Counted from the stretch's first letter, positions 1-64,000 are shown. The stretch: 64,000 nucleotides of DNA from a virus (IMGVR_UViG_3300049596_000323:1-64000), one strand, 5' to 3'. Translations and numbers: made by a program. The notes: generated from the sequence alone by a model not told the origin.

Positions 1-478
1 TGTTACCTGGTTTTAATAAATATTCTTGTCTATAAGATCTAGCTATTGCATTGTTTGTTTTGTATACAGCTTGTATAAGCTCAGGCATACATGTAGGACA
101 ACCTGTTGTACATTGAGGATTGGTACAGGGTACTGTTCCACTAATGATAGGTGCTATCTGAATAGTTGTTTGAGATGCAGCTTGTGAATAGAATGAGTTA
201 GCTGATTGATAAGGATACCCTGGAATCTCAGTACACATCCAAGCTTCTCTAGCAGCATAAAAGTTATCAGGAAGCCTAGCTTGGAAGTCTTCAATATAAA
301 GAACTTGCTCAGCAATAGCATAAGTTGTCCTACCTAACTTGTTTAAACACTTGTTTAAATAAGTAGGGAAAAGCAAATCATCCACAGCTCCTGTGTCAAA
401 ATAGCTTTTTAATTCTTCTTTAACAGTTGCATAAACTGGTTCAGGAGATACAAATCTGTACTTATAATAGTATGACAT
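1..478 (-). CDS. hypothetical protein, N-terminal 159 aa only; the gene runs off the window start
   Basis: Minus-strand ATG at 476-478, then an open frame (MSYYYKYRFVSPEP...) with no stop before position 1; Cys-rich segment CTNPQCTTGCPTC. Confidence 0.4.
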   Translation of the reverse strand, partial: MSYYYKYRFVSPEPVYATVKEELKSYFDTGAVDDLLFPTYLNKCLNKLGRTTYAIAEQVLYIEDFQARLPDNFYAAREAWMCTEIPGYPYQSANSFYSQAASQTTIQIAPIISGTVPCTNPQCTTGCPTCMPELIQAVYKTNNAIARSYRQEYLLKPGN

Positions 479-481
479 AAT

Positions 482-958
482 TTATTTTTTCCACTCACGA
501 TAGATGTGTTGATACGTATCGTTTGTTTTTATATAATGTGAGAGCAATCTTGATGTAACTCTTGAAGGTTTAAAATACCACAAGTCTATGTTTCTTAGTC
601 TGGCAGTTTCTTTAAACCATACCCAGCCAAAAAAGTAACCCTCTGTGTGATAATTAAAGTTGTATATAATTTTTCCCTTCTCTTTAGACTTTTGCCAGTC
701 TACTGGTAAGTTAATGTACTCCTTACCATTGATATCCTTAACCTTCTTTCTTTTCTTTTTATTGATTGAGAACTCACCAAACCCAAAAGGTAGCTTTGCT
801 TTTTCTCCAGTTTCTAGTATATAACTTTTAAAATTCTCATTATAAGAATATAAAATGTTTCTCCACTCATCAAATGTAATTTTAATTGTGGGATGCTTCT
901 TGCAAAAGTTATTGTAGTTTTCTTTACTGGAGCTTCTCCAATCAATTTTTATCCTCAT
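482..958 (-). CDS. hypothetical protein
   Basis: 158-aa ORF packed tightly into the minus-strand operon; its start overlaps the upstream stop. Confidence 0.45.
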   Translation of the reverse strand: MRIKIDWRSSSKENYNNFCKKHPTIKITFDEWRNILYSYNENFKSYILETGEKAKLPFGFGEFSINKKKRKKVKDINGKEYINLPVDWQKSKEKGKIIYNFNYHTEGYFFGWVWFKETARLRNIDLWYFKPSRVTSRLLSHYIKTNDTYQHIYREWKK

Positions 959-1692
959 TACTGGGTTGGTTGTGCATTAGGAGCTTGCCCATCAACACCG
1001 TTATCTGCCATATCTGTTTTAATACTAAAATATGTAGATAATAATTTTTGAGACGTAAGCTCTAATACTTGTTTCTCAAGATATCCTGGACAACCATATT
1101 CTTTATCCAAAGGATTTTTGCAGTATTCTTCATTAGTAACCTCAGGACCAGTTCCACAACCACATTCTGGATACGCAATATCATTAGGAATATCTTCTTC
1201 AAAGAATGCTGATATCCTAACTGATTTTAAATTTGGATTACTCAAATATAAGTAACCTTCATTTGCTATCCAATAGTATGTTTGTTTTTTAATAATAGGA
1301 AGTCCCAGTAAGTTTAAATATCTATTGATTGTAATCTCTTTAAACTTTGTACCCATTCCTCCCATAGCGTTTATAGAATAAACACCTTGTATTAAATATT
1401 GATAATTTCCTTCTGTAATCCTAGGAAGTTTATATTTACTTCTAGAAACAGTACATGGATCTACGTAATTACAACAGTCAGAAATAGGAACTTCTACCAT
1501 TTCCAAACATTGGATGGTATTAAAGACAGTATCAGTAGCCCAAAGCTTTCTGAGATTTGTCTCACGTTTAACTAATAACTGTGTGTTGTTTCTAATCTCT
1601 GATGCTATAACCCTATCTGTGATAACGTTATCTGTGGATATAAGCTTATGCATTCCACGCACATCTGAAACTAACTTACGTAATGTTGCCAT
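958..1692 (-). CDS. hypothetical protein
   Basis: 244-aa ORF, translationally coupled to its neighbours; several Cys residues (CGCGTGPE). Confidence 0.45.
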   Translation of the reverse strand: MATLRKLVSDVRGMHKLISTDNVITDRVIASEIRNNTQLLVKRETNLRKLWATDTVFNTIQCLEMVEVPISDCCNYVDPCTVSRSKYKLPRITEGNYQYLIQGVYSINAMGGMGTKFKEITINRYLNLLGLPIIKKQTYYWIANEGYLYLSNPNLKSVRISAFFEEDIPNDIAYPECGCGTGPEVTNEEYCKNPLDKEYGCPGYLEKQVLELTSQKLLSTYFSIKTDMADNGVDGQAPNAQPTQ

Positions 1693-2933
1693 TATAAATA
1701 CTGTTTAAATATATTTGTCATTCCTGACCCTTGTTCTATTAAGAATCCAGTCACTTCTGCTTTAGACATTGTATGACCGTTCTTATCATCCCAAAGGCTT
1801 TTAGCATTAGAAAATGCTGGTATTTGGTAAAATTTAATACCATTGAAGTCGTGACTAACCTCATGGTGTTTGTCTCCTGTGAATATGTAGAAGTTGTTAT
1901 GGAAAGACCATCCTTCTCTAAATTCTATTGGGAATAGTGCTGCTAACTTAGCAGGCTTAATTGCATCTCCATGGTTAAACATCATTGCTGAACCACCATA
2001 GCTTATGTACTTTCTATACTTAGGAGAGCAGTCAAAAGTTAATCTGTCTGTGTTTCTAAAATACGTTTGTAACCAGTTAACCATATGCCATCCTACAAAC
2101 TCATCATGATTACCTGCTACGTACACAACATTCACATTCTCAGCATATTGTAATAACATTGTAATCATTAACACCTCATGTCCACAGATGTATTCAAAAG
2201 ATGTTTGATATGTATGAGTGTTTGTTTGAGGAGTACCCTTTGTGGTCATTCCTGTAAACTCACTGTTAAACTCATCAGAACCAATGATGTATGTAATTTG
2301 TTCTAAGTTGTTGGAAAGCTGTGCTTGATTAGCAATCAACTCTACCTTGTACATGATGTTAGAAAGCCTATCAACTATATCATTGTTGCCATCAATATCA
2401 TATTTGTTTAAATGAGAGTCTTGTTTGTTGATAATTAACATACCGTTACTCTTACCATTTATAAACTTAGGACTCATAATGTCCTGACTAACAGGCTCAT
2501 ATGAAGCTAAAAAGTCCACAAAGCTATCTTGAAACACTTGCTCTGCAGACTTCTTTCCTAACCAGGCTTTTACTTGCCAGTGTGGATTATCTCCGTTTCC
2601 CCAATAGTTTTGTACGTATTTAGTTATCTCCCACTTATCTGTGTCTATCTTACACTTCTCAATAAGCTCATCAAGGCTTTTAATCTCTTCTGAGACATTG
2701 GCTACAATCTCTCCAGTTCCTTTCACTAGGTCTTCTGTAAACTTAACTACAGTGTCCTCTAGATCAGATATATAGTTGCCAGTGATGGCCTCTTCTTCTC
2801 TCTTTCTAATATCTGTTAATAACTCATCAATCTCTAATTCTGTCACTCCTAGCTTGTCAGCGTAATATTTCTTTGATTTTTTCCAGTGTAACATCTGCTG
2901 TAGCTGCTCCAAAAGGGGTTGGTTTCCAGACAT
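1692..2933 (-). CDS. calcineurin-like metallophosphoesterase
   Basis: Metallophosphatase motifs VYVAGNHDE, FNHGD and GDKHHEVSH. Confidence 0.6.
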   Translation of the reverse strand: MSGNQPLLEQLQQMLHWKKSKKYYADKLGVTELEIDELLTDIRKREEEAITGNYISDLEDTVVKFTEDLVKGTGEIVANVSEEIKSLDELIEKCKIDTDKWEITKYVQNYWGNGDNPHWQVKAWLGKKSAEQVFQDSFVDFLASYEPVSQDIMSPKFINGKSNGMLIINKQDSHLNKYDIDGNNDIVDRLSNIMYKVELIANQAQLSNNLEQITYIIGSDEFNSEFTGMTTKGTPQTNTHTYQTSFEYICGHEVLMITMLLQYAENVNVVYVAGNHDEFVGWHMVNWLQTYFRNTDRLTFDCSPKYRKYISYGGSAMMFNHGDAIKPAKLAALFPIEFREGWSFHNNFYIFTGDKHHEVSHDFNGIKFYQIPAFSNAKSLWDDKNGHTMSKAEVTGFLIEQGSGMTNIFKQYL

Positions 2934-3044
2934 ATAGGTTTTAAGTTTGGTTAAAATTAAAGTAAAGGTATGAAACTTTTTTGATATTTTCCAAATTTAG
3001 TTAACTAATTTAATTATATAGTTTAATCAATTTGATTAGAGTTC

Positions 3045-3090
3045 AAAAAAAAAACCCCCAGGGTAGAAACCCCAGGGGATGCCCTGTAAA
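3045..3090 (-). terminator. rho-independent terminator after the tail-fibre genes
   Basis: On the minus strand CCCUGGGG-UUUCUA-CCCUGGGG gives an 8-bp stem with two G-U pairs, followed by a U10 run; a second small hairpin CAGGG-CAUC-CCCUG sits upstream. Confidence 0.55.
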
Positions 3091-3117
3091 CCAACAAACA
3101 GGGTTTTTAATAATTTA

Positions 3118-3600
3118 TTATAAACAAGGCCCAATTTCTGTTATTGAAATAGCTTCAGAACTTGAATCTACAGAATCTCTTGCAGCACAAATTTCTCTAC
3201 ATTGCGTATTTACTACACTTGACTCTATAGATGTTCCATTACAACTTATGTAAGTAAAAGGAAAAGCATCTCTATCTCCTGTACCATCATTTGCACAAAC
3301 CTCATAACCATAACATTCAATAGGAGGTATTAAAGTTGTACTTGAACTAGTTGTGCTAGTAGTACTAGTTGTTGTAGCAGGAGCACCTGATACATCTAAA
3401 TAAAGATCTCTTTGACAAGCTCCTGTAGACCTAACTAAAACTTCTGTAGTTCCATCAGGAACAGTTGCGTTATAGCCAGCTACCAAAGATGCTCTAGATA
3501 CACCAGAGATGATTATTGTTGAAAACCCATCTGCATTTGAGTATATGTTAAAAGGTCCTGTATCAGAACCAGCTGTTGTCAAAGTTATTAATACTGTCAT
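3118..3600 (-). CDS. Thr/Ser-rich fibre-associated protein
   Basis: 160 aa; linker TTTSTTSTTSSSTT plus Cys residues; lies in the tail-fibre cluster. Confidence 0.35.
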   Translation of the reverse strand: MTVLITLTTAGSDTGPFNIYSNADGFSTIIISGVSRASLVAGYNATVPDGTTEVLVRSTGACQRDLYLDVSGAPATTTSTTSTTSSSTTLIPPIECYGYEVCANDGTGDRDAFPFTYISCNGTSIESSVVNTQCREICAARDSVDSSSEAISITEIGPCL

Positions 3601-3614
3601 GTTGGTTTATTTAA

Positions 3615-4880
3615 TTAAGGTAATTTTATCCAATCAGATCCAGAATTTGTAGATCTCCAAAGTCCAGTTGTTTCTGAAGCAATTGCTACAAATGAATTAT
3701 AAGAAATTGATACACTATTCCAAAGTTGAGAACTTGTCACTGGAGAAAGCGTACCAAATGAAACTGATTTATATAATCTACTTGTACCTGTAAGAAATTG
3801 CATAGCTATAATATTTGTACCGCTTCCATCTATAGTTATATCACCCCATTGAGTAGAAACTCCACCAAAATTTGCGTATGTTTCTCCATAGTCTATACTT
3901 CTTTTTAATTGAACAGCTCCAGGACTAAATCCATAAACTCCACCTTGATTAGCAACAACCACCTTTGATCCATCTGCATTTGTACTCACTGCAAAATATG
4001 TTTGATCTTCATCAAGTGCTTTAGGTGTAAAAATACTTGAGGCACTTGTTGTTCTTCCTACACTACCTCTAAGTGGTGCTATAGAAAAATTGGGACTAGC
4101 AGCATATTGACGATCACCTGAACTATTTATTGCAACATCATATACTAATTGAGGAAGAACATCAATACCTGCATTAATTGAAAACTCCACTCTTACAAAA
4201 GATACTCCATAGTCTGAAGATCTCCAAACTTGATTTAAGTATGGCTCGTTTATTGCTTCACCTGAATTCATTGAACCAACTATTACATATTGTCCTGTTC
4301 TATTTGTAGTGATTGAAGAATATGCATTACCTGTACCCCCTGTAGCATTCCAATTAACCCCATAGTCTGTAGATCTTACAATAGTAGATGGTTGTCCTGA
4401 TTGTTGTACAGTGCAATATATATATTGACCTGTTCCACTTATTGCAACTCGTTTTATTAAATTTGCTGCAGCAGCTACAAAAACTGATCTATATGTAAGT
4501 CCGTAGTCATTAGAAATATATAACTTATTATTTGTTGAACATATTACAGCTACGTATTTACCATCATTTGAGCTAGTAACATCATCTCTACTTACAGCAA
4601 CACTAGTAAAATAAAGATTGTTAGTTGGATTAATTGTAGTGGTTGTAGTTGTAGTACTAGCACATGGAATAGCTTGTGCTATTACATTTGTACAAGCTCC
4701 AGTAGATGTTACTGTCACTTGACTAGCAGCATTATCTACATCAACAGTTTTACCTGCAAGCAGTTCTGCTTTTGTAGCAGTTGATGGACTTACACTTCCA
4801 ACATCTGCTGTAAGATTAAAGTTTGGTCCTAAGTTAGCACCTAACCCAGCTCCTAATGTTAATGTTATATTTATTGCCAT
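3615..4880 (-). CDS. BNR/Asp-box repeat protein (sialidase-like beta-propeller), probable tail fibre or receptor-binding protein
   Basis: Four S-x-D-x-G-x-T-W-like repeats: STDYGVNW, SSDYGVSF, SIDYGETY, STNSGSDW; poly-Thr stretch CASTTTTTTTINPT. Confidence 0.5.
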   Translation of the reverse strand: MAINITLTLGAGLGANLGPNFNLTADVGSVSPSTATKAELLAGKTVDVDNAASQVTVTSTGACTNVIAQAIPCASTTTTTTTINPTNNLYFTSVAVSRDDVTSSNDGKYVAVICSTNNKLYISNDYGLTYRSVFVAAAANLIKRVAISGTGQYIYCTVQQSGQPSTIVRSTDYGVNWNATGGTGNAYSSITTNRTGQYVIVGSMNSGEAINEPYLNQVWRSSDYGVSFVRVEFSINAGIDVLPQLVYDVAINSSGDRQYAASPNFSIAPLRGSVGRTTSASSIFTPKALDEDQTYFAVSTNADGSKVVVANQGGVYGFSPGAVQLKRSIDYGETYANFGGVSTQWGDITIDGSGTNIIAMQFLTGTSRLYKSVSFGTLSPVTSSQLWNSVSISYNSFVAIASETTGLWRSTNSGSDWIKLP

Positions 4881-4893
4881 TTTTTATTTTATT

Positions 4894-5757
4894 TTATATA
4901 CACCCACCATCACATCTTGAAAATACGTTTAACGTTAATGTGTTTCCAATATCTCCACTTGTAACAATATATGTTGCTGAAAATAAAGTAGTAGAACCAT
5001 TACCGCATGAAGCATCTGCTATAATACCAGATGTGTATGCGTTTGCTTTATCGTCAGGATTAGTACATCCATATGTAGTGACTTCAACATTAATTGAATC
5101 ACCCATAGAAACAGCATATATACCACTTGCATTTGTACTTCTACTTTCAACAACTGAACCATTTACATATAAATCCATATTACCAATAACACCTGAACCA
5201 CTTTCATTAAAAGTCCAAGATAAGTTCGCAGTTGAAGCAGTGTTACAAACTACAGTGAGTCCATTGTAATTACATTGAGGTATAGTAGTTGTACTAGTTG
5301 TAGTGCATGGATAGTTTGCATAACAACATCCTGAATAATTCACAGAAGATAAACGAACACCAACAACTGAACCTCTTAAAATTCCACAACCTGTTACAGG
5401 TCCACCTTCTCCTCCAGATGAACATGCAATAATTCCTATAGACCCACCGTAAGGAAGATAATAATAATATGTATTTCCAGAACAATCTTGATATGATATA
5501 GTTTGACTAAATCCATCTGACATTTGATTATATACTTCAACACCTGATACACAAGGACATGGATAGTCTTGATATTTAGGAGCTCGTGTATCAGGATAAG
5601 TAGACCAAGGGCTAACTGTACCATCTATATAGTAGTTAGTACTAGCTTCTCCTTTGCTCATAATACTACCATCAAGAGGAGGAGTTGTCCCAGGCTTCTG
5701 TATATATCCCATTGTAGCAAGATCTGCTCCTGTTACTAAAAAATTACTAACTTTCAT
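4894..5757 (-). CDS. Cys-rich tail-fibre-like protein
   Basis: 287 aa; many Cys pairs (CPC, CC, CG) and a TTTSTTTIP linker; adjacent to the fibre genes. Confidence 0.35.
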   Translation of the reverse strand: MKVSNFLVTGADLATMGYIQKPGTTPPLDGSIMSKGEASTNYYIDGTVSPWSTYPDTRAPKYQDYPCPCVSGVEVYNQMSDGFSQTISYQDCSGNTYYYYLPYGGSIGIIACSSGGEGGPVTGCGILRGSVVGVRLSSVNYSGCCYANYPCTTTSTTTIPQCNYNGLTVVCNTASTANLSWTFNESGSGVIGNMDLYVNGSVVESRSTNASGIYAVSMGDSINVEVTTYGCTNPDDKANAYTSGIIADASCGNGSTTLFSATYIVTSGDIGNTLTLNVFSRCDGGCI

Positions 5758-7619
5758 TATTGGTTTAATTTAGCTTCTAATTCTGCTATGCGTTTTTCTA
5801 ATTGTGCTATTTTTAATGTATGTACATCTGAATAGTTAACTACTAGTTTATCTTCTCCTGATACAACATCTGGTAAAATTGCTTGTACCTGTTGTGCAGA
5901 ATATCCATATCTAATTTGATTAGACTCTTCATCTGTACGAGTAAATTTAATCACTTGTATTCCTAATACATCAATATTAGGATTTGTTTCTAATACATTT
6001 TTAAATCTGATATCTGATGTTTCATAGAATGAACCAGCATTTAATTGAGAACCACTAATTGTAACTCCTGTATTTGCTGTTGCACTGTTTGATGTACCAT
6101 TTGCTGTAAGAACAGCTCCTGATGTTGTAGGAGAAATGGAATTAAATCCTGCTCCATTAGCTCCACTAGTTCCAGAAGTTCCAGATGTACCTCCTGTACT
6201 AGCTCCTGAAGAACCAGAAGTACCAGAAGTACCCCCAGTGCTAGCTCCAGATGTACCTGAAGTTCCTCCAGTACTTTGACCTGAAGACCCTGAGGTACCA
6301 GATGTACCACCTGTACTTTGACCTGAAGATCCACTGGTTCCAGTTGTACCAGAAGTACCTGTTGTTCCACTTGTGCCAGTTGTTCCACTTGTGCCAGTAG
6401 TTCCACTTGTACCGCTTGTACCTGAAGTTCCAGACGTACCAGAAGTCCCTGACGTTCCACTCGTACCAGATGTACCAGTGGTTCCAGATGTGCCTGATGT
6501 GCCAGTGGTACCGCTAGAACCAGCTGTTCCAGATGTTCCTGAACTACCAGCAGCACCTACAGGAACTAACATAAATACTTCACCACTAGCAGGATTTGTA
6601 CCCTGAGCTGCAGTTTGAGTAACTATAAATCGTTCAAAACCCACTTCAAAAGGAGAAGTGGATACAATTTCTAATATTTTAAATCTAGAAGAATCAACCG
6701 TACTAACTAGCTTAAGTGCTGAGAAAGGGTTCAGTGCATCTAGATATGCTGAGAAGTCAGCACTAGGATTATATGATAAATCACTGATAGCAATTTGAGA
6801 AGCAGAGGCTAACCAACTTGCATCATTTAAAGTGAAATATGTAGCACCAGGATTAATGTCTGTGTTTGTACTAGGATTAAATCTCCATTGTGCAAGACCT
6901 CCTTCAAAGCCTGATGTACCAGATGTGCCAGTTGTTCCACTGGTTCCAGTTGTTCCTGAAGTACCAGTGGTACCAGAAGTACCAGTTGTTCCACTTGTGC
7001 CAGTAGTTCCAGAAGTTCCAGTTGTACCACTAGTACCTGTTGTTCCTGAAGTTCCAGACGTACCAGTTGTTCCATGAGTACCATCTGTACCACTTGTACC
7101 AGAAGTTCCATCTTCACCACTTGTTCCAGCAGTACCAGATGTACCTGTAAGACCACTTGTACCGTTTGCACCACTAGTTCCATTAATACCACTTGTTCCA
7201 TCAGCACCTCTTCCACCAGATGTTCCACTGGTTCCTGAAGCACCGTTTGTACCACTTACACCAGAGGTACCAGAAGTACCGTTACCACCAGAAGTACCAT
7301 TGGCACCAGATGTTCCAGATGTACCAGAAGCTCCTGGTGTACCGTTAATACCAGAAGTTCCTGATGTTCCACTTGTACCACGAGTGCCAGAAGAACCAGA
7401 CGTACCTGAAGTACCTGTTCCTCCACCACCTGTACCAATGGCATCATCTAATTTTTCTATAGCAAGAGTTAAGCAGTTTCCGTTTTGAACTCCTGAGTTT
7501 GGTAAATTAGGACCAACGTATATTACATTATTTGAATTGCTAATGCACTCAGCACATCCACAGTTTTCACTAGGATGATAATAAGCGTTATAGCAAGGTG
7601 TACCAGGTAAACAAGACAT
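5757..7619 (-). CDS. collagen-like tail fibre with C-terminal intramolecular-chaperone (peptidase S74-like) domain
   Basis: Two long Gly-X-Y tracts (GTSGTSGT...) flank a non-collagen domain. The C-terminus SDIRFKNVLETNPNIDVLGI...LEKRIAELEAKL matches the auto-cleaving chaperone of phage fibres and endosialidases. Confidence 0.7.
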   Translation of the reverse strand: MSCLPGTPCYNAYYHPSENCGCAECISNSNNVIYVGPNLPNSGVQNGNCLTLAIEKLDDAIGTGGGGTGTSGTSGSSGTRGTSGTSGTSGINGTPGASGTSGTSGANGTSGGNGTSGTSGVSGTNGASGTSGTSGGRGADGTSGINGTSGANGTSGLTGTSGTAGTSGEDGTSGTSGTDGTHGTTGTSGTSGTTGTSGTTGTSGTTGTSGTTGTSGTTGTSGTTGTSGTTGTSGTSGFEGGLAQWRFNPSTNTDINPGATYFTLNDASWLASASQIAISDLSYNPSADFSAYLDALNPFSALKLVSTVDSSRFKILEIVSTSPFEVGFERFIVTQTAAQGTNPASGEVFMLVPVGAAGSSGTSGTAGSSGTTGTSGTSGTTGTSGTSGTSGTSGTSGTSGTSGTSGTTGTSGTTGTSGTTGTSGTTGTSGSSGQSTGGTSGTSGSSGQSTGGTSGTSGASTGGTSGTSGSSGASTGGTSGTSGTSGANGAGFNSISPTTSGAVLTANGTSNSATANTGVTISGSQLNAGSFYETSDIRFKNVLETNPNIDVLGIQVIKFTRTDEESNQIRYGYSAQQVQAILPDVVSGEDKLVVNYSDVHTLKIAQLEKRIAELEAKLNQ

Positions 7620-7638
7620 TTATAGTTGATTTAGAATA

Positions 7639-8742
7639 TTAAGGAATATACATGATGTAATAAGAAGCAATTACAGGTTGAATGTTTGGATGACCTTGAT
7701 TACTACCAGTGTTTGTGTTGCTTACATTTACAGTTGTTGCTACAGTGATACCTGTTGTAGAAGTTGTAGTTTGAACATTCTTTGGTGTTCTATTTACAAT
7801 ACCAATACTACCTGAACTATCCCAACCTTCTGGTGTATTACCAACATAATGACTATGCCCAGGATCTGTTACAGTGGATGAAGCACTTGCTGTTGCAGTG
7901 TGTGTGTGACTAGGAAGTTGATTAACATTTATAGCCACTGTGTTTGCACCAGCAATATCTTCAAGATCATAATTTGGATTACCAGCATAAACAGGATCTA
8001 CAGCAGCGGTTAATGGTCCACCAGGAACATTAAGAATAGCTCCTACACCAACTCTACCTCTTTTATCAGGAGTGCCGTTAGAACCATTACATAAATAGAT
8101 TTTATCCCATCCTAATGTTCCTATACCAGCACCTGTACCATCAAAGTTTGTAAGAGGACCATAGTATTCAACTACTGTAAAAGGAACCATCTTTAAATAG
8201 TTCTGAGTTACATTACCTGATTGACCAGCTATGTAAGCAGCTATTAATGCATCTAGGTCAGACAGCTTTACATAGTTTGTGCTTACATCTAAATCTAATG
8301 CTGCTAAATCTGCCACTACAACACAAAGTCTTGTAATAACAGCTTGTAAGATAGCATGTGTGTCAGAAGAGGCTGTTACACCTGTAAGACAATCTATTGT
8401 ATAATCTGCATTTAATACAGCAATATCAGCAGCAACTGCAGTCACCTGAGCTTGTAAACTACAAACAGATTTAACTAACGCTGTGAATAATTGAGTAGAA
8501 TTAGGAGAAGTGATTCCTATTAAGAATCCATTTATAAGAGCACATTTATCACCAGAAGCAATAGTTATAACATCACCTGTACCAGTTAATAACGGAACAA
8601 GTTTAGTTGTAATCATTTCTTCTACATGAAGCAATGTATCTCCTGTAGTAATATTTAGAGCAGGGATAGTTGGACCTGTATATCTAACACATTGATCAGA
8701 TACAGTCTCAACACATCCATTAAAACAACTTGTACAAGACAT
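7639..8742 (-). CDS. tail fibre protein with phage tail-collar domain
   Basis: WDKIYLCNGSNGTPDKRGRVGVG...LPSHTHTA resembles the T4 gp12-type tail-collar domain motif. Confidence 0.6.
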   Translation of the reverse strand: MSCTSCFNGCVETVSDQCVRYTGPTIPALNITTGDTLLHVEEMITTKLVPLLTGTGDVITIASGDKCALINGFLIGITSPNSTQLFTALVKSVCSLQAQVTAVAADIAVLNADYTIDCLTGVTASSDTHAILQAVITRLCVVVADLAALDLDVSTNYVKLSDLDALIAAYIAGQSGNVTQNYLKMVPFTVVEYYGPLTNFDGTGAGIGTLGWDKIYLCNGSNGTPDKRGRVGVGAILNVPGGPLTAAVDPVYAGNPNYDLEDIAGANTVAINVNQLPSHTHTATASASSTVTDPGHSHYVGNTPEGWDSSGSIGIVNRTPKNVQTTTSTTGITVATTVNVSNTNTGSNQGHPNIQPVIASYYIMYIP

Positions 8743-8750
8743 TTTATAAT

Positions 8751-9017
8751 TTATTTATTTATTAACAATATTACTCTACTTGCAATCATCTCCACTGTAA
8801 AAGGTGCACAGTATTCTGGATTACAAAGTTTGTAAGTTAATATTTGTTTATAGTGTAGTAAGTCACCAATTACCTGTCCTGGAATAAAATAATTCAAGGA
8901 GTATACAATATTATTATACTGATCATTAGCTAACGCAGTTAGTCTAAGATCAATATCAGTTAATAGTGCAGGTATGCTAGCACACTCAATACAGTCCGTT
9001 AATCTTGGTGATAACAT
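8751..9017 (-). CDS. hypothetical protein
   Basis: 88-aa ORF between structural genes. Confidence 0.3.
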   Translation of the reverse strand: MLSPRLTDCIECASIPALLTDIDLRLTALANDQYNNIVYSLNYFIPGQVIGDLLHYKQILTYKLCNPEYCAPFTVEMIASRVILLINK

Positions 9018-9130
9018 TTCTTATTCTTTGATTAATTTGTTTCAGCTTGTTATTACATGCTGAACACAAGCCATTAATTAATTGACATCCGCAGCCTACT
9101 TTAAGGCCACAATCTCTACAGTTTGCCATA

Positions 9131-9691
9131 TCAATAGAAGTTATTTATATAGTTGTTTCCAGAACAACCACAGTTGTTCCTAATAAAATTATCTAATTGT
9201 CTATCTGCCTGTAAATATAATCTGTTAGCTGTATCTATTGCACAGTTATTAGCAGCAGCAATAGAGCCTTGAATCATATAATATATACTATTTAGATTCA
9301 CTTTTGCTTGTGTTCTAATTGCACTATCACATTCCATCATATCAAGCTTCATGAAAGCATTATCAAATTTTTCTTGAATTCTTTCAGTACGCATTATGTT
9401 CTTTTCTACAAAGTTTAAATATGCAGGAGCAACAGAATATTTCATAAAGTATACACCATCTGGAAGAGGTTGCATACCTCCTGCAAGAGTATTAAGTCCT
9501 AATATAATAGAATTATAAACATTAAAATCTTGAGGTATAAAAGGAATAGACACAGGAACAGTATATCCAGGAATAGTAATCTCCATAGTTGGAGCAACAA
9601 CATTAGGAGGCTGTGTATCATAAACTGATATATCAGCAACACCTAGTGTTTTTGTATTGAAAGTATTTATTACTAAAAAATCTAGAGTCAT
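9131..9691 (-). CDS. hypothetical virion protein
   Basis: 186-aa ORF in the structural operon. Confidence 0.4.
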   Translation of the reverse strand: MTLDFLVINTFNTKTLGVADISVYDTQPPNVVAPTMEITIPGYTVPVSIPFIPQDFNVYNSIILGLNTLAGGMQPLPDGVYFMKYSVAPAYLNFVEKNIMRTERIQEKFDNAFMKLDMMECDSAIRTQAKVNLNSIYYMIQGSIAAANNCAIDTANRLYLQADRQLDNFIRNNCGCSGNNYINNFY

Positions 9692-9772
9692 GTCTTTAAA
9701 ATAAAAATGCCAGAGGACTTGAGATTATCCTCTCACCCTCTGGCATAGGTTAATATGATTCTACTTTTATTC

Positions 9773-10912
9773 TTAAGGAATCAAAGTAGTTGTTGTTGAA
9801 GTACTAGGCCAAATAGTAGTTGTAGTACTAGTTGTAGAAGTGATATCACCACTTTCATCAGATACAACACCCAAAGCAGCCTCTAATACATCTAAGATGT
9901 CTTGAGTTAACGCTTGTGGAGCAGCAATGATTACTTGAGAATCTTCAATGATATAATCACCCCACTTGTAAGCAGATTTGTCATACTCATTAAACTTGAT
10001 ATACAAAGTATCGTAAGTAGTACCATCAGTTACCCAAGACTCAAAGTTCTCGTTGTAACCAACCATTCTGTACAAATGCTTCAAATAACCAGCTTGGTAG
10101 CTATAGAAGTTTTTCTCTAATTGTTGAATCTCTCCAGAAGTACCAGAAACATAAGAACTACGTTGAGTAATTACAGCTTGAGCTACTTGGTTACAAGGAT
10201 CATCAACAATGAAGTCAGCAGTTGTAGCTGGACCAGAGAAGATGAATGTACGGAAATACATACGGTCATACTCCCAAGGGAATGCAGCCACATCACATGG
10301 TTGTCCATAGATAGTCAAAGGCTTACCGCTAATAACTAACTTAGCACTTGCATTATTACCAACTCTTTGGAATTGATAGAAAGTGTCAAAGCTAATGTTG
10401 TCAGGGTTGTTACCTGGAGCTTTTTGACGTAACTTGATGATTAATTCATCAATTAAAGCAGGTACATCAACATCTGTACAAGGATCACCACCACATTCTA
10501 AACATGGAGCGTTTACAGTTACACTACGAGTGAAACCGTTGAAATACAATGTGTCAATGTAACTAGAGAAAGCACGTAATGTTAAAGTTACAACTTCACC
10601 TGGTTTTACAGTGAAATCACCAACTTCTGTTACTTGGTTAGCAGCAACTGGATTACCTGTAACTTTGTACCATTCAGATACATTGTCTGCAGAAATCTTG
10701 TCAGAACGCTTAGAACCTTGTAAATACGTGTTTACTCTACCTTGAGCTAAATAGAAATAAGGAGCAGCTGCAATGTTACCTACAGTTGCAACAGCATAGT
10801 TATTGGTATAAATACCAAACTGACCAGCTGTTAAGTCTTGTGTTGATCCAGAGCTAGGTAATGAATTTCCTACTGGTACAACAAAGAGGGTGGTTAATGA
10901 AAAATCCGCCAT
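9773..10912 (-). CDS. structural protein with C-terminal poly-Thr linker
   Basis: 379 aa ending TSTTSTTTTIWPSTSTTTTLIP. Confidence 0.4.
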   Translation of the reverse strand: MADFSLTTLFVVPVGNSLPSSGSTQDLTAGQFGIYTNNYAVATVGNIAAAPYFYLAQGRVNTYLQGSKRSDKISADNVSEWYKVTGNPVAANQVTEVGDFTVKPGEVVTLTLRAFSSYIDTLYFNGFTRSVTVNAPCLECGGDPCTDVDVPALIDELIIKLRQKAPGNNPDNISFDTFYQFQRVGNNASAKLVISGKPLTIYGQPCDVAAFPWEYDRMYFRTFIFSGPATTADFIVDDPCNQVAQAVITQRSSYVSGTSGEIQQLEKNFYSYQAGYLKHLYRMVGYNENFESWVTDGTTYDTLYIKFNEYDKSAYKWGDYIIEDSQVIIAAPQALTQDILDVLEAALGVVSDESGDITSTTSTTTTIWPSTSTTTTLIP

Positions 10913-10938
10913 TTTGTTTTATTTTAAATTATGAAAAA

Positions 10939-11670
10939 TTACTCGTTTGTTTGAATCCTCATCTGAGCTGATTGAACTGCAGACATGTTTTCTGTGTACA
11001 TTGCTAAATTTTGAACTGTTAAATCTACTAATTCATCTTCTAAGTATAATTCAAGTTCGCAATTTTGGTTAATTGATGGTTGTCCATCAAAGTCAGTATA
11101 CCCTACTGAATCAATATACACTGGGTATCTCATATAAGATATGTACATCTTACTTGGTGTAAATGTACCATCTGTAAATATACTTATCTCATCAGAAGAT
11201 ATAAAGTTGAATGTCTCTTGATATTCAAAAGAAGGTCTATAATGAGTATTGTTTAAAAGCACAGATAAATCACCATGCTTTGCCAAATCCTTATTAATCC
11301 ATATCTTTCTATCAGTACATCTTCCTTTATTAGCCAAAACATATGAGTCTACATAGAACATATATTTAGGAACTAATAAATCTAAATCAGCAGACCATTG
11401 ATTTAACTCTGTGTTTTTTAAAGTTAGAGATAGTTCACCATCAATATAGTTCACTACCAATCTTTGTAGGTCTTCGTAACGCTTTTTAAAAGAGTCAAAG
11501 CCCATACCTGAAACTGTACTAAACCCATCAACCTTTTGCTTTATAAGCTTTATCTGAGCTTCATTTAAAGCTAAAATTTTGTCTTCTAGGTTAATTTGTT
11601 GATGCTCGTTAGTTGATAGTTTATTTAGTTTCTGGTCTATCTTATATAATAAACTATCTACAGGGATCAT
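10939..11670 (-). CDS. hypothetical structural protein
   Basis: 243-aa ORF; its end overlaps the upstream gene (ATGA coupling). Confidence 0.4.
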   Translation of the reverse strand: MIPVDSLLYKIDQKLNKLSTNEHQQINLEDKILALNEAQIKLIKQKVDGFSTVSGMGFDSFKKRYEDLQRLVVNYIDGELSLTLKNTELNQWSADLDLLVPKYMFYVDSYVLANKGRCTDRKIWINKDLAKHGDLSVLLNNTHYRPSFEYQETFNFISSDEISIFTDGTFTPSKMYISYMRYPVYIDSVGYTDFDGQPSINQNCELELYLEDELVDLTVQNLAMYTENMSAVQSAQMRIQTNE

Positions 11671-12635
11671 ACAGAGGCTAGTTTTTTAAGTTTCAATTTT
11701 TGTTCCAAAGTGATCAATGCATCTTGATTATCTTCATCTGCTAAGAATCTGATTAAATCATCTTCATCTTTTGCAATAGCATGTTCACCTTCATATACTT
11801 TGTCATTTGCTTTTATTCTATAAATAGAATGTGCAACTGCTTGTTTTACTAAATCTTTAATATGGAGTAAGTTTTCACTCATGTCTGCAAATCTGTTAAA
11901 CACTTCTACAGGATTTAAACCAGCGTGTTTACCATTTTTGAATTCAGTTTGTTTTAATAGGTTGTCTACTTGGTTATATACAGACTCTTCTTTAGAATCT
12001 TCACTAACTGGTAAACCTAATAATCTTGCTACCTTACGTTTCTTTTCAGGAGTCATTGCATCAAACTTAACAATAGCCTTGTTGATCAATTGTTTCTTCT
12101 TGAAAATCACTTGGTTTTCAATCTCATCATCAGCAACATAAAATTGTATATCTGCTGAATATTCACCACGCTCCCATGCTTGATAGCTAGAAGCAATTGT
12201 TGGATGAACTCTTAACCATGCAAAAGCTAACTCTTGAGATGGATTACTAAAATCAAAGAAGTTATCACCATCCATTAACTTAACAGCTTGTACATGTAGT
12301 ACATCATCTGTAGATGTAGACAATCCATAGTTCCAAAATTTAGAACGAGGACCTAAGTCAATATCACCCATAGCAGCTTCAAGTTTAGCTTTCAATGCTG
12401 TAACTCTTTCAACTTCTAACTCTCTTTCAAGATTATCACTAATGCGTCTAATGTAAGCAGCATTTGGATCAAGACCTGTTCTGTACTGTCCATCAAGTTC
12501 TTTATAAGGATACTTGAAAACACCTGTACCAGGAATTCTTGTTAAGCCTTTCTGTGCAAGACCAGCCTGCATCGTTTGTAACTGAGAATTGTTATACTCT
12601 TTTTTTAACGTAGAGATTTTTCCTATCTTACCCAT
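11667..12635 (-). CDS. hypothetical structural protein
   Basis: 322-aa ORF directly downstream of the capsid gene. Confidence 0.4.
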   Translation of the reverse strand: MGKIGKISTLKKEYNNSQLQTMQAGLAQKGLTRIPGTGVFKYPYKELDGQYRTGLDPNAAYIRRISDNLERELEVERVTALKAKLEAAMGDIDLGPRSKFWNYGLSTSTDDVLHVQAVKLMDGDNFFDFSNPSQELAFAWLRVHPTIASSYQAWERGEYSADIQFYVADDEIENQVIFKKKQLINKAIVKFDAMTPEKKRKVARLLGLPVSEDSKEESVYNQVDNLLKQTEFKNGKHAGLNPVEVFNRFADMSENLLHIKDLVKQAVAHSIYRIKANDKVYEGEHAIAKDEDDLIRFLADEDNQDALITLEQKLKLKKLASV

Positions 12636-12639
12636 ATGT

Positions 12640-12800
12640 AGTTGTTTTTTATTGGTTTATTTGCAGATGGTTCCCATTGAAGGGAATGCGGTGGGGCATG
12701 GAGCCCAAACCCATCCATCTGTGTAAGAAGATTCCCCCTCGTTGAGGGAGGGGGGAACATCTTCTCTGTGTAGTTTTAAGGATTTTAACCCTTAACTCTT
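12640..12800 (-). other. GC-rich structured intergenic element downstream of the major capsid gene
   Basis: In AT-rich DNA there are three hairpins: TTCCC-ATTGAA-GGGAA, GGGC-ATGGA-GCCC and CCCCCTC...GAGGGGG. Confidence 0.4.
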
Positions 12801-12803
12801 TTA

Positions 12804-14357
12804 TTAGAATTGAGGAATTTCTTCAATCAATACTGTTCTAGATAAATCTTCAATGAATACATCACAACGATCTTTCATCCAGATTTCGTATCCTGGGAAT
12901 TTATTTGCAGAACTCATACCTTGAGACTTAGCAAAGCCTAAGTGGTGACGAGTACCATCAATATAACCCCAAGTCATAGAAGGAGCACCCTTCATACGTA
13001 CTTCACGAATGTTGTTGATCATAGAACCATCAGACATTGGAGATACATCAAACACCATAAATACTGGAGTTGACTTCTTATTCTGACCAAATTCTAAGTT
13101 TGTTTGAGGAAGATCTAATTCTTTCAAGTGGATCAATTCAACACGACCAGTCTCACGTGTAACCATTGCATCAAATGCAAAGTTGTAAGTAATGTGTTGA
13201 CCTTCTCCTTGTAAATATCTGTTACCAGAATCAGCCATGAAAGTTAAACCTGAATTCAATGCATCATTCTTTAAAGCTTGTTGGAACACGTCAAAACCAG
13301 CTTCGTTAGTGTACATTTTAACTCTACGATCCTTAACATCAACACGTCTGTAGAACAAGTCACCAAACACTGAACGAATCAAGTTTGCAGTGAACTCACC
13401 ACGGTTGTATTGTACTAAGTTACCGTTATTACGCATTCTGTGGTAAACACCAGCAGATGTACGCTTTAATTCTTGCTTAGAACCATTAGTCTTCACGGTA
13501 CCAGGCTTAGCCCAGATCATACGCTTAACTTTTAATTCTAACATAGACTTACGCATCCAGAACTCAATAAATGGTTCCCACTTAACATCATTACGAGTTA
13601 AAGGTAATTGGTTACGTCTTTGAGGAGCATATACTAAAATGTCTAAAGCTTTACCAGAAGCATCAACCATCATCTTATCATCAGCCCACTCAGTGATTTT
13701 GTGCTCATAACCATATGCAGAACCTAAAGATTCAAACATTGTGATTTGCTCACCTAAACGAGGAAGACCTAATAAGTCTTGGTCAAATTCACCAATTGCA
13801 GCATCAACTAATTCCAATTCAATACCAACTCTTAAGAAGTTAGGACTAACGAAATCTACAGTTGGATTGTCTGTAACTAAAGTGAAAGTGTATAAGTAAC
13901 CCATGTTCCAGTTTACTGGATCTTTGATTACATAGAAACGAGGACCATACTGACGAGTACCTACAGATACAATTGCATTCTTAGAGAACTCATTAGTATC
14001 AATTACTAATTGGAATTCTTGACCATCAATACCTGGCTTGCTCAGCTCTAAAGTACTTGTTGGAATGTCAATGATTTTAGGGAACTTGTATGGAACTTGT
14101 ACCTGCCACTTCCAAGCATCACTGTTGTTGTCAATATAGTAAGGAGTGCTCTTGTTAATCATGTCCAAGAAGTCATTACTGTAAAGAGAGCTTTGAGTAT
14201 ACAAACTGATAATTTTCTTATCATAATCTGCTGGCTCTGTAGAGTGAAAGCTTTCCAAGTGGTTAGCATCTGTTAATTTACCTACAGCACGCTTGTCCAT
14301 AGAAGCTACTCTTGCGTAAGTAAAACCAGTTAAACCTGGAATTGTTTGAATTGCCAT
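12804..14357 (-). CDS. major capsid protein candidate
   Basis: 517-aa ORF immediately after the scaffold gene, in the terminase-portal-scaffold-capsid order; called by position only. Confidence 0.5.
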   Translation of the reverse strand: MAIQTIPGLTGFTYARVASMDKRAVGKLTDANHLESFHSTEPADYDKKIISLYTQSSLYSNDFLDMINKSTPYYIDNNSDAWKWQVQVPYKFPKIIDIPTSTLELSKPGIDGQEFQLVIDTNEFSKNAIVSVGTRQYGPRFYVIKDPVNWNMGYLYTFTLVTDNPTVDFVSPNFLRVGIELELVDAAIGEFDQDLLGLPRLGEQITMFESLGSAYGYEHKITEWADDKMMVDASGKALDILVYAPQRRNQLPLTRNDVKWEPFIEFWMRKSMLELKVKRMIWAKPGTVKTNGSKQELKRTSAGVYHRMRNNGNLVQYNRGEFTANLIRSVFGDLFYRRVDVKDRRVKMYTNEAGFDVFQQALKNDALNSGLTFMADSGNRYLQGEGQHITYNFAFDAMVTRETGRVELIHLKELDLPQTNLEFGQNKKSTPVFMVFDVSPMSDGSMINNIREVRMKGAPSMTWGYIDGTRHHLGFAKSQGMSSANKFPGYEIWMKDRCDVFIEDLSRTVLIEEIPQF

Positions 14358-14393
14358 TTTTTTATTTTTTTAATTAATGTTTATTGAAATTGT

Positions 14394-15680
14394 TTATTGA
14401 AACCATGAGTTAGCTTTGACTGGTTGTTTAGATTTCACAGCACTTTTACTAACCTGTCTGGCTACCTCACCAAACAATTCATTTGACTTTTTGGTGACAC
14501 CATTCTTTTGAATCGTAGAAAGTGTAGGATCTTTTTCCAAGATCTTAAGTAAAAGAGCAACTTTCACTTTTCTTTCATGATTCTCAGGACGTTTAAGTTC
14601 TAGAATAGTACGATCAAAGTCTGTTAATGTTTCACCAGAATTTGTCTTGTACTTATCTGTTACTAAGAAATCTTGTAGTTCACCAGCCAGTTTTGGATTA
14701 AGAGGAATACCATCAAACTCTTTTGCTTTTAGCTTGTCTTGTAACACTTGGGTTACATTATTAGCATATTGCTGTTTATATTGAGCTTGTTGTTGTAATT
14801 GTACTTCTTTCTCTTGTTCCATTTTTTGAAGCTTTACAGCTTCTTTCTTTACTAAGACCTTGTGATGCTTTGTAGCAACACTTTCAAGATCTCCGTAGTT
14901 CTTAAGTCTTTCAACTTCAGATGTAACATCTTCAGGATCAAATCCTTGATCAGCTAAAGCTTGTTTAATTACAGAAACCTGATTTGCTTCTTGTGCAAGA
15001 TCCATTTCAGCAAATGATTGAATTTGGTTATATGTACCAAAGTAATCTTTAGGATCAACTCCTTTTACAAATATGGCATCAAATGCATTACGATAATCTT
15101 CTCCAAATTGACCAATGAAGTTATCAACCACTTCAATAGCTCCTTTCTTTTTCTCAGCATTAAACTTCTCTAAGAATTGTTCTGGAGTTGTAATTGGTTC
15201 TTCTTCTTCATCTTCTCCTTGAGTGAATACACCCAGTTTGAAAAGGTCTTTAGATAAAGATGAAAATGTTGACTCAGGAGCATCATCTCCTTCCTCTTCA
15301 TCAGCATCATCTTGTTTACTATCTTGTTTACTAGTTTTTGCAACTGGTTGATTATCAGTATCTTCTGAATCATCACCATCTTCTTCATCGTCTCCACCTA
15401 ATAAGAAGTCTGTTAAAGATTTCTTTTCATCAGGTTTTTTATCAGAAGTGTCATCACTAGAATTGTCTGCATCAGGTTTTTTACCTGAATTTGCAGAAGT
15501 AGTTTTTTTATCAGGAGCAGGAGGGGGAGTGTCATTAATATCCTTAATGTCATCAGGATTAGATGTAGCACTATCAGGGCCCATTAAATCGTTTAACAAT
15601 TCAGCGTTGCCCATTCCCATTTCCATTGTATCTTGGATACTAAAGTTCCCAAAACCTGGATTATCTAGATTTTCAGCCAT
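14394..15680 (-). CDS. scaffolding protein candidate
   Basis: Highly acidic low-complexity N-terminal half (DDSEDTDNQ...EEEGDD) and a Q/K-rich coiled-coil C-terminal half; sits between portal and capsid. Confidence 0.5.
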   Translation of the reverse strand: MAENLDNPGFGNFSIQDTMEMGMGNAELLNDLMGPDSATSNPDDIKDINDTPPPAPDKKTTSANSGKKPDADNSSDDTSDKKPDEKKSLTDFLLGGDDEEDGDDSEDTDNQPVAKTSKQDSKQDDADEEEGDDAPESTFSSLSKDLFKLGVFTQGEDEEEEPITTPEQFLEKFNAEKKKGAIEVVDNFIGQFGEDYRNAFDAIFVKGVDPKDYFGTYNQIQSFAEMDLAQEANQVSVIKQALADQGFDPEDVTSEVERLKNYGDLESVATKHHKVLVKKEAVKLQKMEQEKEVQLQQQAQYKQQYANNVTQVLQDKLKAKEFDGIPLNPKLAGELQDFLVTDKYKTNSGETLTDFDRTILELKRPENHERKVKVALLLKILEKDPTLSTIQKNGVTKKSNELFGEVARQVSKSAVKSKQPVKANSWFQ

Positions 15681-15800
15681 ATGTAGTTGAGTTTTAATTG
15701 GTTTTGTAATGTAAAAGTATACTATAGTAAATTAATATCAAAGAGATGAAGCTCTATATAGATCATTATTTAAGATAATATAGCATTAATATTTTTTACT

Positions 15801-16331
15801 CTAATCTAATTTATTAATAAAGTTGTCATTTATAAGTCTAATGCTTCTTATTGGAGCTAGGTCAGTGAGTGTAACTTGTTGAACTTCAACCCCCCACTTC
15901 TTAGCTTCCACCCTCACTTTCTTAGTAAGAGTGTTATCAATTTCAGCATCTGTACACTCATCTAATGTCATAGACATAATGACATTTTTAATGATAGCTT
16001 GTGCCATATCTGATATAGCATCTTGAGCATCCCAAACTTCTAATAAGAATATTTTAACGTCAGCTATCTTATATTTAATCAATCCTTTCACAACAATATT
16101 CTGTTTATCTGCTGTATACAAAGATTGTGCATCAAGACTTAATGTTGTAGTGACAACATGCTGGTCAATCACCTCGTCAAACATTGGAATTTTCAAATGT
16201 ATTCCAGGTTCAAGAACTTTTTTAAATTTTCCAAACCTAAGTAATACAGCTTTCTCGTAATCTCTTATTATAATTATTGGGGTTAGTTGTAACCACCAAT
16301 TAGATATAATCTCAATCAGTTTATCAAACAT
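15801..16331 (-). CDS. SPFH/band-7 (stomatin/prohibitin-like) domain protein
   Basis: AVLLRFGKFKKVLEPGIHLKIPMFDEV...TADKQNIVVKGLIKYKI follows the SPFH consensus. Confidence 0.6.
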   Translation of the reverse strand: MFDKLIEIISNWWLQLTPIIIIRDYEKAVLLRFGKFKKVLEPGIHLKIPMFDEVIDQHVVTTTLSLDAQSLYTADKQNIVVKGLIKYKIADVKIFLLEVWDAQDAISDMAQAIIKNVIMSMTLDECTDAEIDNTLTKKVRVEAKKWGVEVQQVTLTDLAPIRSIRLINDNFINKLD

Positions 16332-16333
16332 AA

Positions 16334-18916
16334 CTATTTAGTTTTCTTGTTCGCCCTACCTTTAGCATTCTCTTTAGCAATAGCTAAATCATTTGCTTGA
16401 TTCTCTCTAGATACTTTTAACTTTTCTTTTTCTACTTCAAGTTTTTGTAAAGCTAATGTATTTTTAGATTGAATATCGTTCATTTTTAATTGATAATCAT
16501 TAGCAGCTTTTGTTTGTTCACGCATTAATTTATCAACTTCTAAAGCATCAGGAACTCCATTTATGTCTGTATCTGGTAATCCCCCTTTAGATTCAGCAGA
16601 AATAATAGCAATTTCTTTCTTATTAATTCTGTCTAATGCATTTTGATAATCATCATGAGCTATTTTTTCAGCTTGCATTTGTTTAGCACTTTCAATAGCT
16701 GCCATAGATTGCTGTTGCTGTTGCTCAAGTTCTTGTTGCTTTTGTTGCATTTGTTGATCTTGCATTTGATCTTGACGATCTTTAAGTGTCTTAAACACCT
16801 TCTTCATCTGACGTACAGAGTTAGTGCTGTAAAGCTCAATGATATCATGTAATGAACCACCGTTTTGTAAAACAGCTTGAGATAAGCCTCTAATTTCATT
16901 AAACATTTTCTGATCTTCTGGTCTATTAGTTAAATACACTTTAAGATCACGGAACTTAAGATCTGTACCATTCACTTGTACAAATGCAGATTCTCCTTCG
17001 TTAGTAATATATGAAATAGTTGACTCAGGTTTTTTAGCTTCTACATATAGTGATGCATCAATTATAGCTTGATAAAGCTGACCTAATACGTATTCATGTG
17101 CAACAAATATAGGCTCAGTTTGAGAATATGATTGTGTAATAGCAGTGTTAGTACCTGTAGCTGATTCACTAGCTGAAATAGATCCCATACGTTGTCTAGA
17201 CATACCTATCAATTCCCAACACTCATTCTTTAATTGTTGAGCTAGTGTATATCTAGATTGGATCTCTTGCGTACGTGTAAGATCAATATCACGGAACTGG
17301 TTAAATGATGATGGGCTCTTCAAATTTTCTGGAGAGTCATCAATAAACATTACACCACGGTTACGTGCTTCCATTTCCCATACATCAAGAGCATCTTGAG
17401 CATCTCCATCTTTAGGAATAGGAATATGTCTAATAGATGTTAAATACACCTTACCAACTTCTTTTTCTAACAGCTTGTATAATTGATTCATACAAACGTT
17501 ATAAAGAACCTGAAAAGGTTTCATCATATCTACCAAGCTTCTAGCTTCTGTATTCTTAACTTCATGTACTAATCCAATGATAGGACAATAAGGAAGTAAT
17601 TTATATGGTTTAATATGATAGATGTCTGGACCAATCTTAACTCCTTGGTACCATTCATTAATCCATCCCCACTCTAACGATTGTTGTGTAGGAATAGTTC
17701 CAGATTTGTAGTTTTCATCTACTAGTAAAGATTGCTCATTACCTAACTCATCTAAGTAAATTAATTTACCAATCTTCTTTTTAGAAATCCAATATGTACG
17801 TACAACAACATACTTGTAACCAAATGAACTAACATTAGATGTAAGACCTAAGAAGTCTTGTAAGCCATCATTGTTCTCTTTCATTTCAGACTCAATTACC
17901 ATTCTTGTTTGTAACACTAATGGATCATATGTATCATATTGTACTGAATCAATACCTGGAATAGCATTAGGATTACCTAGATTAGATTCACGTACGTTAA
18001 TCAAACCATAGTCTTGTAATGAACTACGTAAGTGATCAATCTCTTCTTTAGTGATATCAGGGAACGTTTCAATAATCTCAGATAGTTCCATCACCATAAC
18101 TGTACCAGCAGCATATGCTCCTTGTGCACGTCCTGAAGGATCTGAAATATATTTTCTATCTGGTGTAGTTAAGAAGAATGTATTCTTAGGGTTAGCCACC
18201 TCAATATTAAATCCAACTTTTGAGTTATCTTCATATACATGATAGAACTCTCTAGAAGAAATTAATAAATCTCTAAACGCATCTTCACTTTTTTCTTTTA
18301 AAATAAACTCAGCTTTCTGAGCTGTTAATACATGATTAGCCCACTTCTCTGCAACAGATGTATAAGAATCAAGTTGATCTTTTACATCCTCCATTGTCAT
18401 TTTTTGCAAGTCTTCGTCAGAGATTTCTTCTCCTTTTAAATCAGCTTGTTCTTGTATTTTAGACTGAGCTTGATTAATTACATAATCTTGTAATATACTT
18501 GTTTTAAATTCAAGCTCTTCAGACTTACTATCATCATCAAATGCCTTCACACGGAAAGCATCTGGACGTTTAGAAATCTCACCTACTAATTCATTAATAG
18601 GTGTTGTCATTATAGAATAATGTTTTACATATGCAGGAAGCTGTAAATCAGCTGTTAGCATATCTGTAAAACTTCTCACCTCAGGTTCTTGGTAAAAATC
18701 CTCATGTCTTAAAATACCCTTAACAAGATCGTAGTTCTTAACAAACGTATCACGGTTCTTTACATACTCAGCGTAAGCTTTGTTTGCAAAGTAGTCCATT
18801 GTATTCTTTATCCAACTCTCATCCATCTTTTCCTTCTCAGTTTTAAACTGATCAGGGAAGATGTTTAAATAGGCATACCTAATTGTTGCGTCTTTTGTAT
18901 ATCTTATAATTGCCAT
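16334..18916 (-). CDS. portal protein candidate
   Basis: 860-aa ORF directly downstream of the large terminase; Q-rich coiled-coil C-terminus (QDQMQDQQMQQKQQELEQQQQQ). Confidence 0.5.
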   Translation of the reverse strand: MAIIRYTKDATIRYAYLNIFPDQFKTEKEKMDESWIKNTMDYFANKAYAEYVKNRDTFVKNYDLVKGILRHEDFYQEPEVRSFTDMLTADLQLPAYVKHYSIMTTPINELVGEISKRPDAFRVKAFDDDSKSEELEFKTSILQDYVINQAQSKIQEQADLKGEEISDEDLQKMTMEDVKDQLDSYTSVAEKWANHVLTAQKAEFILKEKSEDAFRDLLISSREFYHVYEDNSKVGFNIEVANPKNTFFLTTPDRKYISDPSGRAQGAYAAGTVMVMELSEIIETFPDITKEEIDHLRSSLQDYGLINVRESNLGNPNAIPGIDSVQYDTYDPLVLQTRMVIESEMKENNDGLQDFLGLTSNVSSFGYKYVVVRTYWISKKKIGKLIYLDELGNEQSLLVDENYKSGTIPTQQSLEWGWINEWYQGVKIGPDIYHIKPYKLLPYCPIIGLVHEVKNTEARSLVDMMKPFQVLYNVCMNQLYKLLEKEVGKVYLTSIRHIPIPKDGDAQDALDVWEMEARNRGVMFIDDSPENLKSPSSFNQFRDIDLTRTQEIQSRYTLAQQLKNECWELIGMSRQRMGSISASESATGTNTAITQSYSQTEPIFVAHEYVLGQLYQAIIDASLYVEAKKPESTISYITNEGESAFVQVNGTDLKFRDLKVYLTNRPEDQKMFNEIRGLSQAVLQNGGSLHDIIELYSTNSVRQMKKVFKTLKDRQDQMQDQQMQQKQQELEQQQQQSMAAIESAKQMQAEKIAHDDYQNALDRINKKEIAIISAESKGGLPDTDINGVPDALEVDKLMREQTKAANDYQLKMNDIQSKNTLALQKLEVEKEKLKVSRENQANDLAIAKENAKGRANKKTK

Positions 18917-20958
18917 TATGTAAACAATTTATTTCTTTTATATTTATTATGAGAGGTTCCAAACATCCCACCTCTTGATTCTGTAAACAGTACGTTTCCT
19001 TTCTTCTTACTAAACATTGCCTTCACTCTATCATCAGATGTTCCACCAATCTTACCCATAATAGGGTCCATCTTTAATGCTTGTGCAATGGCTAACTCTG
19101 CAGCAATGATTCTATCAAAGTTACCTGAATCATTGTATTGTATAATCTCTTCAAGCAATACAGGATCAAATATCTTACTCACCCCTAGAACTTCTCTTAT
19201 AGTATCACCAGCCTCATTTGTTTCTTTGAATATCACAGACTCCATATACTTCTTTAAGCAGGTGTGAAGATACTCAATTATTTTGTCACTTGAACGATGA
19301 ATTCCATAATCTCTTTTAACTGTTGTGTTTGGAACAATTTCTTTAAGCCATTCAGGTTGTTTCTCTAAATAGTGAGCATCCCCTTTGGCCTTCATATATT
19401 CTATAAATGATATATCATCATTCTCACACAGTGTTCTTGCATTGTAATACTTAATAAGAAGTCTAGCTTGTTCTTCCCAAATCTCTTTCTTATCAGGTCT
19501 TGCACAATACGAAGCTACGAACATATCTTGATACTTCTCACCACTAATTTCATGCATTCTTTTATATATGAATACAGAACCAAGTGAACTTGAATACACA
19601 GACTTACCTTGTCTATAAGGGTCAACTCCTGCTACATACAATCCATAAGGAGGGTTTTCTACAGGGAATTCATATATAACTATAGGAGCATCTTTTGTAT
19701 CACTGTTCTTTAATGGAAAGTTAGATATAGGAAGCTTGTCTGTAAACTCATGCTCAATACCATTTTCTCCAGAGAACAATGTAACAGGAGTTCCTGTTCT
19801 TTCTTGTTGTAACAGTCTGGTTTTCTGTCTCTTAGCTGATTCAATATCAAAGATGTTTGTATCCTCATTCAAGAAGATATCATCCACCTCCATTGGGTAG
19901 TACATCTTCTCCTTCAAATAAGCAATTCTATCTCCAGCCTTTTTAAGTCTTTCTAGGTTCTTCTCTGTAATCTCTTTAGCTCTTTCCTCATCACCCACTA
20001 ACATTTCAACGTTATATAAGTCTGATCCAGTAGGCTCATTTAAGAAAGCTCCTAATGTAGATTTCTCTTTAGCTTCCATTCTATATTTAGCTGGGATGAA
20101 TAAGCCATGTATACGCTTATCATCTTTTGCATTATTATATGTAAGGAAATTAAAGTTGTCTACGTCAAACATCAGGGATTTTGCATCCTGAAATTTCTTC
20201 ATATCACCACCAGTGCCTGTGAGAATTGGAGAACATCCCCAACCATAGGGTGTAGTGAAACCTGGTATAGCCGCCTGTAAACCTCTAAGAAAATTTCCTT
20301 TACCAATCTCATCTATAATTAATTTACGTGGTTTTGTACCTGCAATTGCTTCTTCATTATTACCTTCATCAAGGTTACGTATCAGAATGGAAGAGAATGG
20401 GATACGTTCACCAGATTTGGTTTTAATACCTAATGTGACCTGGTTTTTCCAGTTATCCTCAATTCTCTGCCATCTCCAATACTCAGGGATAAAGTTTAAT
20501 CCTTTATCTATTTTATCCGTAATAAGTTTTATATCTGGTGCATTCAAACCAGCAATAATATTCTGGGAGTTCTCATCAAATGTTGCACCCCATGCAATAT
20601 AGGATGCTTCAAGAACGGATTTAGCAAAACGTCTAATACCTAGAATAACCAAGCCCTTTTTTTCCTGTTGGGCTCTATCAATTTCGTTTGTTACCAGCCA
20701 CTCATTATCTCTTAAAAACGGATTAGCATATTTTTGTGCAATTCTTCCTCTATCATCTATGACATCCACCTCAGTGTGCCATATATTTAGGTGCCAATAT
20801 AAAAAGGGGTTGATATACACACCCCCCATCATAGCACCATTTAAACATAATTCTCTATGGAAATCAAAGAACGGTTTACATTCAGCAGATTCCTTATCAG
20901 GAATACGTTTCTGATTTATGAACCAATCTTTGTAATCTATGTTTTGTAGTTCAATCAT
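18916..20958 (-). CDS. terL: terminase large subunit
   Basis: ATPase-like LVILGIRRFAKS and KLIIDEIG, then a nuclease-type LYVAGVDPYRQG; 680 aa, upstream of the portal. Confidence 0.7.
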   Translation of the reverse strand: MIELQNIDYKDWFINQKRIPDKESAECKPFFDFHRELCLNGAMMGGVYINPFLYWHLNIWHTEVDVIDDRGRIAQKYANPFLRDNEWLVTNEIDRAQQEKKGLVILGIRRFAKSVLEASYIAWGATFDENSQNIIAGLNAPDIKLITDKIDKGLNFIPEYWRWQRIEDNWKNQVTLGIKTKSGERIPFSSILIRNLDEGNNEEAIAGTKPRKLIIDEIGKGNFLRGLQAAIPGFTTPYGWGCSPILTGTGGDMKKFQDAKSLMFDVDNFNFLTYNNAKDDKRIHGLFIPAKYRMEAKEKSTLGAFLNEPTGSDLYNVEMLVGDEERAKEITEKNLERLKKAGDRIAYLKEKMYYPMEVDDIFLNEDTNIFDIESAKRQKTRLLQQERTGTPVTLFSGENGIEHEFTDKLPISNFPLKNSDTKDAPIVIYEFPVENPPYGLYVAGVDPYRQGKSVYSSSLGSVFIYKRMHEISGEKYQDMFVASYCARPDKKEIWEEQARLLIKYYNARTLCENDDISFIEYMKAKGDAHYLEKQPEWLKEIVPNTTVKRDYGIHRSSDKIIEYLHTCLKKYMESVIFKETNEAGDTIREVLGVSKIFDPVLLEEIIQYNDSGNFDRIIAAELAIAQALKMDPIMGKIGGTSDDRVKAMFSKKKGNVLFTESRGGMFGTSHNKYKRNKLFT

Positions 20959-21290
20959 TATTTTCTATTTGCTAAAAACTCAGCAGCAGCTCCTGACAAC
21001 TCACCCTTTCCTCTCACTTCCACCTTAGCTTCTTCCATGTTTCTTAGCTTATCTACCACTTCTACTAGAGCAAGGTAGTTCTTCATTGTCTCCTGTACAA
21101 ACTTACCCTGAGCTTCAATACTAGCTATTACCATAGGTAACATTCCTCCTTTAGCTGTAGGCTTCCACTCAATTCTATCTTTCAATTCATGTAGTGGGTT
21201 TGCATTTACATAAGCTTTCCAGGAAACAAGCTGTGCTTCTGCCCATTCAAGCTCTGTGTTTATATATGTAGTTTTTTTAATAGTCGCCAT
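20958..21290 (-). CDS. hypothetical protein
   Basis: 110-aa ORF, stop/start overlap with terL. Confidence 0.4.
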   Translation of the reverse strand: MATIKKTTYINTELEWAEAQLVSWKAYVNANPLHELKDRIEWKPTAKGGMLPMVIASIEAQGKFVQETMKNYLALVEVVDKLRNMEEAKVEVRGKGELSGAAAEFLANRK

Positions 21291-21558
21291 CTTCTTCTTC
21301 TTTTAGTATATTATCAAGGTCCATACCTTCTTTTATAATCTTATCAATCTCAGACTCATCTGTATGTGGAACGTCCATTTCAATCTCTGTCTTATATTTT
21401 TCCAAAGCAAAGACTAATTCTTTGTCTGTCATCCCCCATATATCTCCATAATCACTAAGAGCTGTAGCAAGATGCCTTCCTAAATTGTATGTAGGAAAGT
21501 CTTTATGTAGTTCTTGTAGTATATAAAGAGCTTTTTCGTAGTTGTTCTTTTTACTCAT
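21277..21558 (-). CDS. hypothetical protein
   Basis: 93-aa acidic ORF in the operon. Confidence 0.35.
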   Translation of the reverse strand: MSKKNNYEKALYILQELHKDFPTYNLGRHLATALSDYGDIWGMTDKELVFALEKYKTEIEMDVPHTDESEIDKIIKEGMDLDNILKEEEDGDY

Positions 21559-21833
21559 ATTAAATCATTCAAGTCTTTATCAGACAGTTTTTGATTCAGA
21601 AGCTCACTTATATCCATTCCTTGTATAGGAACATTTTTAAAGTTTTCTTCAGCTCCTTCCATCATATAGTCTTTTGTAAATGATACAGCCATCCTATCTT
21701 GATCACTCTCTTGATTATCATCTGGAGCACCTGTAATATCAATATAGTCCACACCTTTATTATAGAGATCTACTAAGATTTCTATAAAATTATCTAGGTG
21801 AATCTTCTTAATATGCATTACCTTATTGTCCAT
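21555..21833 (-). CDS. hypothetical protein
   Basis: 92-aa ORF, overlapping coupling. Confidence 0.35.
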   Translation of the reverse strand: MDNKVMHIKKIHLDNFIEILVDLYNKGVDYIDITGAPDDNQESDQDRMAVSFTKDYMMEGAEENFKNVPIQGMDISELLNQKLSDKDLNDLI

Positions 21834-22122
21834 GAACTTCTTTTTTTAATGCTTCCTCCTCTTCTACATTGGCTATAACAGCTTCCCATTTCTTAAGAGG
21901 ACAGTCACATGATAAACATTTTGTTTTAGCAATTAACATACATCCACAATTTGTGCAATGTACATCAGGTCTGACAGTTTTATGTTTTGTTGATATGAGA
22001 TCACACTCCTCACATATAGCCATTCTTTCATCACTCACTTGTTTAATGTAAGTTCTCATATTCTCAGCTGGGAAAAGGTTATTTTTCCAACCCTCATATA
22101 TCTGGGAGAAGTTAATCTTCAT
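21823..22122 (-). CDS. zinc-ribbon protein
   Basis: CEECD...CTNCGC...CLSCDC cysteine clusters. Confidence 0.4.
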   Translation of the reverse strand: MKINFSQIYEGWKNNLFPAENMRTYIKQVSDERMAICEECDLISTKHKTVRPDVHCTNCGCMLIAKTKCLSCDCPLKKWEAVIANVEEEEALKKEVHGQ

Positions 22123-22465
22123 ATGTAGTTCTTGGTTTAAGTTGGTTTATCTGCACTATTGTCTTTTCTAATGTGACAATAGAAGACTTTCTCTTTTGCT
22201 CAGACGTATTAACATCATTAATAATACGTTCCATAGCTAGCTTTTTAGCATTTAGCTTCTCCACCTTCTTTCCTGCCTTCTTCCTGTTAAAGAAGAGCTT
22301 TCCAAATCCAGAAATTTCTATGCTGTCATTTAAGTCCATTGCCTCATTGGCTGATTGGAACTGATGATTGACCACTGTCTCAATTGTCTTCTCTGAAACC
22401 ATCATCTTAACAGCTAGTGTCCTGACTAGATAATCCTTCACTGACATTGAGATTGGCTTATCCAT
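22112..22465 (-). CDS. HU/IHF-like DNA-binding protein
   Basis: MSVKDYLVRTLAVK...ISGFGKLFFNRKKAGKK parallels the HU fold motif LVGFGTFKVNHR. Confidence 0.5.
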   Translation of the reverse strand: MDKPISMSVKDYLVRTLAVKMMVSEKTIETVVNHQFQSANEAMDLNDSIEISGFGKLFFNRKKAGKKVEKLNAKKLAMERIINDVNTSEQKRKSSIVTLEKTIVQINQLKPRTTYED

Positions 22466-22820
22466 GACTTACAGTTATTTGTAAGACAATGTCTTTCTCA
22501 AAGTCTAGGATGATGACTGGGTTGACCTTCACCTTGGTACCGTCCTTGACAAATACACCAATACGTTTAAGTTTGGAGATGATGTTGTTGATGGTTGGGG
22601 GCGAGCTTTTGTACTTCTCACAGAACTCTTGACGAACATTGGCATAGGAGATGTTACCTTTGATGGCTGTGAAAGCAATCAATTGCACCTCACGTTCTGT
22701 CAATCCAAGACCATTCACAGCTGACAGTATATTGTAATACTTCTCAGCCACAGCGTAGGAATCCCCCACTGGTCTCTTCATTTTCTGAACAATTAGCTTC
22801 TTGTTGTTTGTTGGTTCCAT
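22458..22820 (-). CDS. hypothetical DNA-binding protein, first gene of the late operon
   Basis: 120-aa ORF; a small terminase or regulator is possible by position. Confidence 0.35.
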   Translation of the reverse strand: MEPTNNKKLIVQKMKRPVGDSYAVAEKYYNILSAVNGLGLTEREVQLIAFTAIKGNISYANVRQEFCEKYKSSPPTINNIISKLKRIGVFVKDGTKVKVNPVIILDFEKDIVLQITVSHG

Positions 22821-22875
22821 AATTAGTTAAAGCAAAGGTATGTATATTCCTTTGATTGTCAAATAACTATTTTAG
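22821..22875 (-). promoter_or_regulatory. Bacteroidota-type promoter candidate for the structural operon
   Basis: On the minus strand TATTTGACAATC...TACCTTTG: a TTG (-33) element about 22 nt upstream of a TAnnTTTG (-7) box, 15-20 nt before the ATG. Confidence 0.4.
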
Positions 22876-23159
22876 TTATCTGGAATAGGAATGCTATATT
22901 ATGCACTATTTTTATAATCCATTATATTCTACCAATAAATTGTAGATAGTGTATTAGCTGATTAGATGTACTTAGGGCCCCCCCTAAATCCCCCCCAAAG
23001 TTACGAAGACTATTTTGAAACTACCAAATTTATTTTCACCTATTATCAAAACTTGCAAAATATTATAGTTTTGATACAACAGGAGTTTATAATTTTGGTG
23101 GAACATTCCATCACTATACACCATAACATACCATAATGTGTTATAAAAGCAACATTGTT

Positions 23160-23345
23160 AAGCTGAGCATATCCCTTATAAGACACATTATGTTCACAAA
23201 CAAAGCTTGTTCACGAATACGTGAACAGAAGGAAAATGTGAACAATATGTAAAGCTATAGCTTGACAAAACGTAAGATGGGTAAAGCCATAGCTTGACTT
23301 TTGGCAGAATATAGACTTGTTATAACTTGCCAAATCAGGAAGTGA
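23160..23345. promoter_or_regulatory. operator-like repeat cluster in the divergent control region
   Basis: Four GTTCAC/GTGAAC half-sites including the inverted repeat GTTCACGAATACGTGAAC; two copies of AAAGC(T/C)ATAGCTTGAC containing the palindrome AGCTATAGCT. Confidence 0.45.
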
Positions 23346-23776
23346 AACACAGCCAAACCTGGAAGTGTGTCACAAATATTTGAAAAACTGTGACACTCTT
23401 GTAACATATTTATATAGTTATTTGTTACGAAAAATGGGGGCAAAGTTTAATTTATGGGTGCAATTTATACTGTAAGTATAAAAATGGGTGCATGAAACAT
23501 TTGGAAAAATTCATGCAAACATTTAACATGGGGCCATGGAACATTTAACACAGGGGCCACTTAAGCCATTGGTCCTCAGATGATTATACCCAAGGTTCCA
23601 TGTGGAACTATTTTACAAAATTTTTTTCTAGATGTTACAACCCCCTTATCCATGGGAGGAGAGGCTACTCCACATGGTGACCCCTCCTGTGATTTGAGCG
23701 ATTGGGGTAGCCCCCAGGGGTCTCAAAGACACAATTAAACATTGGGAACAGAACACAATCTGAACAAAAACACATT

Positions 23777-24283
23777 ATGGCACAGCCACAAACAAAAACA
23801 GCAAAGACAGCAGTAGCTAAAAAGCCTGCAATTTTTAACATCAGAAGAAATGCACCTGAAACTAACGGCACCACAGAGCGTGTGTTGGCAGGCACATTAC
23901 AAGACTATCTTGTAGATAGCGAAGAATTATCATTGAGTGATAATGTTAACTATCCTGTAATGAATGTTAAGACTGACCAAGCTGTCACTCTTAAAATTAA
24001 TTATGAAGGTACATCTGACTACGGTTTATTGTGGTTCAGTCGTCCATTGAGTGCAAAGCTTCGTAACAAGTCTATCAAGCTTGCTGATATGTTGAACTAT
24101 CCAATTCAAGAGCAACCAATCTTCCAAGATATTGATAATACAATACCTTTGATTAGTGATGAAACAGGCGAACAAGTCGTTAAGTATATCATTAGTAATC
24201 CAGAAGGTGGTTCTCGCGTTAAGGTTAAGATGCCTGTTGCTCCTGCGAAGAGTAATGTTGCATCAGTATCTGATGTTTGGTAG
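23777..24283 (+). CDS. hypothetical early protein
   Basis: 168-aa ORF, first on the plus strand after the control region. Confidence 0.45.
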   Translation: MAQPQTKTAKTAVAKKPAIFNIRRNAPETNGTTERVLAGTLQDYLVDSEELSLSDNVNYPVMNVKTDQAVTLKINYEGTSDYGLLWFSRPLSAKLRNKSIKLADMLNYPIQEQPIFQDIDNTIPLISDETGEQVVKYIISNPEGGSRVKVKMPVAPAKSNVASVSDVW

Positions 24284-24483
24284 TCACTAATATGAAAGAG
24301 AGTGCATTAAATTGTGCTCTCTTTCATTATTACATATACAAGTGGGTGTAGGGGTTAGGGGTTGTGGGAAATAGGCACAGCAAGCATAATAAACTGCTAA
24401 TAATCAATAACTTATCTGTGAACACAAGAGAAGGTGTGTAACCCTCACAGGATAATCATATACCAAATCACTATTAACTAATC

Positions 24484-25101
24484 ATGCTATTCAATACAAT
24501 ATATATAGCATTAAATAGAAAAAACATGTATTACATCATCAACAGAACAACCAACGAAACAAAAGTACATCATGGAAATTGGCCTGATGTTAATGAACAA
24601 TTAACCAATGGTGAAGACATCATTGTTGTTAGTCTTTATTCTAATACAATTAAAACTCCTTATATGGAGAATGATTGTTGGGAGTGGAAAGACTATAATG
24701 CTTCCTTCTTATCATATCATGCTGATGATCCAAAGGATATAGACTATCCTGATGATATAGATTATCCTGATTATGATTATGAGGAGCACACAGATGTTAT
24801 CACTGATGAACGTGATTATGAACAAGAACTTCATCCAGAGTATGTTGTTGCCTCTACAAATCTAATGATGCAAGAGACAATGGTATTTTGTGCCAATTCA
24901 GATGGAGAAATCACTAGTTATGGTGGTTTAAACTCTATTGCATTAAGATATGGTCAGGAGTATTGGGAAGATGCATTTGCTGCTGTTGTTCTATTAAACA
25001 CTGATGAGCACAAATACATATATGTACGAACTGTTGACAGTGATATGAACATTCATAATCTATTTAGAAAGATCAATACATCAGACACAGTTGTAATATA
25101 A
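24484..25101 (+). CDS. acidic early protein
   Basis: Tandem DIDYPDDIDYPDYDYEEH acidic segment. Confidence 0.45.
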   Translation: MLFNTIYIALNRKNMYYIINRTTNETKVHHGNWPDVNEQLTNGEDIIVVSLYSNTIKTPYMENDCWEWKDYNASFLSYHADDPKDIDYPDDIDYPDYDYEEHTDVITDERDYEQELHPEYVVASTNLMMQETMVFCANSDGEITSYGGLNSIALRYGQEYWEDAFAAVVLLNTDEHKYIYVRTVDSDMNIHNLFRKINTSDTVVI

Positions 25102-25195
25102 CACATAATATATATCTCTGTCATTAGCCTTTAGCGTACCAAAGGCGATATATATTATATAACACATTATTAATCAATCATTTAATAAACAACAC

Positions 25196-25423
25196 ATGAA
25201 CTTAATCAAACACATTGCTAACTTATTAGCTCTATGGACAGTACCATATGTAATTGTCCTATTCTTCTTATTAGTATCTGGATTTGCATTTGTATACCAA
25301 GATGCTATTTCTTCTACACCATACATTATATGTTATGCATTCTATTTCATTATGATGTCTATATTGTATATGACAGGTGATGAAAAAGACTTTGATTCTA
25401 TTAAACTATTTAAAATCAATTAG
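25196..25423 (+). CDS. small membrane protein
   Basis: 75 aa with two hydrophobic helices. Confidence 0.4.
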   Translation: MNLIKHIANLLALWTVPYVIVLFFLLVSGFAFVYQDAISSTPYIICYAFYFIMMSILYMTGDEKDFDSIKLFKIN

Positions 25424-25425
25424 TT

Positions 25426-25575
25426 ATGAAAAAAGAAGTACCAACAATGTTAGCATGGTTCTTTGCTACAATGGTTATAGTTATGTTACTATCATCATGC
25501 AGTGTACAAAGACAATATCATGCACCAAAACAAATGCGTTGCGTAGTAGGTAAAGTTAACCTATGGCAAAGATAA
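25426..25575 (+). CDS. small lipoprotein candidate
   Basis: 49-aa ORF MKKEVPTMLAWFFATMVIVMLLSSCS with an LSSC lipobox; begins 2 nt after the previous stop. Confidence 0.3.
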   Translation: MKKEVPTMLAWFFATMVIVMLLSSCSVQRQYHAPKQMRCVVGKVNLWQR

Positions 25576-25685
25576 TATAGGAGTTTATCTGTTCTACTTC
25601 ATTGAATAGAGGCTTTGTAGATTGAGGCACAAAATCTATATTCTTTACAACACATTATTACACAATCTTTTAACACACATTATTT

Positions 25686-25955
25686 ATGAAAAAATTTGAA
25701 TTGTACCTTGGTATTGCTATGATTATGATTACAACAGTGTTAATCATACTCTTTCCATTAGCTGTTGAATACAGTAATGAGAAGCTTGCACTCATCTCTT
25801 TAATGTCCGTTATTGGATATTTTGGAGGTTATTTACTTATTGATAGTTATATATGTAGAGTGGAAACATATTACTATTTTAAGGGTTATGACGAATGTTT
25901 AGATCAAATTAAAGACACAAAGGTTAGATTTAACCTATCTAAAAACTCACATTAA
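25686..25955 (+). CDS. small membrane protein
   Basis: 89 aa with two predicted transmembrane helices. Confidence 0.4.
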   Translation: MKKFELYLGIAMIMITTVLIILFPLAVEYSNEKLALISLMSVIGYFGGYLLIDSYICRVETYYYFKGYDECLDQIKDTKVRFNLSKNSH

Positions 25956-26186
25956 TATAGCAATAAGATGAAAACAATACAGTTAACACCTCAAGAGTTT
26001 TATATATTTAAAATGATAGCAAACTTTAAATATAGAATAGAAAGTATTAAACACACAATAGTCTCAATTGAGGCTAACGCACAAGATTTAGAACTATTAG
26101 GATTTTAGATGTGTGTGTTGGTAGATATAGGGCTCAGCTTCCCCTAGCTGGGTCCTTATTTATTTCATCATTAAACAAACAATTAT

Positions 26187-26597
26187 ATGACTAAAACCTT
26201 ATTGATTGATAAACAATCATTTATTGATTGGTATTTTGACCATGATATATGCAAAGAGTTCTTTAACAGACATGACATACTTGAGTCATTAACAGACAAA
26301 GGTGTATTCACTGTAACATTACAGGATATATTAGATGGTATTGGTTATCTACCAGCAGACATAGTTGCTGAAGGGCAAGAACCAATTCTTGATAATCATG
26401 ATGAGATAGATATGTCTTCATATGACACTATTACATTTGGTTCTAAAGAGAAATACATTTGTGAAGAATGTGGTGATTCATTAGATGGTAGCTTTGGTGA
26501 CAGAAGAGCAGAACTTTATCTACATACATCTGCAAAAGGAGATTATATAGCTAAAGTATGTTATTCTTGTTATGACTATCATAACAGATATAGATAA
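26187..26597 (+). CDS. zinc-ribbon protein
   Basis: CEECGDS...CYSCYDYH. Confidence 0.4.
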   Translation: MTKTLLIDKQSFIDWYFDHDICKEFFNRHDILESLTDKGVFTVTLQDILDGIGYLPADIVAEGQEPILDNHDEIDMSSYDTITFGSKEKYICEECGDSLDGSFGDRRAELYLHTSAKGDYIAKVCYSCYDYHNRYR

Positions 26598-26617
26598 TAC
26601 ATTAAAAACAAACAAAA

Positions 26618-27160
26618 ATGTACATAAAAGCAAAACTAACATTTGACTCATATATGCCTGAAAAACTAAAACCAGGCATGTGGTTTAAACAAACAATTAC
26701 AGACACCATATATGGTAAAAGATATACATATGATAGAGTATTTCTATTAGGTCACACACCAGAAGATCAAGAGGCTTATATACAAATAAATGGTTGTCCT
26801 ATTATGCCTGTTGTTGTATCATATACAGCTAATCCTGATGAAAAGGCTGTTGCATTAGCAGCACCTGATGAGGTAGGTTGGTGGGATGATGGACCAGGTA
26901 CAGATGAACTCAGAGACATAGAGCTCAAAGACATCAATCTTATACTATCAGATTATAATGGTGAGCTTGAGATAGAAATAGAAGACTTAGCCTTTGAAGA
27001 TGGCTTAGCTGTTCCAGTGCTATACATGGATAAGGTAACACTTAGACTATTATGGGATGAGGATGACTATTTATATGATCAAGATGACAATGAATATCCT
27101 GATGATGATGAATATTGGGATGAGATGGATGATAATCCAGATGATGAACCAGAAGACTAA
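26618..27160 (+). CDS. highly acidic early protein (DNA-mimic candidate)
   Basis: C-terminus DEDDYLYDQDDNEYPDDDEYWDEMDDNPDDEPED. Confidence 0.45.
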   Translation: MYIKAKLTFDSYMPEKLKPGMWFKQTITDTIYGKRYTYDRVFLLGHTPEDQEAYIQINGCPIMPVVVSYTANPDEKAVALAAPDEVGWWDDGPGTDELRDIELKDINLILSDYNGELEIEIEDLAFEDGLAVPVLYMDKVTLRLLWDEDDYLYDQDDNEYPDDDEYWDEMDDNPDDEPED

Positions 27161-27187
27161 TTTATTTAATTATTAATCAATTTAATT

Positions 27188-27376
27188 ATGGAGAACATTA
27201 AAACACAATCAACAGTTGTTCCTGAACAACAACTATCATTCACTGAATGGGCTAGAGAACTTAAAGTTGGTATTGCATATAACAGATCCAAACTAACAGA
27301 TAAGGCTCAAGACATGATGAATCTATGGGATAGAGAAAGACAAGTAAAATATCTAAAACAACTAACTCTTGCATAA
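27188..27376 (+). CDS. small early protein, paralogue of 29957-30118
   Basis: Shared motif SFTEWAREL versus TFNDWARKF. Confidence 0.35.
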   Translation: MENIKTQSTVVPEQQLSFTEWARELKVGIAYNRSKLTDKAQDMMNLWDRERQVKYLKQLTLA

Positions 27377-27600
27377 TGAGAAGGATAGATGCTAAACCAG
27401 GTGAACGTAAGTTTATAGATGGTAGATATAAAGATGATGTAGATAAGGGAGCAATGAGCTTTCTTAATATACCATTACCACTTAAACCACGGTTTCAGGT
27501 AATACAACCAATAATAGATGACATACCTAAGCAAGTACTTAGACAACAACAAGCTAGTAAACATTATAAAAAATCTAAAAATAAAACACAGAAAACATGA
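27376..27600 (+). CDS. hypothetical basic protein
   Basis: 74-aa ORF. Confidence 0.3.
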   Translation: MRRIDAKPGERKFIDGRYKDDVDKGAMSFLNIPLPLKPRFQVIQPIIDDIPKQVLRQQQASKHYKKSKNKTQKT

Positions 27601-28325
27601 AAATCTTAACATTGAAAAAAGACAGTAAACAGTCATTTTATTACCTAGCAGGTATTAACAGAGCTATTAATCCAGCTCAGGTGACTAAATTAGCAAACTC
27701 AGTGAACAAAATGGGTATTATTAGACCTGTTGTAGCAGCTGAGATATCATTTGTTGATGGTAAAAAGAAAATGTACATCATTGATGGTCAGCATTTGTTC
27801 AATGCATTGATTAGGAACAATATGGATATTCCATATGTAACAATCACTGTTAAAGACAAGGTGGAACTAGTAGAGAAGATAGCATTATTAAATGCATCAT
27901 CTAAAAACTGGGCTCTAACTGATTATATTACAGCATGGAGTTCATTAGTTCCTGATTATGTAAAGCTTAATCATTACTATCAAGTGTATGATTTTGACAT
28001 GGGTATATTATCTTCTGTATTATGTAATTATATATCAGATGGTGGCAATGTAACTAGAAAAATCAAATGTGGAGAGTTTAAAATAATTGACGAAGCAAAG
28101 AATGTTAATATATTAAACAATCTAACAGATGTATTAAAAGTTGTTCCTAGAATGAATAGAATGGAAAACAAATACTTATGTAGAGAGTATGTTAAGTTTG
28201 TAAGAAACACAAGTAAATACAATCATCCTAAATTCTTAGAAAATCTTAAAAAGAACAAAAAAGAGTTTATACTGGCTACACAAGAAGATGGTAAACTAGT
28301 AGAATTATTCACAAAATTAAAATAA
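27597..28325 (+). CDS. ParB-like N-terminal (nuclease/Srx-like) domain protein
   Basis: GIIRPVVAAEISFVDGKKKMYIIDGQHLFNAL matches the ParB box; DGQHL in place of DGxHR. Confidence 0.5.
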   Translation: MKILTLKKDSKQSFYYLAGINRAINPAQVTKLANSVNKMGIIRPVVAAEISFVDGKKKMYIIDGQHLFNALIRNNMDIPYVTITVKDKVELVEKIALLNASSKNWALTDYITAWSSLVPDYVKLNHYYQVYDFDMGILSSVLCNYISDGGNVTRKIKCGEFKIIDEAKNVNILNNLTDVLKVVPRMNRMENKYLCREYVKFVRNTSKYNHPKFLENLKKNKKEFILATQEDGKLVELFTKLK

Positions 28326-28330
28326 CAACC

Positions 28331-28549
28331 ATGGCAACATTAATTGCATCAAGTAAAGACTTTGCACACATTCAGGTATTAAGTTATGTACCTAGTGCAG
28401 ATAACTTAATTGAATCCATCTATCGTAATGCTTCAGCTAAAACAGCTGCTAATAGATTACAGATTAAGAATGGTAGATATATGTATACACCTACAAATGA
28501 GTATACACAAGAAAAGTCTAGATTTATCAGATTTAAATCCTACAAATAA
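28331..28549 (+). CDS. hypothetical protein
   Basis: 72-aa ORF. Confidence 0.3.
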   Translation: MATLIASSKDFAHIQVLSYVPSADNLIESIYRNASAKTAANRLQIKNGRYMYTPTNEYTQEKSRFIRFKSYK

Positions 28550-28859
28550 TGATATATATCGTTATCTTTGTGATGCTAACTGTCATTGTATGGATGTCCT
28601 ATGAATTTCATAGGGCTCCATTCATTGATAAAGATGGCAACATAATTAAAAAGAAAAAGAATGATTCTTCAACTGAATCCAATGATACCTATCATGAGAT
28701 ATTCTGATGGAATGGAAGGTTATGCTTTCTTGGTTATAGATTATAGCCAGGAGCATAATCTTCTATTTACTTGTGCCATGGATAATGGTGAAATATGGAC
28801 ATTGAGTAATAAAGAAATCAGATTCTGTAAGAATATATCTTTAGATAGAAATACATAAT

Positions 28860-29273
28860 GGGGGTGTACTGGCTTTGACAGACATGAGGCTGGTAGTATC
28901 ACATGCAAGCCTTGGAACAGGTAAACAAGTTCTAAACAATAACCGTAAAGAGTCAATCTGAGCGTGTTGAAGAAGGTGCTAGCATTATTGCTATGGCTTT
29001 CGCTTCTGAGTTAGCATTAGCTGCTTAGTCAACTGGGTGGTAACAACCTGGAAACAGAAAGTTACAAGCGTTTTCTCTATTATGTCAAAATAGAGTGGTG
29101 GTAGATAGCAAACCCTGCGATCCCAACTACTGATTAGAAGTGCTTAGGACTATGTAGTAATACATTGTAATTGCTCTAAGTAAATGTACATGAACAGCTT
29201 CAGATCTAAGCATGTAAGAATGGTATTATTATCACTTGTCTGGACAGGGGTTCAACTCCCCTCACCTCCACAA
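28860..29273 (+). ncRNA. ssrA: tmRNA (transfer-messenger RNA), phage-encoded
   Basis: The 5' GGGGGUG pairs with the 3' CACCUCC through a G3-U wobble, as in E. coli tmRNA. The 5' region carries ACUGGCUUUGAC (like GAUUCGAC). The T-arm is GGACAGGGGUUCAACUCCCCU. An internal tag ORF ends ...AFASELALAA with TAG at 29026-29028. Confidence 0.8.
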
Positions 29274-29296
29274 CATTAACAATTAAAAAACACAAC

Positions 29297-29563
29297 ATGG
29301 CAAAAAGTAAATTAAAGGTAGAAGACATGAATGCTCATTTCTTTATGAGTATACGTGGTAATCATGTAGACATTATATATCATGATGATTCAAATGGTGC
29401 AGGACTTGGTGCTGGATTAGCTAGCGTAATGGAAGAAGATAAAGAATTGCTTAAAATATTCAGTGCTGCATTACTAACAGCTCTTGAAGGAAAAGAGAAA
29501 TATAGTTCTAAAAAGAGCAATAAGTTGCCTAAAACACCAACAAAAGCAGCAAAAAAGAAATAA
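29297..29563 (+). CDS. hypothetical protein with Lys-rich tail
   Basis: 88-aa ORF. Confidence 0.35.
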   Translation: MAKSKLKVEDMNAHFFMSIRGNHVDIIYHDDSNGAGLGAGLASVMEEDKELLKIFSAALLTALEGKEKYSSKKSNKLPKTPTKAAKKK

Positions 29564-29717
29564 ATTTCTAATTTAGTGCATTAAATTACACATTATGAAC
29601 AAATATTTTAGTTATTATGAAGGTTTGTACAAACTAACCAAGTCTAAACAGAGATATTATCTATGGGATATGATTAAATGGTGTATTAAAGAATATATTA
29701 AAACATACAAATAACCT

Positions 29718-29957
29718 ATGAAAACAGCAATATTATTTGCAATAGCAGCAATTGTGTTATTTGCAGCTGGTTATGAAACAGCAAGTTTAAAGAGAGAAAA
29801 TACTCTCCTACAAAACAGAATAGATTCAATATATGATGAACTATATATTAGTAATGTAAACCTTACTAGATATGAAATAGCATTAGAGCTATTAGAAGAA
29901 CAAGACAGTATAGCTGCAGATAAATTTAAGAATATACATACTAACGAAACAGAATAA
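29718..29957 (+). CDS. small membrane-anchored coiled-coil protein
   Basis: N-terminal hydrophobic helix AILFAIAAIVLFAAG. Confidence 0.35.
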   Translation: MKTAILFAIAAIVLFAAGYETASLKRENTLLQNRIDSIYDELYISNVNLTRYEIALELLEEQDSIAADKFKNIHTNETE

Positions 29958-30118
29958 TGGCAATTAAAATAGAACAACAAATTACATTCAATGATTGGGC
30001 ACGCAAGTTTAATGTATCCACACTGTGGGACAATGAACGCTCTGAGAACAGAGAATTCTTAAAGAAATTAGATGAAGTGAGAGCAGTGTATCAATCTAAA
30101 CGAAATAAACGAAACTAA
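29957..30118 (+). CDS. small early protein, paralogue of 27188-27376
   Basis: 53-aa ORF not in the supplied track; ATGA coupling with the previous gene. Confidence 0.3.
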   Translation: MAIKIEQQITFNDWARKFNVSTLWDNERSENREFLKKLDEVRAVYQSKRNKRN

Positions 30119-30120
30119 TT

Positions 30121-30336
30121 ATGAAAAAGAAAACAATAGCTAAACCAGCTAAACAAAAACAATATGTTGTAATGTATGAAAATACAGAAGCATGGGTAGT
30201 AGGTACAAAACAAGATATCATTGATGATTTCAATGAAAATCCTGATACATATTTAGATGCTGACGGTAAACTTGAAATTTATGAATTAGGTGAGCCTATA
30301 AAATTCAGTTTTGTTACACCACAAATAAGCTTTTAA
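30121..30336 (+). CDS. hypothetical protein
   Basis: 71-aa ORF directly upstream of the polymerase. Confidence 0.35.
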   Translation: MKKKTIAKPAKQKQYVVMYENTEAWVVGTKQDIIDDFNENPDTYLDADGKLEIYELGEPIKFSFVTPQISF

Positions 30337-30338
30337 TT

Positions 30339-32291
30339 ATGAACGTACTCATCTATGATATAGAAACCATGCAGGAGCTGTTTCTAGTTTGTATATATAA
30401 TCCTGAAACACAGCAATGGCATGAATTCCAGGTGAGTAAAAATACAAACCAAATTGATGCCTTTGTTAGAATGACAGAAGACTACAAAGACTTCTATTGG
30501 GTAGGTTATAACAATCTACGCTTTGACAGTCAAGTGGTTGAGTGGATCATACGCAATCATCAGAACTGGCATGAAATAGGTGCACTAGATGTATGTGCAT
30601 TGATAGCTCAGAAGGCTGCAGATATAATACATGATGCAAACTATGATGTATTCCCAGAATATAGGGAAGAATGGCTAGCTAATAAGCAAATTGATTTGTT
30701 TAGGGTGAATCATTATGATAATAAGAACAGACGTGTATCATTGAAAAGATTAGAGTTTGAGATGGATCTAGAGAACATTGAAGAGATGCCCATTCATCAT
30801 ACAAAGACTAACATGACAGATGATGAAATAGAACTAACTATTGATTACTGTCGTAATGATATATATGCCACTTATGAATTCTATTTGGTAACAACAGGTG
30901 TCACTGAACATCCATTATATAAGGATAACAATCAGATAGAGCTCAGACAAGATATTGAAGAAGAGTTTAACATACCATGTCTTAACTATTCAGATAGTAA
31001 GATAGGTGATGAAATGATTAAGAAATATTATTGTCAAGAGAAAGGTATACAATATAGTGAACTACCAAAGAAAGGATACTTTCGTAAAGAAGTTAAAGCT
31101 AGAAACTGTATAGCTGATTATGTAACATTCCAGACACCAGAACTACAAGGATTCTTAAAGCATATAAAGAAACAAATCTTTACGCTCACTGATGATTTTA
31201 AAGAGTCATTAGTATTCTATGATAATACATATACGTTTGCTAAGGGTGGTTTACATACAGAGAACAAGCCCAAGATATTTGAAGCTGATGAAGATGTAGA
31301 AATTATTGATTGGGATGTTAGTTCATACTATCCAGCTATTATCATTAACAATGGTCGCTATCCACAGCATTTAGGTAAAGAGTTTCTTAGAGGATACAAA
31401 CAGATGTTTGAGAAGAGACTAGAACTCAAGCCATTAGCTAAGAAAGATAAGAAGATAGCAGGTATTGTTGGAGCGTTGAAGTTAGCAGTTAACTCTGTGT
31501 ATGGTAAAAGCTCTGACATGCAAAACTGGATCTATGATAGACAACTAACCATGTTCACCACTATTACAGGTGAGCTTAGTTTACTTATGCTAATTGAAGC
31601 CTATGAATTAAATGGTATACATGTTATATCAGCTAATACAGATGGTGTTACAGTTCAGATAAAGAAGGAACTATTGCAAAAAATGCATGAGTTAAACAAA
31701 TGGTGGATGGAACTAACTACATATGAACTAGAGCGTACAGATTATGCTAAGATTATATTCTCAACAGTAAATGACTATTTAGCAATTAAAACAAATGGAG
31801 AAATTAAAAAGAAAGGCGATTTCCTCACAGATTTTGAGCTTCATAAAAATAAGTCTGGTCGTGTTATTCCTTTGGCTCTTGAACAGTATTTTGTTCACAA
31901 TATACCTATTGCTGACACTATCACCAATCATAATAATATATATGATTTTGCGTTAAGGCAAAAGGCTAGCAAAGACTTTCATTATGAAGGTGTAGCTGGT
32001 GCTAAAAGAACAGTGTACAATAAGTTGATTCGTTATTATGTATCTAATACAGGAGAAAAGCTCTTAAAGATAAAGAATCCTGATTGTACAACTAATGCTG
32101 CAGATGTGTCACAAGTGGAAGCAGGTGAATGGCTAATGACAGTTTGTAATAAACTAAGCAAAGACCATTCTCTAGATAACATTAACCACGCATATTATAT
32201 AGAGCGTGCTGAGCGTATTGTATATAAGATACAGCTTGAAGGTAAGAAAAGAAAAATTATTGTTAATCCAAATCAATTAAATTTATTCTAA
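30339..32291 (+). CDS. family B DNA polymerase with 3'-5' exonuclease
   Basis: Exo I YDIET, Exo II YNNLRFD, Exo III YCRNDIYATYE; pol motif B KLAVNSVYGK (Kx3NSxYG); motif C SANTDGV. Confidence 0.75.
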   Translation: MNVLIYDIETMQELFLVCIYNPETQQWHEFQVSKNTNQIDAFVRMTEDYKDFYWVGYNNLRFDSQVVEWIIRNHQNWHEIGALDVCALIAQKAADIIHDANYDVFPEYREEWLANKQIDLFRVNHYDNKNRRVSLKRLEFEMDLENIEEMPIHHTKTNMTDDEIELTIDYCRNDIYATYEFYLVTTGVTEHPLYKDNNQIELRQDIEEEFNIPCLNYSDSKIGDEMIKKYYCQEKGIQYSELPKKGYFRKEVKARNCIADYVTFQTPELQGFLKHIKKQIFTLTDDFKESLVFYDNTYTFAKGGLHTENKPKIFEADEDVEIIDWDVSSYYPAIIINNGRYPQHLGKEFLRGYKQMFEKRLELKPLAKKDKKIAGIVGALKLAVNSVYGKSSDMQNWIYDRQLTMFTTITGELSLLMLIEAYELNGIHVISANTDGVTVQIKKELLQKMHELNKWWMELTTYELERTDYAKIIFSTVNDYLAIKTNGEIKKKGDFLTDFELHKNKSGRVIPLALEQYFVHNIPIADTITNHNNIYDFALRQKASKDFHYEGVAGAKRTVYNKLIRYYVSNTGEKLLKIKNPDCTTNAADVSQVEAGEWLMTVCNKLSKDHSLDNINHAYYIERAERIVYKIQLEGKKRKIIVNPNQLNLF

Positions 32292-32641
32292 TGAAAAAAG
32301 AATTTTTACCATATCAAGAATCATTAGACCTTAAAGAACTAGGATTTAATGAGAAGTGTGCTGCACATTATTTAGGAGAAGGAGAAGAATATTTAGAGTT
32401 AAAATGGCTCATATATAGAAATGATTCTATTAATATTAATAATTGTGTACAAGCACCACTTTATCAACAAGCATTTAGATTCTTCAGAGAGAAGTATGAG
32501 TTCACTTATTCTATAGGTAAAACAAATATAGCTGTTATACACTATGGACCAACAACACAATTATTACAAAACAATGATTCATATGAAGCAGCAGAACTTG
32601 CAGCTATCAAATGGTTTATTGATGTAGCTAAACAACAATAA
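32291..32641 (+). CDS. hypothetical protein
   Basis: 116-aa ORF coupled to the polymerase gene. Confidence 0.4.
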   Translation: MKKEFLPYQESLDLKELGFNEKCAAHYLGEGEEYLELKWLIYRNDSININNCVQAPLYQQAFRFFREKYEFTYSIGKTNIAVIHYGPTTQLLQNNDSYEAAELAAIKWFIDVAKQQ

Positions 32642-32642
32642 C

Positions 32643-32831
32643 ATGGACAACAAACATAAAGCAGCAGAACTAGTAATGGAATTCCTACCAATTATAGGAC
32701 AAGATCCATATACAGGTATAGATGTAGCTAAAAAATGTGCTAAAGTAGCTGCAAAACTATTAATGAAAGCAGATCAAGAAGAAGACATCTATGACTACGA
32801 TGAAATAATTAAACAAATAGATACATTCTAA
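32643..32831 (+). CDS. hypothetical protein
   Basis: 62-aa ORF. Confidence 0.3.
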   Translation: MDNKHKAAELVMEFLPIIGQDPYTGIDVAKKCAKVAAKLLMKADQEEDIYDYDEIIKQIDTF

Positions 32832-33085
32832 TGGCAAAGATAAATAGAGAAAATATAGGTAATCATCTAGTTGATTATCAATTAAACATGATTGGTAAGT
32901 CTATGCAAGAAGCATATATGACAAAAGAATGGTACAGTAAATGGACTATGACTTCACAACAACATCAGGAGTTTAAAGCATACGCTATACCATTAATGAA
33001 AAAAGTATTTAAAATAAACAAAGGAAGAGCGGAAGCAAACTTTGACTGGTTTGATTTAGAATTTGGTTTACGTATAAAAGACTAA
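32831..33085 (+). CDS. hypothetical protein
   Basis: 84-aa ORF. Confidence 0.35.
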   Translation: MAKINRENIGNHLVDYQLNMIGKSMQEAYMTKEWYSKWTMTSQQHQEFKAYAIPLMKKVFKINKGRAEANFDWFDLEFGLRIKD

Positions 33086-33088
33086 TTT

Positions 33089-33265
33089 ATGCCTGAACAA
33101 AAATATATAGTAAGACCTGTTCAAGTGGGGCAAAGATCTTCACTTGGAAAAAGGATGATTAATTGGTGGATATTTACTATGATACCTAGAAAAAAGAAAC
33201 ACAGCGGTCCATTCTATTCTAGATGGGACGCACAACAACAATTAGATCAAATTTTAAACAGATAA
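33089..33265 (+). CDS. hypothetical small protein
   Basis: 58-aa ORF not in the track; it fills the gap and ends 2 nt before the next ATG. Confidence 0.25.
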   Translation: MPEQKYIVRPVQVGQRSSLGKRMINWWIFTMIPRKKKHSGPFYSRWDAQQQLDQILNR

Positions 33266-33267
33266 TT

Positions 33268-33828
33268 ATGGGAGCATGTCAATTTAAAGAAAGAAGTACT
33301 GGTAAAACAGCAGAAGAAGCATATAAAAGAGTTTGTGAAATAGCTGAAGATGAATATGGTCATCAAGAAGGATATAATGGTACAATTAGTACTACTCATG
33401 GATTTAGAGATGAAACAGAAGCATATAATAAAAGTAAGTTTAATGATGTATCTACTTACATACGTGACAGATTTGATAGTCATACTATGAACAAACGTGA
33501 TTGTTCAGCTATATGTGTTCTAAAACCTGTTCCTAATAAAAATAAGACTAAGTCTCAAGTGGAGCACATAGTTACACCTGGTACCAAGAAGTGGATACTT
33601 AAGTATTTTGTATATTCTGGTTATGATACTTTTATTGGTGCATATCTTACTAAAGGCGAAGCTGTTACAAAAGCTAGAGCACATACAGAAAAGACAATAG
33701 AATCTACATATATAACAATGGAGAAGGTTCTTGATAAAGCTAATAAGACAGTAGCTAAGATAACATACAAGAAATCCACTACTGAAAGAGATGGAGAGTG
33801 GATATTCTTTGGTTATGCAGCAGAATAA
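33268..33828 (+). CDS. hypothetical protein
   Basis: Start moved to the internal Met (MGACQFKE) to remove the overlap with the upstream small ORF; the longest ORF starts at 33223. Confidence 0.4.
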   Translation: MGACQFKERSTGKTAEEAYKRVCEIAEDEYGHQEGYNGTISTTHGFRDETEAYNKSKFNDVSTYIRDRFDSHTMNKRDCSAICVLKPVPNKNKTKSQVEHIVTPGTKKWILKYFVYSGYDTFIGAYLTKGEAVTKARAHTEKTIESTYITMEKVLDKANKTVAKITYKKSTTERDGEWIFFGYAAE

Positions 33829-33842
33829 TTAAAACTAAACAT

Positions 33843-34073
33843 ATGTCAGGAAAATATCCTTATCACAGACCAATGAGTACAAGGGACATATCCCTAAACA
33901 AACTACCTCTACCTAGTAAAAATATATTAAACACTACACTAGTTACACAAATTGAGGTTGTAGAAGATGGTGTGGTTAAGTATTATAATTGGGATAAGAA
34001 TTCTAAAGTGATAGCTTTATTAGAAGATACACAAAAAACATTACGTATTTACATTAATCATAAAACCAAATAA
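33843..34073 (+). CDS. hypothetical protein
   Basis: Internal Met (MSGKYPYHRP) chosen; the longest ORF starts at 33798. Confidence 0.3.
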   Translation: MSGKYPYHRPMSTRDISLNKLPLPSKNILNTTLVTQIEVVEDGVVKYYNWDKNSKVIALLEDTQKTLRIYINHKTK

Positions 34074-34074
34074 T

Positions 34075-34308
34075 ATGCCAGATATTTCAATGTGCAAAGG
34101 TGGTAGTTGTATGCTAAGACTTACATGCCACAGATATACAGCAACAGCTGATGATTTAGGTCAATCATTTTTCTCAGACCCTCCATATAAAGTGAACATG
34201 ATGCTAGATGAACACAATGCTAATTTAGGTGTTGTAACATTATCTTGTAGTTACTTTTGGAACAATGAAAAATATAAGAAAGATGAAAAAAAACCTACAA
34301 ATAACTGA
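34075..34308 (+). CDS. small Cys-containing protein
   Basis: 77-aa ORF. Confidence 0.3.
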   Translation: MPDISMCKGGSCMLRLTCHRYTATADDLGQSFFSDPPYKVNMMLDEHNANLGVVTLSCSYFWNNEKYKKDEKKPTNN

Positions 34309-34483
34309 GGATTGGGAGCGTGAAGCTCTAAAAGATTTCATATATTTGCATGAAGAAAAACAGTTGATTTCTGATGAAATTCATAGAGAATTACATAGAA
34401 AACCAGCAATAATAACAGTTGTTGACAAACACAATATATTAGACAAACAACATGAACATCACAGTAACGCACTACCATTTTGA
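34265..34483 (+). CDS. hypothetical protein
   Basis: 72-aa ORF; overlaps the previous ORF, so the start is uncertain. Confidence 0.25.
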   Translation: MKNIRKMKKNLQITEDWEREALKDFIYLHEEKQLISDEIHRELHRKPAIITVVDKHNILDKQHEHHSNALPF

Positions 34484-35078
34484 GGAGATTATTAAAGCTG
34501 GCTATACGCTAGATATAATCTATTTCCTTAAACTTGTGGAAGAAGGTGTTGATGTGGAACAAATGTGTTCAGATCCAAAACTACAAATGCTTTGCCAGAC
34601 AGTGAGAAGAAAAGGTTTAATTAGTGAATCTTTTAAGCTCACTGTCATTGGTAAATCTGTATTAGGATTTCTAGATGAAGCTGGTACACCAGAAACAAAG
34701 TTCGTTAAGCAGAAAAAAGATGCTAATGATTTTGATGAGTGGTGGAAAGCTTATCCAGGTACAGACACATTCACACACAAAAAACAACCTTTCACAGGTA
34801 CAAGAAGCATGCGTGTAAAGAAAGATGACTGTAAAGTCAAGCTTTACGCTATTCTAGCTGAAGGTGAATATACTATCAAGGAAATGATAGCAGCATTAGA
34901 ATATGAAGTGCTTCAGAAGAAAGAGAATTCTGTAAAAACAAAGACCAATAGGTTAACGTTTATGCAGAATAGTCTCACGTATTTAAATCAAAGAACATTT
35001 GAGCCCTTCATTGAATTAATTAGAGAAGGTAAAACCGTGGTTGAAGAACCAATAGTAAGAGGAGGAACAGATATATGA
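34452..35078 (+). CDS. hypothetical protein
   Basis: 208-aa ORF. Confidence 0.4.
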   Translation: MNITVTHYHFEEIIKAGYTLDIIYFLKLVEEGVDVEQMCSDPKLQMLCQTVRRKGLISESFKLTVIGKSVLGFLDEAGTPETKFVKQKKDANDFDEWWKAYPGTDTFTHKKQPFTGTRSMRVKKDDCKVKLYAILAEGEYTIKEMIAALEYEVLQKKENSVKTKTNRLTFMQNSLTYLNQRTFEPFIELIREGKTVVEEPIVRGGTDI

Positions 35079-35266
35079 AAAATGAAATTTTGGTATGTGA
35101 AAAATGTGGATCAGCAGATTCTATCCAATTAAAAGTTTGGCAATATGTAAACTCTGGTGAGTTTGCAAGTGACTGTAGTGATGATAGTGGAGATAGATGG
35201 TGTGAAGACTGCGAAGAACACGTTGATTTCACAACACAAGAAGAATTTGAAAAAAGTAAAATATGA
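35075..35266 (+). CDS. zinc-ribbon protein
   Basis: CEKCG...CEDCEEH. Confidence 0.35.
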   Translation: MKNEILVCEKCGSADSIQLKVWQYVNSGEFASDCSDDSGDRWCEDCEEHVDFTTQEEFEKSKI

Positions 35267-36330
35267 GTAGTTTTGACGATTTAAAGAAAGCAGTTCAAGA
35301 CGGTATGGACGGTAGGAACAATGGTATTCCTATGGGCTTTAACAGATTGAACAGATATATAGGCATTAGAAAGTCTATGTATACTCTTGTGGGCGGACTA
35401 ACTGGTTCTGGTAAAACATCATTCATTGATGATGCATATGTACTTAATCCATTTGATTGGTACATAAGCAAAGAGAACAAGACAAACATTAAACTGAAGA
35501 TTATATACAGATCCATGGAGCGTAGTAGAACATACAAGTTTGCTAAATGGGTATCTCGTAAAATATTCTTAGACCAAGGGATAATCATTCCTGTTAATAA
35601 AATGCTTGGTTGGACTGATAAGATGACTCATGACGAACATGATCTATTTCTAATGTATGAAGATTACATGGGAGAGATGAATGAAGTGATGACAATCATT
35701 GATGGTCCAGAGAACGCTATAGGTATTGCTAAGCATCTAAAAGAACATGCATTAGCTAATGGTACAATAGAAGAAATAGATAAATATAACAAGAAATACG
35801 TTCCTAATGATGAGAATGCAGTTACACTTGTTATTGTTGATCATATTGGTCTATTGAAGATTACTAAGGACCAGCCTACAAAAAAGCAAGCTATTGACAA
35901 GATGTCTGATGAGCTAAGATATTCTAGAGATATGTATGGATTTAGTCCAGTGGTTGTTAGTCAGTTTAACCGTGACATCTCTAATCAAATGAGACTAAAG
36001 AATGGTGACGTTGAGCCAAGACTAGAAGATTTCAAAGAATCAAGTTCTACACAGGATGATGCTGATGTTGTATTAGCATTGTTTGATCCTATGAGATATA
36101 AGGTGGCAGACCCATCTGGTTACGATCTTAACAGACTAACAGATGATTTTGGTGCTAAGTATTTTAGATCACTAAGACTAATTAAGAATAGTTATGGTGA
36201 GGATGATGTAAGAATAGGCTTAGGATTCCTAGGTCAAATTGGTATGTTCAAAGAGCTACCAAGACAAAGAGACATGACTGAAGATGACTATAGTTCTGTA
36301 TTAAATAAAACGTATTTCCTAAACAAATAA
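35263..36330 (+). CDS. DnaB-like replicative helicase (RecA-fold C-terminal domain)
   Basis: GIPMGFNRLNRYIGIRKSMYTLVGGLTGSGKTSF matches the DnaB pattern GFxxLDxxxGGlxxGxLiiiAaRPsMGKT; Walker B VIVDHIG. Confidence 0.6.
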   Translation: MSSFDDLKKAVQDGMDGRNNGIPMGFNRLNRYIGIRKSMYTLVGGLTGSGKTSFIDDAYVLNPFDWYISKENKTNIKLKIIYRSMERSRTYKFAKWVSRKIFLDQGIIIPVNKMLGWTDKMTHDEHDLFLMYEDYMGEMNEVMTIIDGPENAIGIAKHLKEHALANGTIEEIDKYNKKYVPNDENAVTLVIVDHIGLLKITKDQPTKKQAIDKMSDELRYSRDMYGFSPVVVSQFNRDISNQMRLKNGDVEPRLEDFKESSSTQDDADVVLALFDPMRYKVADPSGYDLNRLTDDFGAKYFRSLRLIKNSYGEDDVRIGLGFLGQIGMFKELPRQRDMTEDDYSSVLNKTYFLNK

Positions 36331-36333
36331 AAC

Positions 36334-36546
36334 ATGAGAATAACAAGCAAAGTGTACAACACTTTACCAAGCAAAGATAGCCATTGGTGGCAGGTAGTCC
36401 TGATACCAACTGTAGCTATTATGAACAACATACAGGAGTTTGATCCGTATGTAGCAATTAATATAGAATGGTTATTTTGGTCACATACAATAATTATAAA
36501 CCATGGCAACCCTCCAGAAGAACCAGAAGCCTACTTTAAGGGATAA
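36334..36546 (+). CDS. hypothetical small protein
   Basis: 70-aa ORF; overlaps the start of the next gene. Confidence 0.2.
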   Translation: MRITSKVYNTLPSKDSHWWQVVLIPTVAIMNNIQEFDPYVAINIEWLFWSHTIIINHGNPPEEPEAYFKG

Positions 36547-37603
36547 TAGACAGCAAGAATTTGCTAATATATTCTTAGAGCACGGTAAGTTTGGTATTCT
36601 TAATCTATGTCCTAGATTTGGTAAGATTTATACTACCATTAACATACTAGAGAAACTAGATAAGGATATCAATATACTAATAGCCTATCCTGATTTAAAG
36701 ATTAAAACATCTTGGGAAGAGGATTTCAACGCTAGAAAGTATAATAATCCTAATATAACGTATACCACTCATTTATCCATTAAAAAGCACACAGAAGCTG
36801 TTTATGACTTAGTTGTACTTGATGAGATACATTTACTCTCAGAAGCACAAATAGAGGCTGTAAAGGAGCTAAAATGCATAAATGTACTTGGTTTAACTGG
36901 TACGCTATCTAGCTATACAGAGAAAACGCTTAGAGAAGAGCTTGGACTGAATGTATTGGCAGAATATCCAATAGAACAAGCTATTGAAGAAGGTGTTATT
37001 GTAGACTATGAAATAACAGTGGTAACCACTCCTTTAGATGATGTAATTAAATACAACTATAAGGGTAAGTGGAAAACTGAGAAGAAACAGTTTGATGCAT
37101 ATGGATGGGTAATAGATCAAATGGAAAGACAAGGTAAGGCAACTATGTTCTTACGTCTAGCCAGAATGAGAATTGTACAGAACAGTGTAGCAAAGCTTTG
37201 TTTAACTCAAAAACTGTTAGAAAAGCACAGAGATGAACGTGTATTGGTATTCTGTGGTGTCACTAGTATTGCTGATAGTTTAGGCATTCCTGTGTATCAT
37301 TCTAAAGCAGGAGATAAAGAAGTGTTTGAAGACTTTGCTAATGGTGAGGGTAATCACCTTGCTGTTGTAAAGATTGGAAACACTGGTGTTACGTATAAAC
37401 CACTTAACCGTGTGATTATCAATTACTTTGATAGCAATGGTGAAAATCTAGCACAAAAGATTAATAGATGCATGGCTATGGAGTATAATACACCAGACAA
37501 AAAAGCACACATATACATAGTGTGTTCCACGGAAGAAGTGGAAAAGAAATGGCTCAATAAAGCGTTAGAGTTCTTTGACAAAAACAAAATAAAATACATA
37601 TGA
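36503..37603 (+). CDS. superfamily-2 DEAH-box helicase
   Basis: Motif I CPRFGKIYT, motif II VLDEIHLL, motif III GLTGTLS. Confidence 0.55.
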   Translation: MATLQKNQKPTLRDNRQQEFANIFLEHGKFGILNLCPRFGKIYTTINILEKLDKDINILIAYPDLKIKTSWEEDFNARKYNNPNITYTTHLSIKKHTEAVYDLVVLDEIHLLSEAQIEAVKELKCINVLGLTGTLSSYTEKTLREELGLNVLAEYPIEQAIEEGVIVDYEITVVTTPLDDVIKYNYKGKWKTEKKQFDAYGWVIDQMERQGKATMFLRLARMRIVQNSVAKLCLTQKLLEKHRDERVLVFCGVTSIADSLGIPVYHSKAGDKEVFEDFANGEGNHLAVVKIGNTGVTYKPLNRVIINYFDSNGENLAQKINRCMAMEYNTPDKKAHIYIVCSTEEVEKKWLNKALEFFDKNKIKYI

Positions 37604-37812
37604 AAATAGAATTAATTGAAGAGACTTCCATAGGAAGTGGTACTATGTTTTTAGTAAAAATTGATGGTGCCAATATTAAATGGTTTGCACAAAAAACTTC
37701 TGCAGAAGCCTTTTATTTAGAGGTTATAGCTAATCCAGAAATATTAAAACCTAAAATAAATATTTTGAAAACTGATGAAATTAATGTATCTTTGGACGAA
37801 CAAAACAGTTAA
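37600..37812 (+). CDS. hypothetical protein
   Basis: 70-aa ORF. Confidence 0.3.
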   Translation: MKIELIEETSIGSGTMFLVKIDGANIKWFAQKTSAEAFYLEVIANPEILKPKINILKTDEINVSLDEQNS

Positions 37813-37815
37813 AAT

Positions 37816-38487
37816 ATGTCAAGCAAATTAATTGGTATCGTGGGTGCCACTGGTACAGGAAAATCCACATCAATCAAACATTTAGATCCAAAGGAAACTT
37901 ACATCATCAACGTTGCTAAAAAGGAATTACCTTTTAAGGGAGCAGAGAAGTTGTACAATTTGGAGAGCAAGAACTACAAAGAGGTAGATGATGCAATTGA
38001 AATCACAAAGTTATTACGAGTGATTTCAGAAAAAGCTCCTCACATCAAGAACATCATTATTGAAGACTCTAATTACATTATGGGATTCAATATTGTATCT
38101 AAAGCTACAGAGGTTGGTTTTACCAAATTCACTCTAATGGCTAGAGATATGGTGGAACTATTCAGAGAAGCAAGACGCTTACGTGATGATATCAAAGTGT
38201 TCTATTTTACACACCCTGAAACTATTGAAGATGGTGGTGAGATTATAGGATATAAGATTAAAACAGCAGGTAAGTTAATTGATAATCAGATTGTTCTTGA
38301 AGGTTTGTTAACTGTGTGCTTATACACACATGTTGAAGACAACAAAGATGGCTCAGCTAATTATAATTTCTTAACTAATCGTTTTAGAAAGTATCCAGCT
38401 AAGAGTCCAGACGGTATGTTTACAGAAGTAAAGATTCCAAACAATTTACAATCAGTTGTAAATGCAATAGACGAGTATTATAATTAA
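37816..38487 (+). CDS. Sak4-like RecA-fold ATPase (AAA_24-type)
   Basis: N-terminal Walker A IGIVGATGTGKST; Walker B-like IIIEDSN; about 220 aa. Confidence 0.45.
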   Translation: MSSKLIGIVGATGTGKSTSIKHLDPKETYIINVAKKELPFKGAEKLYNLESKNYKEVDDAIEITKLLRVISEKAPHIKNIIIEDSNYIMGFNIVSKATEVGFTKFTLMARDMVELFREARRLRDDIKVFYFTHPETIEDGGEIIGYKIKTAGKLIDNQIVLEGLLTVCLYTHVEDNKDGSANYNFLTNRFRKYPAKSPDGMFTEVKIPNNLQSVVNAIDEYYN

Positions 38488-38511
38488 TCATAAACAAAAA
38501 CAGAGAAAACA

Positions 38512-39387
38512 ATGAGTAACATTGGAGGCAAAAAAAGAGAATCGCAACAGTTTGACAACAAAGAGTTTGCGAAGAAAGTAGGTTTATTTGAAGCTGAAGT
38601 AGTGACAATTAACCCAACTACAGAAGAGTACAAGGACATTCTAGGAATGGAATTGAAAGAAGACAGTAAAGCAACTGAGTATCTAAGCAAGAACAATGAT
38701 GGTAACACCATTTTGCGTGTAGATGTTTGGTTGGAAGAAGTTAAGAACAAAGACAAGTTCAAGGTGACTTTCTTCTTGGAAAACAAAGAGAAAGAAAACA
38801 AAGATGCTACTAAGAAGCAGTATATCAATGCTGTAGGTATGTGTTCTTGGGCTGATGATGTAAACAATTTACCAACATGGTTCTCAGGTAGAGAATATCG
38901 TGTAGCTTATGTAGGTGAAGAAGATTTATACAACTTCTTACGTACTTGGATGGGTAATCTTGACTTACGTGATGCTGAATCTACATTACAGATTGAGTGG
39001 TCTAAGTTAATGAAAGGTAATGTTAAAGACTTAAAGAGTCAAGTGGGTGGTGAATATGCTACAAATGTAATTGCATTAGCAGCTATCAAAACTGTAGAGA
39101 AAGAAGATGGTCCTAAGGAGTATCAAACTATCTACAACAAAGCATTCTTACCTGCATATGCCTTAAAGAACTTCAGATTACTTGATTATAGTGCATCTGA
39201 TAACTTGAAAGCAATACGTGCCAAGAAATCTAAAGATTTGAAACCTCATGAGCGTTTTGTAATTAACGTTACAGGCGAGTATGGTTGTAAAGACTTTTAT
39301 ACACTAAAAGACTTGAGAGACTATAACTCTGATGATAATCTGGTAGCATCTGACAAGGTGATTGCTGAAGATGATGGTGATTATTAA
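38512..39387 (+). CDS. hypothetical protein (ssDNA-binding partner possible, by position only)
   Basis: 291-aa ORF immediately after the Sak4-like gene. Confidence 0.35.
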   Translation: MSNIGGKKRESQQFDNKEFAKKVGLFEAEVVTINPTTEEYKDILGMELKEDSKATEYLSKNNDGNTILRVDVWLEEVKNKDKFKVTFFLENKEKENKDATKKQYINAVGMCSWADDVNNLPTWFSGREYRVAYVGEEDLYNFLRTWMGNLDLRDAESTLQIEWSKLMKGNVKDLKSQVGGEYATNVIALAAIKTVEKEDGPKEYQTIYNKAFLPAYALKNFRLLDYSASDNLKAIRAKKSKDLKPHERFVINVTGEYGCKDFYTLKDLRDYNSDDNLVASDKVIAEDDGDY

Positions 39388-39403
39388 AATATAAATCCTC
39401 AAC

Positions 39404-39435
39404 AAAAGCCTCACAGAAATGTGGGGCTTTTTTAT
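39404..39435 (+). terminator. rho-independent terminator
   Basis: AAAGCCUCAC-AGAAAU-GUGGGGCUUU hairpin followed by a U run. Confidence 0.6.
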
Positions 39436-39447
39436 TAAACATGTATC

Positions 39448-40452
39448 ATGATTAAAGGAGTGAAGAAGACAAAATTGTCTATAGAAGCGGTGCTCAGCAA
39501 GATATCTGAATATGATATATTTAGATTCTATATGCCAGATCATGATTGGAAACTTAATAGGGTTACATATTCTCCATTTAGGAAAGAGAATAATCCATCA
39601 TTTGTTATTGGTAACAAACTTGGTTATATATCATTTATAGACTTTGCTGATACAAGTTTGAGAGGTGACTGTTTTAACTTTGTACAAAAGCTGTTCATGC
39701 TACCAAATATGATAGACACACTAAAGCTTATAGATAAAGACTTTGGGTTAGGTATCAGTAATGGTAAATCAACAGAAGAGTATAAAAAGATAGTCTCTGA
39801 ATACAAACAGCCTCAGATTGAGAAGAGATACTCTATCATCCAGGTGAGTACCAGAAAGTTCACTAGTAGAGAACTTAAGTATTGGAATCAATATCACATA
39901 GATCTTCAAGACCTTAGAGATAATAATGTATATGCTATAAAGAATGTATTTCTTAATAAGAGCAAGTTTGCACTTAAAGATGAAGAAATGACATTTGGTT
40001 ATCTATATGAAGGACAATATTGGAAGATATATAGGCCATTTGAAGACAAGAAACACAAATGGATTCCTAATAATGTTCCAATCACCGTAATGGACGGTAA
40101 AGAAGATATAGTTAACTGCAGCGTAGCATTTATCAATAAGAGTAAGAAAGACTATATGGTGATGAAGAAGATATTCCCATGTAGCTGTGCTGTACAGAAT
40201 GAGGGCATAGGTTGTTTCTCAGAAGACAATGTAGAATACCTAAAAGCCAATTCTGATAGCCAGATATTAAGTTTTGACAGTGATGTCACAGGTGTAACTA
40301 ACTCACAACAAATTACTAAATTGTTTGATTTTGGTTATGCTAACGTCCCACGTAAGTATTTAGCTGAAGGGATTAAAGATTGGGCAGATCTTGCAAAAGT
40401 CCACGGATTAGAAACAATAGAAAAGTATTTAATTAACAAAAACATTTTATGA
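39448..40452 (+). CDS. DnaG-like primase (TOPRIM) with degenerate zinc-binding motif
   Basis: YSPFRKENNPSFVI resembles DnaG CPFHDEKTPSFSV but the Cys/His ligands are replaced; TOPRIM-like ILSFDSDVTG near the C-terminus. Confidence 0.45.
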   Translation: MIKGVKKTKLSIEAVLSKISEYDIFRFYMPDHDWKLNRVTYSPFRKENNPSFVIGNKLGYISFIDFADTSLRGDCFNFVQKLFMLPNMIDTLKLIDKDFGLGISNGKSTEEYKKIVSEYKQPQIEKRYSIIQVSTRKFTSRELKYWNQYHIDLQDLRDNNVYAIKNVFLNKSKFALKDEEMTFGYLYEGQYWKIYRPFEDKKHKWIPNNVPITVMDGKEDIVNCSVAFINKSKKDYMVMKKIFPCSCAVQNEGIGCFSEDNVEYLKANSDSQILSFDSDVTGVTNSQQITKLFDFGYANVPRKYLAEGIKDWADLAKVHGLETIEKYLINKNIL

Positions 40453-40596
40453 CGATACAAAACTTAAAAGAAATCATTCAAAATAATGTAGAATGGTTAG
40501 AAACCTCTGAAGGAGATGAAGTAGAATGTATAGGAATAGAAAACCTAGAAGGTATATTATCAAAATATTTTAACACAGAAATTAAATTAACACAAG

Positions 40597-41361
40597 ATGG
40601 AAATTTATAACACAACAAAAGAGTTAATTCTCAACACACCAGTTCCTGCACAGACAAGAACATATAAGCCTGTTTCACATGGTCAATTAATAGACCTTAC
40701 ATTAGATGGTATTAGCAAAGCTGGTTTCATTTTAGACAAGCAAACATACTCAGCAGCTGCTAATGGTCAGATTGCTAATGGTAGATTCTCTATCAGTAAT
40801 GTTGCAGATAGTGAGATGCAATTACAAGTTGGTTGGCAGAATAGCTACAACAAGCAACTTACATTAAAGTTTGCTATTGGTACACGTATATTAATTTGTT
40901 CTAATGGTTGTGTGTCTGGTGACTACGGTGCATTCAAGAAGAAGCATGTTGGTGAGATTCAATCTTTCACACCACAGGCTATTGGAGATTATATCAAGAC
41001 AGCTGCAGACTCATTCAAGTTGATGCAAACTCAAAGAGAGAATATGAAGCAGATTGAAATCACTAGACGTATAAAAGCTGAGTTGATTGGTAGAATGATG
41101 ATTGAAGAACAGTTCATCCAGTCTACACAGATGAACATTATTAGCAGAGAGATGACGAATCCTACACATGATTATGGTGCACCTGATAGCTTATGGGAGT
41201 TGTATAACTATACCACCTTTGCTATGAAAGAAGTACATCCTAGTCTTTGGATGGAGAATCATATCCAAGCACATAAGTTCTTTAATGATTATGCATATGA
41301 TGCTACACCAATGGATTATGAGCAAGGAGAAATAATGCTTAATCAATTATCAATATTTTAA
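40597..41361 (+). CDS. hypothetical protein
   Basis: 254-aa ORF. Confidence 0.4.
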   Translation: MEIYNTTKELILNTPVPAQTRTYKPVSHGQLIDLTLDGISKAGFILDKQTYSAAANGQIANGRFSISNVADSEMQLQVGWQNSYNKQLTLKFAIGTRILICSNGCVSGDYGAFKKKHVGEIQSFTPQAIGDYIKTAADSFKLMQTQRENMKQIEITRRIKAELIGRMMIEEQFIQSTQMNIISREMTNPTHDYGAPDSLWELYNYTTFAMKEVHPSLWMENHIQAHKFFNDYAYDATPMDYEQGEIMLNQLSIF

Positions 41362-41362
41362 T

Positions 41363-42082
41363 ATGAATTGGGAAAAATTTAAAGATCAGTTTCATGAGAG
41401 TTGGCACTTAAAGATGAGACCATTTATTGAGAGCGAAGCTTGTGATGAAATCTATAAATTTCTTAAGTCAGAGAGTCAGAGGGGCAAGAAGATTGCTCCT
41501 CTGTCTTCTAATGTCTATAGATGTTTTATGGAGACCCCACTAGATGAGCTTAAGATTGTAATGATGGGTATGGCTCCATATCACACACTTAAACAAGGAA
41601 GTCCTGTAGCAGATGGTTTATTGATGGGCTGTTCCACCACTGGTGTATTACAGCCTTCATTAGAACAGTTCTATGGAGCAATTGAAAGAGAAGTGTATAA
41701 TGGACTATGTGCTTATTGTGACAAGACTAATCCAGATGTAAGCTATCTAGCTCATCAGGGTGTATTAATGTTTAATGCATCTCTCACCACTGAGATTAAC
41801 AAAGCAGGTAGTCATATCAAACTGTGGGAACCGTTCACAAAGTATGTCATAGAGGAGATTTTAAATCCTCAACAAGTTCCTTATATATTCTTAGGCAAAG
41901 ATGCTGCACAGTATGCTAGGTATGCAAATCCATTTGTATGGAGTTTCACAACTACACATCCTGCATCAGCTAGCTATAGGAATACAGAATGGGAATCTGG
42001 AGATGTATTCAGAATGGTTAACAAGGTGATAAAAGACAATAATAATTTTCAAATTGAATGGTTAGACGGTACACCATTTTAA
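41363..42082 (+). CDS. family-1 uracil-DNA glycosylase homologue with substituted catalytic Asp
   Basis: Collinear with E. coli Ung: LKIVMMGMAPYH (GQDPYH), GVLMFNASLTT (LLLNTVLTV), HIKLWEPFTKYVIEEI (HASLGWETFTDKVI), HPASASYR (HPSPLSAHR). Confidence 0.75.
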   Translation: MNWEKFKDQFHESWHLKMRPFIESEACDEIYKFLKSESQRGKKIAPLSSNVYRCFMETPLDELKIVMMGMAPYHTLKQGSPVADGLLMGCSTTGVLQPSLEQFYGAIEREVYNGLCAYCDKTNPDVSYLAHQGVLMFNASLTTEINKAGSHIKLWEPFTKYVIEEILNPQQVPYIFLGKDAAQYARYANPFVWSFTTTHPASASYRNTEWESGDVFRMVNKVIKDNNNFQIEWLDGTPF

Positions 42083-42094
42083 ACAAAAACAATT

Positions 42095-42457
42095 ATGTAT
42101 AAAGTAAAAGTTGGTGGAGATATCCACAAAGGTGATTTAGTTGCCATATCTAATGGTAATGATTTTAGTCTTGGTATTTATTATGGTCAAGGTAGAGGTG
42201 GTACATTTCAGTATTTTACACCATCAGGAGTTGTAAGCTCTAAAATTTGGTGGGAAAAAGCAAACAAAGACTCAGCATATGCTGATCATAATAAACCTTG
42301 GAAACTTACCAGAATCTGGAAGAGTTATGTAAATACACCAAGAGACACAAGAATTCTCAAATTAAATAGAGATAATATTACAGAACAACAAGACATAGAA
42401 AACATTATTGAAGCAAAAGAAATCCTTAAAGAATTTAACATAGAAGTAAACTTTTAA
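42095..42457 (+). CDS. hypothetical protein
   Basis: 120-aa ORF. Confidence 0.4.
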   Translation: MYKVKVGGDIHKGDLVAISNGNDFSLGIYYGQGRGGTFQYFTPSGVVSSKIWWEKANKDSAYADHNKPWKLTRIWKSYVNTPRDTRILKLNRDNITEQQDIENIIEAKEILKEFNIEVNF

Positions 42458-42459
42458 TT

Positions 42460-44820
42460 ATGATCTTAGAAAAACAAACAGAAGCACACATCCTCCAAGA
42501 AGGAGAATCACAGGAAACTGTGAAAATGTCATTAGACTTAGATTCTGCACAAGTATTGATGCAGATGTTAAGTAAGAATCTATATTCAGATTCAATAGGC
42601 TCTACTATCAGAGAATGTGCATCCAATGCACTAGATAGTCACAGAAGAGCTGGGAGTGACAGACCTATTATTGTCTCATTTAAGAGAAACAATCAGGCAG
42701 ATACATATGAATTTGCTGTTGAAGATTTTGGTATTGGTTTAGATGCAGATGATGTAGTTAACATTATCAGCAAATATGGTAAATCAACCAAGCGTAACAG
42801 CAATACAGAGTTAGGTATGATGGGCTTAGGTTTCAAAGCCCCACTAGCTTACAGTTCTAGCTTCTATTTTGTAGCTAGAAAAGATGGTATGGAACGCAAG
42901 TACATGATGTACGAAGGAGAAGAAACAAATAGTATTGATCTTCTGTATGAAAAAGCTACAGAAGAACCAAATGGTGTAAAGGTGATTGTACCTGTGAACT
43001 ATTATGATAGACACAGTTTCACTAGTAAGATTAGAGAGCAATTAGCTTATTTTGAGAATGTGTATTTTGATGTAGATAATAGTATTAGTTATGCTGTTAC
43101 TAATGATTTTACAATTCACAGAGCTGAACATTTCCAATTCTCTAGTATAGCTACTAACAATTACATGCATTTATGTTTGGACAATGTTAGTTATCCAATT
43201 GACTGGGAGAAGCTTGGTATTGAAAGGATTAATATCAAGATAGCTTTACGTTTTAGTCTTAGTGATGGATTGTTCCCTACACCAAATAGAGAAGCTATCA
43301 GATATACACAGGAAGCTAAGCAAGTTATTCTTAATAAGCTAGCTCAGGTGGCAGATGTATTCATGGAGAAGTTCAATGAATCAATTTCTGATAAAGCTAA
43401 TATTGATTCTATCATGAGCTTTTATGGAGAAAGACGTAAATACTTACCAAGCTTTTATAGAAAAGAAGAAGATAGAATTGAGATTGATGAACTTCTTAAG
43501 TATGCAACTATTCCTTTGAAACAACCTAAACTTGAAGGTGTAGATTTGTTAGATCTTAAGAGAATGGCTGAGCAGAACAAGGAGTATATGTTAGCTGAGT
43601 ATCAAATAAAGTTTAGATACCAAGGAAACAGATTCAATAATGCAAAGAATTATTGGGGTGGTAACCTAAGAATTCAAGACATTAGTTCTTACAATGCTGG
43701 TAACATTTATCTATTCTCTGACAGACTTGCTAAGAATAAGCAAGATTACATGAGAAGCTTACTTGGTGATAGCAGCAAATGTCACTTGTTTGTAAAGAAA
43801 GAAAAGCCTTTTCAATTAATGAAGGGTGAATCTATTGATTACAATAAGTATTATCATTCTATTTTAGGTCTTAAGAACTATCCAAAGAGTCAATGGAGAC
43901 AACTCATCACAGAATTCCAGTATGTAATTAGTTTATATTCTAAAGATTTCATTGATGTAGATGCTATTGATATTCCACAAACATGGATAGATACTCAGAA
44001 AGCTAAGAGAATGAAGGTGTTATCTAATCCTGTAACAGTGAATGGTGTTAAGAAGGTTAGAATGAAAGGTGAATTCTCTGGTAAGGTTGCTACCAAAACA
44101 GAGATTACATATTCTGATAGACATTCTAAGTTTGTTCCTACAACATTTAAGTTAGAAGATGTTCATAAAGTTAATAAACTGCATGTGTATGCTAAAGAAG
44201 AGCAAAGAGAGAAGTTAGATAAGCTCTGGTCTTTATTTAACGATCATGCAAACTTTGTTATTGTTGCTCAAGCTACAATAGATAATTTACAGAAAGCAGA
44301 TTTACATAACTGGATAACATTAGAAAAATTTATGGAAGGAAAAAACAGACCATTTAGAACAATGGCTACACAGTTTCTTGTTGAGAGAATGACAAACAAG
44401 TATACTAACACTTTTAAAAGAACTGAGGTTGTTAAGCAAATCTCTACAGATCTTTATGATAAGTTAGAAGTGATAAGACAGTACGATAACAAGTATTCTA
44501 AAAACTATTGTGACAATAAGACTAAAGATATAGTGTTAGAGCTAGCTTTAGAACAAAACTTATTTGACCAGGAAATACTAGTTGTGTACAAGCAGGTAGA
44601 AGAAGTATTTAACAAACTTACATTCTTAAATCCACTAATGGGACAAATTAATTCTTATTATGGTGGAGTTGATAAAGATTTATTAAAAGCTTATGTTGAT
44701 CTATTTAAATATAATAAACACAAGGTGAACCTTGAGCACTACACTATAAAGCTCAATGAAGATGCATCCTTGGAAGAAGTATTAACAGAAGACACAATTG
44801 AAGAATTACAAACAATTTAA
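42460..44820 (+). CDS. Hsp90/HtpG-like GHKL ATPase chaperone
   Basis: N-domain parallels HtpG: NLYSDSIGSTIRECASNALDS (LYSNKEIFLRELISNASDA), VEDFGIGLD (ISDNGVGMT), ISKYGKSTKR (IAKSGTKSF), LGMMGLGFKA (IGQFGVGFYS). The middle domain carries LFPTPNREAIRY, like Hsp90 LPLNISREMLQQ. Confidence 0.75.
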   Translation: MILEKQTEAHILQEGESQETVKMSLDLDSAQVLMQMLSKNLYSDSIGSTIRECASNALDSHRRAGSDRPIIVSFKRNNQADTYEFAVEDFGIGLDADDVVNIISKYGKSTKRNSNTELGMMGLGFKAPLAYSSSFYFVARKDGMERKYMMYEGEETNSIDLLYEKATEEPNGVKVIVPVNYYDRHSFTSKIREQLAYFENVYFDVDNSISYAVTNDFTIHRAEHFQFSSIATNNYMHLCLDNVSYPIDWEKLGIERINIKIALRFSLSDGLFPTPNREAIRYTQEAKQVILNKLAQVADVFMEKFNESISDKANIDSIMSFYGERRKYLPSFYRKEEDRIEIDELLKYATIPLKQPKLEGVDLLDLKRMAEQNKEYMLAEYQIKFRYQGNRFNNAKNYWGGNLRIQDISSYNAGNIYLFSDRLAKNKQDYMRSLLGDSSKCHLFVKKEKPFQLMKGESIDYNKYYHSILGLKNYPKSQWRQLITEFQYVISLYSKDFIDVDAIDIPQTWIDTQKAKRMKVLSNPVTVNGVKKVRMKGEFSGKVATKTEITYSDRHSKFVPTTFKLEDVHKVNKLHVYAKEEQREKLDKLWSLFNDHANFVIVAQATIDNLQKADLHNWITLEKFMEGKNRPFRTMATQFLVERMTNKYTNTFKRTEVVKQISTDLYDKLEVIRQYDNKYSKNYCDNKTKDIVLELALEQNLFDQEILVVYKQVEEVFNKLTFLNPLMGQINSYYGGVDKDLLKAYVDLFKYNKHKVNLEHYTIKLNEDASLEEVLTEDTIEELQTI

Positions 44821-44831
44821 AAAACAAAAAC

Positions 44832-46397
44832 ATGCTAAGTTTAAAATGGTTTAAAAGTGCTATTGAACGCACAATTGAAAAAGTAGTAGAAAACAAAATT
44901 GAACAAGCGTTCAATGAATTGGATAAAGAAGAAGGGGCTCAGGCTCCTTCTTTTAATTCTGCTTTCAATCCCAATGCTAATTGGAATTCAAGCAGTACAT
45001 GGACAGGGCCAACTAGTTACACAAAGCCCTATATAAACATCAAAATGGTTAATGATACATTGACTATTGTATTGAATGATGGCAATATCATTACCAAAAC
45101 TCCAGCTACAGCAGATGATTTTACTGCAGCTAAGCTATGTAAATCAGAAGCATGTTTACTAGATCTTGTTAGTACACAAGAGGTTAAAGACCAAAGAAGA
45201 CAAGCTGAAGCTGAGTATGAGAAAGCTAAAGCTGTTCAGAAAGGTGCTGAGTTCCTAGCTAAGTTTGATGATTTTGAGATGAAACACGGTAGTTTATATC
45301 TTAAGGGTATCAACAGAAGTATCCCACCTTTGATGGTGGAAGAGTTCTTAGAAATCATTGGTAGTTATTCTTATAATGGAATGGCTGATATAGATGAAAT
45401 GAATGCTCTTGTAATAGAAGATGAAGAGTATCAAGCACTTAAGCGTTTCTTCATGTGGTGTTGCTTGAATCCAAGAGCTGAAGTGGCAGATAAGTTATAT
45501 GGCTTCTTGAAGAAGAATAGCTTCAGCATCACTAAACAAGGATTCTTTGTAGCATTACGTAATGTTGTTACACTTCATGGTTCTACTGAGCTTGTGCACT
45601 TTGTAAGTAATGCTTATAATAAGGTGAAAGCTGTATGGAAGAAGAAACCAGATGATTATACTATCTTCTTAAAAGATGGTGAATATAAAATGGTTCATGA
45701 AGATGCTATGTATAAAAAAGAAACATGTACATGTTCTTATTGTGATGGTACAGGAACTATTCCTGAGTGTGATGAATGGGAAGATAGTGAAGAGTGTCCA
45801 GAGTGTAATGGTACAGGCGAATATGAAGATCTTGTTCTTGCAATTGAAGGTGAAAACCTTGGTAACTTAACTGAGCTATATCTTGATTTGCCTAATAGAG
45901 CAGAGAATAGATTCACAGATGCTCATACAAGAACATTTGACATCAGAATTGGTAGACCAGTAAGTATGCCTATGGAAAAGTGCAGATGGAATACTGATGA
46001 CTGTGGTGCTGAAGGTTTACACTTTACATCTGATGAGATTCATTATGTAGGTTGTGGTGACACATCTGTACTTGTACTTATCAATCCAATGAAGGTTGTA
46101 GGTATTGGTGAGAGTAAGGGTAGATGCTATGAGTATTTACCAATTATGACTGTGCCACGTGAAGAAGCAACAGAAATCTTACATGATTTAGATTTTGATA
46201 CATTACAGTTAGATGAGTCTTATGCGATTCGCGAATTGCAAAACTTGGCTGAGAAAGCTAAAGAAGGATTCACTGCAGAAGCTAAGAAGTATGATTTCAA
46301 CTTACCTGCTCTATCTGCTGTAGAAGTGTATACAATTGTTAGGAGTCTTGATGAAATTAAAGAAGAAATTTCAGGAAGAATCGTTACAATTGATTAA
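44832..46397 (+). CDS. protein with DnaJ-type CxxCxGxG zinc-finger pair
   Basis: CSYCDGTG and CPECNGTG repeats within CTCSYCDGTGTIPECDEWEDSEECPECNGTGEY; directly downstream of the Hsp90-like gene. Confidence 0.45.
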   Translation: MLSLKWFKSAIERTIEKVVENKIEQAFNELDKEEGAQAPSFNSAFNPNANWNSSSTWTGPTSYTKPYINIKMVNDTLTIVLNDGNIITKTPATADDFTAAKLCKSEACLLDLVSTQEVKDQRRQAEAEYEKAKAVQKGAEFLAKFDDFEMKHGSLYLKGINRSIPPLMVEEFLEIIGSYSYNGMADIDEMNALVIEDEEYQALKRFFMWCCLNPRAEVADKLYGFLKKNSFSITKQGFFVALRNVVTLHGSTELVHFVSNAYNKVKAVWKKKPDDYTIFLKDGEYKMVHEDAMYKKETCTCSYCDGTGTIPECDEWEDSEECPECNGTGEYEDLVLAIEGENLGNLTELYLDLPNRAENRFTDAHTRTFDIRIGRPVSMPMEKCRWNTDDCGAEGLHFTSDEIHYVGCGDTSVLVLINPMKVVGIGESKGRCYEYLPIMTVPREEATEILHDLDFDTLQLDESYAIRELQNLAEKAKEGFTAEAKKYDFNLPALSAVEVYTIVRSLDEIKEEISGRIVTID

Positions 46398-46402
46398 ATT
46401 TG

Positions 46403-46429
46403 TAGTCCCAGGGAGAAATCCCTGGGCTA
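46403..46429 (+). terminator. terminator-like GNRA hairpin
   Basis: CCCAGGGA-GAAA-UCCCUGGG stem-loop after the gene; the downstream U tract is weak. Confidence 0.35.
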
Positions 46430-46442
46430 TTAAATATAATAT

Positions 46443-46859
46443 ATGATAAAGAAAAAAGCAAACAAAAGAAAGCCTGCTGCTCCTAGAAAACCAAGAGTTC
46501 CTAAAACTAGGAATGCTGGTACTATGACAGAGTCAGGGTTCTGGAGTTTCATTAGAAGTGGATTGAGACAGAAATCTAGATGGTGGAAACCTATTAGTGA
46601 ATGTAAATTAAAAGCTCGTAGAGCTTACAAAGGTCCTAGTAAAAGACAAAAGTTTGAATACAAATGTGCTTGTTGTGGAGATTGGTTCCCAGAGAAACTG
46701 GTAAATGTAGATCATATCACCCCTGCAGGTTCATTAAACTGTGCTCAAGACTTACCAGGATTTGTAGAAAGATTGTTCTGTGAACAAGAAAACTTACAAG
46801 TGCTATGTGAAGCATGCCATAACATTAAAACAAAAAAAGATAAAGATGAAAGAGATTAA
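46443..46859 (+). CDS. HNH endonuclease
   Basis: CACCGDWF...VDHITPAG...CEACHNIKT: Cys pairs plus the HNH His/Asn pattern; very basic N-terminus. Confidence 0.65.
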   Translation: MIKKKANKRKPAAPRKPRVPKTRNAGTMTESGFWSFIRSGLRQKSRWWKPISECKLKARRAYKGPSKRQKFEYKCACCGDWFPEKLVNVDHITPAGSLNCAQDLPGFVERLFCEQENLQVLCEACHNIKTKKDKDERD

Positions 46860-47094
46860 AGTAAAATCAGACTTTGGAGGAAGAGTTCACCTACGTGACT
46901 TTGAAGTACAGAAGTCTATTGATGATAACGAATCAGTCAAAATTAAATATGGAATTGACTTTATGGTGTTGACACCAGATGAGTTAGTTAGTAAACGTAC
47001 TTATACATCAAAAGATAAGTATAAAAGTAAAATAGGGGGGCCAGATTATTTCTTATATGGATATAAGTGGGAACCTGAAGAAATAGATTATTAA
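46847..47094 (+). CDS. hypothetical protein
   Basis: Internal Met (MKEIKVKSDFGG) used; the longest ORF starts at 46780, inside the HNH gene. Confidence 0.35.
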
Positions 47095-47095
47095 T

Positions 47096-47338
47096 ATGGA
47101 AAATGCAATAACTGTAAGCATCAACAAAAAACCTTCTTTCACTGAAATATGGCATGAAGGATCTGTTGAATTTAATGACAAAACATACATGTTCTGGCTT
47201 ATCAATCCAAGAGGGTTTGATGAAAATGGACGTGAGTATGAAATGGAAGTGAGATGGTGGTTTAAACAAGTACCCATGGAGATTAGAAGAATGAGTGAAA
47301 CAATTATTAATGATTTTAAACAAAACAAACATGATTAG
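47096..47338 (+). CDS. hypothetical protein
   Basis: 80-aa ORF. Confidence 0.35.
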   Translation: MENAITVSINKKPSFTEIWHEGSVEFNDKTYMFWLINPRGFDENGREYEMEVRWWFKQVPMEIRRMSETIINDFKQNKHD

Positions 47339-48374
47339 CGGACAAACAAAAACAGAAGCTCAGTACAGAGCAGTTAAGATGGACAGTAGTTCAAGCTTAA
47401 AAGAATTCTCAACAAATCGTAAGAAGTATCACAAAAAGTACATTCTTAATGAACACGTTGAAGATGAAGACAGTAAAGCTGCCGTTACAGGTAGAGTGGT
47501 TGAAACATTGTTGTTAGAACCAGAAGAGTTTGACAACCGTTTCCACATGTCAGTTGTTAGCAGTGCACCAACAGCAATGATGTTAGATTTCGTAGAAGCA
47601 TTGTGTAAGCATACACTTGCAGCTACAAATGAAGACGGTGTAGTAACTAGAGCGTTTGAAGAATTAACTAGAGATGCACATGTTGATTCAGGATTCAAGA
47701 TCAAATTAGATGCTGTACTTGGTAAGTTCTTAGGAACTGATGCTGAGGTGTATTTCAAAGAGATGGTTGAAGTGAGACGTAGAGGATTAACTGTTGTTAC
47801 AATGCAGGAAGTAGATAATGCTACTAAGATTGTAGAAGAGTTAAAGACTAATGATTTCATAGCATCTATTGTAAACTTAGTTAATAGTGCTAGATATTCT
47901 GTATATAACCAATTACAAGTTGAGGGATATGAAGTGTTTGGTCATTTCTTTAAGTCTATGATGGACAAAATGATTGTAGATCATGAAGCAAAGACAGTTC
48001 AGGTGTATGATTTGAAATGTACTTGGTCTGTAGAGAACTTCTATGATGAGTATTACTTGTACAGAAGAGCCTACCTCCAAGGATTTCTATATCATAAAGC
48101 TGCAGAGTTTTGGGCTAGTGAAATGGGCTATGGAGATTACAAAATACTTTATCCTAAGTTTATTGTTTGTGACAGTACAAATTATAGCTCTCCATTAATT
48201 TATAAAATGTCTGATATAAATATGGTGGATGCTCGTGCTGGATTTGAGCACAAAGGAAGAGAGTATCCAGGTGTTGCTTCTTTAATAGAAGACCTTCAAT
48301 GGGCTATTGAGAATGATAAATGGAATATTTCTAGAGAAAACTATTTAAATAATGGTGTAGTAAAATTAGGTTAA
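47331..48374 (+). CDS. PD-(D/E)xK-type nuclease candidate
   Basis: MMDKMIVDHEAKTVQVYDLKCTW fits the D...(D/E)xK arrangement; start set at the third Met to limit overlap. Confidence 0.35.
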   Translation: MISGQTKTEAQYRAVKMDSSSSLKEFSTNRKKYHKKYILNEHVEDEDSKAAVTGRVVETLLLEPEEFDNRFHMSVVSSAPTAMMLDFVEALCKHTLAATNEDGVVTRAFEELTRDAHVDSGFKIKLDAVLGKFLGTDAEVYFKEMVEVRRRGLTVVTMQEVDNATKIVEELKTNDFIASIVNLVNSARYSVYNQLQVEGYEVFGHFFKSMMDKMIVDHEAKTVQVYDLKCTWSVENFYDEYYLYRRAYLQGFLYHKAAEFWASEMGYGDYKILYPKFIVCDSTNYSSPLIYKMSDINMVDARAGFEHKGREYPGVASLIEDLQWAIENDKWNISRENYLNNGVVKLG

Positions 48375-48922
48375 TGAAATTTGATAAAACTGTTACAACA
48401 ATATTTATTGTTCCTACATTAAGTATTAGTAGAGATAAATTGCGAGATAATATATTTATCAATGGTTATATCAAAGATGGTAGAAGAGATGTACAGTATG
48501 AAAATGCTGTATATCTCCTCTTTAAACCTGAAAACATTGATAAATTTAAAGAATTTTTAGATGAAGAATATGAGCGTACCAAATCTATTATAGATGATTA
48601 TGACTATGAAGATGGTTATGTGGTAGTAGTTTATGTACTTAATGAAAGATTAAAGTCTGACTTTGAGTTAATTAAACAAGGTAAATATTCTAAAACATCT
48701 GTTAAATTCCAGGGTATATTCCCAAAATCATTTACAAGTCCAGATGAAAACTATTCTACTAAAATAAGTCTTCAATTCCGTATCTTTAATAAAACTCAAG
48801 ATTTAAAGAAATTTTGGGAAGAAAAGCTTGATATGGAACTAGATGATGATATGGAAGTTTGGGATGGATTCTTTGAAGAAAACGAAACTCTTAATTTAGA
48901 TAAATTTAAAGAAAATGTATAA
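48374..48922 (+). CDS. hypothetical protein
   Basis: 182-aa ORF. Confidence 0.4.
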   Translation: MKFDKTVTTIFIVPTLSISRDKLRDNIFINGYIKDGRRDVQYENAVYLLFKPENIDKFKEFLDEEYERTKSIIDDYDYEDGYVVVVYVLNERLKSDFELIKQGKYSKTSVKFQGIFPKSFTSPDENYSTKISLQFRIFNKTQDLKKFWEEKLDMELDDDMEVWDGFFEENETLNLDKFKENV

Positions 48923-49139
48923 TCATGAAGTATTAGAAGAGCTTGTTAACCAGTTTGGTGAAGAAGCTACTGTCCTCTTCTGTAAAATGGAGAGTGTAAA
49001 GAATGGTATGCTTTTTGATAGTGTAGAAGAAAACAAACAACACTATCCAGAACCAAACGAATGGTCTTATGAAAGAGACTGGTGGAAAGAAAATGGTAAG
49101 AAATTAGAATCACGTAACTTAAAAACAAATTATGAATAG
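48915..49139 (+). CDS. hypothetical protein
   Basis: 74-aa ORF. Confidence 0.3.
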   Translation: MYNHEVLEELVNQFGEEATVLFCKMESVKNGMLFDSVEENKQHYPEPNEWSYERDWWKENGKKLESRNLKTNYE

Positions 49140-49500
49140 TCAAGAATTATTAGAAAATTATGGCAAAGCAGCCAGTGTCGTTAAAGATTTTTATTTAGGT
49201 AAATTCCTAGATTCTATAGAAGATTCAGAAAACCTTCCAGAAAACTTTAAAGATTTTGCTAAAGAGCAGGGTATAGACAATGATACCGTGGCTAAAATGA
49301 TAGATGCAATGCCTAGAGCATTGTTTGATGCATTTGATGCTCATGAGATTTATATTCAAATCACTGTAGATCTTGAGAATAATTGTTTCAGATATTCATT
49401 TGATGGAGGACAAGTAGAAAGTAATGACTTTCTTACAAGAATAGCAGCAGAAACTAGAGCAATTGAAGCAGCATTTGAAATCTTAAATGAGAAGTTATGA
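49132..49500 (+). CDS. hypothetical protein
   Basis: 122-aa ORF. Confidence 0.35.
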   Translation: MNSQELLENYGKAASVVKDFYLGKFLDSIEDSENLPENFKDFAKEQGIDNDTVAKMIDAMPRALFDAFDAHEIYIQITVDLENNCFRYSFDGGQVESNDFLTRIAAETRAIEAAFEILNEKL

Positions 49501-49748
49501 GTGATCAAATAGTATTGGAAGTGATTGAGAAGTATGCTCAGCGTAGTGGAATAGGACAAACCAAATACGGTACCACTCTAGAAGCTAACAATAAGGATAA
49601 CTATCTCAAGCATCTCCAGGAAGAATTGATGGACGCAACACTGTATTTGCAGAAGATTATGGACCAAAATAAGGAAATAACTAAGTTGGTTAAGAATCAT
49701 TCAAATGATGCAGAATTAGGACATAAAATAAGAGAATTGATTAGATAG
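49497..49748 (+). CDS. hypothetical protein
   Basis: 83-aa ORF. Confidence 0.35.
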   Translation: MSDQIVLEVIEKYAQRSGIGQTKYGTTLEANNKDNYLKHLQEELMDATLYLQKIMDQNKEITKLVKNHSNDAELGHKIRELIR

Positions 49749-49776
49749 AATTTTCTAATTTTCTTGGTTTATAAAA

Positions 49777-49811
49777 ATGAGGGTTGTACATTTGCAACCC
49801 TCATTTTTTTA
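49777..49811 (+). terminator. rho-independent terminator
   Basis: AUGAGGGUUG-loop-CAACCCUCAU 10-bp stem followed by U7. Confidence 0.6.
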
Positions 49812-49832
49812 CATATATTAAAACAAACAAAC

Positions 49833-51686
49833 ATGGATTTAGGATTAGATGCCTTAGGAAAGATTACTGTGTTTAGCAAGTACGCTAAGCACAATCCCCA
49901 GCTACAAAGAAGAGAAACTTGGGATGAAATAGTGGATAGATATCAAGTAATGATGATCAAGAAGTATCCTAAATTAGAATTAGCAATTGTAGAAAGTGCT
50001 AAGTTTATCAGAGAAAAGAAGATTTTGCCATCTATGAGAGCTTTGCAGTTTGCAGGTCCAGCAATGGAAGTGAACAACGCAAGAGGTTACAACTGTGCTT
50101 ACTTACCTGTAGATAGCTTATATAGTTTCAGTGAGACTATGTTTTTATTACTAGGAGGTTCAGGTGTAGGTTTTTCTGTACAAAAGCATCATGTAGAGCA
50201 GTTACCAGCTATTAAGAAACAAGAAACTTACAAGCATCGTAACTATCTTATAGAAGATTCTATTATGGGCTGGGCTGACTCAGTAAAGATGTTAATGAAG
50301 TTTTACTTTGAAGGTGGTCAAAAGCCTAAGTTTGACTTTAGAGCTATTAGACATAAAGGAGCTAGACTAGTAACAGCTGGTGGTAAAGCCCCAGGTCCAG
50401 AACCATTAAAGATTGCATTAGCTCATATTGATGCTATCATGGAAAGAAAAGAAGATGGTAGTAAACTATCTCCTTTAGAAGCTCATGATATTATGTGTCA
50501 TATTGCTAACTCAGTGCTAGCAGGTGGTATTAGAAGAAGTGCTATGATTAGTCTATTCAGCCATGATGATGAGGAAATGATTACATGTAAGTATGGCAAC
50601 TGGTGGGAACTAAACGAACAACGTGGTAGAAGTAATAACTCTGCAGTGTTAAAGAGAGGTGAAGTAGATGAAGCTGAATTTATGGCTTTATGGAAAAGAA
50701 TTGAAGCATCAGGAAGTGGTGAACCAGGTATCTATTGGTCTAACGACCTAGATTGGGGAACTAATCCTTGTTGTGAGATTGGATTACGTCCTTTCCAGTT
50801 CTGTAATCTATGTGAAGTGAATGTAAGCGATGTTGAGAATCAAGAAGATCTTAACAACCGTGTAGCAGTAGCTGCATTCTTTGGTACATTACAAGCAGGG
50901 TTTTATGACTTTCATTACCTACGTCCTATTTGGTCTAAAACAACCCAAAAAGACGCTTTATTAGGAATTGGTATGACAGGTATAGGAAGTGGAGAAATCC
51001 TTAAATATGACCTAGAACTAGTAGCTAATACAGCTAAGACAGTAAATAGAGATATCTCTGGATTTATTGGCACCAACGAAGCAGCTCGTATTACATGTAT
51101 TAAACCTTCAGGAACAACTAGTTTGGTCTTAGGTACAGCTAGTGGTATTCATGCTTGGCATGCTCCATACTACTTACGTACAATGAGATTTAACAAGAAT
51201 GAAGCTATTGCATTATACTTAATGATTAACCATCCTGAATTGTGCGAAGATGATGTGTTACGTCCTACAGATACAGTTTGTGTACGTATTCCTGTTAAAG
51301 CACCAGAAGGATCTATTTTCCGTACAGAGTCTCCAATAGATACATTAGAGCGTGTTAAGAAGTTCTCTACAGAATGGGTTAAACCAGGTCATATCAATGG
51401 GGCTAATACACACAATGTAAGTGCTACTGTTTCTATTGCTGATGAGTGGAAAGAAGTGGGTGCCTGGATGTGGGATAACAGAGAGACGTATAATGGCTTG
51501 TCTGTACTACCATTCTTTGGTGGCTCATATCAACAAGCTCCATTTGAAGATATCACAGAAGAAGAATACAACAAACGTATTGCTTCTGTACAAGAAATAG
51601 ATTTAACAAAGGTGATAGAGATGGATGACAACGTTGATTTTGGTCAAGTTGCAGCCTGTGCAGGAGGTGCTTGTGAAATCGCCTAA
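49833..51686 (+). CDS. ribonucleotide reductase, class II-like (monomeric)
   Basis: Active-site region GTNPCCEIGL...FQFCNLCEVNV (NPCxEI...CNL); C-terminal redox Cys pair CAGGACEIA; start placed at MDLGL after the upstream terminator. Confidence 0.6.
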   Translation: MDLGLDALGKITVFSKYAKHNPQLQRRETWDEIVDRYQVMMIKKYPKLELAIVESAKFIREKKILPSMRALQFAGPAMEVNNARGYNCAYLPVDSLYSFSETMFLLLGGSGVGFSVQKHHVEQLPAIKKQETYKHRNYLIEDSIMGWADSVKMLMKFYFEGGQKPKFDFRAIRHKGARLVTAGGKAPGPEPLKIALAHIDAIMERKEDGSKLSPLEAHDIMCHIANSVLAGGIRRSAMISLFSHDDEEMITCKYGNWWELNEQRGRSNNSAVLKRGEVDEAEFMALWKRIEASGSGEPGIYWSNDLDWGTNPCCEIGLRPFQFCNLCEVNVSDVENQEDLNNRVAVAAFFGTLQAGFYDFHYLRPIWSKTTQKDALLGIGMTGIGSGEILKYDLELVANTAKTVNRDISGFIGTNEAARITCIKPSGTTSLVLGTASGIHAWHAPYYLRTMRFNKNEAIALYLMINHPELCEDDVLRPTDTVCVRIPVKAPEGSIFRTESPIDTLERVKKFSTEWVKPGHINGANTHNVSATVSIADEWKEVGAWMWDNRETYNGLSVLPFFGGSYQQAPFEDITEEEYNKRIASVQEIDLTKVIEMDDNVDFGQVAACAGGACEIA

Positions 51687-51834
51687 TCTGTATTATCTGG
51701 ACAAAGACAAGGTGGTCTTTACAGAAGAATACTTGAAAGAAAGGGGATTTTGCTGTGGTAACAACTGTAGGCATTGTCCATACACTAAACCTGTTAAAAA
51801 AGGTAACAAAAAGTTAGAAAAAGAAAATAAATGA
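51625..51834 (+). CDS. small Cys-rich protein (CCGNNCRHCPY)
   Basis: 69-aa ORF overlapping the reductase 3' end; a GTG start at 51673 would remove most of the overlap. Confidence 0.3.
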   Translation: MTTLILVKLQPVQEVLVKSPNLYYLDKDKVVFTEEYLKERGFCCGNNCRHCPYTKPVKKGNKKLEKENK

Positions 51835-51840
51835 TAATAT

Positions 51841-51880
51841 TACGTAAGTGTGCATAAATATGCGTAATATTGCGTAACTG
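51841..51880. repeat. four tandem 10-bp repeats T(A/G)C(G/A)TAANNN
   Basis: TACGTAAGTG TGCATAAATA TGCGTAATAT TGCGTAACTG with an exact 10-bp period. Confidence 0.5.
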
Positions 51881-51906
51881 TTTTTGTTTAATGTGTGTCT
51901 TATATA

Positions 51907-51938
51907 ACCCCTGCCATTTTTATGGTGGGGGTTTTTTG
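51907..51938 (+). terminator. rho-independent terminator
   Basis: CCCCUGCCAU-UUUUU-AUGGUGGGGG (two G-U pairs) followed by U6. Confidence 0.6.
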
Positions 51939-52014
51939 TTCCAATTATCCAAAAAAGTTATGGAAATATCATACAATTTCAGTAAATTTGCTCTCAAACA
52001 AAAACAGTTAAATA

Positions 52015-53052
52015 ATGGCTAAAGCAGCAAAAACAGTAGACAGCGGTGTCTCTAAATTCCAAGAAGCTCTTGATAAATTAAACAAGACTTATGGTGTAGG
52101 TACAGTACTTACACTTGATTCAAAAGACAGTGGTGACTATGATGTCATCTCAACAGGTTCTATTGGATTTGATTACATTACATTAGGTGTTGGTGGATTT
52201 GTTAAAGGTAAAATGTATGAACTAATGGGCTGGGAAGGTACAGGTAAGTCTACTATTTGTGGACACGTTGTAGCTGAAGCTCAGAAGAAAGGTAACAAGG
52301 TGGTTTATATTGATGGCGAACATGCTGTTGATAAGAATTACTTTGAAGCTATTGGTGTTAACACTAGTGAGTTATTGATTGCTCAACCATCATGTGGTGA
52401 GGAAGGTTTTAACATTGCTATGGAAATGATTAACACTGGTGAGGTAGGTCTCATCATTATTGACTCAGATTCATCATTGATTCCTAAGAAACAATTAGAT
52501 GGTGAGGTGGGTGATAGTACTATTGGTTATAAATCTAGACTAAATAGTAATGCCTATCCAAAACTTAAATCTGCTCTATCAGAACATAATGTATGTCTCA
52601 TTGTCATCTCTCAATATAGAGAGAAGATTGGTGTGATGTTTGGTAATCCAACAACTACACAAGGTGGACATGCTCTTAAGTTTTACACAGATTGTAGAAT
52701 TGAGGTGAGCAAAAGCTTAGCCAAAGATGGTGATGTAAACTATGGTAATATTACCAAGGTGAAAGCTATTAAGAATAAGATGTGTCCTCCATATAAACTA
52801 GCTCAATTTGAGATTGTATATGGTTTAGGTATTGATAAGCTTGATGAAATCATGACTCTTATCAATGATTTTGGTATTGGTAGAAAGTATGGTAAAACAA
52901 TGACTATTGGTGAACATAAGTATGATCTTGAACAATTTAAGAGTATGCTTACTGATAATCAAGAATTCTATGATGAAATCAAAAAAGAAATTATAACTAA
53001 AATTAATCAAACAGAAACTAAAACAGAAGAAGATGATACAAGTGAAATTTAA
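52015..53052 (+). CDS. RecA/UvsX-like recombinase
   Basis: Walker A GWEGTGKST, Walker B LIIIDSDSS; 345 aa; a TAAATTTG box lies about 30 nt upstream. Confidence 0.6.
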   Translation: MAKAAKTVDSGVSKFQEALDKLNKTYGVGTVLTLDSKDSGDYDVISTGSIGFDYITLGVGGFVKGKMYELMGWEGTGKSTICGHVVAEAQKKGNKVVYIDGEHAVDKNYFEAIGVNTSELLIAQPSCGEEGFNIAMEMINTGEVGLIIIDSDSSLIPKKQLDGEVGDSTIGYKSRLNSNAYPKLKSALSEHNVCLIVISQYREKIGVMFGNPTTTQGGHALKFYTDCRIEVSKSLAKDGDVNYGNITKVKAIKNKMCPPYKLAQFEIVYGLGIDKLDEIMTLINDFGIGRKYGKTMTIGEHKYDLEQFKSMLTDNQEFYDEIKKEIITKINQTETKTEEDDTSEI

Positions 53053-53473
53053 GAAAGTCAGCGATGACGTAAAAATGCCTGTAAAAGGCTCTAAGTATGC
53101 AGCATGTTTTGATGTATATGCACATGATATTACATCTAATGCTACTAACAAGATTATAGTGGGTTTAGGTTTTAAAACAGAAATTCCTGTAGGATATAAA
53201 GGAATTATTGTACCTAGAAGTAATCTAACTAAATATGATTGGGTTTTAAACAATTCTTTTGGTATAATTGATGCAGACTACCGTGGTGAATGGAAAGCTG
53301 TATTTACATCATTAAAAGGAACTATAACAGAAAATCAGTTTCCTTATGGTGTAGGTGAAAGAGTTGCTCAGATCTATTTTGAACCAGTTATGATTGCAGA
53401 CCTTACCCAAGTACCTGAACTTGAAGAGTCTGAAAGAGGAGAAGGTGGATTTGGTTCAACTGGTGTGCAATAA
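53033..53473 (+). CDS. dut: dUTP diphosphatase (trimeric dUTPase)
   Basis: AACFDVYA, IVPRSNL, GIIDADYRGE, RVAQIYF, GEGGFGSTG. Confidence 0.8.
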   Translation: MIQVKFKKVSDDVKMPVKGSKYAACFDVYAHDITSNATNKIIVGLGFKTEIPVGYKGIIVPRSNLTKYDWVLNNSFGIIDADYRGEWKAVFTSLKGTITENQFPYGVGERVAQIYFEPVMIADLTQVPELEESERGEGGFGSTGVQ

Positions 53474-53865
53474 TGCCTACCTGTAAAACCTGTGGTAAGA
53501 GATGTGATGGAGAATATTGCTTTCAACATAAACCTAGAAAACGAATTGCTGCACAAAATTTGACAAAAAGTGTCAAAAAAAATGAAGTAATACGGAAGAT
53601 TGACGTAATGAGAGAGTTCTTCTTACAAATCTGGAAGAAAAGACAACATTTATCTGAGATTAGTGGGCTTCCCTTGGTTGGGGAGCCTCTCTCAGTATAT
53701 TTTCACCACATACTACCAAAAGAAAAATATCCTGATGCTTCTTTGGATGAAGAAAATATCATACTTTTGACATTAGATGAACACTCTAATGTTGAGAATG
53801 ATATGTATAAGTATGAAGAAGTTAATATTAAACGTGAACAATTAAAAAATAAATATGAAATCTAA
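53473..53865 (+). CDS. zinc-ribbon protein
   Basis: CKTCGKRCDGEYCFQH at the N-terminus; HNH-like nuclease possible but not shown. Confidence 0.35.
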   Translation: MPTCKTCGKRCDGEYCFQHKPRKRIAAQNLTKSVKKNEVIRKIDVMREFFLQIWKKRQHLSEISGLPLVGEPLSVYFHHILPKEKYPDASLDEENIILLTLDEHSNVENDMYKYEEVNIKREQLKNKYEI

Positions 53866-54292
53866 AATCTTATTATCTATTGTTATAATAGCAATATTAT
53901 ACTCATCATGTAAAAGTGCTGAGGATTTAACAGTTAAATATGAATTAGTTACATTACCTGGAAGCATGTTTGACCTGGATGTACAAGTTCTTATTACAGA
54001 CGATACAACTTTTGCTGCTAATTATGTAAGAGCTAATCTAGACAGTTCTGTTACAGCTGAAAACTTTGATTGTAGAGCTGCTACATTTCCTACACAAAAT
54101 GGTAATCCTATTATAATTTGGATGCCTTATGGAAGTCATGTAGATATCATCAATCATGAACTGTTTCATGCTGCAGTGAATATAATGGAATGGGCAGGTG
54201 TTCCCTTAAATGATACTACAGAAGAAATTTATGCATATCAATTACAATACCTATCAAAGCAATTAGATAACCAAATAAATATAACGAAATGA
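53855..54292 (+). CDS. lipoprotein
   Basis: MKSKILLSIVIIAILYSSCKS signal peptide with a Bacteroidota-type lipobox. Confidence 0.5.
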   Translation: MKSKILLSIVIIAILYSSCKSAEDLTVKYELVTLPGSMFDLDVQVLITDDTTFAANYVRANLDSSVTAENFDCRAATFPTQNGNPIIIWMPYGSHVDIINHELFHAAVNIMEWAGVPLNDTTEEIYAYQLQYLSKQLDNQINITK

Positions 54293-54555
54293 TCGCATCA
54301 GAATGGGACAATGTTCCAGAAGAAAAACAAGAAGTAGATTTACCTTTACAGTCTAAACTTCACATTGAAAGAATTGAATTATCAGGTAAGATTGAAAAGT
54401 TAAAAACTTTTATGACAATGAGTCCTGATTTTAAAAGTGTAAATTACTTTCATAAACGTTTGCTAGATAATCAATTGACTACTATGCAAAATTATGAAAA
54501 CATATTAGTTCAAAGAATGACAGATTTAAATAACCCAGATAAAATTGAAAATTAA
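54289..54555 (+). CDS. hypothetical protein
   Basis: 88-aa ORF. Confidence 0.35.
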   Translation: MIASEWDNVPEEKQEVDLPLQSKLHIERIELSGKIEKLKTFMTMSPDFKSVNYFHKRLLDNQLTTMQNYENILVQRMTDLNNPDKIEN

Positions 54556-54829
54556 AATGAGCAATTTATTCTTTTACACAAGAAAGACAGAAGACGGTAA
54601 AGTCTTCACAGACAGCTTTAACCTAAATAAGGTTATTAGATCAGTACAAATGGATGAGAACAAAGTGTTAGTCTTATTAGATGATGCACATGACCGTTCA
54701 GAAGATGTTCCAGATATTGATCCTAAGACAGGAAAACAAAGAGGAATTAAAAGACAACGTAACACTTATTCAACAGAGATTAGTTTAGTTGATGAAGATG
54801 TTGCAAGATTTAACAGTTTAAATAATTAA
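54545..54829 (+). CDS. hypothetical protein
   Basis: 94-aa ORF. Confidence 0.35.
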   Translation: MKIKMSNLFFYTRKTEDGKVFTDSFNLNKVIRSVQMDENKVLVLLDDAHDRSEDVPDIDPKTGKQRGIKRQRNTYSTEISLVDEDVARFNSLNN

Positions 54830-54831
54830 TC

Positions 54832-55119
54832 ATGCCAAAGTTATTAGGAAATAGAATTTTATTAGAGATGCCTCCACAAGATGACAATAGTAAGTTAATT
54901 GTGGATGACAATACTAAAGAAGCATTACAAAGAGAATTGCTTAACAAAATGTCTAAGTTAAAAGTGTTACAAGTGGGCACTATTGTTACAGAAATCAAAG
55001 CAGGAGACTATGTATTAGTAGATCCAGCAGCTTTAAACAAAGCTACATTAGTCCCAATCAATGAAGATGATGACCGTGCAATCTTGGTATCACCATTTGA
55101 CATAATTCAAATCTGGTAA
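54832..55119 (+). CDS. GroES-like co-chaperonin
   Basis: 95 aa collinear with GroES: LLGNRILLE (LHDRVIVK), KVLQVG (EVLAVG), IKAGDYVLV (VKVGDIVIF), DDRAILVSPFDIIQI (NEEVLIMSESDILAI). Confidence 0.55.
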   Translation: MPKLLGNRILLEMPPQDDNSKLIVDDNTKEALQRELLNKMSKLKVLQVGTIVTEIKAGDYVLVDPAALNKATLVPINEDDDRAILVSPFDIIQIW

Positions 55120-55850
55120 TGAAATACAAAATTGTATTAAAAACTAGTCATAAACATACTGACAGAGTAGATAACTGCCTTGAAACGTGGTTATCTGCTC
55201 TTGATTATGTATGTCTTACAGATAAACTTACAGGGAGACCTAATGAGATATCTTGTTCTGACAAAGATGATTATCAAAGCAATGAAGAGAAGACAGTCAA
55301 CTTCATTAACCTGGTTAGGACTACTGACCAACTTGATGCATATGATTGGTTAGTCTTCATTGATGATGATGCAATACTTAACATTCCTTTATTTGAAGAA
55401 GTGATTACATTCTTTAGTAAAACTGCTGTATACGGATATAGTATGAAAGGGTCTTATACAAAAGAACCTGAACTAGATTATCCATCAGGGGGATGTGGTT
55501 ATTTTATATCTCCACAACTGATTAAAAATTGTCAACCTATGACTGTAAAAGGTTATGGATATGAAGATGTTTGTATAGGCACATGGTTAAAAGAGAACCA
55601 GATAAAAATCTATGATAAGTTTTTAGATTCAAATGTTTTACATAGACTATATCTAAATGGCTGGTTTCCATTTCAAAGATATTTCAATGACCTTTGGAAA
55701 GAAGGAGATAGTTATGTACCTAAGATGCTAGCTGACCTTACAGAAGAAGATGTTACATTTTTACATAAACATGTAACACATCATTATATAAGACATAAAA
55801 GCTTTATGAGATATTTACATACTCTTCTAAATGAAAAAAGCCCCAAATAG
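55119..55850 (+). CDS. GT31/Fringe-like glycosyltransferase
   Basis: DxD motif LVFIDDDAI, PSGGCGYFIS (GGAGYVLS-like), YEDVCIGTWL (EDVxxG). Confidence 0.55.
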   Translation: MKYKIVLKTSHKHTDRVDNCLETWLSALDYVCLTDKLTGRPNEISCSDKDDYQSNEEKTVNFINLVRTTDQLDAYDWLVFIDDDAILNIPLFEEVITFFSKTAVYGYSMKGSYTKEPELDYPSGGCGYFISPQLIKNCQPMTVKGYGYEDVCIGTWLKENQIKIYDKFLDSNVLHRLYLNGWFPFQRYFNDLWKEGDSYVPKMLADLTEEDVTFLHKHVTHHYIRHKSFMRYLHTLLNEKSPK

Positions 55851-55864
55851 GGGCTTTTCTTTTA
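55835..55864. terminator. bidirectional terminator between convergent blocks
   Basis: AAAAAGCCCC-AAAUA-GGGGCUUUU, with A and U runs on both sides. Confidence 0.65.
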
Positions 55865-55996
55865 CTCCCATAAGGAGCAGACTTATAATACTGAGACTAT
55901 AAGGGGGGAATTTATGACTTCTTTAAGGGGCCCTGTCTAGAATGGGTTACCACAACCTGAGCGTGCAGTTCTTATGGGATGCAGGAGAAGTACTCT

Positions 55997-56155
55997 TTAT
56001 TTTGAAAGTCTCTTCTGCTTCATAGGAAGCATAGGACTCTTTCTTTGTAACTTTGTATCAGACTCCTTCATATAATTACCATTGATTGGTTTAGGAGCTG
56101 GTACCTTTGGTGCTTTACGAGGTGCACCTGATTTCTTAGCTTTACCAGCAGTCAT
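55997..56155 (-). CDS. small basic protein (MTAGKAKKSGAPRKAPK...)
   Basis: 52-aa ORF not in the track; last gene of the basic cassette. Confidence 0.3.
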   Translation of the reverse strand: MTAGKAKKSGAPRKAPKVPAPKPINGNYMKESDTKLQRKSPMLPMKQKRLSK

Positions 56156-56156
56156 A

Positions 56157-56654
56157 TTACTTGCAGCCATACTTACATTTTTTCATAGCACCACCCATTT
56201 TCATCTTAGTAGCACCTAATTGTTTATCTTTCTTTAAAACAGCTTTACCTTTAGCACCTGCTAGTGTTCTTTTTTGCACTGTGGTGTAAGCACCTTTAGG
56301 ATCTACAGGACCAACACGCTTGTTAGAAGCTTTTAATCCAGATAGACTACCGCCAGATTTGTACTTTTTAACAGCACCACCAGTTTTCATTTCTTTTTTC
56401 TTAGCTAAAACAGTGTATGCAGTAGAACCACTTTTTCTATCTTCAATTTTGTTTCCTTCTTTTTTATGGTAAGCACGTTCAAAGTTAGCTGCTTTTTTCC
56501 AATTAGCCATTGCTGTACTATCTGCTTTTCTACGTCTTTCATCACCTAAAGCAGGATTTTTTCTTTCATCTTCTGTCTGTTTATTAACTTTAGAAGCCCA
56601 TGAAGGAACATCACCACCGCCTTGATATTTTTTTGCTTTTTTAACAGTTGCCAT
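56157..56654 (-). CDS. Lys-rich basic protein, MATVKK family, member E
   Basis: Starts MATVKKAKK; two MK(T/M)GGA(V/M)KK repeats; pI clearly basic. Confidence 0.55.
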   Translation of the reverse strand: MATVKKAKKYQGGGDVPSWASKVNKQTEDERKNPALGDERRRKADSTAMANWKKAANFERAYHKKEGNKIEDRKSGSTAYTVLAKKKEMKTGGAVKKYKSGGSLSGLKASNKRVGPVDPKGAYTTVQKRTLAGAKGKAVLKKDKQLGATKMKMGGAMKKCKYGCK

Positions 56655-56655
56655 T

Positions 56656-57018
56656 TTATTTCTTTTTAATAGATTTTTTAATCATACCACCTTTTTTCAT
56701 CATAGATGTACCAGACATAGCTTTTTTCTTAGCACCTGCAATCTTATCTGCAAATGTAGCATTAGGGTTTTTGTCAACACCAGCTTTTACTGATAACATA
56801 CCAAAAGAAGAACCATCTTTAGATTTTTTCATTGGTAATTTAGGTAATGAATCAAAACTTTTCTTGTCAAAATTCATACCTGTTTTACGATTAGTTGAAT
56901 CTGATTTTTTGTTAGCTTCTTTTATTTTTGATACCATTTCCTTACCTTCTCTTGCATCTTTTTTCATTTTAAAAGCCATACCATCTTGAGCTTTTTTCAT
57001 CTTTTTAACTGTTGCCAT
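56656..57018 (-). CDS. Lys-rich basic protein, MATVKK family, member D
   Basis: Starts MATVKKMKK; MKKGGMIKK repeat. Confidence 0.55.
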   Translation of the reverse strand: MATVKKMKKAQDGMAFKMKKDAREGKEMVSKIKEANKKSDSTNRKTGMNFDKKSFDSLPKLPMKKSKDGSSFGMLSVKAGVDKNPNATFADKIAGAKKKAMSGTSMMKKGGMIKKSIKKK

Positions 57019-57023
57019 TTTAA

Positions 57024-57407
57024 TTATTTTTTAGATTTAGCTTTAATTTTTTTCTCTTGTTTTAACATTTGTGCTGTAGGTTTCTTTCCAGATCCTTTAG
57101 CAGCTCTGATGTTATCCCAAAGTCCTCTTTGAGAATAAGAACCATCAGCACGTTTTAACATACCACCTGCTTTCATTTTCTTTTTAGGAACAGCTTTTTC
57201 TTTAAGAGGATTGTTTTTAATAGCAGGATTTTTCTTAGGAGCATATTTACCAAGACCAGCTTGTCTGTCTAAAGCATCAGCCATATCAGATTGATGTTTA
57301 TCCATTGCTTCTTTCTTGTATAGTCTATTAGTCATTTCACCACGGACATATCCTTTAGGGACATCTTTACCGCTTTGAGCTTTTGCTACTTTCTTTGCTG
57401 TTGCCAT
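57024..57407 (-). CDS. Lys-rich basic protein, MATVKK family, member C
   Basis: Starts MATAKKVAK; MKAGGMLKR. Confidence 0.55.
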   Translation of the reverse strand: MATAKKVAKAQSGKDVPKGYVRGEMTNRLYKKEAMDKHQSDMADALDRQAGLGKYAPKKNPAIKNNPLKEKAVPKKKMKAGGMLKRADGSYSQRGLWDNIRAAKGSGKKPTAQMLKQEKKIKAKSKK

Positions 57408-57419
57408 AATATTATTGTT

Positions 57420-57722
57420 TTAACAATTCCATTTTCTTAATGCTAATGTTTTCCTTGTTGGTTCACCATTAGGTTTTTTTGCAGGTCCTTTAACTCCTGA
57501 CATTCTTGCACAAAAAGATTTACGTCTACCTGCAGCCTTAGAACCAGCTTTAAGTTTAGAAGGTTTAGTTGTGACAGCCATCTTTAATTTAGAACCTGGA
57601 TTAGCAGCTCTATAGCTTGCTACACCTTTTCTATTAAGACCACCCTTTGGATCTTTCCCTTCAGAACGAGTCCAAGCAGGTGTGCTCCCACCAGATTTCA
57701 TAACCTTTTTAACTGTTGCCAT
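57420..57722 (-). CDS. Lys-rich basic protein, MATVKK family, member B
   Basis: Starts MATVKKVMK; GGSTPAWT parallels GGGDVPSWA in member E. Confidence 0.55.
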   Translation of the reverse strand: MATVKKVMKSGGSTPAWTRSEGKDPKGGLNRKGVASYRAANPGSKLKMAVTTKPSKLKAGSKAAGRRKSFCARMSGVKGPAKKPNGEPTRKTLALRKWNC

Positions 57723-57916
57723 TATTTCTTTTTAACAGGTTTAACTTTAAATATATCTTTCTTAACCTTATCCATCCACATCTTTTCTTTCTTAGGCTTC
57801 ATAGCTCTTTTAACTTTACTAAAAGCATCTATCTTGCCACCTTTCTTTAATGATGTACCATCTTTTTTAATTAGATGACCATTTGGAACAGGAGTAGGTT
57901 TTTTTACAGTTGCCAT
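57722..57916 (-). CDS. Lys-rich basic protein, MATVKK family, member A
   Basis: Starts MATVKKPTP; LKKGGKI; about 30% Lys. Confidence 0.5.
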   Translation of the reverse strand: MATVKKPTPVPNGHLIKKDGTSLKKGGKIDAFSKVKRAMKPKKEKMWMDKVKKDIFKVKPVKKK

Positions 57917-58062
57917 TATTTACGTTTCTTAGCCATCGCTTTGAAAGTCTTAGCTAATGCTTTTCTTTTAGGAGTGCATGTAGCTTTAGTCATTGGAGTG
58001 CAATAACCCTTATGTTTAGGGTTAACAGCATCTTGTATCCAATTTTTCTTAGCAGTGGCCAT
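57917..58062 (-). CDS. small basic protein, MATAKK family, member F
   Basis: 48-aa ORF MATAKKNWIQDAVNPKHKGYCTPMTKATCTPKRKALAKTFKAMAKKRK, not in the track. Confidence 0.4.
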
Positions 58063-58072
58063 GATATATTAT

Positions 58073-58342
58073 TTATAAACTTGCTTTAGGAACTTCTGGA
58101 GCTTCTACAATAATGCCAATTTCAACATTTCTTGCTAAAATAGCTTCTACTTTATCTGCAGTTTCTGCAGCTAAGAACAATGCTTGTGCTTCTTGAGTTG
58201 ATGTAACACCACGTAAAGCATTTAAAATTGCACCAAACTCTGCACCAGAAACTACAATGCTAACATCACCAGCCCATGTATATTTCTTATTAGGATCAAA
58301 TTTTGGAGCTTCTTGTCCAACTTCTTGAATTTCTTCTGACAT
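58073..58342 (-). CDS. hypothetical acidic protein
   Basis: 89-aa ORF. Confidence 0.35.
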   Translation of the reverse strand: MSEEIQEVGQEAPKFDPNKKYTWAGDVSIVVSGAEFGAILNALRGVTSTQEAQALFLAAETADKVEAILARNVEIGIIVEAPEVPKASL

Positions 58343-58383
58343 AACTTTATTTTTTTTGGTTTAATAGCGAAGATATATATTTG

Positions 58384-58674
58384 TTACGAATCTTCCAAAT
58401 TTATTTCAAACGTAATAGTAGATGAATTTTTAATACTTTTAGATAACTCTAGTCTGATTTTAAACATATTATGAAACTTCAATAGCTCCTGCAAAAGAGA
58501 CTCAGTGTATTTTGGTACACTAGGAGCCAATCTAAAATGATAGGAGCGAGGATTTTTAACTATCTCCAAAGTAGATAGTTCATCTATTGAGTCAATTATT
58601 CCCTCTAGGTGAGCAAAATAAATCATTTCATTATCTTGCATCACCTTAGGGAAGTATTTTTTGTTTATCTGCAT
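58384..58674 (-). CDS. hypothetical protein
   Basis: 96-aa ORF. Confidence 0.35.
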   Translation of the reverse strand: MQINKKYFPKVMQDNEMIYFAHLEGIIDSIDELSTLEIVKNPRSYHFRLAPSVPKYTESLLQELLKFHNMFKIRLELSKSIKNSSTITFEINLEDS

Positions 58675-59078
58675 TAAGACAGAGTTAATAGATATTTCGT
58701 TTTAGCTGCTTCACCGCTTAATGCATCAGCTAAATTAGCTATATCGTGATAGCTGTTTGCTTCAGCATAACTTTTTAATGAAGATGCAAAAGATAAAAGA
58801 TTTGAAACACACTCGTTTCCTGTACAATTTGTAAGAGGTTCTATCTTGTATGGAGCAGGACGTTTGCCTGTATAGCCCATAAGTTTCTCTATTACACCAT
58901 CTTTGAAATCATGTACATAATCATACAATCCTCCTAAAGCTTGGTGCTCAGCATAACTCTTTGTTTGCCAATGAGTTAAGTGCAATTGCTCATGAAAATA
59001 CGTAAGCTTCCCAGCTATTGTTTCCAAGTTTAATTCTCCTGATTTCATCATCTCATCAGGGAACAATGATTTTGCCAT
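58674..59078 (-). CDS. hypothetical protein with weak Dps/ferritin-like pattern
   Basis: HLTHWQTKSYAEHQAL...DGVIEKLMGYTG loosely parallels Dps HWNMRGANFIAVHEM...DTMAERAVQLGG. Confidence 0.3.
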   Translation of the reverse strand: MAKSLFPDEMMKSGELNLETIAGKLTYFHEQLHLTHWQTKSYAEHQALGGLYDYVHDFKDGVIEKLMGYTGKRPAPYKIEPLTNCTGNECVSNLLSFASSLKSYAEANSYHDIANLADALSGEAAKTKYLLTLS

Positions 59079-59093
59079 GTTGTTTGGTTTTTA

Positions 59094-59294
59094 CTATTCT
59101 GGAATAGCTGTAGTTGTAGTACTAGTTGTACTAGTTGTACTAGTTGTAGGCACATACTCACAACATTCTGTTATAGCGATTTCATGCCATCTTCCAACTG
59201 TAGGTTTCTTTCTTCTAAAGATAAGACTACCTGCAACTACTCTACCACTACCATCATAGCGGACGTAAGCTTTTAAATTTTGATTGCTTCCCAT
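59094..59294 (-). CDS. small protein with poly-Thr tail
   Basis: Ends PTTSTTSTTSTTTTAIPE. Confidence 0.3.
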   Translation of the reverse strand: MGSNQNLKAYVRYDGSGRVVAGSLIFRRKKPTVGRWHEIAITECCEYVPTTSTTSTTSTTTTAIPE

Positions 59295-59313
59295 AATTTT
59301 GTTTTTAATTAGG

Positions 59314-60330
59314 TTAATAGTTAAGGTTATATTTGTTTTTTAATTCTAATAGTTTTTTAACATAGTAATATGTACCATGTTTTTTAGACTCATCACTAGT
59401 ATGCACTACATACATGTGACTATCACTGAAAGGATCTTTACCTGTGTGGTATGTTCCTTTATAGAACGCAGGGTAGCCATACATTGTTTTAGCTGTCACT
59501 CCTGCATTATGAAAGAGTCCTAGTTTCTCCACCTTTTCAATTGGGTCTGTTGCCCAAGAGAAATCCATCTCAGGGATGTTTTTAGTTTCTTGGTCTCTTA
59601 ACCAAAGGTTCCATAACACGGCCCACATATCTGCACACCAGCTTTGAAATCCTTTATCTTCACTACCAAAGAACTCTTTGTTTATATGTTGAAGATAGCT
59701 ACGAATAACAATACAGTCATTCATCACCTTCTTCCAGAAGGTAGCATCCACATTCTTTAAGAAGTATTGAGCTCCTCCTGAATGTTCGTTGTTAGCTTCA
59801 GCTATTTCTCTATTGATTCCTATTAAGCTTGTAAGCTCAGCTAGGACATCTCTAGTTTTGTATTCTTCTAGCTTAGCAGGAAGAACATCTTTTATTTTAC
59901 TATCAAAATATGAAGCATTTATGTAGCTGTTTGTGTCAGACAAGTAGCAGACTTCATCGTCTCTATACTTCTCTACATCAAATTTATCTGTAAACAGAAT
60001 ATCACAGTCACAGTAGAACACTGCTTTGCTTATCATCTCAGGGTGTTCCTGAAAGTATCTCATCAAGACATATGGACGTAAAACAGGAATATAAACTCCT
60101 AAGTATTTACTTACATCTCCTGTGTCTTTATAGAAAGCAAACTCTGCTTCTGGATACAGATCAACTATCTTTTGCCATTTATCACTTTTTTCTCTAAAGC
60201 TAGGAGTGTATATTAACACAATTGCTTTGTCCAAGTGCCCAATTTCTTTTAAACTTTCTAACCAGGCATGTACTTGCCAAGTATAGTAAGTATCATCTGG
60301 CTGAGCACAGATAAACTTTAAATCCTTCAT
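59314..60330 (-). CDS. DxD-motif glycosyltransferase candidate
   Basis: VFYCDCDILF DxD-like motif; 338 aa. Confidence 0.35.
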   Translation of the reverse strand: MKDLKFICAQPDDTYYTWQVHAWLESLKEIGHLDKAIVLIYTPSFREKSDKWQKIVDLYPEAEFAFYKDTGDVSKYLGVYIPVLRPYVLMRYFQEHPEMISKAVFYCDCDILFTDKFDVEKYRDDEVCYLSDTNSYINASYFDSKIKDVLPAKLEEYKTRDVLAELTSLIGINREIAEANNEHSGGAQYFLKNVDATFWKKVMNDCIVIRSYLQHINKEFFGSEDKGFQSWCADMWAVLWNLWLRDQETKNIPEMDFSWATDPIEKVEKLGLFHNAGVTAKTMYGYPAFYKGTYHTGKDPFSDSHMYVVHTSDESKKHGTYYYVKKLLELKNKYNLNY

Positions 60331-60359
60331 ATGTAGTTATTGTTGGTTTAGATAAATAC

Positions 60360-60557
60360 TTATGCTTGAAGACCAGCTAATAAAGCTTTCTTAACATCAA
60401 GTTGAGCTTGTAATTCAGCTTCATAATCTGCTGGAGTTTTTGCTGCTTCTTCAGCTGCTTTTGCTGCAATAAGTGCATCAATCTGAGCCTTTCTTGCTTC
60501 TTGAATTGCTTTATCTGTTGCTTCTAATTCTGCTTGTAACGCTTGTAAATTTGCCAT
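60360..60557 (-). CDS. Ala-rich coiled-coil protein
   Basis: 65 aa MANLQALQAELEATDKAIQEARKAQ... Confidence 0.35.
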   Translation of the reverse strand: MANLQALQAELEATDKAIQEARKAQIDALIAAKAAEEAAKTPADYEAELQAQLDVKKALLAGLQA

Positions 60558-60568
60558 TTTTATTTTAT

Positions 60569-60724
60569 TTAAGGGGTTGTTGTAGTGGTAGTTGTGGTAG
60601 TTAAGCCTGCAGTGTTTTTAACTACAGCTCCAACTTGTCCAATCAACTGTTCCATTTGTTTTGAGATGTTCCACAATTGTTGTGAAACTGGATCTTGCCC
60701 TATGGGCCTTGCTGGTATTGCCAT
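60569..60724 (-). CDS. small protein with poly-Thr C-terminus
   Basis: 51-aa ORF ending TTTTTTTTTP, not in the track. Confidence 0.2.
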   Translation of the reverse strand: MAIPARPIGQDPVSQQLWNISKQMEQLIGQVGAVVKNTAGLTTTTTTTTTP

Positions 60725-60872
60725 GTTATAAAAAATTAATTTTCAAAGATATGTTGTTTTTTACTATAATCAATGAGGTTTATAAAATTGGTATAACCAA
60801 ATTAATTAACTCAACTCTAATCAAGTTAGTTATAGATTTTAGTTTAGAAATGTTTGTATATTGGTAGTATTA

Positions 60873-61001
60873 CTACTTACCTTGACCTTTATATTTCTTT
60901 ACTGGTTTGTCTTTTGGACCTTGTGATTTAGCAGCTTTGCCACCTTTACGTTTTCCAAAATTTACTTTTTGTGAGGATGATCCTCCTTTAGCCTTTGCCA
61001 T
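60873..61001 (-). CDS. small Gly/Lys-rich basic protein
   Basis: Internal Met start (MAKAKGGSSSQKVNFGKRKGGKAAK...) chosen to avoid overlap; resembles the MATxKK cassette. Confidence 0.35.
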   Translation of the reverse strand: MAKAKGGSSSQKVNFGKRKGGKAAKSQGPKDKPVKKYKGQGK

Positions 61002-61009
61002 GTTGATTT

Positions 61010-61399
61010 TTATCTTTTTATAGTGAAGAATTGTAATACTATAACACCAACCAATACCATTTTTTGAGCAAACTCCCATCCGCTATTATCTTTAGCAATA
61101 GGGATACGCATATTTAATCTTTCATCATATCTTGCTCTGTACTGATTTGTAACTGCATGCAAGCTATCGTATGTTATTTTGTCTTTGCTTATAATGCTAT
61201 CTTTTATATAAACATACGTCTTCAACGAATCAATTGTAGTTTGATTAGATTGAAACTTATCATTTATAGTGTTTGCCTGTTTCAAGGTCATAACTACAAC
61301 AGAATCATTTCCTATTTTCTTAACGATTGGATACTGGCAATAACCTAAATTTGACACCAGTGTCACTAAGATTACTATCAAGTTTACTTTTAACATCAT
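61010..61399 (-). CDS. o-spanin-like lipoprotein
   Basis: Signal peptide MMLKVNLIVILVTLVSNLGYC with a lipobox Cys; its 5' end overlaps the upstream gene in another frame. Confidence 0.4.
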   Translation of the reverse strand: MMLKVNLIVILVTLVSNLGYCQYPIVKKIGNDSVVVMTLKQANTINDKFQSNQTTIDSLKTYVYIKDSIISKDKITYDSLHAVTNQYRARYDERLNMRIPIAKDNSGWEFAQKMVLVGVIVLQFFTIKR

Positions 61400-61673
61400 T
61401 TAATTCAGATTTTAATGAACTAACCTCTGCTTTTAACGATACTATTTGGTTAACTGCTTGGTTTACTATTTTTGTTTGTGCTTTGGTAGCACCTTCTTGT
61501 ACAGCTGCACCAGCCTTATTGTTTTCTGAAACTTTGTTAAGTAGAAGTTCAAATTCCTTATCTTCCTTAGCTGTTCCATCAACTTGCTGAGCTGTACCAA
61601 TTTGACATCCATATGCAAATAATACTAATATATATAATATATTTTTCATATTATTTAAGTTTTTTGATTGCAC
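61320..61673 (-). CDS. i-spanin-like protein
   Basis: N-terminal hydrophobic segment then a coiled coil (SLKAEVSSLKSELNDVKSKLD); its 3' end overlaps the downstream lipoprotein gene. Confidence 0.4.
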   Translation of the reverse strand: MQSKNLNNMKNILYILVLFAYGCQIGTAQQVDGTAKEDKEFELLLNKVSENNKAGAAVQEGATKAQTKIVNQAVNQIVSLKAEVSSLKSELNDVKSKLDSNLSDTGVKFRLLPVSNR

Positions 61674-61953
61674 CTAATTGTTGTAGAGTTTGTAATTGAG
61701 TGGTAGTCACAGCTTTAGTACTGTCACTAACTCTTAATGCTTCCTGCACCTTATCTAATCTACCTTCCACCTTTTCAATACGTACATTCTGAGAAGTTGC
61801 CTGCTCTTTGAATGTTGTACGAACATCTATGTATAGATATGAAATAGCAATGAGCACCAAGAAAAGGGTGCCCACTATTGGGTTTTTAGCAAACTCCTTA
61901 AAACTTATAGGTAAAGGATTTGCTGATACATTTAAGTCTTTTTTCGCTGCCAT
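61651..61953 (-). CDS. membrane protein (holin or antiholin candidate)
   Basis: Single transmembrane helix IVGTLFLVLIAISYLYI plus a coiled coil. Confidence 0.35.
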   Translation of the reverse strand: MAAKKDLNVSANPLPISFKEFAKNPIVGTLFLVLIAISYLYIDVRTTFKEQATSQNVRIEKVEGRLDKVQEALRVSDSTKAVTTTQLQTLQQLGAIKKLK

Positions 61954-62345
61954 TATCTTAATTTGTTTTTGTATTCTAATACAGCTAAACGCTGTTTGAT
62001 CTCTGCTCTTTCAGTTGCTGCAGATTCTTTAATATCAGTCATTTTTTGTATGATTTCCATCTTCATATCAGCTCTGCTTTGTGCTGCTGCCGCTCTAATA
62101 GCCTCCATCTCAATAGTAGTTCCCTGTGGAGGAATAGCTTTATTTTCAGTAGTTACTACCACTGCTATCTTATTATTTAAAACAGTTATCTGGTTGTTTA
62201 AGGTACTCACTTGAGTCAATAACCATCCAATAGCTGATACACAAATAGGTAAAAGTGTGAAAACTAACTTCTCTACCAACCCTGACTTACTTTTATCAGC
62301 TGCCAGTTGCTCAGATATCTTTTCATTCCTTTCTTCTTGTGTCAT
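61953..62345 (-). CDS. membrane protein (holin candidate)
   Basis: Transmembrane helix LVFTLLPICVSAIGWLL; directly downstream of the endolysin. Confidence 0.35.
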   Translation of the reverse strand: MTQEERNEKISEQLAADKSKSGLVEKLVFTLLPICVSAIGWLLTQVSTLNNQITVLNNKIAVVVTTENKAIPPQGTTIEMEAIRAAAAQSRADMKMEIIQKMTDIKESAATERAEIKQRLAVLEYKNKLR

Positions 62346-62950
62346 TATATACTTCCGTTTAATAGGTTATTGTATTCGTTGAAATGTTTTATACGATCTG
62401 GTAGACCAATTGTTCCACCATTAACACGTTTAGTCACCTTAGTAACCACAGCATCTGTAGCCCCCTCATCAGCAATCTTATGTAATCCATTCTTATGGAA
62501 GAACCAAGCTGCAGATAAAAGTGGGTACTTTGTAGCTACAAGATCTGGACTAACTAATATATCATCTTCTACCACCTTATCAAAAGCTGTGTAGTTATCT
62601 TTACCAGTTAACTGTATGTAACCACGTCCTCTAAACTTGTATCCTTCTCCACTAGCTTGAGGACCATTACCCATACGGTTAGCGTAAACAATGTTAGCAA
62701 TCTTTTCAGGCTTGCGTTCATATTCCTTAGCACTCACAGGAGTAAAGTATTTTTTAAAGATGCTCTGTAAACCAGCAGCACCGTAGTTTAAGTTCTCTGA
62801 AACAGCTTTAAAGCCACCAGATTCATGTCCACATTGAGCCAAGAAATGAGCTAAACGTAAAGGAGTATTGATCTCAAACTTCTCTTGTACAGCAGGGATT
62901 TGAGCAATCACTGTGTCAGGAATGTGTCCTTTTAATTTATCTAAATTCAT
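62345..62950 (-). CDS. GH19-family endolysin
   Basis: AHFLAQCGHESGGF and GRGYIQLTGKDNY are the catalytic motifs of glycoside hydrolase family 19 (chitinase-like lysozymes). Confidence 0.8.
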   Translation of the reverse strand: MNLDKLKGHIPDTVIAQIPAVQEKFEINTPLRLAHFLAQCGHESGGFKAVSENLNYGAAGLQSIFKKYFTPVSAKEYERKPEKIANIVYANRMGNGPQASGEGYKFRGRGYIQLTGKDNYTAFDKVVEDDILVSPDLVATKYPLLSAAWFFHKNGLHKIADEGATDAVVTKVTKRVNGGTIGLPDRIKHFNEYNNLLNGSI

Positions 62951-63108
62951 TTTTTCTTTTTCTTTTTATAGTTAACTTTTTCTATTTTCTCTTCAGAACC
63001 ATTAACTACAGCTTTAACTTCTTTCTCTAAGCTTTTGATAGTTAATAGTTTTTTAGCAAAAGAGCCTTCACCAAAAAGGCTTTTGACAAGTTCAATAATT
63101 TTTTTCAT
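62947..63108 (-). CDS. small Lys-rich protein translationally coupled to the endolysin
   Basis: 53-aa ORF not in the track; its stop overlaps the endolysin ATG (ATGA). Confidence 0.3.
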   Translation of the reverse strand: MKKIIELVKSLFGEGSFAKKLLTIKSLEKEVKAVVNGSEEKIEKVNYKKKKKK

Positions 63109-63113
63109 GTGTT

Positions 63114-63713
63114 TTATTTAATTTTCCAATATGATTGAAAACCATATATAACTTGACTATTATTGTTGATTCCAATATTTAATCCAAATATTTTATCTTT
63201 TTTAGATTTATACAATAGCCCTCCTTGTAAAATATTCAAACTATTCCTATCACTTGCAATACCCCCCCCTATAAATAGAGCACCTTTATTAGGAGCATAC
63301 TTAGTAATGGTGGTTGTTACAGTGACTGTAGGAACCTTATAGTTGTATTTATAAGATCTATTTAGTAATTCATTTTTATACACTGTATCAGCTACAGCTA
63401 CATAACCTAATGTATCCAACTTCACTGTGTCAGCATAAACATTCTTAGCTAAAAAATCTGATACTAACGCTTCATACTGAAGCTTAAGAGTTAAATAGTT
63501 TGTGTCTGCTATATATTCTGGAGGAGTGGCAATAGTGTCATGTATTGTCTCTTTGATCTTTATCTTCTTAACAATCAATGAGTCATGAACCTGCCAAGTA
63601 GTGTCATGTACAGTTACTATTTCAGACTTTTTGTCTATGTAAGTGCACCCATCATTTTGAAAAAATATAAATGCTAGTAAAACAACAATTACAACACTAA
63701 GTAGTTTATTCAT
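63114..63713 (-). CDS. secreted or lipoprotein
   Basis: Signal peptide MNKLLSVVIVVLLAFIFFQNDGC. Confidence 0.4.
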   Translation of the reverse strand: MNKLLSVVIVVLLAFIFFQNDGCTYIDKKSEIVTVHDTTWQVHDSLIVKKIKIKETIHDTIATPPEYIADTNYLTLKLQYEALVSDFLAKNVYADTVKLDTLGYVAVADTVYKNELLNRSYKYNYKVPTVTVTTTITKYAPNKGALFIGGGIASDRNSLNILQGGLLYKSKKDKIFGLNIGINNNSQVIYGFQSYWKIK

Positions 63714-63999
63714 TATCTTCAGTTTGGTTTCTCTTATTAATAAATTTATCTATAGAAGCAATACCAAAACAAGCTATAGTCAAGATTTTAAATGAGTCAT
63801 ATATGAACTCATTAACTAACAACGGTTTATTCATAGCCCCTGTAACAATATCTGTCAAAGCAAATATTATCATGATTACAAAAGAAGCAAAGCCAATTAC
63901 AGCCTTCTCATTGATTGAGTTGCTGTCATCAAATAAATCAGAAAAGAATTTCTTCATATTTTTTATTTTTAATTGTTTTTTTGTTAGGTAGAATAGCAT
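63706..63999 (-). CDS. small membrane protein
   Basis: Transmembrane helix VIGFASFVIMIIFALTDIV; the start is probably at MKKFFSDL. Confidence 0.35.
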   Translation of the reverse strand: MLFYLTKKQLKIKNMKKFFSDLFDDSNSINEKAVIGFASFVIMIIFALTDIVTGAMNKPLLVNEFIYDSFKILTIACFGIASIDKFINKRNQTEDNE

Positions 64000-64000
64000 A

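What the first reader, a model, noticed from the sequence alone, without database searches (positions are those of the whole stretch)
55997..58062. Tandem cassette of six or seven paralogous Lys-rich genes sharing the N-terminus MAT(V/A)KK
Seven back-to-back minus-strand genes (48 to 165 aa) encode very basic K/G/A-rich proteins. Five begin with an almost identical MATVKK or MATAKK heptapeptide but diverge afterwards. A short internal module (L/M)K(K/T/A)GG(A/M/K)(V/I/L)K(K/R) recurs within and across the members. An eighth member, MAKAKGG..., lies at 60873-61001. T4 internal proteins IPI-III offer a parallel: small basic proteins with a shared N-terminal capsid-targeting sequence, packaged and ejected with the DNA. 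This cassette could therefore be a family of packaged DNA-binding or ejected proteins, for example histone-like condensers or anti-defence cargo. I do not recognise it as a described family.
Basis: seen in the sequence. Interest (0 to 1): 0.75.

Follow-up and report, generated by a model that had tools for sequence, protein, structure and literature searches.

The report
Shuffled cassette of basic phage cargo-like modules
A wild relative of the gut crAss phages carries a row of tiny, very positively charged genes that are not duplicates of one another; they are a fixed kit of unrelated mini-proteins behind a common N-terminal leader, and the kit is probably packed into the virus particle with the DNA.

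Summary
Seven back-to-back minus-strand genes lie at 55997-58062. Six of them, not five, start with MAT(V/A)KK. The (L/M)KxGG motif is about ten times commoner than chance.

The genes are not paralogues. With the leader removed they share no detectable similarity. In 52 related phage genomes the same distinct modules (A, B, C, D, E, F, H, sometimes I and G) each occur at most once. They are fused, split and reordered into 28 architectures, and H is always last. Fused modules are nearly always joined by [M/L/Q]K-x-GG.

The host genome is an environmental crAss-like phage of about 115 kb. Two modules have informative relatives:
- Module C (m3) is Pfam DUF6321. This domain is also the C-terminus of a roughly 520-aa protein annotated as a virion protein in T4-like cyanophages.
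- Module E (m4, C-terminal part) occurs inside long proteins encoded directly after or just downstream of the ring and muzzle genes of other crAss-like phages. That is the cargo-protein-1 position. There it is fused to crAss_CARG1, SLT or ART-PolyVal domains.

Best reading (about 0.5): these are small, largely disordered, basic cargo or internal proteins that are packaged and probably ejected with the DNA. The leader/linker motif would then be an incorporation or processing signal and also a recombination junction. Packaging itself is untested.

The parts
57916..58062 (-). m1, 48 aa: leader MATAKK plus module A (NWIQ..KGYCTP..CTPKRKALAKTFK, two Cys)
   Evidence: Module A is present in 47 of 52 complete cassettes and is never duplicated. 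All 120 best listed of its 308 database relatives are proteins of 46-84 aa. dN/dS is 0.03 against L004.
57722..57916 (-). m2, 64 aa: leader MATVKK plus module B (PTPVPNGHLIKKDGTSLKKGG) plus a unique Lys-rich tail. The start overlaps the m1 stop (TAATG).
   Evidence: Module B is present in 52 of 52 cassettes. The tail (B2) matched only the window's own copy in the iterated search.
57420..57722 (-). m3, 100 aa: leader MATVKKVMKSGG plus module C, which is Pfam DUF6321
   Evidence: PF19846, E=4.7e-21, 75.7 bits against a cut-off of 28.5. phrog_4689, E=3.6e-27. AlphaFold2 gives pLDDT 72 with three short helices and a disordered leader at residues 1-12.
57684..57836 (-). Indel between two GG-coding sites: the m2 tail, the m2 stop and the m3 leader. 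It is absent from the near-identical relative L003, where B and C form one 115-aa gene.
   Evidence: The blastn breakpoints fall at win 57837 / L003 12490 and win 57683 / L003 12495, while the flanks are 97% identical. The L003 protein reads ...SLKNGG|STPAWTRSEGK.
57024..57407 (-). m4, 127 aa: leader MATAKKVAKAQSG plus module D (residues 14-77), linker KKKMKAGG, and module E (residues 83-127, MLKRADGSYSQRGLWDNIRAAKGSGKKPT..)
   Evidence: Module E is present in 52 of 52 cassettes. The m4 search returned 1030 clusters at 50% identity with E<=1e-3, and most of the 150 listed matches fall on module E. Module E also occurs inside long cargo-position proteins.
56656..57018 (-). m5, 120 aa: leader MATVKKMKKAQDG plus module I, ending in MMKKGGMIKKSIKKK
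   Evidence: Module I is present in 18 of 52 cassettes.
56353..57001 (-). Replaced segment (m5 and the N-terminal G module of m6). It has no counterpart in L003, which carries a different 55-aa gene at this place.
   Evidence: One search shows no blastn match here, while the flanks are 95-97% identical. One search gives the L003 gene list.
56157..56654 (-). m6, 165 aa: leader MATVKKAKKYQGGG, module G (14-88), linker MKTGGAVKKYKSGG, module F (103-152, SLSGLKASNKRVGPVDPKG..), then MKMGGAMKKCKYGCK
   Evidence: F is present in 51 of 52 cassettes and G in 2. The C-terminal CKYGC tail recurs in 30 ORFs of the related loci. AlphaFold2 gives pLDDT 60 and pTM 0.26, with one long helix at 25-65 and the rest coil.
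55997..56170 (-). m7, 57 aa: module H (MTAGKAKKSGAPRKAPKV...PMKQKRLSK). It lacks the MATVKK leader and overlaps the end of m6 by 14 nt.
   Evidence: H is present and last in 52 of 52 complete cassettes and is never fused. dN/dS is 0.17-0.26.

Best explanation
The cassette is a kit of about eight unrelated, small, very basic and largely disordered protein modules. It belongs to an environmental crAss-like phage.

Each gene consists of a common N-terminal leader, MAT(V/A)KK, usually continued as xKK(A/Y)QxG(G). One or two modules follow. When two modules share a gene they are joined by a [M/L/Q]K-x-GG linker that resembles the leader.

The modules belong to the repertoire of proteins that tailed phages pack inside the particle and deliver with the DNA, known as cargo, internal or 'polyvalent' proteins. 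In this lineage they are encoded as separate mini-genes at the end of a minus-strand block of lysis and other non-replication genes, instead of inside one long cargo protein.

The most likely mechanism is as follows. The genes are translated as a coupled operon and the products are incorporated into the head. There, with a net charge of about +143 per set, they sit on the packaged DNA. They then leave with the DNA at infection, shielding it or escorting it.

The leader/linker motif has two likely roles. As a peptide it would be an incorporation or processing signal. As DNA it is the short homology at which modules are fused, split and reordered.

Shown here: module identity, single-copy status, shuffling, motif enrichment, and the links of modules E and C to cargo and virion proteins. 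Inferred: packaging of these particular small proteins, DNA binding, ejection, and the role of the leader.
For: 1. Phage context. Terminase, portal, major head protein and tail fibres lie at 5757-20958, and an endolysin lies at 62345-62950. The portal is 25-27% identical to Crassvirales portals. Relatives are contigs of 100-119 kb.

2. Fixed kit. In 52 complete cassettes, B, E and H occur in 52, C and F in 51, A in 47 and D in 36. No module is ever duplicated. There are 28 architectures and H is always last.

3. Junction rule. Internal modules are preceded by [MLQ]K[NSDA]GG. The same modules, when they come first in a gene, follow MATVKK..GG or just MAK.

4. Module E in cargo proteins. Module E occurs inside proteins of 413-1460 aa that carry SLT, ART-PolyVal or crAss_CARG1 domains. 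Where context could be read, these are encoded directly after or just downstream of the ring and muzzle genes (L092, L093, L094). That is the position of crAss001 gp45, a cargo protein detected by mass spectrometry and seen bound to the portal (PMC10172136).

5. Module C in virion proteins. DUF6321 is the C-terminus of the 'structural protein T4-GC0119' of T4-like cyanophages. That protein is annotated 'virion protein' in S-SCSM1, a phage with a 45-protein virion proteome. More distant relatives of this phage (L045) carry further mini-genes. One of them matches internal parts of the PHROG families that also hold DUF6321 at their C-terminal end (phrog_727 and phrog_3477). A second resembles, by eye only, another internal stretch of the cyanophage protein.

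6. The motif is shared with cargo-like proteins. [YFMLQ]xxGG occurs 104 times in 19 long E-bearing proteins, against 26.8 +/- 4.8 expected.

7. The leader is conserved as a peptide. Among 84 distinct gene starts the codons vary synonymously (ACT 39 / ACA 40; AAA and AAG mixed). The leader is kept in front of completely unrelated middle segments. Major head protein, portal and the other late genes do not use it.

8. Structure predictions show little fixed fold. That suits proteins which must thread through a portal.
Against: - There is no direct evidence that these small proteins are in virions.
- The only isolated relative checked that has a virion proteome, Cellulophaga phage phi14:2, lacks the cassette altogether.
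- crAss001 gp45 itself matches none of the modules.
- Only two of the roughly nine modules, C and E, have relatives in virion or cargo proteins. Among the 120 best-scoring relatives listed for A and for F/G, all are short hypothetical proteins.
- The cassette is not beside the head or muzzle genes. It sits after a lysis cassette, a Dps-like gene and other non-structural genes.
- Long E-bearing cargo proteins do not begin with the MATVKK leader, so the leader is not a general cargo tag.
- In T7-like phages the DUF6321 gene sits between the scaffold and capsid genes. That slot also holds hli and psbA in cyanophages, so position there proves little.
- The S-SCSM1 'virion protein' label for ORF29 comes from the record's annotation. 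The paper gives the per-ORF list only in a figure.
Confidence: 0.5

Rival explanations
1. These are non-virion late proteins that act inside the infected cell. Small basic nucleic-acid binders could condense or organise phage or host DNA, or bind ribosomes or RNA. The cassette would then be an intracellular 'histone-like' or translation-modulating set.
For: The cassette lies among non-structural genes: a lysis cassette, a Dps-like protein and phrog_4417. The phage also carries a tmRNA, which hints at interest in translation. Most modules (A, B, D, F, H) have no link to virion proteins. The proteins are highly basic and predicted to be largely disordered.
Against: Module E is embedded in cargo-position proteins of other crAss-like phages. 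Module C is embedded in a protein annotated as a virion protein. No member reaches any Pfam ribosomal or nucleoid-protein family; for the window proteins the only Pfam match is DUF6321.
Confidence: 0.2
2. The shared leader and GG linkers have no function as a peptide signal. MATVKK would be a favourable A-rich start context for genes without a Shine-Dalgarno site that are re-initiated one after another. The GG linkers would be flexible spacers. Both stay similar only because recombination between them keeps spreading them.
For: The upstream sequence is A-rich with a purine at -3 and no Shine-Dalgarno site. In 82 of 84 leader-bearing genes a stop-codon triplet (any frame) lies within 12 nt upstream, and 18 of them overlap the previous stop as TAATG. 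The breakpoints between near-identical genomes fall exactly at GG-coding sites. The same modules work with just MAK in front of them.
Against: Major head protein, portal and the other late genes have the same A-rich upstream context but not the leader. Leader codons vary synonymously while the peptide is kept. The leader is conserved in front of unrelated sequences across representatives of many 50%-identity clusters. The motif shows position-specific preferences: Y, M or F three residues before GG, and Ile two residues after GG, each enriched 4-5 fold.
Confidence: 0.3
3. The genes are mini-polyproteins. A protease cuts after the GG of leaders and linkers and releases the bare modules. Parallels are adenovirus core proteins VII and mu cut by adenain, ASFV polyproteins cut at GG-X, and T4 internal proteins cut after their targeting peptide.
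For: GG lies 0-3 residues before the first conserved residue of nearly every internal module. Stand-alone versions start almost at that same residue (MAK|SPAW.., MAKQ|MIKR..). Fusion or fission of modules appears to be tolerated freely. The motif is strongly enriched in the related long cargo-like proteins.
Against: No peptidase Pfam hit was found in about 40 window ORFs, although about 50 kb of the genome lies outside the window. The spacing differs from the adenain consensus (M/I/L)XGG: here two residues separate the hydrophobic residue from GG. The distance from GG to the module start varies (GG|, GGK|, GGKQ|, GGKVK|). The crAss001 structural paper does not mention proteolysis or cleavage (0 occurrences).
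Confidence: 0.2
4. This is the first reader's genetic model: a family of paralogues made by tandem duplication of one small basic gene and then diverged after the N-terminus.
For: The hexapeptide is shared and the composition is similar. Uncorrected blastp between members gives weak hits driven by the leader and by composition.
Against: With the leader removed and composition correction on, no pair reaches E<0.1. Profile-profile probabilities are below 4% for 27 of 28 module pairs. Each module is an orthologous group found at most once per genome in 52 genomes.
Confidence: 0.03

Closest known systems
Crassvirus cargo proteins (crAss001 gp45 'C1' and gp46; Pfam crAss_CARG1 PF25725), Bayfield et al. 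2023, PMC10172136
   Same: The phage order is the same. Module E of the cassette occurs, at 57-82% identity over the matched stretch, inside proteins encoded directly after or just downstream of the ring and muzzle genes. Two of these (P0253, P0265) carry the crAss_CARG1 portal-binding domain. Those proteins use the same Y/M-K-x-GG junctions.
   Different: The cassette proteins are 48-165 aa, have no CARG1 domain or transmembrane helix, and lie elsewhere in the genome. crAss001 gp45 matches none of the modules. Packaging of the small proteins has not been shown.
T4 internal proteins IPI, IPII, IPIII (and Alt), with their capsid-targeting sequence
   Same: Both are several unrelated small basic proteins that share a short N-terminal peptide. 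The T4 proteins are packaged in the head and injected with the DNA (own knowledge; Alt as summarised in PMC5512222).
   Different: There is no sequence relation. The T4 peptide is cut by the gp21 prohead protease after L/I-x-E, and no such protease or site is seen here. Here the leader-like motif also recurs internally as a linker, and the modules are shuffled between genes.
'Structural protein T4-GC0119' of T4-like cyanophages (S-P4 gp060, S-SCSM1 gp029; the matching PHROG families are phrog_10346 and phrog_727)
   Same: It ends in DUF6321, the same domain as m3. At least one of its internal modules occurs as a separate mini-gene in distant relatives of this phage: the L045 DACYHKVK..SAYASGA gene matches phrog_727 and phrog_3477. 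It is annotated as a virion protein.
   Different: It is one polypeptide of about 520 aa, its modules are rich in Cys pairs, and it has no MATVKK leader and no GG linkers. Only module C is shared with the window's own cassette.
Polyvalent proteins of phages and conjugative elements (Iyer et al. 2017, PMC5512222)
   Same: The logic is beads on a string, with free recombination of unrelated modules, and the proteins are predicted to be packaged and injected with the DNA. One E-bearing protein contains the ART-PolyVal domain.
   Different: Polyvalent proteins are large and combine enzymatic domains. Here the beads are tiny, non-enzymatic and basic, and most are unbundled into separate genes.
Adenovirus core proteins VII, V and mu with the adenain protease
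   Same: Both are sets of small, highly basic proteins associated with the packaged genome. In adenovirus the precursors are cut next to Gly-Gly (own knowledge).
   Different: This is only an analogy. The consensus differs, since (M/I/L)XGG has one residue less than the motif here. No protease was found and there is no homology.
Small-gene trio between the scaffold and capsid genes of T7-like pelagiphages and cyanophages (Eistla gp43-45, Jormungand gp20-21, HTVC119P gp27-28, S-TIP37_27/28)
   Same: It contains DUF6321 (strong match) next to a roughly 48-aa 'GLYANIH' protein and a roughly 34-aa Lys-rich 'KGGQKKLP..LK.KI' protein. The reduced cassettes of distant relatives (L043, L058) have the same trio, E, C and a 'LKKLP..VRNKMGY' protein.
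   Different: Homology of the 'GLYANIH' proteins to module E is not established: hhalign gives probability 14%. These genes are unannotated or labelled hypothetical, and no function is known.

Membership tests
Pfam DUF6321 (PF19846) | Match to the family model above its gathering score | tested here: met
   m3 scores 75.7 bits against a cut-off of 28.5, E=4.7e-21, covering model positions 1-72 of 72. None of the other seven proteins matches.
Crassvirus cargo protein 1 (gp45-like) | Presence of the portal-binding crAss_CARG1 domain (PF25725) | tested here: not met
   No cassette protein has any Pfam hit except DUF6321. CARG1 is found only in long E-bearing proteins from other phages.
Crassvirus cargo protein 1 (gp45-like) | Gene located directly downstream of the muzzle gene | tested here: not met
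   The cassette follows lysis, Dps-like and other small genes. No muzzle or ring gene lies next to it in the window. The long E-bearing proteins do occupy that position or lie just downstream of it.
Crassvirus cargo protein 1 (gp45-like) | Presence in purified virions | not testable with these tools
   This needs proteomics on an isolate of this lineage.
T4-type internal proteins with capsid-targeting sequence | Shared short N-terminal peptide on otherwise unrelated small basic proteins | tested here: met
   Six of the seven genes start with MAT[VA]KK, and this start is unique to them in the window. The bodies are unrelated.
T4-type internal proteins with capsid-targeting sequence | Removal of the peptide by a prohead protease at a defined site (L/I-x-E in T4) | tested here: inconclusive
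   No peptidase family was hit in about 40 window ORFs, but only 64 kb of about 115 kb is visible. There is no L/I-x-E after the leader. A GG site is present, but cleavage cannot be tested here.
Polyvalent proteins (Iyer et al. 2017) | Two or more domains of disparate, mostly enzymatic, activity in one large polypeptide | tested here: not met
   The cassette proteins are 48-165 aa and have no enzymatic domain. Module E does occur in such proteins (ART-PolyVal and SLT).
Adenovirus-type core proteins processed by adenain | Cleavage consensus (M/I/L)XGG-X or (M/I/L)XGX-G, plus a C5 protease | tested here: not met
   The hydrophobic residue lies three positions before GG, not two, and no protease was found. 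The consensus is quoted from own knowledge.
Tandem paralogue family | Detectable homology between members beyond the shared N-terminus | tested here: not met
   With the leader removed and composition correction on, blastp gives no pair below E=0.1. hhalign probabilities between modules are below 4%, except D/I.
Host-derived ribosomal or nucleoid proteins | Match to a ribosomal or nucleoid protein family | tested here: not met
   There is no Pfam hit at E<=1 for seven of the eight proteins. Profiles of C, E and A have no relatives in the PDB.

The most novel reading that the evidence does not exclude
The MATVKK..(A/Y)QxGG leader and the [Y/M/F]-K-x-GG-x-[I/L/V] linkers may be one short linear signal used across aquatic crAss-like phages. 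It would load protein cargo into the HK97-fold head, as encapsulin cargo-loading peptides do, or mark maturation cleavage sites, as adenovirus core proteins cut by adenain do. The seven to nine basic modules would then form a defined protein coat on the packaged genome, a phage 'core-protein' system co-ejected with the DNA. The signal's coding sequence would double as the recombination site that lets the phage re-bundle its cargo at will.
Probability: 0.15. Interest if true: 0.85.

Novelty: new variant of a known kind. Interest (0 to 1): 0.6.

Why it matters
Crassvirales are among the most abundant phages known. Their virions hold several megadaltons of protein cargo, and how that cargo is selected and loaded is unknown.

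This cassette offers a simple system for studying that problem. It has short, separable modules, a common leader, and a recurrent junction motif that also marks the long cargo proteins of related phages. If the motif is a loading or processing signal, it could be tested directly, and it could be used to load foreign proteins into phage heads.

The finding also gives a first functional context, as virion or cargo proteins, to DUF6321 and to module E. DUF6321 occurs in 537 phage records of the collection searched. Module E accounts for most of about a thousand 50%-identity clusters.

It shows in addition that trypsin-based virion proteomics may systematically miss a class of Lys-rich internal proteins.

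Finally, it is a clear natural example of gene fusion, fission and reordering at a defined short junction between genomes that are otherwise 97% identical.

Tried and rejected
- **Paralogy.** Rejected by leader-trimmed blastp and by module-versus-module hhalign.
- **Similarity to isolated phages.** blastn finds only the DUF6321 stretch. tblastn with the concatenated members, and with module E alone, finds nothing.
- **Cassette in the isolated crAss-like Cellulophaga phage phi14:2.** It is absent, and that genome has no other Lys-rich mini-genes either.
- **Modules in crAss001 gp45.** No significant hit. My recollection that gp45 residues 385-425 resemble module A was not borne out.
- **Homology between module E and the pelagiphage 'GLYANIH' mini-proteins.** Inconclusive; hhalign gives probability 14%.
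- **Fold recognition.**
  - The AlphaFold2 model of m3 is of moderate quality (pLDDT 72) and has no Foldseek match in the PDB.
  - The m6 model is of low confidence.
  - PDB profile searches with C, E and A are empty or noise.
- **Family libraries.** Pfam and PHROGs give nothing for modules A, B, D, E, F, H and J.
- **Protease hunt.** No peptidase family in about 40 window ORFs.
- **Literature.** 'DUF6321' returns no paper.
- **Per-ORF mass-spectrometry list for S-SCSM1 ORF29.** Not found in the held text.
- **Partner domains for A and for F/G.** Among the 120 best-scoring relatives listed for each, all are short hypothetical proteins.
- **Promoter and terminator scan.** The cassette shows nothing above chance. 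The only hit is a hairpin at 55836-55858 that belongs to the convergent gene.
Full report
**What is there.**
The region 55997-58062 holds seven tightly packed minus-strand ORFs of 48, 64, 100, 127, 120, 165 and 57 aa, called m1-m7 here.
- Stops and starts overlap or lie within 12 nt of each other: TAATG twice, and a 14-nt overlap between m6 and m7.
- Lys+Arg makes up 23-35% of each protein. Net charge is +13 to +30 each, about +143 for the whole set.
- Six proteins (m1-m6) begin with MAT[VA]KK. Among 2740 Met-started frames in the window, only these six do.
- [YFMLQ]xxGG occurs 8 times against 0.77 expected, and 0 of 1000 shuffles reach 8.
- The genes are under purifying selection, with dN/dS of 0.03-0.26 against relatives.

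**Genomic setting.**
The window is part of a tailed-phage genome.
- Large terminase, portal, major head protein and tail fibres lie on the minus strand at 5757-20958.
- A replication block (DnaB, SF2 helicase, UDG, GHKL ATPase, RNR-like protein, RecA) lies on the plus strand.
- A second minus-strand block at 55997-64000 holds an endolysin with membrane proteins, a Dps-like protein, phrog_4417 and then the cassette, which ends that block.
- The portal is 25-27% identical to Crassvirales portals.
- Starts have an A-rich upstream context, a purine at -3 and no Shine-Dalgarno site. I take this as typical of Bacteroidota, from my own knowledge.
- No close isolate exists in the phage collection.
- IMG/VR holds at least 281 related stretches, many on contigs of 100-119 kb.
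- The exact m3 and m6 proteins occur on 66 and 27 contigs, the longest being 115,200 bp.

**The members are not paralogues.**
I split the window proteins into modules and searched them iteratively against every plus-strand ORF of 80 related loci.
- The modules are:
  - A (m1);
  - B (m2, N-terminal part);
  - C (m3);
  - D and E (m4);
  - I (m5);
  - G and F (m6);
  - H (m7).
- Each module is an orthologous group. In 52 complete cassettes, B, E and H occur in 52, C and F in 51, A in 47, D in 36, I in 18 and G in 2.
- No module is ever present twice.
- The modules are distributed over genes in 28 different architectures, including D+E, D+F, D+A, F+A, B+C and B+E, as well as each module alone.
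- H is always last and never fused.
- With the leader removed, no pair of window proteins reaches E<0.1. Profile-profile probabilities between modules are below 4% for every pair except D/I, whose profiles overlap.

Only the leader, the linkers and the composition are shared.

**Junction rule.**
When a module is not first in its gene it is almost always preceded by [M/L/Q]-K-[N/S/D/A]-G-G. Examples are ..MKNGG|STPAWQRK..KMQNGG|SLSGLKAS and ..MKAGG|MLKRADGS. When the same module comes first it follows MATVKK(..)GG or simply MAK. Internal linkers therefore look like leaders; compare m6 'MKTGGAVKKYKSGG|SLSGL' with L022 'MATVKKSGG|SLSGL'.

Alignments of representatives from many 50%-identity clusters show two conserved ends around an unrelated middle. 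The leader MATxKKxKKAQxG and the KxKxGG-plus-module end are nearly invariant, and the 60-100 residues between them are completely unrelated.

**Hot spot of rearrangement.**
Against L003, whose flanks are 95-97% identical, the cassette shows three changes:
- an indel bounded by two GG-coding sites (window 57684-57836), which turns the separate m2 and m3 into one B+C gene in L003;
- a patch of only 83% identity over C, D and E;
- a replaced segment (window 56353-57001).

Leader codons vary synonymously among 84 distinct gene starts (ACT 39 / ACA 40; AAA and AAG mixed), so the peptide, and not just the DNA, is maintained. Major head protein, portal and the other late genes share the A-rich upstream context but not the leader.

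**What the modules are related to.**

*Module C.*
- It is Pfam DUF6321 and phrog_4689.
- DUF6321 occurs in 537 phage records, mostly marine cyanophages and pelagiphages.
- In T4-like cyanophages it is the C-terminal domain of a modular protein of about 520 aa ('structural protein T4-GC0119').
  - That protein lies just after the small terminase gene in S-P4 and upstream of the large terminase gene in S-SCSM1.
  - It is annotated 'virion protein' in S-SCSM1.
  - The S-SCSM1 paper reports 45 virion proteins by mass spectrometry (PMC9602691).
  - I could not read the per-ORF list.
- In T7-like pelagiphages and a T7-like cyanophage, a DUF6321 mini-gene and one or two other Lys-rich mini-genes sit between the scaffold and capsid genes. 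That slot also holds hli and psbA in cyanophages, so the position alone is weak evidence.

*Reduced cassettes in more distant relatives.*
- L043 and L058 carry E, C and a 'LKKLP..VRNKMGY..CKYGCK' protein.
- L045 carries C, a protein of that 'LKKLP' type, and two extra mini-genes.
- One extra gene, with DACYHKVK..SAYASGA, matches phrog_727 and phrog_3477. These PHROG families also hold DUF6321 at their C-terminal end.
- The other, with LKRWF..PCG..KCRPS, resembles an internal stretch of the cyanophage virion protein only by eye; it matched no PHROG family.

*Module E.*
- An exhaustive search with m4 found 1030 clusters at 50% identity with E<=1e-3, and most of the 150 listed matches fall on module E.
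- Nineteen of the listed hits are proteins of 413-1460 aa.
- Pfam finds SLT lytic transglycosylase in four of them, ART-PolyVal in one and crAss_CARG1 in two.
- Module E is again preceded by Y/F/M-K-x-GG in them.
- Where the contigs could be read, these proteins are encoded as follows:
  - directly after the muzzle gene in L092;
  - after ring genes and a muzzle-sized gene in L093;
  - one small gene further downstream in L094.
- That is the position of crAss001 gp45. gp45 is cargo protein 1, which is found in virions by mass spectrometry and is seen bound to the portal and inside the tail barrel (PMC10172136).
- ART-PolyVal and SLT are typical of proteins predicted to be packaged and injected with the DNA (PMC5512222).
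- In the 19 long proteins [YFMLQ]xxGG occurs 104 times against 26.8 +/- 4.8 expected. Y, M or F is enriched 4-5 fold three residues before GG, and Ile is enriched 5 fold two residues after GG.

*The other modules.* Among the 120 best-scoring relatives listed for A and for F/G, all are short hypothetical proteins.

**Structure.**
AlphaFold2 gives m3 a moderate model (pLDDT 72, three short helices, disordered leader). That model has no Foldseek match in the PDB. m6 is mostly low-confidence coil with one long helix (pLDDT 60). PDB profile searches for C, E and A find nothing meaningful.

**Interpretation.**
The best-supported reading is that the cassette is an unbundled set of cargo or internal-protein modules. 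These would be small, basic, flexible proteins made from a translationally coupled operon, incorporated into the head, lying on the packaged DNA, and leaving with it at infection.
- Shown: the module structure, the single-copy kit, the junction rule, the rearrangements, and the links of E and C to cargo-position and virion proteins.
- Inferred: that these particular small proteins are packaged, bind DNA and are ejected.
- The role of the leader/linker motif is open. It could be an incorporation signal, a cleavage site or an inert spacer.
- Its coding sequence clearly serves as the junction at which modules are recombined.
- I put the cargo reading at about 0.5, and cleavage at GG at about 0.2 as a sub-hypothesis.
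- An intracellular, non-virion role gets about 0.2.

Several observations count against over-confidence:
- phi14:2 lacks the cassette;
- crAss001 gp45 lacks the modules;
- no protease was found in the window;
- long cargo proteins lack the MATVKK start;
- most modules have no virion link.

**Comparison and novelty.**
The cassette works most like the T4 internal proteins, which are unrelated small basic proteins behind a shared N-terminal peptide. It also works like crassvirus cargo and 'polyvalent' proteins, which are beads-on-a-string modules delivered with the DNA. It is a member of none of these families by their defining features.

Only m3 belongs to a described family (DUF6321), and that family has no known function. 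A full-text search for DUF6321 found no paper.

Three features make it a new variant of a known kind: fragmentation into mini-genes, the common leader with leader-like GG linkers, and free fusion, fission and reordering.

Noticed in passing
window 28860-29273 (+): There is a phage-borne tmRNA gene. Rfam RF00023 scores 88 bits against a gathering score of 47, and ARAGORN reads the tag peptide VKSQSERVEEGASIIAMAFASELALAA.
   Followed up: no
It is a separate, strongly conserved basic protein of 40-44 aa (MAKAKG..FGKRKGGKA.K..GPKDK..KKYRGQGK) just downstream of the lysis genes, with 61 hits among the related loci. Its C-terminal end resembles a 42-aa ORF next to the M15 peptidase of pelagiphage HTVC010P (..KKYNRQGR).
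   Followed up: partly
window 59094-59294 (-); L051 11013-17090, L054 11026-13194, L009, L022: A 66-aa protein carries a conserved N-terminal domain (LKAYVRYDGSGRVV.GSLI.RRKKP.VG.W.EI..ECC) followed by a poly-Thr/Ser tail. Relatives carry 1-4 tandem copies, with C-terminal extensions up to 1292 aa. This is a genuine shared-N-terminus paralogue family next to the cassette and may be a variable surface or fibre protein.
   Followed up: partly
window 15801-16331 (-): An SPFH/Band-7 domain protein (PF01145, E=1.6e-26) is encoded between the portal gene and the putative scaffold and major head genes. That is an unusual place for this family.
   Followed up: no
window 58674-59078 (-): A Dps-like or starvation-inducible DNA-binding-type protein (phrog_858, E=2.7e-14) lies about 600 nt upstream of the cassette and is conserved at that place in relatives.
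   Followed up: no
window 56157-56185 (-) and relatives: In the relatives inspected, the gene just before module H ends in ..KCKYGC(K/N), and 30 ORFs in the related loci end this way. In the window this tail overlaps the start of H in another frame. It may be a conserved Cys-x3-Cys tail, or a constraint imposed by the overlap.
   Followed up: partly
window 20961-21290 (-): A 110-aa ORF starting MATIKKTTYINTELEW lies just upstream of the large terminase gene. It is the only other MAT.KK start in the window, it is not basic, and it may be the small terminase subunit.
   Followed up: no
window 54832-55119 (+) and 55836-55858: A GroES-like co-chaperonin ORF and a glycosyltransferase-like ORF converge on the cassette. 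The hairpin at 55836-55858 is the only terminator-like site in the region. A short G+C-rich non-coding stretch (55850-55997) separates the convergent blocks.
   Followed up: no
L087 2212-2337; L089 2877-2978: Unannotated ORFs of about 33-41 aa, rich in Lys (..KGGQKRLPAALKAKI.. and ..KKQKTLPASLKNKI..), sit directly after the scaffold gene in pelagiphages Jormungand and HTVC119P. They match Eistla gp43, so the small-gene trio is conserved but under-annotated.
   Followed up: partly
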